The notes beneath the pieces were generated by a model. That model was not told where the DNA came from and searched no databases. It saw only the letters and a list, made by a program, of their open reading frames with translations. Of a stretch of 46,951 bases of DNA, positions 1 through 46,951 are shown in pieces. This DNA comes from Candidatus Scalinduaceae bacterium (GTDB taxonomy: Bacteria; Planctomycetota; Brocadiia; Brocadiales; Scalinduaceae). The stretch's first letter is position 1; every line of letters starts with the position of its first letter. The stretch spans positions 1 to 46,951 of the forward strand of contig JBHICG010000023.1 of NCBI GenBank assembly GCA_046759445.1, written 5' to 3'. A program made the translations under genes and the position numbers.

Positions 1-19
1 AGAGAAGTTCTCGGTGTCA

Positions 20-282
20 ATGGTGAATCGAAAGAAAACAATGTACTATTTGAAAGAAATTTGGCTAAAAGCGCGTTACAGTTCCATTTATTAACTTGAT
101 TTCGATTGACTGGCCAAAGTAGGGATCAAAATCCATCTGTACTATATAGTCTTAGAAGGCTTATTCAGCGGAAGATTTCCGCATTTAGAAACAGGATTTG
201 ATGAATATGAGATTGGTTTTTAGGGCCGCAAGATATGAAGGAAATATCTACCATTCCCGGCTGCAATATATATGGGGAATAA
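20..282 (+). pseudogene. Decayed N-terminal copy of the downstream GNAT gene
   Basis: Translates as MVNRKKTMYYLKEIWLKARYSSIY*LDFD*LAKVGIKIHLYYIVLEGLFSGRFPHLETGFDEYEIGF/frameshift/GPQDMKEISTIPG. This is colinear with KWIKLRYSS...LARIGIRIQPYYIYLEGLFNGNLSHFESGFDEYDVGFLGPQDMEKVSSLPG in the next gene. Confidence 0.85.
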
Positions 283-284
283 AA

Positions 285-998
285 ATGCGTTATATTTTTT
301 TTTTTAATACACCGAATTCGATAAATTGGCTAAGTCCCAAATGGATTAAATTACGTTATAGTTCTTTTATTCGATTTATAATATGTAGACTGGCAAGGAT
401 AGGCATAAGGATTCAACCATATTATATTTATTTAGAGGGGCTATTTAATGGTAATCTGTCTCATTTTGAATCAGGATTTGATGAATATGATGTCGGCTTT
501 TTAGGACCGCAGGATATGGAAAAAGTCTCTTCCCTTCCTGGCCTAAATTGGTCCAAAGAACAACTTATGCTGTGGTTAAAAAAAGGAAATAAGTGTTTTG
601 GTGTTAAATATAGGGGTGATTTAGTTGCTCTTACCTGGTGTCAGTCTGACTTGTTTGACTTTTTCATTTATCAATATCCATTGAAGGAGGATGAGGCAAA
701 CATATGTCATGCTTATACTTTAGAGACTTACCGTGGGAAAGGGTTAGCACCCTATGTGCGTTATCAATGTTATAAGGAACTTGCAAAGTTGGGGAAGATC
801 AAATTATATAGCGCTTCTGACTATTTCAATTTTCCTGCGATTAGATTTAAAAAAAAACTTCACGCAAAGAAACTTGAGTTATGTTTGTTTATCAGCCTCT
901 TTAAAAAGTTCCAATTTAAATTGCCACTTAAAAGGTATTCAGAAGAAACTCTCAAGTATAGTCGAAATATACATACTAAGTTAATACCTGAATCTTGA
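285..998 (+). CDS. GNAT family N-acetyltransferase
   Basis: AYTLETYRGKGLA acetyl-CoA motif and N-x-PA-x-x-F motif. The ORF-track start at 198 lies inside the pseudogene; ATG 285 follows GGGGAA. Confidence 0.75.
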   Translation: MRYIFFFNTPNSINWLSPKWIKLRYSSFIRFIICRLARIGIRIQPYYIYLEGLFNGNLSHFESGFDEYDVGFLGPQDMEKVSSLPGLNWSKEQLMLWLKKGNKCFGVKYRGDLVALTWCQSDLFDFFIYQYPLKEDEANICHAYTLETYRGKGLAPYVRYQCYKELAKLGKIKLYSASDYFNFPAIRFKKKLHAKKLELCLFISLFKKFQFKLPLKRYSEETLKYSRNIHTKLIPES

Positions 999-1026
999 AC
1001 GAAAAGTGACAAATCCCGCCAGCTTG

Positions 1027-1315
1027 CAGACTGTGTCACAATAGAATCTCAAAATGATTTAATGACATAAAAACTGTTTTGTATTTTAATAAATGACCTT
1101 CAGGGCAAATATAACAATCCCTTTGTTGTTCATATCGAAAATTTTCTTTATCAAAAGATGTAAGCTCTTTTTTAAGAGGTCTGTTTCTGCAGAGGTACAA
1201 CTACTTTAATACATTAATCATCAATCTTTTTAAATTCATCTGTATTATCATAACCCGCATCAGCACAGGCAATAGAACATTTCTTTTCTAAGGTATCATT
1301 AGCCTTATTAAAAGG
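1027..1315 (-). mobile_element. IS1182-family transposase fragment with one probable end
   Basis: Minus strand reads CSIACADAGYDNTDEFKKIDD*CIKVVVP...SFDKENFRYEQQRDCYICPEGHLLKY (ADAGY and DCYICPEG motifs) with stops. TTGTGACACAGTCTG at 1041-1027 resembles an IS1182 3' end. Confidence 0.75.
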
Positions 1316-1424
1316 GCTTTTATGAGCAAAACAAAACATTGTGATGTAGTCAAATTGAGTATTATAATTCCCTGCTTTAGTGAAGATAAAACTCTCAAAA
1401 AATGTTTAAAAGGGGTGCGAAAAA

Positions 1425-2576
1425 TTGCAGGAAATTAAAGAGGCGATAATATTAGCTGCCGGTTCAAGCAAAAGGATGGGTGAACTATGTAAATATAAAC
1501 CTAAATGTTTATTACCCTATAAAGATGAAGCTATTCTAGGAAGGATTATTCGTCAATTACAGGAAAATGGCGTAGAGAATGTAATAGTAAGTGTGGGATA
1601 CATGAAAGAAAGGATAAGGGAATATCTTAAAAACATAAAGGGGATTAACATATTAACAGTCGAAAATGACCGATACAAAGAAGATGTTAATATTTATTCC
1701 ATGAAGCTTGCTTTAAAGCAGGTAAAGGGGGCATTTGTAATTTTTGAAGCGGACACAGTCATGGAAGGCGATTTAGTTCAGTATGTAACCGGTTCTGATT
1801 TTGAAGGAAAATCTGTTTGGTTTACGAGGAGTCCATTTACTGAAAGACAATATGGAGGGATACTAAGATCAGATGAAAAGGGCAACATCATTGATATAAA
1901 AATAGTACAAAATTATGAAAAAGAATATAAGGGTTATAGAAAATTAACTGGTTTAATGAGGATAGCACAACATCAGCTTGGTACATTTAAAAGATTAGTA
2001 AACGAGTATGTAAGCAAAACGATTAAACAATATTACCTTATACCGTGGATTGAACACCTTGAAGAGCTGCCTTGTATAGAAGGCAATGTTGTGCATTATA
2101 AATTCAGAACATTTAATAAACAAGAAGAATATATGGAAATTTTAAATATGGAGTTTGATCAAAACACTTCAGCGGAAGAAAAGGTAAAATTGGCTAAAGT
2201 GGATGAACTAAAACATATAGAAGGATTTAATGAAGAAAGAGTAAAGTCATTAATTGAAAAAATTGAAAAAGAAGGTGTTTGGACCAAACCATTATACGTG
2301 GAAAAAAGTCATAATCTGGTTTTAGATGGCCAGCATAGGCTACAGGTAGCATTGAGACTAGGGATAAAATATGTTCCTGTACAATGTTTTAATTACAAAG
2401 ACGTTAAAATTTGGTCCCTTAGAAAAGAGGAAAAGGTAAATATTCCAACTATAATTAAAAAGGCAAATGAAGGGAAACCCTATCCATATAAGACGGTAAA
2501 ACACAAATTCCCAAATGTAATAAGTAAATGCGATATACCTCTTAATAGTTTAAAAAAAATAAGGAGGATACGTTAA
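1425..2576 (+). CDS. LicC-like nucleotidyl(cytidylyl)transferase fused to C-terminal ParB/Srx (SerK/SbnI-like) domain
   Basis: N-terminal IILAAGSSKRMG...PKCLL. C-terminal LKHIE...WTKPLYV...VLDGQHRLQVALRLG...YPYKTVKH. TTG start after AGGGG. Confidence 0.85.
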   Translation: MQEIKEAIILAAGSSKRMGELCKYKPKCLLPYKDEAILGRIIRQLQENGVENVIVSVGYMKERIREYLKNIKGINILTVENDRYKEDVNIYSMKLALKQVKGAFVIFEADTVMEGDLVQYVTGSDFEGKSVWFTRSPFTERQYGGILRSDEKGNIIDIKIVQNYEKEYKGYRKLTGLMRIAQHQLGTFKRLVNEYVSKTIKQYYLIPWIEHLEELPCIEGNVVHYKFRTFNKQEEYMEILNMEFDQNTSAEEKVKLAKVDELKHIEGFNEERVKSLIEKIEKEGVWTKPLYVEKSHNLVLDGQHRLQVALRLGIKYVPVQCFNYKDVKIWSLRKEEKVNIPTIIKKANEGKPYPYKTVKHKFPNVISKCDIPLNSLKKIRRIR

Positions 2577-2577
2577 T

Positions 2578-3234
2578 ATGAAATTAATCGTTTTAGCTGC
2601 CGGGCAAGGATTTAAATTGGATGGTTTCAATAAGTTACTAATAAAAGATCCTCGTACTGGGGAAAGGATATTGGATAGATATTTAAGACTCTTTGCAGAT
2701 TATGAAGTAATTGTTGTCGTTGGATTTAGGGCTATTGAAATTATGAGCGAATATCCCAATCTAAACTATATTTACAATGATCAATGGAGAATAACCGGTA
2801 ATAGCTATAGCCTTAGCTTAGCTTTGGATGAAACCCCCTGTGTGGTAATATCTGCAGACCTTTTGTTTGATGAGGACACGGTAAAGTTGATAGATGAATC
2901 CCCTGAAAATTCAGTTTTTGTTCTTCATTCTGAAAACAAAGGGATAAATACCTTAAGATGTAAAGTAAAAAAAAATATTGTAAAATCAATATACATGGGA
3001 GAAGAACCCAATAATGATTATGAAACAACAGGAATATATAAAATTACATATTCTAAAATATTAAGAAAATGGAAGAATGATTGCTCGGTTAATAGAAATG
3101 TTTTTGCTGGTTCAAATATTCCTGTAGATATTGACAAGCTATATGCAGTGGATATAAGTAGCTTTTTCTTCCATGAAATAAATACTCCATTAGACTACCT
3201 AAATCTAAAGGCTAAAATAGAGGAGATTAAATGA
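2578..3234 (+). CDS. LicC-like NTP transferase
   Basis: LIVLAAGQG, NDQWRITGNSYSLSLA, SADLLF and EINTPLDY motifs; RBS AGGAGG. Confidence 0.8.
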   Translation: MKLIVLAAGQGFKLDGFNKLLIKDPRTGERILDRYLRLFADYEVIVVVGFRAIEIMSEYPNLNYIYNDQWRITGNSYSLSLALDETPCVVISADLLFDEDTVKLIDESPENSVFVLHSENKGINTLRCKVKKNIVKSIYMGEEPNNDYETTGIYKITYSKILRKWKNDCSVNRNVFAGSNIPVDIDKLYAVDISSFFFHEINTPLDYLNLKAKIEEIK

Positions 3235-4478
3235 ATATAAGGACAATAACTATTGGATTGCCTGTAAGCAAAATAGTCCAACTAAGTGAGATAAAAACAA
3301 AGATAGAAAAGTTTTTAGATGATATGAGAACAGAGTGCGCAAGAAGAGAAATATTTATAAGAACATGTAGAATAAACTTAAGCTCTATACCTGAAAATCC
3401 GTACAAACACATAAATAAGCACAATATTATTGGAAAGATTGAACATGTCTCTAAACTGTGTGAAGCGTTGGATATAAGATGGTTTAATGTACCTTTTGAT
3501 CTTACAAAAGTGGGCGAAAAAGACTTAGAAACAATCGTCATGCTTGCCCTTGAGATCATAAAAAGATTTCCAAAAACTTTCGTAAATCTAATAGTAGCAT
3601 CTGAAAATAAAATTAAATACAGTGCGATAAATAAAGCAAGCAAGTTTATAAAGGAGATTTCAAAACTCGACAACTCAGGATATAACAATTTTAGAGTAGG
3701 TATTTCATGTAATATAAGGCCTAACACACCTTTCTTTCCATTTAGTTTCAGTTCTGAGAATGTAGGGTTTTCTATAGGTCTAGAACTTCCCCAGGAATTT
3801 GCAAAGATAATTAATGGTGCAAGTACAAATTGTCTCACATTAATAAGAAAAGAAATAATAAACAAGTTATTACCAGAAATAAGGGAGATTGATAATATTT
3901 CAAAGAAAGAAGAGGGGAAAAACTCAATAGTATTTAATGGGATTGACCTGTCATTAGCACCATATCCTGAAAAAGATAGTAGTGTTGCTGGTCTAATTGA
4001 ACAGCTCGGCCTTGAAAAACAAGGAAGCAACGGGACTTTATTCTTAACTTCATATCTGACAAACATACTAAAAACATTAAAGAAAAGAGGGAAAATAAAA
4101 AGTACTGGATTTAATGGAGTGATGTTTTCTCTTCTTGAAGATGATGTCCTGGGAAGAAGAAATAACAACGATGTTTATTCTATTGATTCATTAATTTCTT
4201 ATTCTGCAGTTTGTGGCTGCGGATTGGATATGGTTCCATTACCAGGAGATATCTTTGAGGAAGAACTATCTTCAATAATTCTTGATGTTGCTGCCCTATC
4301 AACAATCTTAAAGAAACCTCTTGGTGTTAGGGTACTTCCCATACCGATGAAACAAGAAAATGAGTTCACAATATTCAATATGGATTTTCTATTTAACACG
4401 AGAATTAAAAAGATTAAGAAAACTTGTTTTCTTAGCAACAATGGCAAAAATGAAGACTTTTCCTTTTTAAATGGCTAA
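3231..4478 (+). CDS. DUF711 (UPF0210, PFL-like fold) protein
   Basis: MNIRTITIG start, PFFP, GIDLSLAP, GFNGVMFSLLED, SAVCGCGLDMVPLPGD and KPLGVRVLPIP motifs. ATGA overlap with the upstream gene. Confidence 0.85.
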   Translation: MNIRTITIGLPVSKIVQLSEIKTKIEKFLDDMRTECARREIFIRTCRINLSSIPENPYKHINKHNIIGKIEHVSKLCEALDIRWFNVPFDLTKVGEKDLETIVMLALEIIKRFPKTFVNLIVASENKIKYSAINKASKFIKEISKLDNSGYNNFRVGISCNIRPNTPFFPFSFSSENVGFSIGLELPQEFAKIINGASTNCLTLIRKEIINKLLPEIREIDNISKKEEGKNSIVFNGIDLSLAPYPEKDSSVAGLIEQLGLEKQGSNGTLFLTSYLTNILKTLKKRGKIKSTGFNGVMFSLLEDDVLGRRNNNDVYSIDSLISYSAVCGCGLDMVPLPGDIFEEELSSIILDVAALSTILKKPLGVRVLPIPMKQENEFTIFNMDFLFNTRIKKIKKTCFLSNNGKNEDFSFLNG

Positions 4479-4513
4479 ATAATCTGCGACGCCTAAGGAA
4501 GGATTATGGAAAA

Positions 4514-6241
4514 ATGATTAATGTAAGAAAAAAATATAATTTTGTGTATATATGTTTAGATGGTGCGAGGAATTATTCTTCTCCCTGGAGTGGAAAAACA
4601 GGGGGAGGTTGTGGGAAACCTGAAATATTCGATGAATTTGCTAAGGAGGCCATTGATTTTAAAACAGCGGTATGTGCTGCTCCTAGTACGCTTATGTCTT
4701 TTAGCTCAACATTTTCAGGTTTTCCATGTGGATATTTGGCAAGAAACTTCATGGATTTCAAATTCGATCATAATGTTTTTGATTCATTAATTAGAGTTTT
4801 GAAAAAGAATAATTATCAAATATATACTCTAGAAGAATATGATTACGCTAGAAAGGTTTTAAAAGAGATGTATTTTCCTATTGATCAAGAATATTGGCCT
4901 AAAGGTTTACGTGAAGATAAAACTTGGAGTAACGAGGAGGTATTGAGTTTATTTGATAATTTAACAAAACAGGTAACCCTGAGAACCCCTTTTTCTTTAT
5001 TAGTACATATTAATGTTAGATTTGATAGGAATATTTCTCGAAAAGTCGCACATATATTAAATTACTTAAAAAAAATAAATGTTTATGATGATTCGATAAT
5101 TATTCTTTGCTCGGATCATGGGTGTCCTGATCCCGAACGAAACATCTCTAACAAGTTGTTAAGAGAAATAGGGCACGATCTAATTCTAACTGATGATAAT
5201 GTTCTTTTTGCTTTTTGTCTGAAGTATCCTGGTTGCTCTCCAAAATCAATTAAAACAGTGGTCAGTAGTTTGGATATAATGCCTACTGTTTTAGATTTAC
5301 TTGGATTTTCCTATGAAAATAAGATCGGTATTCCACTTAAGGGGAAGTCTCTTTTACCATTGATAGAAGGCGAGAACACAAAAGCATTTGATGATAGAAT
5401 TATGTTAACCGAGGCACGCTTTATTTCTCAGCCATTCAGAAGAGTTTCTTTAAGGGGAAATGATTTCAAGTATATTTATTTTTATGACGAGGAAGAAGAA
5501 TGCTTTTATGATTTACGGAATGACCCAAAGGAGGAGAATAATGTTATCGAGTCAACATCGCCAGCCGTTCAAAAAACCATTCAACGTTATCGGGAGGAGT
5601 TTAAAAGATACGAAACGGATATGCTGAGATTTCAGCATAAGTATTTGTTGCACTCTTTTCAAAAGGAATTTGACAGGTTAGTCAATGAAAATACTAGCTT
5701 AAAAAACAGTCACAATATTCTTATATTTGGAAGCTCAGATGTAGAATTTGCCAAAGCTCTGGTGACAGGCATTAATCAAAGATTGCCAAAAGCCAATGTA
5801 TATATGATATCTGTTAAGAATATTAAACGTAGGGATGAAATGAAGTTAGTTAAAAGCGAATTATTTAGTAATGATAATTATGAGAATAATGCTCAGAAGA
5901 TAATTCAATGGAGTCACACTAAAATATCAGATAGGGTTGATACTATTTTCTTACTTATGAATGATAGTTCAAAAACAGACATAATCAAAAAGATGCAAAA
6001 AATTGCAAAGAAGATTTCCCATAATATCGTTTATATAAACTACAATATGGAAATGAATATGCAGTTGAAGCGCAGGAAAATCTCTTTTGGAAGCAATCCT
6101 GACATACCTCTTTTTCTGCGAAGAGTATATAAATGGATTGGTTTCCATTATTACCGTCGCAACTGGTATAAGGATGATATCAAACTTACACTTAATCGAT
6201 GGATACCTCTCTTGCATCTAAAGACTTTTAGGAAAGAATAA
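4514..6241 (+). CDS. Sulfatase/alkaline-phosphatase superfamily hydrolase/transferase with extra C-terminal domain
   Basis: ICLDGAR, APSTLMS, SDHG, GH, LDIMPTVLDLLG, GKSLLPLI and YDLRNDPKE motifs. Confidence 0.8.
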   Translation: MINVRKKYNFVYICLDGARNYSSPWSGKTGGGCGKPEIFDEFAKEAIDFKTAVCAAPSTLMSFSSTFSGFPCGYLARNFMDFKFDHNVFDSLIRVLKKNNYQIYTLEEYDYARKVLKEMYFPIDQEYWPKGLREDKTWSNEEVLSLFDNLTKQVTLRTPFSLLVHINVRFDRNISRKVAHILNYLKKINVYDDSIIILCSDHGCPDPERNISNKLLREIGHDLILTDDNVLFAFCLKYPGCSPKSIKTVVSSLDIMPTVLDLLGFSYENKIGIPLKGKSLLPLIEGENTKAFDDRIMLTEARFISQPFRRVSLRGNDFKYIYFYDEEEECFYDLRNDPKEENNVIESTSPAVQKTIQRYREEFKRYETDMLRFQHKYLLHSFQKEFDRLVNENTSLKNSHNILIFGSSDVEFAKALVTGINQRLPKANVYMISVKNIKRRDEMKLVKSELFSNDNYENNAQKIIQWSHTKISDRVDTIFLLMNDSSKTDIIKKMQKIAKKISHNIVYINYNMEMNMQLKRRKISFGSNPDIPLFLRRVYKWIGFHYYRRNWYKDDIKLTLNRWIPLLHLKTFRKE

Positions 6242-6323
6242 AAAATTACGTATCATGAATTTTGATGGTGCAAAGAATTTTATTCAAAAATAAATATCTA
6301 TATCTCTATGCAACATTAGATTA

Positions 6324-7439
6324 ATGGAGAATTCAAAGTTAGATATTGACAACTCTAGCCGTATAGCTACCTCCTTTATATCTGTTGTGGCTATTATCGG
6401 GGTTGTTTATTATCACTTGGTACATTCACAGTTTTATATTGGGAAATACCCTGGTTGGTTAGACCTACAAAAAGTCATAATATTTTGGAAAGAAAATGGA
6501 TTCTTTTTTACATTAGTGGAAATACACAGTGGCTTTAGTGCGGTAATCGGTTTGTTTTTGATAATATCCGGTTATGGTCTTACAAAAAAGCATCAAGCGA
6601 CACACCCTTATTCATTTTTACTCAATCGTTTTAAGAAGATATATCTTTATTCGCTGCTTATGGCCATGATGTGTACTTTGCTCACATTTATTTTTTATCA
6701 AAAGTGGACTTTTAGTTATTGGTCTGCCTTTACTCTTGTTTATGGGTTCTATGATCAATTATCACGAGGTCCTGGTGTGGGTCAATATTGGTATCTTGCT
6801 ATACAATTCGCATGCTACCTAGTTTTCTTACCGATTAGGAATATGAATTCAATGAGCAATCTTTTGGTTTTGAGCTTGTTGATTGCCTTCGGCTTTGGAG
6901 TTTGTATACGTTTGGGGTTAGTGAATATAGTAAGTTTCTACCATTCCAGCATATGTAGATTTCCGGAGTTTGTGGCAGGCATGTTTTTGGCTAGGAGTAA
7001 AATATGCGAAGTAATAGTTTTTCGTTTTTCGTATCTTCGTTTAGCCTTTTCGATTATCTGGGTTGCGCTTGGTTGTATCTCCTTTTTCAACATTTGGACA
7101 TCTTTATATGCACACTTTGTCTTTTCTACTGGACTGTTCTTTTTTCTTGCTCAGTGCATTAATTTCCTGAGCCGATGGCCTTTGGTAACGATTATTACAA
7201 ACTATCTTTCAGGAGGGACTTTTACATTGTATCTTCTACATCTAGTTACTGTATTTCACATTTTTGGCTTTTTTAACAAACGAGTTTTTTCCCCTGTCAA
7301 AGAAATTTCCCACGTATATGCTGGAGTTGTCCAGTTCTTATCATTAGTTTTTATTGTTATATGTTGTGTAGGAATTCTTGTGATAGGGAGGAGGATAGAA
7401 TCATGGTATCAACTAAAGTTGAACCGACTGTGGCCCTAA
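6324..7439 (+). CDS. Acyltransferase family 3 (OafA-like) membrane protein
   Basis: Multi-TM protein with FLIISGYGL, RFKKIY, WYLAIQFACY, EFVAGM and YLLH motifs. Confidence 0.85.
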   Translation: MENSKLDIDNSSRIATSFISVVAIIGVVYYHLVHSQFYIGKYPGWLDLQKVIIFWKENGFFFTLVEIHSGFSAVIGLFLIISGYGLTKKHQATHPYSFLLNRFKKIYLYSLLMAMMCTLLTFIFYQKWTFSYWSAFTLVYGFYDQLSRGPGVGQYWYLAIQFACYLVFLPIRNMNSMSNLLVLSLLIAFGFGVCIRLGLVNIVSFYHSSICRFPEFVAGMFLARSKICEVIVFRFSYLRLAFSIIWVALGCISFFNIWTSLYAHFVFSTGLFFFLAQCINFLSRWPLVTIITNYLSGGTFTLYLLHLVTVFHIFGFFNKRVFSPVKEISHVYAGVVQFLSLVFIVICCVGILVIGRRIESWYQLKLNRLWP

Positions 7440-7588
7440 ACCTTTTGATTATGCTTACATTCTGTTGATAGTTTTTGGAATGTATTCACAGTTGATTAGT
7501 GTCATTATAGATTATGAAATAACTGTATATTTTTAATATTACATTAATTGTTAATGAGGTATGTAAATTTAAATTTTCGGGAATTAAG

Positions 7589-8512
7589 ATGGTAAATAAC
7601 TATGAACCTAAGGTTTCAATAATCGTTGCCGCATATAACGCCGAGAAGACAATTAAGCGTTGTATTGACGCTTTGCTGGACATGAATTATCCGGACTTTG
7701 ATATCATTGTGGTGGACAATAATTCTAAAGATGGAACTGCGAAAATTGTTAGAGAATACGTTAGAAAATACAGCAGTGTTACTTATCTGTTTGAAGCGAA
7801 AAAAGGATGGCCGGCTGCAAGAAATGCTGCAATTCGGTATGCCGAGACAGACTTTGTTGCAAATATCGATGCTGATTGTTTTGCTACTCAGGAGTGGTTG
7901 AAGAATCTTATAGCCGGTTTTACATCGGATGATATTGGTTGCATTGTGGGAAAGACCATTGTAGAGCCAGGGCAAACATTGGCTCAGCAATACTTTTCAA
8001 GCCCCAAAGCCTTTAATATAGAGCACCATATAGGTGTTAACCCTTATGTTCCTTGGGGTGGTGGGAATAATGTGTTTTTACGAAAAGTTTTTCTCGAGGC
8101 AGGCGGGTACAATGATGAGGAATTTACTTCAGGCGCCGATGCGGAATTTCATGCACGTATGGAAAAAATGACAGGTTATAAAACAGTTTATCAGGAAAGG
8201 GCACTCATTTATCATGTTGCAAGAGGGAGTTTGCGAGAATTTTTTGCTATACAAGTTAAATATGCGCATGATGGGTATAAACGTTCACGCATGCTACCTG
8301 AGATAAGGCCAAGATATAGTTGGTATATTTCTAAAAAAGTTTGGAATGGTTCTGTCAATTTGGCCGCTTTTTTTTATCGTTTAATTAAGTTCGTATATGG
8401 CAATGAAACAAAGTTACGTCTTGTTTCACCTTTGTTTAATATTGTTAGAGCATTTGGCGCAATCTATGGAAATTTGAGAGGAAAATTAAGGATGAAACCA
8501 GATAGGTTTTAA
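7589..8512 (+). CDS. GT2 glycosyltransferase
   Basis: SIIVAAYNAE, VVDNNSKDGT, ARN, IDAD motifs. Confidence 0.92.
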   Translation: MVNNYEPKVSIIVAAYNAEKTIKRCIDALLDMNYPDFDIIVVDNNSKDGTAKIVREYVRKYSSVTYLFEAKKGWPAARNAAIRYAETDFVANIDADCFATQEWLKNLIAGFTSDDIGCIVGKTIVEPGQTLAQQYFSSPKAFNIEHHIGVNPYVPWGGGNNVFLRKVFLEAGGYNDEEFTSGADAEFHARMEKMTGYKTVYQERALIYHVARGSLREFFAIQVKYAHDGYKRSRMLPEIRPRYSWYISKKVWNGSVNLAAFFYRLIKFVYGNETKLRLVSPLFNIVRAFGAIYGNLRGKLRMKPDRF

Positions 8513-8559
8513 GCTAATTACTGGATGAATGTAAAAACGTAATCTGAGGACGAATAATT

Positions 8560-9780
8560 ATGAAGTATGAAATTGTTACTGATTATCAAGCATTCCGTAA
8601 ATTGAGAAGTGAATGGAATGCTCTTTTAAGTAAAAGCCAGGCTAATACCATTTTTCTTACATGGGAATGGTTGGATGCCTGGTGGCAGTCTTATAGAGCG
8701 ACAGAACAGCCATTTATTATTCTTTGTAGGAATGTTCAAGGAGAACTGATTGGGATTGCCCCTTTTGTACTTAATGTAGTCAAAGGAGGTTATTTTTTCA
8801 AATATAAGGCTTTATATTTTTGGGGACTCAAGATAGGTGTGAAAGAGGCCGAATACTTGGAAATTATTGCTGAAACGGGAATGGAGGAGAAAGTTTGTCA
8901 TCAAGTGGTTCAGGCTTTAAATGAAAGACGTAAGGAATGGGACATATTCTTCTATTATGAAGTTCCTGAAACGTCTATTTGTCTCCAGATAATCAGGGAG
9001 TTTGTTGTAAACCATGGCTGGTTGTCTAAGGAAACCAGCCATGGTTGCTCAGTCATAAAATTACCTGAAACCTTCGATGAGTATATCAAAAGTTTGAAAC
9101 CAAGGATGAGGACAAAATTACGTTCTCTTCCCCGAAGACTCAAGGAAAGTCATAAAGTAGAGTTTGAGGTTTGTACAGAAAAAGACAAACTTCATGAATC
9201 TATGGATTCTTTTGTTGACTTACACCAAAAACGCTGGGAAGCGGAAGATCAATTTGGCACATTTAGAGACTCAAGGCGCATAAAGTTTTATGAAATGCTC
9301 TCTCGCTATTTTGTTGAAAACAACTGGTTAACAATCTTTTCTCTAAAAGTTGATGGTGTTTACCGGGCTCACGAATTCTGTTTTTTATATAATAATAGAT
9401 TATTTGTTTTACAAGAGGGGTATGATGTCGAGTGGGAAAGGAAGGGTGTAGGTAATGTACTGAGAACCTTTGTGTTGCAATATTGTATAGAAAATAATTA
9501 TGATGAATACGATTTCCTTGGTGGGGTAACATATCATAAAAATAGTTGGGGAGTTATTATAAAAAACAGCGTTTCCATTACAATAGGTATGAGAAATATT
9601 AAAAACATGATTTTCCTTTACGCTCCAACCGTTGTAGAAAAATTAAAGGGATTGTATAGGACAATTGTTCCTAATGCACTGGTACAATGGAGAATCGATT
9701 GGATTAACGCACGCAAAGCAAGAAATATTCAAAAGACTTTGTGTCGTAAAAGATCGTTAAAACAAGCCGTAAATAATTAA
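8560..9780 (+). CDS. CelD/BcsL-like GNAT (Acetyltransf_6) protein
   Basis: EWNALL...IFLTWEWLDAWW, LHQKRW, GYD...GVG and YDFLGG...K..W motifs. Confidence 0.85.
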   Translation: MKYEIVTDYQAFRKLRSEWNALLSKSQANTIFLTWEWLDAWWQSYRATEQPFIILCRNVQGELIGIAPFVLNVVKGGYFFKYKALYFWGLKIGVKEAEYLEIIAETGMEEKVCHQVVQALNERRKEWDIFFYYEVPETSICLQIIREFVVNHGWLSKETSHGCSVIKLPETFDEYIKSLKPRMRTKLRSLPRRLKESHKVEFEVCTEKDKLHESMDSFVDLHQKRWEAEDQFGTFRDSRRIKFYEMLSRYFVENNWLTIFSLKVDGVYRAHEFCFLYNNRLFVLQEGYDVEWERKGVGNVLRTFVLQYCIENNYDEYDFLGGVTYHKNSWGVIIKNSVSITIGMRNIKNMIFLYAPTVVEKLKGLYRTIVPNALVQWRIDWINARKARNIQKTLCRKRSLKQAVNN

Positions 9781-9794
9781 ATTTCTCACTTCTT

Positions 9795-9860
9795 TTAACA
9801 AGATTCTTACGAAGAAACAGAATAAAGAAGAAAACATATAAATCTTGTTAATCCTGTCTA
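9795..9860. repeat. Inverted 9-mer repeat arms (TTAACAAGATT / AATCTTGTT-AATCCTGTC)
   Basis: 11-bp perfect inverted pair at 9795-9805 and 9841-9851, with a tandem 9-mer on the right arm. Confidence 0.55.
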
Positions 9861-9883
9861 AAATTTTATAAAGGAAATAGGTA

Positions 9884-10846
9884 ATGCCTAGGGTCAGTGT
9901 TATTATACCTGCTTATAATGTAGAAAGGTATATTGGAGAAACTCTGGATTCTGTCCTGGTTCAGACCTATTCAGATTTTGAGGTAATTGTAGTAGATGAT
10001 GGTTCTAACGATCGAACTGCTTTCATAATAAAAAAATACCAAAAGAAAAATCCTGAAAAAGTAAGACTGATCCAAAAGGAAAATGCTGGGCCTGCAAGGG
10101 CCAGAAATGTAGGTATAAAGGCATCTACTGGGGAATATATTGCATTTGTCGACGCTGATGATCTTTGGCTTCCTGAAAAACTCGAAAAACAAGTTAGTTA
10201 TTTTGAAAAACAACCACCCCAAGTAGGTATGGTTTACACAAATGCTAAAAAGTTTGATCAACAAGGTATTTGGACACTTCCCAAAAGATATAGAAAAAAA
10301 AGGGTCGAGGGTTGGATTTATAAAGACTTACTAAGGGAAAATATGATCCCGAATCAATCTGTAATGGTTAGAAAAAGATGCTTTGAGAAAGTCGGCTTAT
10401 TCGAGGAATCTCTTGATATCATTGAGGATCACGATATGTGGTTAAGAGTCGCCATGAAATATGAAATTGCATTTTTAAATGAAGTCCTTTCGCTCTATCG
10501 TGAACATTCTCAAGGTAGAAGCAAAGGTGTTGAAAAAACAATGAAACGTGCTATAGGGGTGATGGATAAACATTTAAAAATGGCATTGGGTAACATTGAG
10601 CTTGAGGATACTATTAAAAGATCATTTTCACAACGGCTTTACGAATTTGGATATTTTTATTTGAAAGAGGGAAGGATGCTAGCAGCAAGACAAATGTTCG
10701 ACAGATCTTTAGCCATGAGTTTTTGTTATAAAACCCATCTGGCAAAAATAGCTTCCTTTTTCCCTTTGAGACTGCTTAATCTATCTAATAAATTGATCAA
10801 ATCAATTTTTAAACCCCCCATAATTGTAAAATCTAAAAATATATAG
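9884..10846 (+). CDS. GT2 glycosyltransferase
   Basis: SVIIPAYN, VDDGS, ARN, FVDADD, EDHDMWLR motifs. Confidence 0.93.
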   Translation: MPRVSVIIPAYNVERYIGETLDSVLVQTYSDFEVIVVDDGSNDRTAFIIKKYQKKNPEKVRLIQKENAGPARARNVGIKASTGEYIAFVDADDLWLPEKLEKQVSYFEKQPPQVGMVYTNAKKFDQQGIWTLPKRYRKKRVEGWIYKDLLRENMIPNQSVMVRKRCFEKVGLFEESLDIIEDHDMWLRVAMKYEIAFLNEVLSLYREHSQGRSKGVEKTMKRAIGVMDKHLKMALGNIELEDTIKRSFSQRLYEFGYFYLKEGRMLAARQMFDRSLAMSFCYKTHLAKIASFFPLRLLNLSNKLIKSIFKPPIIVKSKNI

Positions 10847-10870
10847 AAACCTTGTAACTGTTCAAGTATC

Positions 10871-10898
10871 CAGTAGTCAGTAGCCAGAATTCAGAATA
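10871..10898. repeat. Degenerate heptamer tandem repeat
   Basis: CAGTAGT-CAGTAGC-CAGAATT-CAGAATA. Confidence 0.6.
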
Positions 10899-11089
10899 GA
10901 ATGGGAATACGCCTCTAACAGCTTACTGGCTTCATCAAGTTGCAGTTCCAACCCTATTTAGTTACCCTATCCTAGGTCATGTGCCAGGATCAGGTAATAG
11001 CGAGCTTCTTTCAAAGAACTTATGTTATATTCAAATAGCGAACTACGTCTGCTTTGCCCTTTTTCTTAAATGCTAAGTTTTATAGAAAT

Positions 11090-11150
11090 GGTTGCGTGTT
11101 GCGAGTTGCGTGTTTTTTATATGTCTTAACCCGCAACTCGAAACGTGAAA
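11090..11150. repeat. Inverted heptamer repeat arms
   Basis: GTTGCGT-GTTGCGA-GTTGCGT followed, after a short spacer, by the complementary AACCCGC-AACTCGA-AACGTGA. Confidence 0.65.
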
Positions 11151-11328
11151 AACCATTATTCGTAGCAGTTCAACCCCTATCAAAAATTGGTAAGAAAAGG
11201 AGTTAACTCTTTAGAGTTTTATCTTGTTTATGTTTATTCTATAAGTAAAGAGCAGATAAATTGTGAGCGAAGCAAACTAAGTTCATATTAAGTAAAGTAA
11301 CATGAAACAATAACCATAGAGATTTGCA

Positions 11329-12708
11329 ATGAAGATTGCGTTAATTCAACCTCAAGATAACTCTGGCTACCCGCCTTTGAGTGTCGCCTATTTGTCTTCG
11401 TATCTTGAGACAAAAGGTTACAAGGTACGGGTTTTTGATCTACAAATCCCAGCACAACGGCAGTCATGGCAGAAAGATATTGCAGGATTCAATCCTGGTA
11501 TAGTGGGTGTAACAGCCATGACACCGGCGATAGTCAAAGCAGGTAAAATTGGTATCACATGCAAGAAAATTCTGCCAAAAGCTATACTTGTCCTTGGTGG
11601 GTATCATTTGAGCTTTTTGCCGGAAGAGACAATGCGACAGTATATGGTCTATGATGCTGGCGTGATTGGTGAAGGTGAAATAACTTTACACGAACTGGTG
11701 AATACAGTCGAACATGGGGAGAACTTTGATGAAGTGCAGGGTCTTATTGTGCGTAAAGGTAATGAATTGATTACAACAGGACAACGCGAGAGGATAAATA
11801 ATCTTGACAACCTTCCTTGGCCTCATAAACACTATGATCTGGACTATTATCTATGGTATGGAGGTTACTCTGATATCTGGACGTTTAAGTGTGCCAGCAT
11901 GATCGTTTCGCGTGGCTGCCCATTCAAGTGTCGGTTTTGTGCGTCACAGAGGTTTTGGTCAAAGAACTACAGGTACTGTTCACCTGAATATGTAATTGAT
12001 GAGATGAAATGGCTTTCGCGACATGGTGCACGAGCCGTTTATTTTCGCGATAGTACATTTACAGTTAACAAAAAGTGGCTTATGTCCTTTTGTGAGGAGA
12101 AGATGCGTGCTGGTATCAAGATGCGATGGATTTGCAATAGTCGTGTTAATACGATCACCGAGGAGGTTATAGTTGCGATGCGAGACGCAGGACTTGAAGC
12201 AATCTACTTCGGTGTAGAGAGTGGTAGCCAGCGTGTGCTCGATTACTATAAAAAAGGTACCACTGTAGAGCAGGCTCAAAAGGCCTTTGCCTTATGCCAC
12301 AAGTACGGGATTGCCACAGTAGCTTTCTTCATGATAGGCGCCCCGATCGAGACACGTAAAGATATCGAAGAAACCCGAAAATTTGCACACGAATTGAATG
12401 CGAAGTATACCCACTGTTTCATCTACACTCCATTGCCGGGTTCAGAACTGTACGATGATTTTATCAAGCACGGCTATAAGCCTGATTTTGAACATTTCAT
12501 CTTTAATCGTGCAGTGATTCCAATTGATGGAATATCCCCAAAGGATTTGGCCACCATCCATCAAAATATAGCGGGAGAATTTAAGCATTATCCAAACCGA
12601 GGTGAGTTATGGCAGCGACGATTCCAGATCATAAACTCAGTCCATTCTTTGCGTGACATATTGTACCTTACCGGAAGGCTAACACGCCGTATGGGTTTTG
12701 CTGGATAG
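11329..12708 (+). CDS. B12-binding radical SAM protein
   Basis: N-terminal cobalamin domain (YPPLS..YL, GGYH, GEGE), SRGCPFKCRFC and GVESGS. Confidence 0.92.
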   Translation: MKIALIQPQDNSGYPPLSVAYLSSYLETKGYKVRVFDLQIPAQRQSWQKDIAGFNPGIVGVTAMTPAIVKAGKIGITCKKILPKAILVLGGYHLSFLPEETMRQYMVYDAGVIGEGEITLHELVNTVEHGENFDEVQGLIVRKGNELITTGQRERINNLDNLPWPHKHYDLDYYLWYGGYSDIWTFKCASMIVSRGCPFKCRFCASQRFWSKNYRYCSPEYVIDEMKWLSRHGARAVYFRDSTFTVNKKWLMSFCEEKMRAGIKMRWICNSRVNTITEEVIVAMRDAGLEAIYFGVESGSQRVLDYYKKGTTVEQAQKAFALCHKYGIATVAFFMIGAPIETRKDIEETRKFAHELNAKYTHCFIYTPLPGSELYDDFIKHGYKPDFEHFIFNRAVIPIDGISPKDLATIHQNIAGEFKHYPNRGELWQRRFQIINSVHSLRDILYLTGRLTRRMGFAG

Positions 12709-12740
12709 TAGATACCCACGGACTAAAAGTCCGTGGTACT
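12708..12740. repeat. REP/IS200-IS605-end-like palindrome
   Basis: GTAG at 12708, then perfect stem CCACGGACT (12716-12724), AAA loop, AGTCCGTGG (12728-12736). Confidence 0.55.
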
Positions 12741-12772
12741 CTGGCTTCACGACCGTATAGAAAAAAAGTGCC

Positions 12773-14164
12773 ATGCGTATTACATTTATTCAACCTAAAA
12801 TGGGGATATATCCACCACTGAGTATTGGCTACCTTGCTGCCTATTTAGCCGACAGAGGTCACAAAGCCTTAATATTGGATCTTCAGATTCCGCATCAGCG
12901 TGAACACTGGAAGGAACTCCTTGTTGCGTCTCGTCCTGATCTTATAGGATTCACAGCATTATCTCCCAGTATAAGTCAGGCAGGGTCACTTGCAGCGCAG
13001 GCTAAAGAGTTTTTGTCAGATATTAAAATAGTTATAGGTGGTTATCATGCAACTATAGAGCCCAAACTTACACTACTCGAATACCCTGATTTTGATTATC
13101 TGGTAATGGGCGAGGGTGAGGAAACAATGGTAGAATTATGCGAACGATTGCAGGAAGGAAAAATGGTTTATGATATGACAGGTTTAGCATGGCGAAAAGG
13201 AGAGAGTATTGAACTTGGCACAACTCGTAAGCGTATTAAGGATATCGGCGCTCTGCCTCGACCACACGACTTTTATGAACTTGAATATTACCTTGATAAA
13301 GGCAGTTTTACACATCAATATGGTTTTGGATGTGCCTCTGTAATAACATCGCGTGGATGTCCCTTTAGCTGTCGTTTCTGTGGTATTCCCGATAAATATG
13401 TGATTCAATCAGTTCAGAATGTTGCCAAAGAAATTGAAGAACTATTACGACGAGGAGCTGAAGGAATATTTTTTCGTGATAGCACGTTTACGGTAAAACG
13501 TGAGTGGGTACTCGAATTTTGCGAGGAAATAATGCGACGTCGTTTACGTTTTCCATGGGTGGCCAATGCGCGGCCGGATCTGGTGGATGAAGAGCTGCTT
13601 TGTCAGATGAAAAAGGCGGGCTGCTTTGCCCTTTGCTATGGTGTTGAGTCAGGACAGGATCATATCCTTGAGTACTACGGAAAGTGTCATACAGTAGAAG
13701 ATACTCGACGGGCTATAGCATTAACAAAGCGTGTGGGAATTAGAATAGTTGCCTATTTTATGCTTGGTGCAATAGTAGAGACTCGTGCTGATATAGAAGC
13801 CAGTTACCAACTGGCCAGGGAACTTAATACTGATTGGACTATCTGGAAAATATTTATTCCTCTACCAGGTAGTGCAATTTATAACGAGTTTAAAGAGAAG
13901 GGGATATCCCTGGATTTTGATAAGCTTTTAACAGACAAGGCTACGGTTGCACTAGTTGACATGACTAAAGAGGAGATTGAGAAGCGGCATGACGAGTTAT
14001 CAAAAGAGTTCACGTATGTGCGCGATAACCGTTTAAGGGCATTCTTACGTCAAATGCGTCGAGTTGACTCTCCCAAGGATGCATTGCGACTTGGACAGCA
14101 TATAGCAAGAAGTGTAGGACGAAAGATAACAGCAAAATCATTTGCTCCGTCTAAATGTGATTAA
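12773..14164 (+). CDS. B12-binding radical SAM protein (paralog of upstream gene)
   Basis: YPPLSIGYL, GGYH, GEGE, SRGCPFSCRFC, FRDSTFTV and GVESG. DLQIP-x-QR is shared with the upstream gene. Confidence 0.92.
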   Translation: MRITFIQPKMGIYPPLSIGYLAAYLADRGHKALILDLQIPHQREHWKELLVASRPDLIGFTALSPSISQAGSLAAQAKEFLSDIKIVIGGYHATIEPKLTLLEYPDFDYLVMGEGEETMVELCERLQEGKMVYDMTGLAWRKGESIELGTTRKRIKDIGALPRPHDFYELEYYLDKGSFTHQYGFGCASVITSRGCPFSCRFCGIPDKYVIQSVQNVAKEIEELLRRGAEGIFFRDSTFTVKREWVLEFCEEIMRRRLRFPWVANARPDLVDEELLCQMKKAGCFALCYGVESGQDHILEYYGKCHTVEDTRRAIALTKRVGIRIVAYFMLGAIVETRADIEASYQLARELNTDWTIWKIFIPLPGSAIYNEFKEKGISLDFDKLLTDKATVALVDMTKEEIEKRHDELSKEFTYVRDNRLRAFLRQMRRVDSPKDALRLGQHIARSVGRKITAKSFAPSKCD

Positions 14165-14316
14165 TAGTAAATTAAAATGCTGACTCGTTATACGTCATTC
14201 GTCTGTGGAGTAATGGAATGGTGGAATAATTGAAGAGTAGAATGGTTAAAAGTTAAGAAAAATGGATTTGTAGATTTAAAATTCCAGTAATCTAATTAAT
14301 ACATCTTTTTATAAAC

Positions 14317-14466
14317 TTATGCTTTTAAGTTAGTATGGAACCTGTTTTCCCATTCACCGTTTTGTTGTTTCTTTTGGAGCGATTCGATAAGTTTAAGTAA
14401 CCCATTTTCTACTTTATAATGGGTCTTGTCTAGCCTTTCATATTCCTCGTCAGTTATTTGGTTGTC
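14317..14466 (-). pseudogene. C-terminal remnant of four-helix-bundle (23S rRNA IVP-like) protein
   Basis: DNQITDEEYERLDKTHYKVENGLLKLIESLQKKQQNGEWENRFH with no start codon. Flanked by inverted GGARTAAT-type octamer arrays at about 14207-14245 and 14511-14533. Confidence 0.65.
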
Positions 14467-14595
14467 AATATATTTGAAGCTTAGATTGAAATACTATAAC
14501 ATTTAAGCACAATATTCCATTATTCCAATTACTTTCAAAAAATCACGAATAACGAATCCAATAACGAAACTTGAATGAAGAAAGGAGAATCTTAT

Positions 14596-15792
14596 ATGAA
14601 AAATACAAAATTGGCACCGGCAGTTGTAACATACATGTCGTATGCTGGTCTGGGAATTGTTCGAAGCTTGGGCAGAAAAGGAATTCCTGTCTATGCAGTA
14701 GATTCTGATCCCAATAAGGTGGGAATGCAGTCCAAATATTGTACTCCTTTGATTTGTCCTGATATTAACGAATCAGAGGAAAAGTTTATACAGTTTATTA
14801 TTGAGCTTGGGAAAAAGTTTGACAAAAAAGCAGTCTTATATCCAACAGGAGATAAGATGGTGCTTACCTTCTCAAAATACCGGGAAAAGTTAACCCCGTA
14901 TTATCATTGTTTAATGCCAGATGATAATCTGGTTCGTTTTCTTGTTAGCAAAGATGGTCTGGATGAAATTGCACAAAAGTACAACATACCAGCTCCCAGG
15001 ACAGCTTTCCCAGAAAATGGAGCTGATATTGAGGCTCTATCCCGTGACTTTCAGTATCCTGTTATTATAAAACCATCTCTCTCCCCTAATTGGCACAATC
15101 CAGAAATTTACAAAATTGTTGGTAAAAGTAATAAAGTTGCTGTAGCTCATTCAAAAGAAGAACTTTTGTCTTTTTATAATCGTATTGCAGCAATTAATAA
15201 AGGGATGATTATCCAAGAACTTATACCGGGTTATGATGACCAGCTCTATTATGTCTGTCTTTATTGTGACAATAATTCTGAGCCAGTAGGGATTTTTGCA
15301 GGGCAAAAAATACGGTTGTTTCCAGTTCATTTTGGTAGCGCTAGCTATGTAAAAAGTTATTATGATAAGAAACTGATAGATCTGGCTGCAGAAATGGTAA
15401 AGAACATTGGATACAAAGGTTTGTGTGGAATTGAGTTTAAAAAGGATCCAAGGGATGAAACTTACAAGTTGATTGAGTTCAATGTGCGGTTTGGCCTATG
15501 GGACATGCTTGGAGAAAAGTGCGGCGTTGATCTGGCTTATAAGGCTTATAAGGATGCTATAGGACAGCCAATCAAAAAGAAGTGGAAATATAAAACCGGG
15601 ATTATATGGCTTGCAATACAACTGGATTTTGCAGCTTTCAGGAACTATCGGCGTGAAGGGCTTTTGTCACTATTGCAATGGCTGAAGAGTTTAGTAGGGT
15701 CTAAGTCATGTGCTGTTTTTGCTTATGATGACATGAGGCCTAGTTTTTCAACGAGTTATAGATTTTGGGAAAAAAAGTTAAAGTTTAAATAA
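14596..15792 (+). CDS. ATP-grasp carboxylate-amine ligase (D-aspartate ligase-like)
   Basis: GIVRSLGRKG, YPVIIKP, IIQELIPG, GIEFKKDPRD and LIEFNVR motifs. AAGGAG RBS favours ATG 14596. Confidence 0.85.
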   Translation: MKNTKLAPAVVTYMSYAGLGIVRSLGRKGIPVYAVDSDPNKVGMQSKYCTPLICPDINESEEKFIQFIIELGKKFDKKAVLYPTGDKMVLTFSKYREKLTPYYHCLMPDDNLVRFLVSKDGLDEIAQKYNIPAPRTAFPENGADIEALSRDFQYPVIIKPSLSPNWHNPEIYKIVGKSNKVAVAHSKEELLSFYNRIAAINKGMIIQELIPGYDDQLYYVCLYCDNNSEPVGIFAGQKIRLFPVHFGSASYVKSYYDKKLIDLAAEMVKNIGYKGLCGIEFKKDPRDETYKLIEFNVRFGLWDMLGEKCGVDLAYKAYKDAIGQPIKKKWKYKTGIIWLAIQLDFAAFRNYRREGLLSLLQWLKSLVGSKSCAVFAYDDMRPSFSTSYRFWEKKLKFK

Positions 15793-15937
15793 GAATTTAC
15801 AACCTAAAGACACAAATTAAAACTGAACACTAATTAACACAGATTTACTATGAAAGATAAATATAAAAATGAATCATAAGTTATCTATGTTAATATGCGT
15901 ATTTAATAAATGGAAAATCTTGGCAAAATAAAATCTG

Positions 15938-16747
15938 ATGAGTAAACCCTTAAAATTGGCTATTCTCGTCTATCACCAGATTGTGCCTGATGATTTCCCC
16001 CTGAAATTACTTCCTCTTGACGAACAACCATATTTTTCTAGATTGAGTGAGTTTTATTCTCATCTTGACTATTTAGTAAACAATAACTTTTCAACATTAA
16101 CTATTGATGAGATTGGTAATCCTAGAAAGGAAGAACAATCATCAAAAAAGATTGCTATTACTTTCGATGATGGTCAGATCAGTGATTATACTATTGCTTT
16201 TCCTGCCATAATTGAGAGAGAAATGAAAGCTACTTTTTATATTGTTACAGATTTTATAGGTAAAAAAGGTTGGTTGAACTGGGATCAGCTCAAGGAAATG
16301 CTTAGATATGGGATGGAAATTGGATCACATAGTTGTTCTCATCGTCGTCTGTTGGATTTGAAGAAAGAGGATATTCTAATAGAATTACAAAAATCTAAGC
16401 AAGTATTGGAAGATAGGCTCGGATGTTATATTCGATCTTTCACGACCCCTTTTGGCCTTGGGAACCAGAGTATTATGGAATTAGCATTGGAAGCCGGTTA
16501 TGAGACAATCTGTACTTCTGAGGTGAAGCTTACCCAAATTAATGTAAACAAATCTATATATGGCCGCATCGGGATTAGAAGAGGAGATAATGTAGAAAAA
16601 TTTAAAGGGATAGTGGAAAAGGAATGGCAAACTATAGGAAAACTGATTATTGAAGATCGAATAAAATCATTATTGAAGCAATTACTAGGACGACGTCTAT
16701 GGTATAAATTTAGTACTTTGATGATATCACAAAGTAAGAGTTTTTAG
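15938..16747 (+). CDS. Polysaccharide deacetylase (NodB/CE4)
   Basis: ILVYH, ITFDDG, ATFYI, EIGSHSCSH and PFG motifs. Confidence 0.9.
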   Translation: MSKPLKLAILVYHQIVPDDFPLKLLPLDEQPYFSRLSEFYSHLDYLVNNNFSTLTIDEIGNPRKEEQSSKKIAITFDDGQISDYTIAFPAIIEREMKATFYIVTDFIGKKGWLNWDQLKEMLRYGMEIGSHSCSHRRLLDLKKEDILIELQKSKQVLEDRLGCYIRSFTTPFGLGNQSIMELALEAGYETICTSEVKLTQINVNKSIYGRIGIRRGDNVEKFKGIVEKEWQTIGKLIIEDRIKSLLKQLLGRRLWYKFSTLMISQSKSF

Positions 16748-17395
16748 ATTAAGGCTAACTGCGTATTACTAGAAACCTCGAATACAATGGAATTAAAAAG
16801 AAAACATTAAAATTTTGTGCCCCTTAAGAAAATATTATCTAGTTTACAGATAAAAATATTTTAGAGAATAAAAGTAATCGGTCACAGGGTACGTACATAG
16901 GAGACATGCGGGGCTTTTAATATCCCGCAATAGTCGGAGGGAAGTATTAGAAGTTTAGTCTCAATATTTAAAGTACTGTTTTATGGGTAATATTTTCAGA
17001 AGCAAAGATTAGGAACGAGCCTAAAAGGTAAAAAGGGATTTTGTGCTGATTCCATAATAAACTCTTATATCTCTTTACGGAACCACGAAGGGTGATGATT
17101 CTATTTTCGTATCAAATATATGAGAGGGTTTATTACTGACATACAATTTTCACTTAATATCCGTTGAGGAAAGATATAAATACATGTAAGTAAGAGCGGC
17201 GGTTTCTAAAAGTGAAATTTCGTAGAAAGAGCTACTCCTACAGCGAAGAAAAAGCTTTCCACAACATAAATTACTTAATAAAATGTACAGTATTTCAAAA
17301 TGATTTGCGGCAATATTAAAACCTTAAGAAAATCACATAATAAATTGGTTTCAGGGAATAAACATATTATTTGAAGCTATATTTGTCTCATTTTT

Positions 17396-18541
17396 ATGAC
17401 ACAATATGATATGATGCAGGATTTATATGATAAGTTAAGTACTTGCTTTAAAAGTATAAGTGTGTCAATGATTCCTTATTTTAGGAGATTTATACGATTT
17501 TTAGCATTACCCTATTGTTATTTTAAGTTAGTTAATTGGGAGGAATGTACAGCATCTCGCTGCCATGTCATTAAAGATTTCATATATATTTTTTTCGTAC
17601 TTAAATATTTTCCAGATAATTATTCTTTGTGCAGGCTATGGGAAAAAGACCGATCTGATTGGCGTTATTACTATGGTTCTTTTTATGATCCATATCAAAG
17701 AGGTCGATTGAGAAAAGAAGTTCAAAAAAAAGAGTATGAAATTCTTTTTGAAGATAAGTATGTATGCTATCAGTTATGCAAAGCAGCAAATTTACCTTTA
17801 CCTGTTCAATATGCATGTGTAAATCCAGAAGATGACTATAAACTTAAGATTAGATCGATATTAAATAATAATTCAAATAAGAAGATTATTATCAAACCAG
17901 TTATGGGTAAAGGGGGTAACGAAATCGTATTGGCTTTAAAAGATAATGATGAGTTTATCATTCAGACTAAAAACAAGAAAATATTATTGAATAATTTTAT
18001 ACTTCGTTCACGTTCTGTGATTCAAGATTTTATTATTCAACATAATAGACTATCTAGAATATTTCCATCAATTAATACAATCAGAATAGTTACTCTATTA
18101 ACAAAAACTAAGGATGTTATTATTATTGGTGCATTGATGCGATTCGGAGTAAAAGATGCCTTTATTGATAATACAAGTATGGGAGGGGTTGCAATAGGAA
18201 TCAACTTGGAAGAAGGTGTTTTAAATAAGATTGCTTATGATTTTAAAAGCATGAAATACTATTCACATCCTACTTCAGGATTTGTTTTTGAAAACTTTCA
18301 AATTCCATACTGGCAAGAGGTTGTGGATTTATCAAAAAAAATTCAATTAACATTTTCTTATTATAAATTACTTGGTCATGACATCGCAATTACCCCCGAT
18401 GGCCCTATTATTATTGAGATTAATGCTGTCCACGATAATGTTGGTATTGAACAAAGTTATGGTCCTATTCTTTCCAATGAAAGGTTAAGAAATGAATTCA
18501 AGGGATATGGGTTGCTAATTAATAAGATAAGTAATGGGTAG
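17396..18541 (+). CDS. Sugar-transfer-associated ATP-grasp protein
   Basis: IIKPVMGKGG, IQH, SINTIRIVT, DN...GG, HPTSG...QIPYW, LGHDIAIT...IIEIN motifs. Confidence 0.88.
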   Translation: MTQYDMMQDLYDKLSTCFKSISVSMIPYFRRFIRFLALPYCYFKLVNWEECTASRCHVIKDFIYIFFVLKYFPDNYSLCRLWEKDRSDWRYYYGSFYDPYQRGRLRKEVQKKEYEILFEDKYVCYQLCKAANLPLPVQYACVNPEDDYKLKIRSILNNNSNKKIIIKPVMGKGGNEIVLALKDNDEFIIQTKNKKILLNNFILRSRSVIQDFIIQHNRLSRIFPSINTIRIVTLLTKTKDVIIIGALMRFGVKDAFIDNTSMGGVAIGINLEEGVLNKIAYDFKSMKYYSHPTSGFVFENFQIPYWQEVVDLSKKIQLTFSYYKLLGHDIAITPDGPIIIEINAVHDNVGIEQSYGPILSNERLRNEFKGYGLLINKISNG

Positions 18542-18896
18542 TCCAGTCCGACATATATATAGTTAAAACTGAGAGGAGTTGTCTTAATGGAGATATTTGA
18601 CAAAATACTTGCATTAAAAATGAATTGTTATAGTCCTAAGTTAAAACCATTTGCTGCAATTATCAACTAAGGAGATTAAGGCCGATTTTATGAAGTTTAC
18701 TTCAACTTATTGAGACCCAAAGTAATATTACGTTGTATTTCGAAATGTGTGAAAATATAGTACTTCTTATGTAGGACAGATGTATAAAAATAATTTGTAA
18801 GCCAAGCAGATATGCAAAATGTTTGTAAAGAAAGCATGTAAAATCGGCTGAATGTTTTATATCATTGTACTTGGTACTTGGGAAAGTTTATTTTAA

Positions 18897-19655
18897 ATGA
18901 AAAATTTAAGTCGGGAAAATGTTGTTCTCTCATTGTGGAAAATTCTGTTAGGAGCAGGAATCTGTTTGTTATTTTATCCCGAGGGACGGAGACTTGTTTC
19001 TTCAATGCTCCTTCTGCTGGTGCTAGGTGGTATATATGTAGGCACGATTGTATTATATTGGAAAAGAAGGCTGATACGGTTTTCAATTTTGTCAATCACC
19101 CTGCTACTTGCGCTGTTCCTGTTAATGCCTGGACGTGCAGTAGACCCGATAAAACTCAGAGCTTCGTTCCTAGAGAGGCTTCAAGAATTTGAAGGGGTTA
19201 AATATCATTTAGGATCAGAACATTCACGAGGAATCGATTGTTCAGGGCTATTACGCAGGGGATTAATAGATGCATACATAAAGAATGGGCTTACTTGTTT
19301 TAATCCGCACCTGGTTCGCGAAGGAATTTCCATATATTTTAACGATTTATTAGCGAAAACATTGCTAGATGGTTACAGGGACCGAACCCGTTTTATCACA
19401 ACCGCACCAAGTATTAATAAACTTGATCATTTACGTATTATTCCTGGCGATTTTGCTGTTACCCTTGATGGACGCCATGTCTTGATATATCTTGGAAATG
19501 TTACATGGATCGAGGCGGATCCAACGTTCCAACCTGAGCCTGGGTTGGCGTTAATGAAAGTCGTTAGATTAAAGGTACCGGTTACAGATAATCCATGGTT
19601 TAATACTCCAGTGAAGTTGGTACGTTGGTTGGAATTTGAATCTCAAAAATCCTGA
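18897..19655 (+). CDS. Membrane-anchored NlpC/P60-family protein
   Basis: About three N-terminal hydrophobic segments; Y-x-LG, GIDCSGL, PGD, HVLIYLG and IEA motifs. Confidence 0.75.
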   Translation: MKNLSRENVVLSLWKILLGAGICLLFYPEGRRLVSSMLLLLVLGGIYVGTIVLYWKRRLIRFSILSITLLLALFLLMPGRAVDPIKLRASFLERLQEFEGVKYHLGSEHSRGIDCSGLLRRGLIDAYIKNGLTCFNPHLVREGISIYFNDLLAKTLLDGYRDRTRFITTAPSINKLDHLRIIPGDFAVTLDGRHVLIYLGNVTWIEADPTFQPEPGLALMKVVRLKVPVTDNPWFNTPVKLVRWLEFESQKS

Positions 19656-19920
19656 CGTCACCACAAAATGAAGAGCTTAGCTAATATAAGTCAGTTTCAA
19701 GGTAAACCAAGTTTACGTCTTATAGTAAAATCTTCCATTTTCATTTCAACCATAACTCCCAGTTATTTTTAGTAACCAATGTACTTTCATATTTCGCCCT
19801 TTCCCAAATCGAATTATCGAAATGTTTATAACCAGTGCCTGAAACTACGATTTATCATTGTCTTAAACGCGAGATCTATAGCTAAAATAAGAGAAAAGGA
19901 CAAGCCTGTAATTCTCTGTA

Positions 19921-20183
19921 GAAAATGAACATCTAAAAAAGGTTACGATTACCATTGACGATGGTAATGCCGCAATTATGAAGTTGTTTTTCCATATTTT
20001 ATTGACCGGAAAACAAAGGCTACTTTTTATGTAATTTAGGATTTAATAGTGGAAATAGAATGGCGAAGCATTGGGAAGCTGATTATAGAAGACCAGATAA
20101 GGTTTGCGTTGAAGAATTTACTTGGTTGCAGTTTATGGTATAAATTTCGCAAATGGGTGATATCATGGCATAAGACTTTTTAG
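19921..20183 (+). pseudogene. Internally deleted paralog of the polysaccharide deacetylase
   Basis: KKVTITIDDG/fs/YEVVFPYFIDRKTKATFYVI*DL joined directly to IVEIEWRSIGKLIIEDQIRFALKNLLGCSLWYKF...KTF*, matching both ends of 15938-16747. Confidence 0.85.
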
Positions 20184-20507
20184 ATTAATCTTGGTATTTA
20201 TTTTGTGGGACAAAACAATATAAATATAAAAGAAATGTTGTTATTTTAGGTCTTCATAAAAGATAATATGTTTTGATATCTATTTGTTTAATAAAGACTA
20301 ACTTATGTGAATAGAGAAAGTACCATATCTTGATGATTACATTTATGGCTATATTTATTAACTTTATTTATTGGCTTTTTTACAAAAGAATTAGATTTCA
20401 ATTATATAAAATTAAAGCTTCATTATAGATTTTGGGTTCGTAATATTAAAATAGGCAAAATAAATTAAGGGTTCAAACAAATTCTTTAATATACGAAAGG
20501 TAGGTAA

Positions 20508-21791
20508 ATGCTCAGGAAACTTATCTATTCATTGGGGATTAAACTTAGAAATAATTTGATTTGGGATAGTTATAAGTTTCTTTGTAAAAGCCAACATTGG
20601 GATATTGAAACACTAGAGAATTATCAGTTTAACAAATGCAAAGAGTTACTTGAATGGGCATATGATAAATCAAACTTTTATAAGCTAAAATTTGATAAGA
20701 AGGGTGTTAGTCCAAAAAATTTTAATGAACTAGGTGATTTGAGTAAGTTCCCAATGGTTACGAAAAAAGAACTAATAGAACTAGCCGAAGATATACAGAT
20801 AAAAGAGGGCTTTCAAAAGCTATTTTTTTCTGAAACATCTGGGAGCACAGGTCAAATTATGACTTTTTATCGTAATAAGGAATGGGATGCAAGAACAAGG
20901 GCTGCTGGCTTTAGAGGCTACTCATGGTATGGAGTAAAACCATGGGAAAGGAAAGGTTATTTTTGGGGTTATAATATTGATCCTAAGAAAGCGAGAATGA
21001 TCAGATTTTTAGATTTTCTTCAAAATAGATTTAGAATATTTTCTTATAATGGAAACAACATAAAAGAGTTTGTTAAAAAATTAGAAAAAGCTAGCTGTCT
21101 GGAAGGGTACTCATCAATGATATATGAGGTAGCAAAGATAATAAACGAAATGGGACTGGGGAAAAGGATATCTTTAAAGATGGTTAAAGGAACATCCGAA
21201 AAAATATTTAATAGATATCAAGATGAGGCAAGTAAGGCTTTTGGCAAGAAAATCATTAGTGAATATGGTGCCGCAGAGACGGGAATTATTGCATTTGAGT
21301 GTTCTTATGGGAACATGCATATAACAATGGAAAATGTTATAGTGGAAGAAGTGGACAATGAAATTATTGTTACAAATTTGTTGTCAAAGTCATTTCCAAT
21401 TATTAGATATAGATTAGGGGATTATATTGAAGTAGATAAAACTATAAAATGTAAGTGCGGTATGGCTCATTATATTATTAAAGATGTGCTGGGTAGGATT
21501 GGCAATGTAATATATGGAATTAATAATAAGTATCCAAGCCTTACTTTGTATTATATATTTAAAAATCTTGCTATGGAGAAACAGGTAGTTTTAAATTATC
21601 AAGCAGTACAACAAAAGAAAGGTGTATTGCATATAAATGTAGAACAAAAAATGAAAGAGGGTGAATACAAATTGATGGAAGAGGAGACTTATAAATACTT
21701 TGGAGATGATATGAGCATAATTATTAAAGATAAACAGGTTTTTAGACGTGGGAAGGAAAAATTAAGAGATTTCATATCATCGATAAATTAA
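20508..21791 (+). CDS. Phenylacetate-CoA ligase-like adenylating enzyme (CapK-like)
   Basis: TSGSTG, EYGAAE, VTNL...FPIIRYRLGD and LGR motifs. Confidence 0.88.
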   Translation: MLRKLIYSLGIKLRNNLIWDSYKFLCKSQHWDIETLENYQFNKCKELLEWAYDKSNFYKLKFDKKGVSPKNFNELGDLSKFPMVTKKELIELAEDIQIKEGFQKLFFSETSGSTGQIMTFYRNKEWDARTRAAGFRGYSWYGVKPWERKGYFWGYNIDPKKARMIRFLDFLQNRFRIFSYNGNNIKEFVKKLEKASCLEGYSSMIYEVAKIINEMGLGKRISLKMVKGTSEKIFNRYQDEASKAFGKKIISEYGAAETGIIAFECSYGNMHITMENVIVEEVDNEIIVTNLLSKSFPIIRYRLGDYIEVDKTIKCKCGMAHYIIKDVLGRIGNVIYGINNKYPSLTLYYIFKNLAMEKQVVLNYQAVQQKKGVLHINVEQKMKEGEYKLMEEETYKYFGDDMSIIIKDKQVFRRGKEKLRDFISSIN

Positions 21792-21919
21792 GGATAGTTG
21801 TATATAATGTAAAGTAGTAATTTTTGCGTAAAACTTGTAGTTTCACTGTTAAGTGCTGATCAAATAACTTATTTAATTTGGTAAAAAAAGATGTAACCTG
21901 CATCGGCATATCTATATAA

Positions 21920-22702
21920 TTAGGTAGAAGATTCACAAATTCTGAATACAGTGATTTCAGGCCTTGATCCGATCCTGATCGGTAAAAATGTAGTACCTAT
22001 ACCACGATTGACATAAAGTCTAGGTTTTCTATAATTATACCAACCTGCCACATAACTTCCACTTCCCCTTGGTGTATATAGTGTATATCCAAATATGTTT
22101 ATCTGTCCTCCATGAGTGTGCCCTGAGAGCATAAGATCGAAAGCCTCTGTGCCAATCTGATCTCGATATCCTGGACAGTGGCTAAGTAAGATTTTATAGG
22201 AGGCTTGTAAAGGATTATTTTGGTACCACGTCAGATCGGGTTTTCCTACCATAAAATCATCTACACCTATTAAGGAGATATTTATACTATTTAAAGAAAT
22301 GTCTACTTTCTCATTAACCAGAAGTCTGCAATTAGCCTTTTCATACTCCCTCATGATATTGTTAATACCTGCAAGTGACCAATAATCCCAATTCCCAAGG
22401 ACAGAGTATATTCCACTTGAAGCCTTTAGTCGTGAGACAAAATCGTAAAGTAATGGTAGGTTTTTTGATTCATTTATTATATCCCCGGTAATAAAAAGTA
22501 TATCTGGATTTATTCTATTTACTTTATGTATAATTTTTTCATGAATATCCTCAAAAGAGTGAAGATGGAGATCAGATAGCTGTACAAGTCTTATTGCTTT
22601 ATTTGCATTTAGTGATTGATTTAGAATAATATCCTGCCAAACGACCTCCAAACTAACTGTCAGAAAGCTGTAGATATTTAATAAAGGTAATGTCAAAAGC
22701 AT
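21920..22702 (-). CDS. YkuE-like metallophosphoesterase; Tat leader start is out of frame
   Basis: SDLH, TGD, LGNWD, LSH, SGHTHGGQ, RGIG and RPE motifs. In-frame upstream RQISRRNLFK; ATG 22757 is shifted by one base. Confidence 0.88.
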   Translation of the reverse strand: MLLTLPLLNIYSFLTVSLEVVWQDIILNQSLNANKAIRLVQLSDLHLHSFEDIHEKIIHKVNRINPDILFITGDIINESKNLPLLYDFVSRLKASSGIYSVLGNWDYWSLAGINNIMREYEKANCRLLVNEKVDISLNSINISLIGVDDFMVGKPDLTWYQNNPLQASYKILLSHCPGYRDQIGTEAFDLMLSGHTHGGQINIFGYTLYTPRGSGSYVAGWYNYRKPRLYVNRGIGTTFLPIRIGSRPEITVFRICESST

Positions 22703-23068
22703 AGTTGCTCCATTTTTAAATAAATTTCTTCTTGATATTTGTCTTTTTTTTCAACATTCATTATTTAAAAATAATACAATTAATAAAAGAAAAATCCTTA
22801 AAGTAGTATTCTTAATTCAATTAAATTAGTAGCACGGGAATTTTTACTTTTTGTCGCAGATAATCAAAAATTATATGGATTTTAATAGTAACTCCTTATG
22901 TTTGTTAAAGCTACGTTCAATTAAAGTTCACAATAATGAACAAATAAGTATTATTTTAACAAGTATTAAAGGTTTGGACAGATAAATAGTTTCTTTAGGT
23001 ATTAATTTTGCGTAAAACTCTGTTAATAAATGATTTCCGTATGCTTAAATTATTGATTGAGGTATATC

Positions 23069-26000
23069 ATGAAAATACCACTAAAAATTACTGTATTTTT
23101 TGGAGTATTAGCTGTATTACCACTTATATTTAAAATCAATGTTATATTTGCTGTGGGAACTAACCCATTAGGGGGTGATACGGTATACTCAACTTCTGGT
23201 AAATGGCAGTTTCCTAATATTCGCTCTGGGCACCCTAGAATATTTTTAGAAGGACCCGAGGATGTAGCCAAGTTAAGAACAAGGATTGATACCATTCCTG
23301 AGATAACTGCTGCATATAATTCTTTGAAAAGCTGGGCGGATAAACAAACAACGGCAAGCGTTTTATCAATAAATAGAGGTGATCGACCCAATGCGTTAAG
23401 GGACACTGTTCTTGTTGCGCTTATGGAGAAAGAAAAAGGCAACAATTACTCTCATTATCTTAATCTATCTAAAGCACTCATGGGAGATATAGCAGGTCTC
23501 TCATTTAGACCCTCATATAAAAGTGGCGATGCTCAAGCTATGGCAGTTGGTTATGACTGGTTGTTTGATGATTTGTCATTAAGTGAAAAACAAAACTATG
23601 TAGCTGGGATGATTAAGATAGGAGAGCGCTTAGCCTTTCAAGGATATATGGAAACCCGACCGCAAGCAGCCGGACCTAAAAATCAACTTGGTATATTGTT
23701 TGCGGGAATTGCCTTTTACAATGACGGTATAGATGATCAAATGGCAAGAGATGTCATTAATTATTATGGTGAGTATACTGATGAAATATGGATGCCACTT
23801 ATTAATATTATGGCTGGTAACACCGGTGAAACAAATCAGTCAAAGAACTACTTTTTTGATGGTTCTAAAGGCCATTTTGATTTCATAGAAATGTGGAAGA
23901 GCTCGACGCAAAGAAGACTTGACGTAAACAATAACTATGGCAAAAACTTTCCTTACTGGGATATCTATACAGTAAGGCCGGATAATACGAATTTTTTACT
24001 ATTTAATGGAATGAACATTGGCGGTTCTAAGGGACGTTCAATTTATGCTATTATGGCAAGCATATATAAGGATCCTCTAGCCTCATATTTTGCCTCGCTT
24101 TCACCGAAAGATTGGAGATATATTTTATGGTATGATCCTTCTATTCCTTCTAAATCATATCAATCTTTGCCATTAACCAGGTATTTCGACGGGACAGGCC
24201 ATGTCATTATGAGAACAGGGTGGGAATTCGGCACCTATAGTTCAGCTTCTAAAGATGTAGCAGCTAGATTCAAAAGTGGTAATTTCTATGGAGCTGGCAG
24301 CAATAAACAACAAAATGATTTTGTTATATTTTACAAGGGATCTCTTGCAGCAGAGAATCCAGGTAAAAAGAATAAGGCAGCCATTCATCATAACACAATA
24401 ATTATTGATGGTGAAGATCAGTTGACTAGCACATCTGTCTATTCTGCCTTACCTGGAAATACCCCTGCAGCAATTCGTTCCAGTTGGGGAGAAAATACAC
24501 CAAGAGACATTGCCGACATAATCAAAGTTGAAAGCTCGTCATCGTATGACTACATGGTTGGCGACGCCACCAATGCCTACAATCCAGATAAATTGTCTCA
24601 CTTCACCAGAGAGTTTGTATTCGTAAGACCCAACTATTTTGTGGTCTTTGACCGAGTCAATACAAAGAGCTCAACATACTCAAAGAAATATCTGTTGCAT
24701 AGTATCAATGTTCCTAAAATTGGTGGCACTACTCCTTCAGATGGGACACAGACCTATAACAGTGACTTAATTCAAATAGATAGGGGAGGAACAGTAGCAA
24801 ATGGTAAGCCGGATATGAATGGTCGATTATTCAGTAAAACCTTATTACCCACAAACAGCAAAATTACAGTAGTAGGCAGTGGTCAGTCTCCTGATCTCAC
24901 CGACAAGAGAGAACCTGCTCGCTGGCGTATGGAGGTAGAGCCAGCCTCTCCTCAACAAAACGACTTTTTCCTCCATGTGATGCAGGTAGGAGATTCAGAC
25001 ACTCTACAGTCAATGACCCAAACCTCAAGAATAGATGCAAACACGATGACGGGGGCGTTTATCAATGACCCCACAACTCCTGAAATTGTGATGTTCTCTA
25101 GCCATCCTCAAGGAGCAGATGTGACTAGTGTAACTTATCAAGCTAATTATTCTTCATCAATCACCGGCAATCATCTCTTGCTGGATATGTCCCCTGGGAC
25201 CTATGATGTTTACAAAAACGCAACAAAAATTCTAAGCAACATTACTGCTTCATCACGAGGAGTATTATCTTTTGACGTAAATGGGGGGGCAACCTTCCAG
25301 GTGGTTCAAACCGGAGTTACTCCAACTCAAGATACCATACCTCCCTCTACTCCCGACAATCTTACAGCAACAACAATATCCTCATCCCAGATCAATCTCT
25401 CTTGGATTGCATCTAAAGATAATGTTGGAGTTGCAGGTTATAAAATTTATAGAGATGGAATACAAATAACTACTACAGCCAACACCTCATACCAGGATAC
25501 AGGATTATCTCCTTCCACTGCTTATACGTACACAGTAAGCGCTTATGATGCAGCAGGGAATGAGTCAGGGCAAAGTAGTCAAGTAACGGAAACAACCTCC
25601 TCTGAATTTGATACTACTCCGCCGACGGTAACCTCTGTCAGTGCAGGTGGTATTTCTACCCAGATTGTCGTGGTGTTCAGTGAGCCAGTAGAGCTCTCAA
25701 GTGCAACAAACATATCAAACTACAACGTTAACAATGGAATCACGGTTTCAAATGCTTCATTGGGATCAGATTTAAAAACCGTGACTCTAACCACAAGTCC
25801 GAATACAGAAGGTCTTTCTTATACATTAACCATAAATAACGTAAAAGACCGGGCAAAAATCCCCAATGTGATTGCTCCCAATACCACTGAGAACTACACA
25901 TTTGTATCTCAATTAGTAATAAGTAACCTAACCGTAGCCAGTAATAAGCAATACGAGGTTGTCCAGAGTGGAATCTACAATGGAGAACTTGCCTACATTG

Positions 26001-26389
26001 ACCGAACATATACATATAGTAATATACCTGCTCTATTAGAAGGAGCCCTGTACATTAAGACGGCCAACGATGATAAGGTCTCTAGCGGTAACTCATTCCT
26101 TTCCTTTGACGTGAATCAGGGTGTTAAAGTGTATGTGGCTCATGTTAATAAAATTACTGCAAAACCATCATGGTTGACATCGTTCGTTGACACTGGTGAA
26201 GATGTCAACATAACTAATGTTTCATTTAGTCTATTTGTCAAGTATTTTCAAGCAGGTAAGATTACGCTTGGTGGTAATGAAGGTAGTGGATCTATGTATA
26301 CAGTTATGATAGTAGGGCAAGGAGGAACAGGTTCACCTCCCGACTCAACCCCGCCACCACCTCCAACAGGATTGTTTTTGATGCCATGA
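23069..26389 (+). CDS. Secreted heparinase II/III-like protein with FN3, Ig-like and C-terminal beta domains
   Basis: Signal peptide; HPRIF, YDW, ILWYDP, G-x-VIMRTGW, HNT, GDATNAY, FVVFDRV motifs; FN3 with DNVGVAGY...AYDAAGNES; FSEPV Ig-like domain. GAGG RBS before ATG 23069. Confidence 0.8.
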   Translation: MKIPLKITVFFGVLAVLPLIFKINVIFAVGTNPLGGDTVYSTSGKWQFPNIRSGHPRIFLEGPEDVAKLRTRIDTIPEITAAYNSLKSWADKQTTASVLSINRGDRPNALRDTVLVALMEKEKGNNYSHYLNLSKALMGDIAGLSFRPSYKSGDAQAMAVGYDWLFDDLSLSEKQNYVAGMIKIGERLAFQGYMETRPQAAGPKNQLGILFAGIAFYNDGIDDQMARDVINYYGEYTDEIWMPLINIMAGNTGETNQSKNYFFDGSKGHFDFIEMWKSSTQRRLDVNNNYGKNFPYWDIYTVRPDNTNFLLFNGMNIGGSKGRSIYAIMASIYKDPLASYFASLSPKDWRYILWYDPSIPSKSYQSLPLTRYFDGTGHVIMRTGWEFGTYSSASKDVAARFKSGNFYGAGSNKQQNDFVIFYKGSLAAENPGKKNKAAIHHNTIIIDGEDQLTSTSVYSALPGNTPAAIRSSWGENTPRDIADIIKVESSSSYDYMVGDATNAYNPDKLSHFTREFVFVRPNYFVVFDRVNTKSSTYSKKYLLHSINVPKIGGTTPSDGTQTYNSDLIQIDRGGTVANGKPDMNGRLFSKTLLPTNSKITVVGSGQSPDLTDKREPARWRMEVEPASPQQNDFFLHVMQVGDSDTLQSMTQTSRIDANTMTGAFINDPTTPEIVMFSSHPQGADVTSVTYQANYSSSITGNHLLLDMSPGTYDVYKNATKILSNITASSRGVLSFDVNGGATFQVVQTGVTPTQDTIPPSTPDNLTATTISSSQINLSWIASKDNVGVAGYKIYRDGIQITTTANTSYQDTGLSPSTAYTYTVSAYDAAGNESGQSSQVTETTSSEFDTTPPTVTSVSAGGISTQIVVVFSEPVELSSATNISNYNVNNGITVSNASLGSDLKTVTLTTSPNTEGLSYTLTINNVKDRAKIPNVIAPNTTENYTFVSQLVISNLTVASNKQYEVVQSGIYNGELAYIDRTYTYSNIPALLEGALYIKTANDDKVSSGNSFLSFDVNQGVKVYVAHVNKITAKPSWLTSFVDTGEDVNITNVSFSLFVKYFQAGKITLGGNEGSGSMYTVMIVGQGGTGSPPDSTPPPPPTGLFLMP

Positions 26390-26493
26390 GGTTATTTACC
26401 AAACAAAGAAAAATGTATGTTATGTCCACTCTTTTGTGAGTCAACAACAAACCATAAAAGGGGCGGCTTGAAAGACGACTCTGAAGGGTAGGA

Positions 26494-26950
26494 TTATTTC
26501 CAAAGCTTGAGTTGAAACATAGCTAAGTCTTTTCTCAATTTCCGTCTTACATATTACAGATTTTATCCTTATAAATATCCATTGTGTTCATAAAGTACCC
26601 TTTTGTCTAAAAATGTCTGTCCCCAGGTATTAATTTTTCAATTCCATATACTTATTAAATATCTTGATAGCACTCTCACCTTTTAAAAAGCCCACTACTT
26701 CTGCAATCAAGTATTTTGGTGGACATTACAATACCAAGTAAATATGGTCTATTTGCACGTTTCTTTCCAATATCTCTACCTTTTTCCCCGCCAAAATGAC
26801 TTTGTCGGGCTGGCATTTGCATATTTGCTTTATTATAGTTCGTACCGAGTTACCAAATTCTCCATTTTAAAATCCTGAGTAGGTACTTTTGGCACCATAA
26901 TGGAACTTGCATACACACACTGCTTGTGCTAACTTATTAAAACTTTCCAT
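26494..26950 (-). mobile_element. tnpA: IS200/IS605 Y1 transposase pseudogene
   Basis: AGGAGG RBS, then MESFNKLAQAVCVCKFH...RILNGE...IKQICK...KKVEILERNVQIDHIYLVL*CPPKYLIAEVVGFLKGESAIKIF...KGYF...QLKLWK*, with several frameshifts and stops. Confidence 0.88.
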
Positions 26951-27001
26951 ATAATACCTCCTTTAGGGTTAAATTATTTCTATTATAATGAGGATTAGTT
27001 T

Positions 27002-29605
27002 ATGTTAAGTAAAAGGTTTATAATTATCTCTATAGTTTTTAATTTGTTTTTTGTTACTAAAAGTCTTTTTATTGAAAAACAAGAACAGATATTCTCAGAC
27101 ACAAGAGTTGTTTTTGCTGAGTCTGTTGACATCAAAGTATGGTTTGAGGGAAATACAAAAAGAGTAAAACAGAAGGAGTTAGCAAAAGATTCTTGCTATA
27201 TATGGGATGGAAAGAAAGTTTATATCAATGCTGCTAGAAATGAATATGAGCCGTTTCAGTTAATCCTTCGTTCTGAACATGATGTAAGTAATATCAATAT
27301 TTGTATTTCTGATTTAGTCAGCGGAGATAATATTATTAGTAGAGATAATTTTAAACTTTACAAGGTCCATTATGTTTCTGCAAAGAGACATGGTATGATA
27401 GCTGACCCACTGATACCATTAAGAGGATCTGTAGATTTGTCTGCAGGTATAAATCAACCTGTGTGGATAAGATTATACATACCATCAGATGTAGTAAGTG
27501 GAGTTTATTCCGGTGCAATTACTGTTGGTATGGATGAAGTTGGAAAGGTTATTCCCATAGAACTCCGTGTATGGGATTTTATCTTACCCGAAGCGTCCAC
27601 CCTTTTTAGAGTTTCTCCCCATTGGGAATCATCAAGTTTTGTCAAAGAAACTTATGGTAAACCTGCCAATTATATTGATTTAGTATATTCATTTTATAGA
27701 GAGCTTAAAAGGATGGGAATTTCTCCTGCTCAGTCATTTGATCTCAAGAAGGTTGGTACAGAAGGTTTCTCGGAAAGTGAGGGTGGCATCGCAATAGATT
27801 TTTCTAAAACAGATCATCATATAGATTACGTGTTGAATGAATTGAAATATAATAATCTAGAGGCAGAATTTTTTTATTCACCTGTTGGTAAATATGATCC
27901 TAATCGTAGTTATCCGTTTAATCCTACCTATATTAAAAGGGTTACACAATATCTTTCACTGATATCCAATCATTATCGTGATAAGGGATGGCTGTCCCGG
28001 ATGTGGGTACAGCATTATGGCGATGAACCTTGTCAGACGTGTGAAGGGGGGGAGCACTCACATCCGAGTTATGAGGCTATCAGAGACTGGTCTAAACTAT
28101 TCCATTCTGCTACCCCCGATTTAAAAATACTTCTTGCAGAGCATCCTACCCCCCAGCTTATTGGTGCGGTTGATATCTGGAATGCTTCATGGCACCTATT
28201 GAAAAGAGGAGATGTAAGGGAGAGACATAAAGCTGGGGAAAAGGTAATTGCTTACTCGTGCGATAGCAAGTTAAGAGATCCTTTAATAACGGAAAGAATT
28301 AATCTCTGGAATATATTTAGTGAAGAAGCTGATGGTTGCTGGAGCTGGCACCTTTATTCTATGGGTAATTTTACAACAGATGATGCTAGCAGGAGATATT
28401 CGGTGTTTTATAATGGTAAGACGGTTGGTATAACTGATGAGCCGGTTATTTCTTTAAGATCAGAAATGATGGGAGAAGGAAAGGATGACTGGGAATATCT
28501 TAAATTGATTGAGGAGAGTTTTGGTAAAGACATGGCAATAAGTATAGCTAATATTGTAGCAAAAAGACCTGGACCTTTAGGGCGTAGAAATGTGGATGAG
28601 GAAGGGATATATAAGGTTCGGGATTTTCTTGGAAGAAAACTGGAAAGTAAATCACCCAAATTCCAGGATAATTTTGTCGATCTTAATTGGATTTCAGAAA
28701 TGGAGAATATAAAAACGGACCTGATGTATGATGGTTTTGTCAAACTTGATTATGCTGAAGCTCCTGTTTTGATCGAGGGATTTGAGAATTTAACTCAATG
28801 GAAGACGAGGGGGCCGGTAAAGGCTACCCTTAATTATGACAGGAAAACAGAGGGAAACAGTAGTGTTAAAGTAGTCTTTAATAAAGGAGAGACAGATCCA
28901 ATGCTATTTAGCTTTAGCAGTACTCGATTGTCCGTTACTGATTGGCGTGATTACGGTTTCCTCGAATTCGATGTCTATACAGAGCCAGATCTTTCTCTCT
29001 TTGACGTCTCTATCACTTTCAATAATGAATACGGAAGAGGTTATAATGTCAGGGGCGGTGTAGATTGGAATAAAGGGGATCAAGTACATGCCATTGGCAT
29101 ATATTCTCAGAATGGCTCATTTCCTGGGAAGTGGCGTCATGTTAAGATAGATTTTGATAACATATCGGGAAAACTAAGCACTCTTTCAGGTAGAAGAAAC
29201 GTTACCTCTCTTCATTTTAGAATGGGAAGAGGTGGTACAGTAAATGAACCCCTTCCGAATACAGATTATATAATATATATTGATAACATAACACTTCAAA
29301 AAAAGCGTTATAAGACATACGGCAAGATTATTTCAAAACCAATCTTTATAGGGGTGAAGACTGATGGTTTTGAATGGATAGGAGATTATAGCCTCCCATA
29401 CGGTACAGAGTTGCAATTTGAAAGCCGTACCGGTTCTACATATTTGTATGATCCCAAGACCTGGGAGGATTGGAAACCAATAGATATAACTTCTTTTTTA
29501 AAAGGCAAATTAAGCAGTACTCCCAACAATTATATACAGTATAAGGTTATTTTTACTTCTGATGGATACAAAACACCGAAACTGAGAGGAGTAACGATAT
29601 ATTAA
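27002..29605 (+). CDS. Secreted DUF4091/GH123-like glycoside hydrolase with C-terminal CBM-like domains
   Basis: Signal/anchor; AARNEYEPFQL, NQPVWI, VWDFILP, DEP, VDIW and SLR...EG.DDWEYL motifs. Confidence 0.78.
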   Translation: MLSKRFIIISIVFNLFFVTKSLFIEKQEQIFSDTRVVFAESVDIKVWFEGNTKRVKQKELAKDSCYIWDGKKVYINAARNEYEPFQLILRSEHDVSNINICISDLVSGDNIISRDNFKLYKVHYVSAKRHGMIADPLIPLRGSVDLSAGINQPVWIRLYIPSDVVSGVYSGAITVGMDEVGKVIPIELRVWDFILPEASTLFRVSPHWESSSFVKETYGKPANYIDLVYSFYRELKRMGISPAQSFDLKKVGTEGFSESEGGIAIDFSKTDHHIDYVLNELKYNNLEAEFFYSPVGKYDPNRSYPFNPTYIKRVTQYLSLISNHYRDKGWLSRMWVQHYGDEPCQTCEGGEHSHPSYEAIRDWSKLFHSATPDLKILLAEHPTPQLIGAVDIWNASWHLLKRGDVRERHKAGEKVIAYSCDSKLRDPLITERINLWNIFSEEADGCWSWHLYSMGNFTTDDASRRYSVFYNGKTVGITDEPVISLRSEMMGEGKDDWEYLKLIEESFGKDMAISIANIVAKRPGPLGRRNVDEEGIYKVRDFLGRKLESKSPKFQDNFVDLNWISEMENIKTDLMYDGFVKLDYAEAPVLIEGFENLTQWKTRGPVKATLNYDRKTEGNSSVKVVFNKGETDPMLFSFSSTRLSVTDWRDYGFLEFDVYTEPDLSLFDVSITFNNEYGRGYNVRGGVDWNKGDQVHAIGIYSQNGSFPGKWRHVKIDFDNISGKLSTLSGRRNVTSLHFRMGRGGTVNEPLPNTDYIIYIDNITLQKKRYKTYGKIISKPIFIGVKTDGFEWIGDYSLPYGTELQFESRTGSTYLYDPKTWEDWKPIDITSFLKGKLSSTPNNYIQYKVIFTSDGYKTPKLRGVTIY

Positions 29606-30205
29606 GGTTAGTTTTTGAATATGCAGCTCGTTTTACGGTGATATAGATAAACGAGCACTGATAGATTACATCATTTTTTATGGTCATCTTCTATTGATCC
29701 CAATAACAAATATTATAATTCCTTCTTTGATTGTTATAAAGAATTGGATGGTAAAATTAGTAGGTTGCTTTTATAAAGAATATCTTAAAGGGTGAAAATT
29801 TCCTTTGATTTTTTCTGCTGACTAACGTAACATCAATTTTTAGTATAACTTATATCTGTTTTAACACTAAAGGATTTCTGCTATGAGTTTTTATTTTATT
29901 AAATAAAAGTAGTAAAAAAGGAATACTTTTATTTTTGGAGTTTTTGTATCGCAGTAAATTCTTTCAAGAGCTTTTACTGAATACTTGCGAACCTTTTGTT
30001 TTAAAGTTCACGAAGGTTCTGTGAACTTGAAGTAGAATCTAAATAGTTTAGTAGTACCCGCTTATTCATAAATTATAGGTTTTAAGAAACTTAAGGTTCG
30101 TGTGTTTTATGTTGCCATCAACATGCTAGTTCATACAAATAAGAAGCTGGATTTTAAGATTGTTTGATTTGGCATGTTTTGGTAAAAATATTTTAGATTT
30201 ATATT

Positions 30206-32023
30206 ATGAACATAATAGGAATCTCAGCATTTTATCATGACAGCGCTGCTTGCCTTATAAAAGATGGAGAGATTGTGGCCGCAGCCCAAGAGGAACGATT
30301 TACAAGGAAAAGGCACGACCATAACTTTCCACGGAATGCTATCGAATACTGTCTAAAAGAGTATGATATTGGGAGTGGTGATATAGATTACGTGGCATTT
30401 TATGAGAAACCCTTTATAAAGTTTGAGAGGATAATGGAGACATACATTGCTTACGCTCCTGCCGGCATAAGGTCATTCATCAAGGCAATGCCTCTCTGGC
30501 TTAAACAGAAGTTATGGATGAAGGAATATATAAAAAAGGAATTAAAGCGCCAGGGAAAGATCATCTTCCCAGAGCATCACGAATCCCATGCCGCCTCAGC
30601 CTTTTATCCTTCGCCTTTTAACGAGGCCGCCTTTTTGACTCTGGACGGTGTTGGCGAATGGACTACAGCCAGTTATGGGGTTGGAAGAGGTAATACTATC
30701 GAGATAATGGCTGATATCGACTTTCCTCATTCTTTGGGTCTTCTTTATTCTGCATTTACTTATTATATCGGCTTCAAGGTTAACTCGGGAGAGTATAAGG
30801 TCATGGGTCTCGCCCCCTATGGTGAACCTAAATATGTGGACATAATTCTATCAGAGTTAATTGAACTGAAAGATGATGGCTCCTTTAAATTAAACATGCG
30901 ATATTTTAATTACTGTGCAGGTCTTACCATGACCAATAGTAGGTTTCATCGTCTTTTTGGGAGCAATCCGCGCAGACCGGAATCAAGACTTACCCAACGA
31001 GAGATGGATCTGGCCCGTTCTATCCAGGATGTTACAGAAGAGATAATGCTCAGGATGGCAAAACACATATACAGAGAGACCGGCCAGAAGAATCTATGTC
31101 TTGCTGGAGGTGTATCCTTAAACTGCGTGGCAAATGGTCGTATCCTGAGGGAAGGACCCTTTGAAAATATCTGGGTTCAACCGGCGGCTGGAGATGCGGG
31201 AGGCGCATTGGGTGCTGCTCTTTTCACCTGGTATCGTTATCTGAACAATAATAGAAAAACAGATGACAAGAAAGATTTACAAAAAGGCTCATACCTTGGG
31301 CCTGAATACAGAAACGGTTACATAAAACACTTCTTGAAAGAAAATAATATTCCATACAATGAAGTGAAAGACGATGATATTCCTTTGGTAGTTGCCGACC
31401 TGATTGCTAAGGAAAAGGTTGTAGGTTGGTTTCAGGGGAGGATGGAGTTTGGGCCCAGGGCATTGGGCAGTCGCAGTATTATTGGTGATGCTCGTTCTCC
31501 AAAGATGCAGGAGGTTATGAACCTGAAAATTAAGTTCAGAGAAAGCTTTAGACCCTTTGCTCCATCTGTTTTGAGGGAGAAGGTTGGAGACTATTTTGAG
31601 CTAGATTGTGATAGTCCTTATATGCTTTTGGTGGCTCCGCTTAATAAGGAAGTTAGAAAAGAAATGACAGAGGAGGAAAAGAATCTTTTTGGCATTGATA
31701 AACTGAATGTCTGTAGGTCAAGAATTCCAGCCGTTACGCATGTGGATTATTCGGCAAGAGTGCAGACAGTTAACGGCGAAGACCATCCTCTTTTTTACAA
31801 ACTGATCAAAAGTCTCGATGAAAGACATGGATGCCCTGTTATAATCAATACTTCATTTAACGTTCGTGGTGAACCTATAGTGTGTACTCCTGAAAATGCC
31901 TATATTTGTTTTATGAGAACTAATATGGATTATCTAGTTATAGGAAACTATCTTTTGGATAAAAAGGATCAGAAACCCCTTGAAAAGGATGCTGATTGGC
32001 AGAAGGAGTTTGAGCTTGATTAA
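30206..32023 (+). CDS. NodU/CmcH-family O-carbamoyltransferase (SxtI-like)
   Basis: SAFYHDSAA, EERFTR, HHESHAASAF, DGVGE, EFGPRALG, RESFRPFAP and NTSFNVRGEP motifs. Confidence 0.95.
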   Translation: MNIIGISAFYHDSAACLIKDGEIVAAAQEERFTRKRHDHNFPRNAIEYCLKEYDIGSGDIDYVAFYEKPFIKFERIMETYIAYAPAGIRSFIKAMPLWLKQKLWMKEYIKKELKRQGKIIFPEHHESHAASAFYPSPFNEAAFLTLDGVGEWTTASYGVGRGNTIEIMADIDFPHSLGLLYSAFTYYIGFKVNSGEYKVMGLAPYGEPKYVDIILSELIELKDDGSFKLNMRYFNYCAGLTMTNSRFHRLFGSNPRRPESRLTQREMDLARSIQDVTEEIMLRMAKHIYRETGQKNLCLAGGVSLNCVANGRILREGPFENIWVQPAAGDAGGALGAALFTWYRYLNNNRKTDDKKDLQKGSYLGPEYRNGYIKHFLKENNIPYNEVKDDDIPLVVADLIAKEKVVGWFQGRMEFGPRALGSRSIIGDARSPKMQEVMNLKIKFRESFRPFAPSVLREKVGDYFELDCDSPYMLLVAPLNKEVRKEMTEEEKNLFGIDKLNVCRSRIPAVTHVDYSARVQTVNGEDHPLFYKLIKSLDERHGCPVIINTSFNVRGEPIVCTPENAYICFMRTNMDYLVIGNYLLDKKDQKPLEKDADWQKEFELD

Positions 32024-32075
32024 TCATGAATTAAATCGGCTTCTTTTGATTTATTAAAAAGTAAGTGGAGAAAAT

Positions 32076-32495
32076 ATGCAACTCCTGGAAGAAATTAAGG
32101 CAATAAAAAGTGGTAAAAAGGAATTAAGAAATTTCGGTATAACTATGGGGGCAGTTTTATCGTTAATTGCAGTTTTAATGTTATGGCGTGAAAAAGATAA
32201 CTACATATATCTTTTAGCTATTGCTCTATTCTTTTTTGTTGGTGGTTTTGTATTCAGGCTTTTGTTTAAACCAATTTATTATGTATGGATGAGCTTTGCG
32301 GTCATATTGGGATGGGTAATGACTCGGGTGGTTTTGTGCATTGTATTTTATTTGGCGCTTACACCTATTTCCTTTTTATCAAGACTAGTGGGGAAAAAGT
32401 TTTTGGATATTAGTTCATCCAGTGAGTCTGACAGCTATTGGAAGAAGCGTGAACCATCCACTTTTGAAAGAGAGAAGTATGAAAATCAGTATTGA
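32076..32495 (+). CDS. SxtJ-family membrane protein
   Basis: LRNFG, WM.FA..LGW, TPI, SYW and ENQY end; directly follows the carbamoyltransferase. Confidence 0.88.
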   Translation: MQLLEEIKAIKSGKKELRNFGITMGAVLSLIAVLMLWREKDNYIYLLAIALFFFVGGFVFRLLFKPIYYVWMSFAVILGWVMTRVVLCIVFYLALTPISFLSRLVGKKFLDISSSSESDSYWKKREPSTFEREKYENQY

Positions 32496-32524
32496 ATTTA
32501 TAAGAAAAAGGAAGGAGATAATCA

Positions 32525-32683
32525 ATGAGTAAAATCAGTATATTTTTAGAATTCTGGCAATTCTTGAAGGTGCGCAAGAAATGGTGGTTAGCTCCTATTA
32601 TCATCTTACTTTTTTTACTTGGCGCCCTAATCTTCCTTACAGAAGGTTCGGCAGTAGCACCTTTTGTATACACGCTTTTTTAA
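32525..32683 (+). CDS. DUF5989/SxtK-like small membrane protein (not in ORF track)
   Basis: MSKISIFLEFWQFLKVRKKWWLAPIIILLFLLGALIFLTEGSAVAPFVYTLF*, RBS AAGGAG. Confidence 0.9.
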   Translation: MSKISIFLEFWQFLKVRKKWWLAPIIILLFLLGALIFLTEGSAVAPFVYTLF

Positions 32684-33120
32684 GGGTTTCTTCAAGGCTT
32701 GTAAAGTGTGTTAGAGAATATTATTTCTATAAAATGAAACAAATTCTTTTGATGTTTATCTAAGCTGTACTTGATTATTAAATTATATTTAGAAATGGCA
32801 CACTTCAAGTATACTATAGCAAAGGCAATAAATAAGTAAACGTAGAATACGATTATTTAAATATCAATCGTAAAGTAGCCTCAAATATTCTTTTCTTAGC
32901 AAGAAGAAGAGAAAAGGGGAGATGGTAGAATCTCATGGATTTACTCTTGATATTGATCAAATTCCATAAAATAATATAAAATGTTGGTTCTGTTAGTTAC
33001 ACTCCTGTTTTCACATGTATAAACTTCAGCACCCCCACATTGTCATTTCTAAGTACAGAGTTAAACGCATTGCTATGCAGTGGAGTATGGCAAAAGCTAC
33101 GTAAAAAGTAGTCTCCTAAG

Positions 33121-33496
33121 ACAACTTCTCTATATTTGTGATCGCCCAATAATATTGATTCGTCTAACCATCAAACAATTTTGTGGTGTACGAAAGCCTT
33201 TGTAGAGGATACTGATGGTGTTTTGCTATGGCAGAGTCTAGGTGGAGCAAAAGCCTTTCCTACACCTGATAAAAATGCCTTATTAGTCGATTCTACGAAA
33301 GTACTAGGGATTGAGTGAGTTGTTAGCCTGCGTGTTTAAGGCATTACGTAGCGGACAACAGAATGTTGAACTGTTATCTATGTTAGAACAAAAGTATGGC
33401 TATAATCGTGAACAAATTCGTGATATTTTCTATAGTTTTTTTTGCAGTGATAATATTATCCATATAGGAAAGCTGTCAGTGCATTTTCAGGAATAA
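33121..33496 (+). pseudogene. DUF4091-like C-terminal remnant
   Basis: L*SPNNIDSSNHQTILWCTKAFVEDTDGVLLWQ...ALLVDSTKVLGIE*VVSLRV/fs/KALRSGQQNVELL, resembling the ADG..W...SLR..GxxDxEYL block. Confidence 0.6.
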
Positions 33497-33534
33497 AATT
33501 TTACATGCATGTTAATTTAAAAAATCCTTGTTAT

Positions 33535-34512
33535 TCATAATTTTGTTTTTTCTATACGTAAAATACCTTTTGCTTTCTCGAGGTTTTCGTATGCTTTTAT
33601 ATAAAACTTCGGTTTAATTTTAATAGCTTTTTCAAAGGCGTAGATTGCTTCTTTGTATTTTTGTTCTGTCATATAGATGTAGCCTATATTGTTATACGCA
33701 CTCGCTTCATCTCCACCCATCTTAAATGCTTCAAATGCTTCCTCGTACCTTTGCAGTTTACTAAAGGCCAGGCCTAAGTGGTTGTAATACTTACGGTTTG
33801 CAGGCTCAATTCTTAAAGCCTTTCTTAAGGCTTCAATCGATTTCTCATATTTTCCCCTTAAATAGTATGATATTCCCAAAACATGAAACAAGGTACTTGC
33901 GTTTGGTTTAATGGCAATAGCCTCTTGGTATTCATTTATAGCGGCTTCAAATTGCCCTTGGCGGTCATAAATAATCCCGAGGAAAGTGTGAGCCTGCCAT
34001 AACTCCGTGTTAAGATTTATAGCTTGCCTGAAGGCTTCTTTTGACTTATCCAATTTGTCAGTTGTAAGAAATACCATGCCCTTGCCTTCATAGGCCAGAG
34101 CGCTATCAGGGTCTTTTTTCAGGATCTCTTCAAACTCTTTCATCGCTTCTTTATCCATTCCCCTGCTTAATAAGAGGCCACCCATCTTATGACGTGTGCT
34201 AGCCAGGTTCGGGTCCAAAAGGAGGCCCTTGTCGTATTGTATAAAAGCCATTCCGATATTACCTTGCCTGATATAGTTATCCCCTAATCTCTCATATTCT
34301 TCTGCCGTCATTTTCGGAATTTTTTTTAAAATTTCTCCTTCAGTAACTACTGAAGCCTTTTGTTTTTGAAGTTCCAATAACCTTCTATACTCGCTTTTTC
34401 CTTTTACAATATCCTGTTGCTTTCCCGTAAAGGCGCATCCAAATGTACCACTTATTACTATCACTATGAGTATATTCTCAAACCTGGATAAATGTCTGAA
34501 TCTCGTGCTCAT
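33535..34512 (-). CDS. tadD: TPR lipoprotein, TadD-like pilotin
   Basis: Lipobox-like TFGC, multiple TPRs, ASAYNNIGY; last gene of the tad operon. Confidence 0.75.
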   Translation of the reverse strand: MSTRFRHLSRFENILIVIVISGTFGCAFTGKQQDIVKGKSEYRRLLELQKQKASVVTEGEILKKIPKMTAEEYERLGDNYIRQGNIGMAFIQYDKGLLLDPNLASTRHKMGGLLLSRGMDKEAMKEFEEILKKDPDSALAYEGKGMVFLTTDKLDKSKEAFRQAINLNTELWQAHTFLGIIYDRQGQFEAAINEYQEAIAIKPNASTLFHVLGISYYLRGKYEKSIEALRKALRIEPANRKYYNHLGLAFSKLQRYEEAFEAFKMGGDEASAYNNIGYIYMTEQKYKEAIYAFEKAIKIKPKFYIKAYENLEKAKGILRIEKTKL

Positions 34513-34642
34513 ATTAGATCCTCCTGAAATACTTTTCTGTGGTCACAAATTACTACAACCGCAACATGATGACTATCATGTAAATATGGGCAAATTTTAA
34601 CCTCTTCGATTTATTGTCACTCTTATATATTTTTTGTAACCA

Positions 34643-35623
34643 TCATCGGTTAATGACTAACCTGAAAAACTGTATAGCTGCTGGTCCTAAAATTACTATA
34701 AAAAGGGAGGGGAAAATACAGAGAACCAGAGGAATTACTAATTTCGCAGGTATCTTGGCTGCCTTTTCCTCTGCCATTTGATACCTTTGTGTCCTCATGA
34801 AATCAGAATGGACTTTAAGTGCCTGTGCCACGCTGGTTCCAAACATGTCCGTTTGAATCAATAACGTTACTAAATTGTTCACTTCATCCAAGCCGCATCT
34901 TCTGGCAAGATTCCTCAAGGCATCTCGGCGTGATTTTCCTGCTCTCATTTCTACCGCATATAATTTGAATTCTTCACTGATCACATCATTAGCCAGCTTC
35001 ATTTCCTGACTAACACGGTCTATCGCCGCATCCAAACCCATCCCACTTTCTACACAGACAACTAGTAGATCAAGCGTATCGGGAAAACCTTCCAATATCT
35101 TCTCTTTCCTTTTGGCAATTTTATTCCGCAGCCAGATCTTGGGAAAATAAGAACCTGCCAATACAAACAAAATTAGAAGGGATACAAAGTAAAGAGGATT
35201 AATAGGTTTATTAATAATAAATCTAAGAAATATTAATCCTATCGCCAAGAAAAAAATAGCACATAAGATCTTTGCACCAAAAAAAATGACCATTGCATTT
35301 TTGTTTCGATACCCGGCATTTAATAAGGCTTTCTGCGCATTGGAGAGATCTTCTTCACGTTTTGGCTTCGAGATATTTCCAAATGTGGTTATGATCTTCA
35401 TGAAAGGCTTTTTAAGTCGTACATGATCCTGCTTAACAGGAATCGTGCCTGAGAAAGAAATCGAGCCCGTGGTCCCTTCTGGCATCTTCTTACTCCCCGC
35501 ATCTTTGATCTTATCCATTAGTTTATGTTGTTCCGCATGCTGTCTATAGTAAGAAAAAACCACTAAAATGAATAACACTATACTGATAAATACTAATACA
35601 GTTATTATAAGAATAATATTCAT
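34643..35623 (-). CDS. tadC: Tad platform protein TadC
   Basis: FPDTLDLLVVCVESGMGLD, AEEKAAKIPAKLVIPL. Confidence 0.93.
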   Translation of the reverse strand: MNIILIITVLVFISIVLFILVVFSYYRQHAEQHKLMDKIKDAGSKKMPEGTTGSISFSGTIPVKQDHVRLKKPFMKIITTFGNISKPKREEDLSNAQKALLNAGYRNKNAMVIFFGAKILCAIFFLAIGLIFLRFIINKPINPLYFVSLLILFVLAGSYFPKIWLRNKIAKRKEKILEGFPDTLDLLVVCVESGMGLDAAIDRVSQEMKLANDVISEEFKLYAVEMRAGKSRRDALRNLARRCGLDEVNNLVTLLIQTDMFGTSVAQALKVHSDFMRTQRYQMAEEKAAKIPAKLVIPLVLCIFPSLFIVILGPAAIQFFRLVINR

Positions 35624-35635
35624 TACTTAGTTTCC

Positions 35636-36598
35636 TTACACCTTTATTGTAACGATCTTTTTCATCACTGCAATCCCTACAATCATTATAAACAGTGATA
35701 AAGCAATAGCTATCTTTCCAAAAAAGTCCGTTATCAAAGTTCTTATATAATCAGGATTTATAAAGACGAGGGCAAAAGCAACGAAAAAAGGAATAGCAAC
35801 TAATATAGCGGCAGACAGCTTTCCTTCAGCCGATAATGTACGAATACGACGTTGCAGCTTGAATCTATCTCGAATAATACGGCCAATACTTTCTAATACT
35901 TCCGCAAGATTTCCCCCCGTTTCCATCTGTATAGAAACTGTAACGGCAAAAAATTTGAGGTCATCGCAATCGACACGCTCTGTGAGCCTTATTAAGGCAT
36001 CCTTAATACTAACTCCAAAGTTGATCTCGTCTATAACCTTATTGAATTCACCTCCCATAGGATTATCAAACTCCTGTGCCACTATCCTCAGTGCACCTGA
36101 AAAGGCATGCCCTGCCTTCACTGAACGTGCCATCATATCGAGAGCTTCAGGCAACTGCTCTTGAAATCTTTGTATATTGCGATTCTTTTTCATAGAAATG
36201 TAATAATAGGGCATCATGCCAAATACCCCGGCAACAATCAGTGCAAGCATATAGTTATTCATAACATTTGAGACGACTATGAATCCGGTAAAAACCATAA
36301 CAAATGAGGTCAAAATAAAAACCCCGAGAGGATACCTGGAATTGGATTGTTCTAAAAGATGATCAATTTTCCGTAGTGAAGGGATACTACAAAATATTCT
36401 ATTGAGCCAAGGGATACTGCTAAGTGGCCGACTTTTCCGCGTGATATCTATGGTCTTGTTTTTATCTGCATAAGTAGAAAGTGTCTTGATTCTACTTCTT
36501 ATTATGTCCGATTCCGATTTTCGTATCTTTATGATTATAAGGAAGATCACACCTATAATGAGTATTAATGCAACAGATATAGCTATACTAACAAACAT
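35636..36598 (-). CDS. tadB: Tad platform protein TadB
   Basis: QLPEALDMMARSVKAGH, ETGGNLAEVL, LSAEGKLSA. Start moved to ATG 36598 (AAGGTG RBS) to avoid overlap with tadA. Confidence 0.93.
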   Translation of the reverse strand: MFVSIAISVALILIIGVIFLIIIKIRKSESDIIRSRIKTLSTYADKNKTIDITRKSRPLSSIPWLNRIFCSIPSLRKIDHLLEQSNSRYPLGVFILTSFVMVFTGFIVVSNVMNNYMLALIVAGVFGMMPYYYISMKKNRNIQRFQEQLPEALDMMARSVKAGHAFSGALRIVAQEFDNPMGGEFNKVIDEINFGVSIKDALIRLTERVDCDDLKFFAVTVSIQMETGGNLAEVLESIGRIIRDRFKLQRRIRTLSAEGKLSAAILVAIPFFVAFALVFINPDYIRTLITDFFGKIAIALSLFIMIVGIAVMKKIVTIKV

Positions 36599-36623
36599 AC
36601 CTATTTCACCTTTTTCTTTCCCC

Positions 36624-37943
36624 TTAGATCTCAAATACTTTACTGGGATCAAAGATATCTTGTGGAATTGACACACCGTACGCCTCAAATTTCTCAAGGA
36701 ACCTGGGCATGATACGGTTATTTTCAAATCTTCCTTTTACCATACCATTCTCATCAACGCCACTTTGCTTGAAGGAAAAGATTTCTTGCATAGTTATGAT
36801 GTTACCTTCCATGCCCGAAATTTCCTGAAGGCTTACTAACTTCCTGCTCCCATCAACATGCCGTGATACATGAATAATGACGTGTATGGCGGCACTTACA
36901 TATCTTCTTATCGCCTCATTAGGAATATTGAGCCCGGACATAGCTACAAGGGTTTCCAATCTTAATAGGGCATCGCGGGGTGTGTTGGCATGGACGGTCG
37001 TAAGAGATCCATCATGACCGGTATTCATAGCCTGAAGCATATCCAGAACTTCCGCTCCCCTAACCTCACCCACTATGATGCGGTCCGGACGCATTCTCAA
37101 ACTATTTCTTACAAGGTCCCTTGAAGTAATCTCCCCTTTACCTTCAATATTTGCGGGCCTTGTCTCCAAACGAGCTACATGTTCCTGTTTAAGCTGAAGC
37201 TCAGCAGAATCCTCAATGGTTATAATCCTCTCATTTGAGGGGATAAATCGTGAAAGTACATTTAACATTGTTGTCTTACCCGTACCAGTTCCTCCAGAGA
37301 TCAAGACATTCAATCTTGACTTAACAATTCCTTTTATAAGTTCCCCGATCTCCGGAGTCAACGTCTTTAAGGCAATCAAATCCTTCAATTCTAATGGATC
37401 AATTGCAAAACGCCTTATTGATAGCATAGGACCGTCGATGGCGAGGGGGGGTATGATTGCATTGACACGGGACCCGTCGGATAACCTGGCATCCACCATA
37501 GGGCAGGATTCATCAATCCGACGTCCTACAGCCGATACAATCCTATCGATAATATTCTTCAAATGAACATCATCTTTAAACCTGGCCTCTGTAAGTTCTA
37601 ACTTTCCATATCTCTCCACGTATACCTTTTTACACGTGTTGACTAGAACATCAGTAACTGTGGGATCATGCATGAAGGGCTCTATTGGCCCAAGGCCGAG
37701 CACTTCATTCTGGACGTCTCTGCAAAAAAGCTCCCTTTCTTCGGAATTTAGTGGAATAGTAAATCCGTCTTCCGACAATATTCCCTCTATGACATTTCTT
37801 ATTTCTCGCCTCAGCATATCCTGATCGAGGGAATCAATTAGTGATAGGTCCAGAGTCTCTACCAGCCGATCATGGACCCTGGTCTTCAATTCATTTAATT
37901 GGTTCATTATTTTGGTTTTTGGTTTTACTTCAATCAAATCCAT
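36624..37943 (-). CDS. cpaF: Tad ATPase CpaF/TadA
   Basis: [32 protein letters not shown] and MNTGH motifs. Confidence 0.96.
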
Positions 37944-37979
37944 TTTTTTCTCCTTTAGCGTTTATGGCTTCTATCATCC

Positions 37980-39179
37980 CTAACTAAATATTGATCTCAT
38001 GGAAAAAATGCGTTTTTTCTTTTCCTCCACACTCTGCCCTGAAAAGGTAAAGGCCAACCTTTCGAATATTTTAGAGACTTCTATTCCTTTTCTTTTTTCT
38101 TGAGATTGAGCGCAAAGAGGCTTTCCCTGATTTATAGTACTCATAAAGATATTGTAAGCATCCGGAATACAGCACAAAAACTTCTTATTCAGATCCTTCT
38201 CTATCTCTTTTATTGAAATCTCAGAGTTTTTATAAAACCGGTTTACAATTATTTCCGTATTTTCTTCGCCAGGGTAACCAAGTTCCCTAAATATATTCTT
38301 AGTCCTTTTTAGGTTAATAATGCAAGGAAGGTTTAATTCAGAGACTATGATAACCTTGTCTGATATCTTCATGATCCCCCTAAAAAGGTCATTAAAAGAT
38401 TGTCCGCTATCAATGACAATAAAATCAAACATAGTCTGCATAAGCCTCAAGAGTGTCTCTAAGTCCTCCACTTTAATTGCATTCTTTTCAACCACTTTTG
38501 ACGGAGACGATAGTACATAAATCCCTGAAGGATGTTTAGTAATGGTACCCCCTAAATATGTCGAATCCAACCGGGATAGATTTTTGATAACTTCTGCCCA
38601 GTCGAAGTTAGGTTTTATGTCTAAATGTAGTGTGATTTCCCCGAAAGGAATGTTCATATCTATAAGTGCAACCTTCTTATCACCTGCTAGTTTGGCAAGG
38701 CTAACAGCAAGATTTACTGCAACCGTAGTCGTGCCTACACCCCCTTTACTCCCGAACACATCTATAATCATCCCCTTATTCGCAGATTCCTTGGCTGCTT
38801 TTTCATTCTCCTTTTGTTCTTTAATCTTTAAAAGGGCAGTTTTCACAACTTCTTTATTGATAGGCTGAGGGAAAAATCCCTTAGCTCCTACTCCAAAGGC
38901 TTCCATCAAGAAATCTGGTTTTGTGTTTGAAGATGTTAAAAAGACATCCTTCGTAATCCCGGATGCCTGAAGGGTTTTCACAAACTGGAACTCTCTCTTA
39001 GGCATATCCCCTATTTCCATAATCAGAAGGTCATAGTGCTCGTGATTCTCAGGATTTTGAACCTTCAACGGGTCGCGACACACCTCAAATCCTTTCAGAG
39101 ATGAAACGGCTTCATCCAGATCATCCTTTACCCTCTGATCCTTTATCTCTAACATTATAGTTATATTATCTTCAGACAT
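37980..39179 (-). CDS. cpaE: CpaE/TadZ (pseudo-receiver plus MinD-like ATPase)
   Basis: Deviant Walker A GSKGGVGTTT; receiver-like N-terminus (DLLIME). Start at ATG 39179 after AGAGG. Confidence 0.9.
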   Translation of the reverse strand: MSEDNITIMLEIKDQRVKDDLDEAVSSLKGFEVCRDPLKVQNPENHEHYDLLIMEIGDMPKREFQFVKTLQASGITKDVFLTSSNTKPDFLMEAFGVGAKGFFPQPINKEVVKTALLKIKEQKENEKAAKESANKGMIIDVFGSKGGVGTTTVAVNLAVSLAKLAGDKKVALIDMNIPFGEITLHLDIKPNFDWAEVIKNLSRLDSTYLGGTITKHPSGIYVLSSPSKVVEKNAIKVEDLETLLRLMQTMFDFIVIDSGQSFNDLFRGIMKISDKVIIVSELNLPCIINLKRTKNIFRELGYPGEENTEIIVNRFYKNSEISIKEIEKDLNKKFLCCIPDAYNIFMSTINQGKPLCAQSQEKRKGIEVSKIFERLAFTFSGQSVEEKKKRIFSMRSIFS

Positions 39180-39234
39180 ATAGCCTCTTTCTGTCAAATT
39201 ATGACTTGTGATTGTTGTCTGTTGTTTGATTTTT

Positions 39235-40320
39235 CTATTCGACCAAATTCGGGATACTACCCAGGGTACCAAAGTTTGCACCACCTCCCCGGCCAGGTGC
39301 TACACCATTACAGACGATTGTTGCATTTATTTCCTTCTCAGGAGTAACGAGTACCTCATAGATGGTGACCGTGGCAAACCCAATAATTTCTATAAATCCG
39401 TGTGGATTAGAGCAGTCATCCCAGTTGTAAACCACCACAGATGTCGTCCATGTCTCATTTGAGGTGTCATAGTCTAATGGTGGTTCATTTATTAACTTCA
39501 TAACGTGGAAAAGTGCCTCCAATTCATCGAATGCAGAGGTCACATTACCGCCGATAAATACAAGTTCTTCACCCGTTTCTACCAGAGGATTTACGAAGGC
39601 TCCTTCTACTTCTGGGTTCAGTCCGTTCAAGATATCCCTGAGCTTTGCAGCGTTTGCTGGCCAGCTTTCATAGGTATGCCAGCCCGCACAACCCTCAATA
39701 GTACCGGTGGGGTATAACCTGATAGGCTGGTTACAAAATTCAGATTCAAACCTTGCCTTTGAAATTCCCACCGGAAACGGAAGTCCCCCCTCCTGTATTA
39801 GGCTCGGGCCAGTCAGGGCAGCGGTGGCATCGGCAGTTACATTAACGTCATCCCTCCCAAATACCCTTGCAAAGAAGGTACCTAATGGGGCGTTGGCACT
39901 GTCATCTCTTCTGGATGTTACCTGTATTGCATCAGGACTATTCAGATTTGGAGTCAGAATTTTAGTGTCGGCATCCCAATTCCCGATCACAACATCGCTA
40001 CTATTGATGTTGATATACTTGCCTCCAGCCCGATTTTCTCCAGCTATCTCGCTAGCAAATGTGCTGTAAGTTGACTGAGCAGCAACATAATCTTGCTTTT
40101 CCTCTATAGCCATGGATTTATAAGTTTCACCAAGCTGTCCGGTTGCATAAAGAGCTGCAGCATCGGCTGTATTCTGAAGCTCGTTTCTACTTACCATAAT
40201 GTAGCCAATATCAACGGCTAGTGCACCGAAGCTGATGAGCATTACTATTGATAAACCGATTATGATGGCAGTGGTTCCACACTCATCCTTTAATCTTAAT
40301 AATCGTTTTAGTTTTTTCAT
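39235..40320 (-). CDS. tadG: TadG-like pilus protein
   Basis: DECG|TTAII, ALAVDIG...ELQNTADAAAL. Confidence 0.88.
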   Translation of the reverse strand: MKKLKRLLRLKDECGTTAIIIGLSIVMLISFGALAVDIGYIMVSRNELQNTADAAALYATGQLGETYKSMAIEEKQDYVAAQSTYSTFASEIAGENRAGGKYININSSDVVIGNWDADTKILTPNLNSPDAIQVTSRRDDSANAPLGTFFARVFGRDDVNVTADATAALTGPSLIQEGGLPFPVGISKARFESEFCNQPIRLYPTGTIEGCAGWHTYESWPANAAKLRDILNGLNPEVEGAFVNPLVETGEELVFIGGNVTSAFDELEALFHVMKLINEPPLDYDTSNETWTTSVVVYNWDDCSNPHGFIEIIGFATVTIYEVLVTPEKEINATIVCNGVAPGRGGGANFGTLGSIPNLVE

Positions 40321-40537
40321 TTTTTTTCCCCCTTTCCGTTATAGCGGCAATCCGCAACCAGAAACGGTATAAAATGATATTTTGAACCTTTTTCAAGCCT
40401 TCCGTATCATCTTTGCGCCTTTGCACTTTCACAAAAAATTTACAAAATAGACGAGATATTACAAGGTCATACTGTAAATTTCATGAACCCCTCTTTGTAG
40501 TTTCTGTGGTTGACTCTTTTTCTTATCAAAAACATAA

Positions 40538-40739
40538 TACCTAAATTGAGCAATTTTTGTTGCGATATCCTCATGAGGCATTGAAAATATTTGTTCTTCT
40601 ATAAATATTATCTTCACCTGTTAAGTGAAGGAATTTGTCATTCCCAAAGTCTGTTGAGCGGGAATCTAGCCCTTCTGTTTTATGGATTCCCGTTTCCACG
40701 GGAATGACAACATAACTTTAGAATCGCTCAAATTAGGTA
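40538..40739. mobile_element. MITE-like element, 202 bp
   Basis: Imperfect TIRs TACCTAAATTGAGCAATT / AATCGCTCAAATTAGGTA, flanked by ATAA direct repeats (40534-40537 and 40740-40743). Confidence 0.65.
40635..40710. repeat. GTCATTCCC-type REP-like double palindrome nested in the MITE
   Basis: TTGTCATTCCC...CGGGAATC ... GATTCCCG..CGGGAATGACAA. Confidence 0.75.
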
Positions 40740-40751
40740 ATAATAAGGGAA

Positions 40752-41201
40752 TTATGGCGGAAGAGGACCGCTTCCCTCCATCTTCATCACCGTTGTTGCC
40801 ACCAGGTTAAGTGTCCCGTCCGTAGTCACTCCCATGAGATTGGTGACCAAAGCTGGAAATAGTAAAAACTGATAGGGATATGTTACTACAACGGTAAGGT
40901 CATCTCCAAAGGCCAAGCCTTCCCTTTCTATAGTGGTAGTGGCTGAATTTACAGTACTAAAGGTAATAAGATTACCAGAAACATAATTATCCACTACGGT
41001 TATTATTTCGCCATCAGTTAAAGCGACTGGGCTGGATACTATCCCCGCGCGTGCCCCCTCTCTACTCGCATTAGTAATCATCTGTTGATCATATAAGAAT
41101 AAGCTAAATTCTATAATCCCAAAAGCAAGCACACTCAATGCCGGTAAAAGAAGGGCAAACTCTACAGCCGCTGCTCCTTTTTGGAGTTTCAAATTCTCCA
41201 T
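40752..41201 (-). CDS. tadE: TadE pseudopilin
   Basis: QKG|AAAVEFA, GIIEF and ASREGAR motifs. Confidence 0.92.
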   Translation of the reverse strand: MENLKLQKGAAAVEFALLLPALSVLAFGIIEFSLFLYDQQMITNASREGARAGIVSSPVALTDGEIITVVDNYVSGNLITFSTVNSATTTIEREGLAFGDDLTVVVTYPYQFLLFPALVTNLMGVTTDGTLNLVATTVMKMEGSGPLPP

Positions 41202-41219
41202 TTATTGTCACCTCCTATA

Positions 41220-41501
41220 CTATTTCAATATAGTACCGATAAGGTATGTTGGCGGCTTTTCAGCGGGTGCTTTAAAACTCTTTCTATATTCCTCCATAGT
41301 TACCTGAGCGGCGGGGCCGTCTAGTCCGTAAACTGGTGCCAGGTTTTTCTCGGCTTCTGTATTCAGGATCTGATTTGACTTTGCTTGTTTAAATGAGCTT
41401 CCGTAGTCCCTTTCAAGTCGGCTTATTCTTCCGGCACAGCCTACAAAAAAAACATTAACCACAATTATTAATACTATCAAAGCAACACATTTTTTTATCA
41501 T
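41220..41501 (-). CDS. Small Tad-associated lipoprotein
   Basis: Lipobox FVGC; DYGSS...NQILN, GLDG motifs; directly follows the secretin gene. Confidence 0.75.
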   Translation of the reverse strand: MIKKCVALIVLIIVVNVFFVGCAGRISRLERDYGSSFKQAKSNQILNTEAEKNLAPVYGLDGPAAQVTMEEYRKSFKAPAEKPPTYLIGTILK

Positions 41502-43028
41502 CTATTCCTCCCTGAGAGTGGCCATAGGCTTTATATATCCAAAATCTCCTTCCAATCCTCCACCTTTAGACTTTAATAAGGAAGAAGAGGTAGATATTGC
41601 AGGTGGTACTTTCCCTCCCCCTTCCAAATCACCTAACAGATAAAACTCAAAGTCGTTTGGATCAATAAATAGATCTGTAGGTAGTGTCTGTTTTGTCAGA
41701 TCAACGGGCCTTACCAAGTGGGGAGTAACAATTACGATCAATTCCGTCTCATTCTTTATATACTGGCTACTCCTGAACAGAGCGCCCAAGACAGGGACAT
41801 CACCCAGGAGAGGGTACTTCTGTACTGTTTCTCTTATATTATCCTTCAGAAGACCTGCAATAACAAAGCTCTGTCCATCGGAAAGCTCAATAGTTGTCGA
41901 TACACGCCTAACATCCAGGGCAGGTATTATAAAACCTTGAAGGCTAACAGCATTAGTGAAGTCGAGCTCAGACACCTCTGGAGCTACTAGCATACTTATT
42001 CTCCCGTCACTCAATACCATGGGAGTGAAATTAAGTCCCACCCCGAACGGTTTCCATACTATCGTAATCGTTGTGCCTCCCCCTCCGCCTCCTACCTGAG
42101 GCACAGGAACAGGGAACTCACCACCTGCAAGAAAATGGGCTGATTTACCGCTTAAGGTAATAAGGGTTGGTTCAGCCAGGATTTTTATTAAACCGTTCTC
42201 CTTTAATGCATCGATGAAGAATGTCGTGTTAGCATCATCTACTAGAAAGCGGAAAATCAGGTTGATCCTTTCCGAGTTTAATATTGCATTATTGGGTGTT
42301 CCTATAGATGGCCTAAATGCCTCGAACGATTCAACTGGCGTACTTGTGAGATTATCGAGGAGTGTTATCCCAAACGCTTGTCCGCTGCTGCTCAAAAGGT
42401 TAAAATTGATACCAAACCGCCTAGCTAGACTACGGGCTATTTCGGACACCCTGACTTCGAGCATTACCTGCTGAACGCCTCCTACCTCGAGCAAGTTAAT
42501 AAACTGAGGTATCCCCTTTTTATCTTTAGGAGCATATGACTGGGCAAGCGCCAATACCTGAGAAAGTATAGATGTACTGGAAACAGTGCCTGAAAGACTA
42601 ATTGCCTCATGAGTAGCTGTTACAAAAATATTCTCCTCTTGAGGGAACATTTCATGAAGCTTTACTTTGAGTCGGTTAATCTCAGGCAATACCTCTAGAT
42701 CAAATATGTCAGTAATTTTATCGGCCTCTCCCCACAATGTTAAGCTGGTGATTCCAGGAGCCTTTCCGGTAATATACATTTGCTGAGGTGTGAGCATAAG
42801 GACGTCGGCCATCTCCGGAGCAGCCAGAGTAACCCTTTTTACGGGATCTGCACTTTTAATGACGGTCGATTTAGACACTGTCAGGGTAAGTTTCCGTGGT
42901 GTTAACGTATGGACATTAGTCTTATTAGGGTCTTCTGCCCAACACTTAAAATTAAAAACCAGACAGTAAACGACAATCATAAAAAAGATGGTTTTGTTAT
43001 ATCTCTTAATTCTAGTTGGATCTATCAT
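41502..43028 (-). CDS. cpaC: Secretin CpaC/RcpA
   Basis: QQVMLEVRVSE, LAEPTL, FLAGGEFPVP, PLLGDVPVLGALFRS and IVTPHLV motifs. Confidence 0.95.
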   Translation of the reverse strand: MIDPTRIKRYNKTIFFMIVVYCLVFNFKCWAEDPNKTNVHTLTPRKLTLTVSKSTVIKSADPVKRVTLAAPEMADVLMLTPQQMYITGKAPGITSLTLWGEADKITDIFDLEVLPEINRLKVKLHEMFPQEENIFVTATHEAISLSGTVSSTSILSQVLALAQSYAPKDKKGIPQFINLLEVGGVQQVMLEVRVSEIARSLARRFGINFNLLSSSGQAFGITLLDNLTSTPVESFEAFRPSIGTPNNAILNSERINLIFRFLVDDANTTFFIDALKENGLIKILAEPTLITLSGKSAHFLAGGEFPVPVPQVGGGGGGTTITIVWKPFGVGLNFTPMVLSDGRISMLVAPEVSELDFTNAVSLQGFIIPALDVRRVSTTIELSDGQSFVIAGLLKDNIRETVQKYPLLGDVPVLGALFRSSQYIKNETELIVIVTPHLVRPVDLTKQTLPTDLFIDPNDFEFYLLGDLEGGGKVPPAISTSSSLLKSKGGGLEGDFGYIKPMATLREE

Positions 43029-43047
43029 AATTCTATTATCCTTTTTT

Positions 43048-43848
43048 TTAAAAATACGATATACTCACCTGACTCCCTTTTATTAATTCTACAGAGGGAG
43101 ATTTTTGAGTTCCTACCTCTTTTCCACCCCTGTAAGAGCTAAGTAAACCAGGTATTGTGGAACCATTTGTGATCACGTCTTTGGTATCAGCAAAATTTCT
43201 TAATGCCAACTGGATTTTCCCCTGGGTAGATGCTAAGGCCAGCTTTTCTGCTTCCTCTGGGTCCACCTCAAGCGTAACTACATCCATCTTAGTGGGCTTT
43301 TCCTTACCATCCTTCTTTCCCATTTTATGTCCGGTAGCGAGAACTAGTATATTTTCGAGCACCGTCTTTGTTATTGGGTTATCGACATCTTTCTTCTTCG
43401 ACAATGATACAAGAACATCCACACGGTTACCTGGTTTAATAAAACCCGTATTACCTATTACCTTATCAACCTTTATTGCCATTGCACGCTTTTCCGGATT
43501 AATCACCGCTGCTATACCACCGGTTTCAAACGTAATTGGGGCCAGCCTTGATTCAAATATCGGTTCATTAACCTTTATCGGGTAGATTATGGTCCTTCCT
43601 TTCAGATTAGCTGGATCAGAGAAATAACCTGAAGGCAGGCTTTTTTTTAGATAAGGTACAACTTTTGTCATTTCTTTGGTAATTAATGTTCCCCAAGATA
43701 AATCCTGTGTTGCCACTGCTACCGACACTGTCTGTTCCTTATATAATTCCACTTGCGATTTAGTCTTTTTTTGTAAATGGCTGTAGGCCAACAATGCAGC
43801 AAAAAGTGCTATAACTATTGCTATGAAGAATATTATTAAATTTTTCAT
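43048..43848 (-). CDS. cpaB: CpaB/RcpC
   Basis: SAF domain, RAMAI...GFIKPGNRVDV, VLENILVLA and LALRN motifs. Confidence 0.94.
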   Translation of the reverse strand: MKNLIIFFIAIVIALFAALLAYSHLQKKTKSQVELYKEQTVSVAVATQDLSWGTLITKEMTKVVPYLKKSLPSGYFSDPANLKGRTIIYPIKVNEPIFESRLAPITFETGGIAAVINPEKRAMAIKVDKVIGNTGFIKPGNRVDVLVSLSKKKDVDNPITKTVLENILVLATGHKMGKKDGKEKPTKMDVVTLEVDPEEAEKLALASTQGKIQLALRNFADTKDVITNGSTIPGLLSSYRGGKEVGTQKSPSVELIKGSQVSISYF

Positions 43849-44010
43849 AATCTCATCCCTCCTATAACTTTAACAGCTTATAAATAATGCATTGAATATT
43901 GAGTTAACTCTAAATATCCCAATATGAGGTATTATTCATTAAAAACTTATTTTTGTAAGTCTTTTGCCTTTTTTTTGCAAAATTACTGTACGTATTAAGT
44001 CATTGATATT

Positions 44011-44541
44011 TTAAATAATAACATTCCTTAAAACAGAGAGTGATGTGCCAAGTGCGATAGATACTCCATAGGGCAAGACAGGCATCTTTACTCTATTAGC
44101 AGGAGGGAGATAAACAAGACTCCTGGTAAAGATAGATGTCTTCAATATAGTCCCGTACCTTTTCACTGACTCCCTGAGATGTCCGTGTAATCCAAGAAGA
44201 ATAACAGCATAAATACCTCCAATCAAAGCAGTACAAAGGAAGGCCACAAATACCCCCTTTGGTCCCAGTAATACACCAACAGCACCCATAAGCTTTACAT
44301 CGCCTGCTCCCATTCCCCCTTTGAGATAAAAAAGTATGAGAAGAAAAAGACCCGAAAATAGACCCGCCAGGCTAAAAAGGAAACCATGCAGCCCATTCAT
44401 GTAAGTATAATACCCAATTCCTATTGCTATAGCTGGATACGTACAATAGTTTGGTATCTTATGAGTTCGGATATCACTTATTGTGGTGATGAGCAAGATA
44501 ATAGTTAATAATATAAGAGGAATTATCTCAATTATATTCAT
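44011..44541 (-). CDS. cpaA: A24 prepilin peptidase CpaA/TadV
   Basis: SDIRTHKIPN, GMGAGDVKL and LPYGVSI motifs. Confidence 0.94.
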   Translation of the reverse strand: MNIIEIIPLILLTIILLITTISDIRTHKIPNYCTYPAIAIGIGYYTYMNGLHGFLFSLAGLFSGLFLLILFYLKGGMGAGDVKLMGAVGVLLGPKGVFVAFLCTALIGGIYAVILLGLHGHLRESVKRYGTILKTSIFTRSLVYLPPANRVKMPVLPYGVSIALGTSLSVLRNVII

Positions 44542-44753
44542 AGCAATTCTACCTTTTTCTTTATATGTATTTTGATAGCTTTTAGTAAAACCATTATTTT
44601 GAAAAAAAGTTTACAGAAAAAGAATACCACCAATTGATACAGGCCTAATAACCTATTTTATTATTGATGTCTCCTTACATGAAAAAGTGTCCAGCTTTTA
44701 AAAACACCTATGTATTTTCTTAAATGTGTCTCCCCCAGGTTAAGCATTTATGG

Positions 44754-44966
44754 TCATGAATCTACAACAGAGTTGTACATATCCTGCACACTTGAACTTA
44801 AGGCTGTCACTGTACCTACGATAACTATAAAGACCAGGGCTGCGATTAGGCTATATTCAAGAGCGGTAACACCTTCTTCATCTTTCAAAAGTTTTAATAG
44901 CCTTTTTACTTTAATCGACAACTTTGTTGTACTGAGACTAACCAACCTCGATTTGGTAATGCTCAT
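44754..44966 (-). CDS. flp: Flp type IVb pilin 2 (long leader)
   Basis: DEEG|VTALEYSLIAAL; AAGGAAGG RBS. Confidence 0.88.
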   Translation of the reverse strand: MSITKSRLVSLSTTKLSIKVKRLLKLLKDEEGVTALEYSLIAALVFIVIVGTVTALSSSVQDMYNSVVDS

Positions 44967-45205
44967 ATTAACCTTCCTTGGTTTTATATTGTTAATGTAT
45001 ATAAGAAGTACTTACCGATTTGACAATAAATTAGTTAACATAATTTATTATTCCGAAGTTATGGATCAAGCCTCAGTCAAGTGTTTTATAATTCAATAGT
45101 TAAATTATGAGAGGGATACATTACCTATCATCATCTATCGACATTTAACCATAAATAGGTAATGCATCCCTTGAAATGAAAAAGATGTTATTATACCCTA
45201 CACAA

Positions 45206-45367
45206 CTATGGCATTTCGTCTGCAACAGTCTGGAACGTAGTCGAAACACCTAAGCCCAAAGCTGTTACAGCACCTATGATCACTACAGCAATCAGAGCCG
45301 CAATCAGACCATATTCAAGCGCGGTAACACCCTCTTCATCCCTCAAAAACTTTAACACTCTTTTCAC
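45206..45367 (-). CDS. flp: Flp type IVb pilin 1 (not in ORF track)
   Basis: GTG start after GGGGGTG; MKRVLKFLRDEEG|VTALEYGLIAALIAVVIIGAVTALGLGVSTTFQTVADEMP*. Confidence 0.93.
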   Translation of the reverse strand: MKRVLKFLRDEEGVTALEYGLIAALIAVVIIGAVTALGLGVSTTFQTVADEMP

Positions 45368-45598
45368 TTTTCTCACCCCCTTTCATTTTATGAAAAAATG
45401 TTAAGAATATAAATTTTACTCATCATTTTGGTAATTGATGAGTTAGTATATATAATTACATACACTCAACTCCGTTCTTTTTTTTCAAATGATTTATGCA
45501 AAATACATTATCCTACCCCATTAGTGTTGCTCTTTTTTATAAAATTTTATTCAATTTATATGTCTTATATTTAATATTTTTATTTGTAGAAAATAAGT

Positions 45599-45661
45599 TA
45601 AAAAAGCCTTACTGCAAAGATATCCACATAAGCCATCCATAGCAGTAAGGCTATCTTTTTT
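45599..45661 (-). terminator. Intrinsic-terminator-like hairpin upstream of flp
   Basis: Perfect 11-bp stem AGCCTTACTGC (45605-45615) / GCAGTAAGGCT (45642-45652), 26-nt loop, with U-tracts possible on both strands. Confidence 0.6.
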
Positions 45662-46573
45662 AAATTATATTTATGTCCTTACGAAGGGTTACGGGGCTTT
45701 AACTTCTCGTCTCCAGTACATCCCCGGACCTTCACAAATCTCTTTTCTTTACGTTTCCCGATTGCTTGGTTTTTACCTTTATAATAATATTTTTGTTACA
45801 CTTTACTAAATTAGCATTTGCAAGCGGGCATGATGAAACCATTTACTATAAGCTTAAAATAGGCAAAGCTAATGACCATTTTTCATCTCGTCTGCTAGTG
45901 GGAGAGGTCTTCGGTTTTTTTCCCGCTACCCATACTAGCCTGTACCTTTCTACTATTTCAAAACTTGTTTTGCAAAGCTCATTATAAGGCCATGTACTTA
46001 CCTCAAACAAAAATACAACAAACAAAATTCACTGCTCCCATAATGAAGCCAACTAAATTGTAAATACTTAATTCTAAAAAACAAGAAATCACTAGTTGCA
46101 TTTTAAAAATCTTTGGTTTTTATAAAACGTAACTATAGTTTCATTTATTTGATCTCTACTCACAAAAGTAAATTACATATTAAAAAGATAAATAATAAAA
46201 AAAGATTAAAGCGAGTATATGGGCAACTGTTTTCGGAAACCCCCTCTAATATCAAAAAGCTGTAAAGACTATGTATATAGATATTTATATAGATTAATAT
46301 GGATATAAGTTAACTAGGAAATTTCATTCAATTCTTTACCTGTTAAGATAGGTCTCGTTTTCGTAATAGTGATATTCCTTTTTGGGGTCATTAACCTTTT
46401 ACCAATACCATGTTCTATTTCAATTTTATCTTTTGCTTTATGTCCAACAAACTTTTTAAAAGTCCTTGTTATTTTAAACTTTGCTTCGTCTCTGTCTTCA
46501 TATAATTTTTTAAATCACTATTATAAGTTTATCTTATACCATTAGTTGCGTGTTTGGCTAAAAGTTAAAAGAA

Positions 46574-46589
46574 TGGTAGGAATCTTGCT
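46574..46589 (+). promoter_or_regulatory. Possible sigma54 -24/-12 element facing out of the window
   Basis: TGGTAGGAATCTTGCT has GG-N10-GC spacing. A similar TGGCATGTTCCTTACT occurs at 46816 with a -12 mismatch. Confidence 0.3.
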
Positions 46590-46951
46590 TCAAGTCTTAT
46601 TTTTTTAAAATAAAACATGTCTATTTTTCAAAGCACGATTCAAGAATAGTTGAAAAGAAAATTGGTCTATTTACGGTGTTTTTGGAAAATTTAAAAAAAT
46701 GACATGGAGGGTATTAGACAGTCTAAGACATATGTGGTCAGAGTTTAAACACTAAATTACATACAAACTGTCATGGGGATATATCGAGGAAAAATTACGA
46801 CAACACCTACTCTTATGGCATGTTCCTTACTATTTTTAATTAATAGCTTAATTATTACTCCTCTTTTTCAGGAACATTTGATTTAATATAACTTGTTTCG
46901 TCTTTATGGCAAAGATCGCAAGCTGTAATCTGTCACTGACTCCAGTCTTTT

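Follow-up and report, generated by a model that had tools for sequence, protein, structure and literature searches.

The four genes at positions 1425-6241 of the forward strand in the DNA analyzed here (the window, a 46,951-nucleotide stretch of contig JBHICG010000023.1 from a Candidatus Scalinduaceae bacterium) probably represent, in minimal form, a widespread cassette for synthesizing a CDP-activated small head group and attaching it through a phosphodiester linkage. The new element in this variant is the last gene product, a Thr-type sulfatase-fold protein that occupies the cassette's transferase slot. The described system that works most like the cassette is FtaABCD of Clostridioides difficile, which proceeds via CDP-threonine and was not named in the first-pass annotation of this DNA.

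The genes, designated g1 to g4, encode soluble proteins and are translationally coupled (g1, 1425-2576, with a TTG start; g2, 2578-3234; g3, 3231-4478; g4, 4514-6241; all on the forward strand). A single base pair separates g1 from g2, g2 overlaps g3 by four bases (ATGA), and 35 bp lie between g3 and g4, exactly the tight spacing first described. No hydrophobic segment was found in any of the four products (maximum KD19 1.5). A promoter-like hexamer pair (TTGTGA-18-TATAAT, 10/12; 1339-1368, forward strand) lies approximately 57 bp upstream of g1; because the hexamer scan overall returned 36 sites against 43.7 expected, which is not above chance, this pair is a candidate only. Directly downstream, as also first reported, are acyl- and glycosyltransferase genes on the same strand (6324-10846), identified by Pfam as Acyl_transf_3 (6324-7439; eight hydrophobic segments), a GT2 glycosyltransferase (7589-8512), a GNAT of the Acetyltransf_6 family (8560-9780) and a second GT2 (9884-10846). 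A polysaccharide deacetylase gene, ATP-grasp genes and two B12-radical SAM genes also lie downstream in the window. Flippase, polymerase and priming transferase families were not detected among the window ORFs scanned. The 32 ORFs scanned with Pfam likewise contain no LicD, choline kinase or PEP mutase, in keeping with the earlier account.

The first gene encodes a nucleotidyltransferase fused to a ParB/Srx domain, and matches to NTP_transf_3, LicC and SerK agree in supporting this initial assignment. Its N-terminal domain (1425-2174) matches Pfam NTP_transf_3 over residues 7-124 (E 7.7e-14), has LicC as its best solved relative (1jyk, E 6.4e-12), and combines the nucleotidyltransferase fold with the GxGxR(L/M) signature and following Lys. 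All 30 homologues compared carry LAAGxSxRM, PK and EAD without variation. Judged from these sequence features and from Pfam and NCBIfam matches, this domain is a predicted CTP:phospho-alcohol cytidylyltransferase, acting on a phosphorylated head group that we refer to as phospho-X. The C-terminal domain (2175-2576) is a predicted small-molecule kinase; its profile ranks SerK 5x0b (E 2.1e-11) and SbnI (5.3e-8) ahead of ParB (3.3e-6), placing its ParB/Srx fold nearer to the former two. With SerK and SbnI (5uje, 5ujd, 6nr6) it shares the motifs DGxHR and PKT..H..F and a glutamate position. In alignment, this glutamate (Glu266), invariant in 30/30 homologues, falls on the SerK position occupied by Q or A in 5x0j/5x0e, and the residue mutated in those two structures serves as the catalytic base. 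DGQHR and YPYKTVKHKF are also invariant among homologues, and the SerK C-terminal motif is retained. Unlike SerK and SbnI, the domain is fused to a nucleotidyltransferase, comprises only about 130 residues, lacks a counterpart to the middle part of SerK (residues ~121-203) and hence the full-length architecture, and scores far below the NCBIfam equivalog cut-offs over residues 251-370 (SerK, 31.5 bits vs 380; SbnI, 31 vs 350). The ParB/Srx domain is encoded by a separate 135-aa gene in a related locus (L128) and, from ORF layout alone, in two others (L147 and L165).

The second gene had been described as another LicC-like transferase. Its product is indeed a paralogous nucleotidyltransferase-fold protein (NTP_transf_3, E 3.8e-9; 30% identical to the g1 N-terminal domain over 150 residues); however, its best solved relative is the MobA-like protein 3d5n, and "LicC-like" is therefore a loose description. 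At the GxGxR..PK positions, no Arg or Lys is conserved at ≥90% in the g2 family (43 sequences). A three-domain fusion of nucleotidyltransferase, ParB and nucleotidyltransferase, corresponding to g1 plus g2, occurs in the related locus L093 (607 aa) and in P0017, P0022, P0024 and P0025.

The product of g3 contains DUF711, as first proposed (PF05167; 225.6 bits against a gathering score of 25), and adopts the ribonucleotide-reductase-like ten-stranded barrel of the UPF0210/DUF711 protein SP0239 (2ha9; TM 0.77). The two proteins have the DLSLAP, ED and C..GLDM motifs in common but are only 17-18% identical, and g3 scores 130 bits against the PRK05313 equivalog cut-off of 440; it belongs to a divergent, cassette-type DUF711 subfamily. 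Invariant residues include D239, S241, E303, D304, C328, C330 and D333, of which the second Cys (C330) is specific to this subfamily. The usual partner of UPF0210/DUF711 is an ACT-domain protein, whereas that of g3 is g1. DUF711 is fused to a methyltransferase in L171 and in all five representatives longer than 600 aa. Two loci, L144 and L198 (an 11-kb contig), encode g1, a methyltransferase and a transferase without DUF711, which is therefore either dispensable or encoded elsewhere. We know of no role for DUF711/UPF0210 in bacteria or archaea; a structure for the family has been available since 2006.

Structural comparison places the g4 product closest to S1 sulfatases, including those acting on choline, carrageenan and glycosaminoglycans (Foldseek; query-normalized TM 0.43-0.50, E ~1e-18 to 1e-16), and all of its nearest solved folds are hydrolases. 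Pfam Sulfatase and SGSH_C matches cover residues 174-375 only. The fold retains the metal-binding Asp and Asp-His (D201 and H202 do not vary among 35 relatives, and at least 90% of these keep D16), but the protein differs from these sulfatases in lacking the formylglycine motif C/S-x-P-x-R, with Met/Leu in place of the Pro and Ile/Ser-like residues in place of the Arg, and in an extra C-terminal alpha/beta domain in the model. In all four profile alignments listed, T59 occupies the site of the Cys/Ser that sulfatases convert to formylglycine; this position is Thr among the 35 relatives except in five, where it is Ser. The putative Thr nucleophile and conserved Asp/Asp-His ligands are features of the LtaS and EptA/MCR-type enzymes of the same superfamily, and LtaS and LTA primase are among the sequence matches of g4. 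In contrast to those enzymes, g4 has no N-terminal membrane domain or other hydrophobic segment (maximum KD19 1.30), its fold is nearest to S1 sulfatases, and the cassette is predicted to make a nucleotide-activated donor. Known Thr-type transferases of the alkaline-phosphatase superfamily are, to our knowledge, membrane-anchored and extracytoplasmic and take their head group from phospholipids. The initial description of g4 as a soluble Thr-type sulfatase-fold protein is thus borne out. The family is rare: a library of 5.8 billion clusters yielded 42 proteins at E≤1e-5.

Gene co-occurrence was assessed over 87 related loci (tblastn, E≤1e-6, coverage ≥0.4). These loci are not independent and include several near-duplicates (L131/L132, L161/L162, L128/L147). 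The g1 N-terminal domain adjoins a ParB-like domain in 64/68 loci, g2 is present in 56/65, and, where enough sequence is available, DUF711 comes after g1 in 49/50. A class I methyltransferase gene occurs in 42/47 and a racemase-like gene in 25/41. This co-occurrence is far beyond chance, and absence of the gene set elsewhere, which would have spoken against a shared pathway, is not what we observe. Source labels span Anaerolineales, Verrucomicrobiota, Deltaproteobacteria, Prevotellaceae, Butyrivibrio, Ruminococcus, Coriobacteriaceae, Paceibacterota and Kofleriaceae; among 60 relatives, none carries the cassette.

The identity of the last gene varies among these loci. For the 42 that are long enough or contain a match, tblastn detected a TagF-like gene alone in 22, LicD alone in six, a g4-like gene in six, a mixture in two and none in six; of the last group, Pfam revealed CDP-OH_P_transf in three (L093, L129 and L154) and LicD in one (L111). 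Overall, TagF-like genes are found in 24 related loci, and LicD genes occur with it in at least eight. In L093, the methyltransferase is fused to CDP-OH_P_transf (471 aa); this fusion, the three-domain protein of the same locus and the joining of DUF711 to the methyltransferase offer Rosetta-stone support for the proposed pathway. The g4-like gene stands in the transferase position in L128, L138, L147, L158 and L165 and beside the core in L113, and g4-type loci also carry Wzz, Wzy, GT4 and flippase genes. Since TagF-like, LicD and CDP-alcohol phosphatidyltransferase enzymes use CDP-alcohol donors, the association of the g1/g2/DUF711 core with one of these or with a g4-like gene points to a CDP-activated head group and fits g4 in the transferase slot. 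The racemase-like and N-methyltransferase-like neighbors, in turn, suggest a hydroxy-amino acid.

From the observed gene anatomy, domains, conserved residues, co-occurrence, fusions and splits, we infer the following route, including the identity of X and the acceptor. The SerK-like domain of g1 would phosphorylate a small alcohol; a hydroxy-amino acid (serine or threonine, for example) is the likeliest candidate, and serine is plausible. The LicC-like domain, possibly paired with its paralogue g2, would then join the phospho-compound to CMP to yield CDP-X. DUF711 may bind this head group in its barrel, in either phosphorylated or activated form, and alter it, probably acting next to the N-methylation step of other loci. 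Because the window lacks the N-methyltransferase and racemase-like genes of most relatives, the head group made here would be unmethylated; the cassette-type methyltransferase was also not found by tblastn in the organism's own genome. Finally, Thr59 of g4 would attack CDP-X with release of CMP and pass phospho-X to a hydroxyl of a glycan, presumably one built by the neighboring glycosyltransferases. The sequence of phosphorylation, CDP activation and phosphodiester transfer that had first been suggested thus has comparative backing at each step. Counted against this explanation were the low NCBIfam scores, the CTP binding reported for an archaeal SerK-like protein, the missing SerK middle part, the lack in g2 of conserved Arg and Lys of the nucleotide-binding signature, the hydrolase folds of g4, the absence of flippase, polymerase and priming transferase families among the window ORFs scanned and the distribution among relatives, as well as the two loci without DUF711, the non-independence of loci and the membrane anchoring of Thr-type relatives.

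A literature search found no paper describing this gene set, consistent with the first impression that it matches no recognized pathway. The closest in logic is that of FtaABCD (CD0241-CD0244) in C. difficile and PA1088-PA1091 in Pseudomonas aeruginosa, a CDP-threonine route to phospho-N-methylthreonine on flagellin glycans. In C. difficile, CDP-threonine, N-methylation by FtaC and transfer by the TagF-like FtaD have been shown experimentally (bioRxiv 10.64898/2026.02.12.704994). By analogy, the wider cassette would likewise join a phospho-amino acid to CMP, methylate the amine with a small class I enzyme and transfer the head group to a sugar with a TagF-like protein. The components differ, however: Fta relies on a ThrH-like HAD enzyme together with a plain nucleotidyltransferase and includes neither a ParB/Srx domain nor a second nucleotidyltransferase, DUF711 or sulfatase-fold protein, whereas a ThrH-like HAD protein (FtaA; HAD was searched for in the window only), a methyltransferase (FtaC) and a TagF-like transferase (FtaD) are all lacking in the window. 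Homologues of the cassette methyltransferase (28-40% identical) occur in 13/401 Lachnospiraceae genomes. In one locus (L188), racemase-like (43%, tblastn) and TagF-like (36%) genes adjoin HAD and nucleotidyltransferase genes without g1 or DUF711, and in another (L193) the methyltransferase lies beside HAD and nucleotidyltransferase genes; these loci share the FtaABCD gene layout, the picture expected of a module swap. The LicA/LicC/LicD system shares with the cassette its order of kinase, cytidylyltransferase and phosphotransferase, but its kinase has the choline-kinase rather than the ParB/Srx fold, it has no counterpart to DUF711 or g2, and LicD and Glyphos_transf were not found in the whole genome (97% complete).

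Other explanations can be considered for individual components. There is a minor but appreciable chance that g4 is a hydrolase (a phosphodiesterase, pyrophosphatase or phosphatase) serving to trim, recycle or edit the head group, with transfer performed by an enzyme encoded elsewhere, such as a CDP-alcohol phosphatidyltransferase on contig C65. Its closest folds and sequence relatives are all sulfatases and phosphonate monoester hydrolases, and the genome contains five CDP-OH_P_transf matches, two of them on C65 adjoining a g1-like nucleotidyltransferase gene. Moreover, a GARS-type ATP-grasp domain is joined to the g4-like part of one relative, P0154, and this fusion, along with the ATP-grasp genes in the window, recalls amide-linked amino-alcohol pathways, which can end with a phosphatase, as in Campylobacter jejuni HS:2. 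Yet g4-like genes hold the exact position taken elsewhere by TagF-like, LicD or CDP-OH_P_transf genes, and neither another transferase candidate nor an ATP-grasp gene was found by Pfam among the 13 neighbors scanned in L128 and L165. A Thr nucleophile without the formylglycine motif is, in addition, typical of phosphoryl-transfer members of the alkaline-phosphatase superfamily. It is unlikely that the ParB/Srx domain is instead a CTP-binding or regulatory module, leaving the cytidylyltransferase to use a phospho-compound from central metabolism such as O-phosphoserine. The shortening of the domain and its low NCBIfam scores would accord with such a role, and an archaeal SerK-like protein has been reported to bind CTP rather than ATP (PMC12704722), so the domain need not be an ATP-dependent kinase. 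Against this stand the invariant Glu at the position altered in 5x0j/5x0e, the retained C-terminal motif and the ranking of SerK and SbnI over true ParB proteins.

Two further alternatives concern the product. We consider it improbable that the head group decorates a lipid or glycolipid instead of a glycan. Three related loci do encode a CDP-alcohol phosphatidyltransferase, and members of this family are membrane enzymes familiar chiefly from the synthesis of lipids. The Fta preprint, for its part, mentions a Methanobrevibacter homologue of FtaB encoded in a region for lipid synthesis (bioRxiv 10.64898/2026.02.12.704994). However, the cassette here is followed by two GT2 genes, acyltransferases and a polysaccharide deacetylase, g4 is soluble, and g4-type loci contain polysaccharide assembly genes such as Wzz and Wzy. 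Activation of a phosphonate to CMP-aminoethylphosphonate, as in PntC-type systems, seems very improbable. The g1 N-terminal domain matches the PntC-type structure 6pd1 (E 3.2e-8) and, weakly, the Sden_1164 family (31.4 bits vs a cut-off of 300), and the two B12-radical SAM genes match PhpK-type P-methyltransferases (133 and 120 bits vs a cut-off of 600), but these NCBIfam scores are all far below cut-off. PEP mutase is lacking in the window and from all related-locus neighbors scanned with Pfam, and the genome's lone PEP_mutase-family match is on a different contig, in a family that also gives matches in 11/14 control genomes.

If the CDP-dependent transfer we favor is taken together with the proposed roles of g3 and g4, a broader, tentative reading becomes possible. 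In it, g4 would be the first of a new transferase class within the alkaline-phosphatase superfamily, soluble and cytoplasmic, whose members use a covalent phospho-threonine intermediate to move a phospho-amino-acid head group off a CDP donor and are unrelated to TagF-like, LicD or CDP-alcohol phosphatidyltransferase enzymes; DUF711 would act without radicals on a CDP-linked substrate; and CDP-amino acids would be common surface building blocks across many phyla. The cassette provides a first testable function for DUF711/UPF0210, the shortened SerK-like kinase and the rare Thr-type sulfatase-fold family, and because some carriers are in culture (P0065 is labeled as coming from Butyrivibrio fibrisolvens), these predictions are directly testable. 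CDP-amino acids have only recently been shown to act as donors for glycan modification, in one system, C. difficile flagellin; the cassette suggests that such chemistry extends across many phyla and is run by different enzymes. Charged groups attached to surface glycans by phosphodiester bonds influence antigenicity as well as phage and host recognition, and CDP-amino acids would, if the broader reading is true, be no peculiarity of two flagellin systems.

Reanalysis of the window confirmed the arrangement described in the first-pass annotation. Four forward-strand open reading frames (ORFs) occupy 1425-6241; the first two are 1 bp apart, the second and third overlap by 4 bases (ATGA), and 35 bp separate the third from the fourth. 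They encode a LicC-like nucleotidyltransferase with a C-terminal SerK/SbnI-like ParB/Srx domain (g1; 1425-2576, TTG start), a second nucleotidyltransferase (g2; 2578-3234), a DUF711 protein (g3; 3231-4478), and a sulfatase-fold protein with threonine at the nucleophile position (g4; 4514-6241). None of the four contains a hydrophobic segment. The G+C content of this cassette is 32.2%, versus 37.0% for the genome, and a promoter and terminator scan gave no result above chance. Immediately 3' lie, in order, genes for an Acyl_transf_3 protein, a GT2 glycosyltransferase, an Acetyltransf_6 GNAT protein, and a further GT2; farther downstream the window encodes two B12-radical SAM enzymes, a polysaccharide deacetylase, and two ATP-grasp proteins.

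The first-pass annotation had proposed a search for these genes in other glycan loci, and they do recur together. We assembled two groups of loci, 7 full-length ones from species genomes and 80 from metagenomes, the latter anchored on the ParB-like domain. Neighbors were called by tblastn (E ≤ 1e-6, coverage ≥ 0.4) and counted only in loci with enough flanking sequence; related loci are not independent, and several are near-duplicates. The scan of species-genome contigs with an alignment (A1) was dominated by a generic motif, with 7 true loci among the 80 kept, and a scan with the g1 sequence alone found no locus. Beside the ParB-like domain we detected DUF711 in 49/50 loci, the g1 N-domain in 64/68, a class I SAM methyltransferase in 42/47, g2 in 56/65, and an Asp/Glu-racemase-like gene in 25/41. 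The commonest order is g1, g2, DUF711, methyltransferase, racemase, transferase. Gene fusions and splits also occur: L093 encodes a 607-aa nucleotidyltransferase-ParB-nucleotidyltransferase protein and a 471-aa protein in which the methyltransferase is fused to CDP-OH_P_transf, and L171 a 634-aa DUF711-methyltransferase fusion. At L128 the g1 N-domain (246 aa) and ParB-like domain (135 aa) are separate genes, a split also present, judged by ORF layout, in L147 and L165. Among 60 relatives of the window's own genome, none carries a g1 orthologue; the best non-self match (59 bits) covers only the nucleotidyltransferase part.

Pfam places an NTP_transf_3 domain at residues 7-124 of g1; among solved structures, LicC, the phosphocholine cytidylyltransferase (1jyk, E 6.4e-12), is the closest relative of g1. 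The C-terminal 130 residues match SerK and SbnI weakly, and a profile of the ParB-like domain alone finds SerK (5x0b) at E 2.1e-11 and SbnI at 5e-8, with true ParB proteins at only 3e-6. DGQHR and KTVKHK are invariant across an alignment of 30 g1 homologues. Glu266, also invariant, aligns with a SerK residue that the depositors mutated (Q in 5x0j, A in 5x0e) and that we take to be the catalytic base. The g1 tail YPYKTVKHKF matches SerK residues 204-241 in the alignment; the middle part of SerK has no counterpart. Together with a score of 31 bits against equivalog cut-offs of 380 (SerK) and 350 (SbnI), this gap indicates a shortened SerK-like domain belonging to neither equivalog. We found 277 g1 homologues at E ≤ 0.001, some 606-622 aa long, with source labels that include Anaerolineales, Verrucomicrobiota, Deltaproteobacteria, Prevotellaceae, Butyrivibrio, and Ruminococcus. 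Contig C65 of the window's genome (about 3100-11350) encodes a nucleotidyltransferase that resembles the g1 N-domain (30% identity), with two matches to CDP-alcohol phosphatidyltransferase close by; these genes may represent a second CDP-alcohol system.

The g2 protein and the g1 N-domain are paralogues (30% identity over 150 residues), and the closest solved relative of g2 is a MobA-like protein. Residues D15, G16, W70, D94, Y139, G141, E149, K155, E200, N202, D206, and Y207 are kept in the g2 family (43 sequences), in which we found no conserved Arg or Lys at the nucleotide-binding signature. By tblastn, g2 is absent altogether from the loci of gut Firmicutes and Actinobacteria. The proposed cytidine-activated head group (CDP-X) would be made by the g1 N-domain or by g2, perhaps by both as a pair.

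The third gene encodes a DUF711 (UPF0210, PF05167) member (225.6 bits), and its model (pLDDT 92.3) is closest in fold to 2ha9 (TM 0.77). After 2ha9, the only fold matches are ribonucleotide reductases of classes I-III (TM 0.28-0.47, normalised to query), in agreement with the ECOD grouping quoted in PMC4390871. Cassette DUF711 proteins share invariant R4, T7, T45, R47, N/F/R153-155, E185, D239-x-S241, S300, E303-D304, C328-G-C330-G-x-D333, and K362...R367. The motifs DLSLAP, ED, and C..GLDM are common to these proteins and 2ha9, whereas 2ha9 has Val at position 330. The clustering of basic and acidic side chains hints at a substrate that is anionic and perhaps bound to metal. When 1.84 billion representatives were searched exhaustively, g3 had 1380 relatives at E ≤ 0.001 (244 at E ≤ 1e-30). 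Among the best 150, five exceed 600 aa, all of them DUF711-methyltransferase fusions; no DUF711 fusion longer than 728 aa was found, which is weak evidence, and an ESM Atlas search for look-alikes outside PF05167 gave no usable match. Because of the gene order and the recurring fusion to the methyltransferase, we place the DUF711 step next to N-methylation. Loci L144 and L198 combine g1, methyltransferase, and transferase without DUF711, so this protein looks like a tailoring or alternative-supply step that is dispensable for CDP activation itself. It may catalyse an epimerisation, an elimination, a decarboxylation, or another reaction.

The last gene of the cassette is variable. In a census of 42 loci, each of sufficient length or with a match, this gene is TagF-like alone in 22, LicD alone in 6, g4-like in 6 (L113, L128, L138, L147, L158, and L165), and mixed in 2. 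The remaining 6 had no tblastn match; there, Pfam identified LicD in L111 and a CDP-alcohol phosphatidyltransferase in three loci, L129, L154, and L093, in the last of which it is fused to the methyltransferase, and neither method found a last-gene family in L112 and L114. Three of the four last-gene families are defined by their use of CDP-alcohol donors, which more than any other observation argues for a CDP-activated head group as the product of the core. The interpretation in the first-pass annotation, that a small alcohol is CDP-activated and attached to a polysaccharide, is supported. In g4-type loci, the g4-like gene stands where racemase and TagF-like genes stand elsewhere, and a racemase is present in 0/6. 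The 13 neighbors scanned in L128 and L165 encode UDP-glucose dehydrogenases, Wzz, Wzy, GT4 enzymes, an epimerase, a methyltransferase, and a flippase, along with one ORF that matches no family; none is another candidate phosphotransferase or ATP-grasp protein. LicD, noted earlier as missing from the window, is absent from the whole genome (97% complete), as is Glyphos_transf. The cassette-type class I methyltransferase is likewise absent from the window and, by tblastn, from its genome. A different sulfatase-family protein (596 aa; Pfam match only at residues 241-495; not g4-like by tblastn) is encoded at 7347-9137 (forward strand) of the cassette locus L002, between the TagF-like gene and the methyltransferase.

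Sulfatase models match g4 only at residues 174-375, and its family is rare, numbering 42 members at E ≤ 1e-5. R19, A56, S200-D201-H202-G203, and H221-D222 are invariant in 35 aligned relatives, and D16, P57, and S58 are kept in at least 90%; position 59 is Thr, with Ser in 5/35. In the model (pLDDT 88.1), which divides into four parts, the catalytic domain extends to about residue 345 and is followed by a long helix (350-392), an alpha/beta domain of Rossmann-like type (401-509), and terminal helices. Its closest folds are S1 sulfatases and a phosphonate monoester hydrolase. In 4/4 printed profile alignments, T59 falls on the formylglycine-forming Cys/Ser of the C/S-x-P/A-x-R motif, of which the Pro and Arg positions are not kept; these N-terminal alignments are individually weak (i-E 2.6e-4 to 12), yet mutually consistent. 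From T59 and the sulfatase-like folds we conclude that g4 is, as first proposed, a Thr-type superfamily member in a sulfatase scaffold. Thr or Ser nucleophiles mark phosphoryl-transfer members of this superfamily, such as LtaS, EptA, and NPP. In one homologue (P0154, 749 aa), a g4-like catalytic domain is fused to a GARS-type ATP-grasp domain; the fusion may be real or an assembly artefact.

The single described pathway comparable to the cassette is the CDP-threonine route of Clostridioides difficile (FtaABCD). There, FtaA (HAD, ThrH-like) and FtaB (nucleotidyltransferase) are the proposed makers of CDP-threonine, FtaC is a CDP-threonine N-methyltransferase, and TagF-like FtaD, listed as UniProt Q18CY0, moves phospho-N-methylthreonine onto GlcNAc (10.64898/2026.02.12.704994; see also PMC10714395). 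Among 401 genomes of the family of L002 (record label Lachnospiraceae), 13 carry homologues of the cassette methyltransferase, with 28-40% identity outside L002's own genome and in mixed contexts. L188 (6869-12043, reverse strand) is an Fta-like cluster of nucleotidyltransferase, HAD, methyltransferase, and TagF-like genes, with Asp/Glu-racemase-like and radical SAM/SPASM genes extra and Glyco_tranf_2_5 genes flanking; its nucleotidyltransferase is nearer g2 (37 bits) than the g1 N-domain (23 bits). L193 has the methyltransferase gene beside HAD and nucleotidyltransferase genes. By their architecture, L188 and L193 are putative orthologues of Fta. At L190, L194, and L195 the methyltransferase occurs together with nucleotidyltransferase and aminotransferase genes, and LicD lies close by (in L194 by tblastn only). 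In L190 (7610-11141, reverse strand; Lachnospiraceae), a LicD-methyltransferase fusion (574 aa) adjoins a nucleotidyltransferase-aminotransferase fusion (621 aa), so that this methyltransferase family is seen here with yet another front end, the third. L198 combines g1, methyltransferase, racemase, and TagF-like genes. One back end (methyltransferase, racemase, transferase) is thus combined with three or more different front ends, and this module displacement is our ground for taking what g1 and DUF711 make to be an amino compound linked to CDP and similar to CDP-threonine or CDP-serine.

Other genes of the window are recorded here as observations. The B12-binding radical SAM genes form an adjacent pair (11329-12708 and 12773-14164, forward strand) whose best NCBIfam matches are generic (BchE, 213 and 174 bits); matches to PhpK-type P-methyltransferases score 133 and 120 bits, well short of the 600-bit cut-off. 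The ATP-grasp, polysaccharide deacetylase, and ATPgrasp_ST ("sugar-transfer associated") genes at 14575-18541 (forward strand) point tentatively to substituents joined to the same glycan by amide bonds. The region 23057-29605 (forward strand), which follows the glycan genes, codes for a protein of 1110 aa containing an fn3 domain and for a GH123-like protein of 867 aa. At 30206-32495 (forward strand), a carbamoyltransferase gene (361 and 243 bits) precedes one for a small protein of the SxtJ family. The Tad/Flp pilus operon at 33535-44541 (reverse strand) looks complete and encodes a TPR protein, two TadB/C-like T2SSF proteins, TadA and ParA-like ATPases, TadG/TadE-like proteins, a secretin, RcpC/CpaB, and a prepilin peptidase; the operon marks the organism as a diderm.

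Two other readings were set aside. We dropped the idea of CDP-2-glycerol (gtp1-3), on which the available portion of PMC1391919 says nothing about folds, and rejected the phosphonate reading, against which stand the absence of a PEP mutase from the window and scores well short of the cut-offs. The preferred reading, activation of a head group with CDP and its transfer, is of a known, Kennedy-like kind; the enzymes are not known. A literature search on the g1/g2/DUF711 gene set, DUF711/UPF0210, CDP-serine, and serine kinase with cytidylyltransferase and sulfiredoxin found no paper describing the set, in line with the earlier statement that the combination is not a recognised pathway; for CDP-threonine it found only the Fta papers. 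The window adds a minimal cassette form, without methyltransferase and racemase, and a Thr-type sulfatase-fold protein in the transferase slot. To our knowledge, the known transferases among Thr/Ser-nucleophile superfamily members are membrane-anchored and use lipid donors; a soluble Thr-type transferase using a CDP donor would be new.
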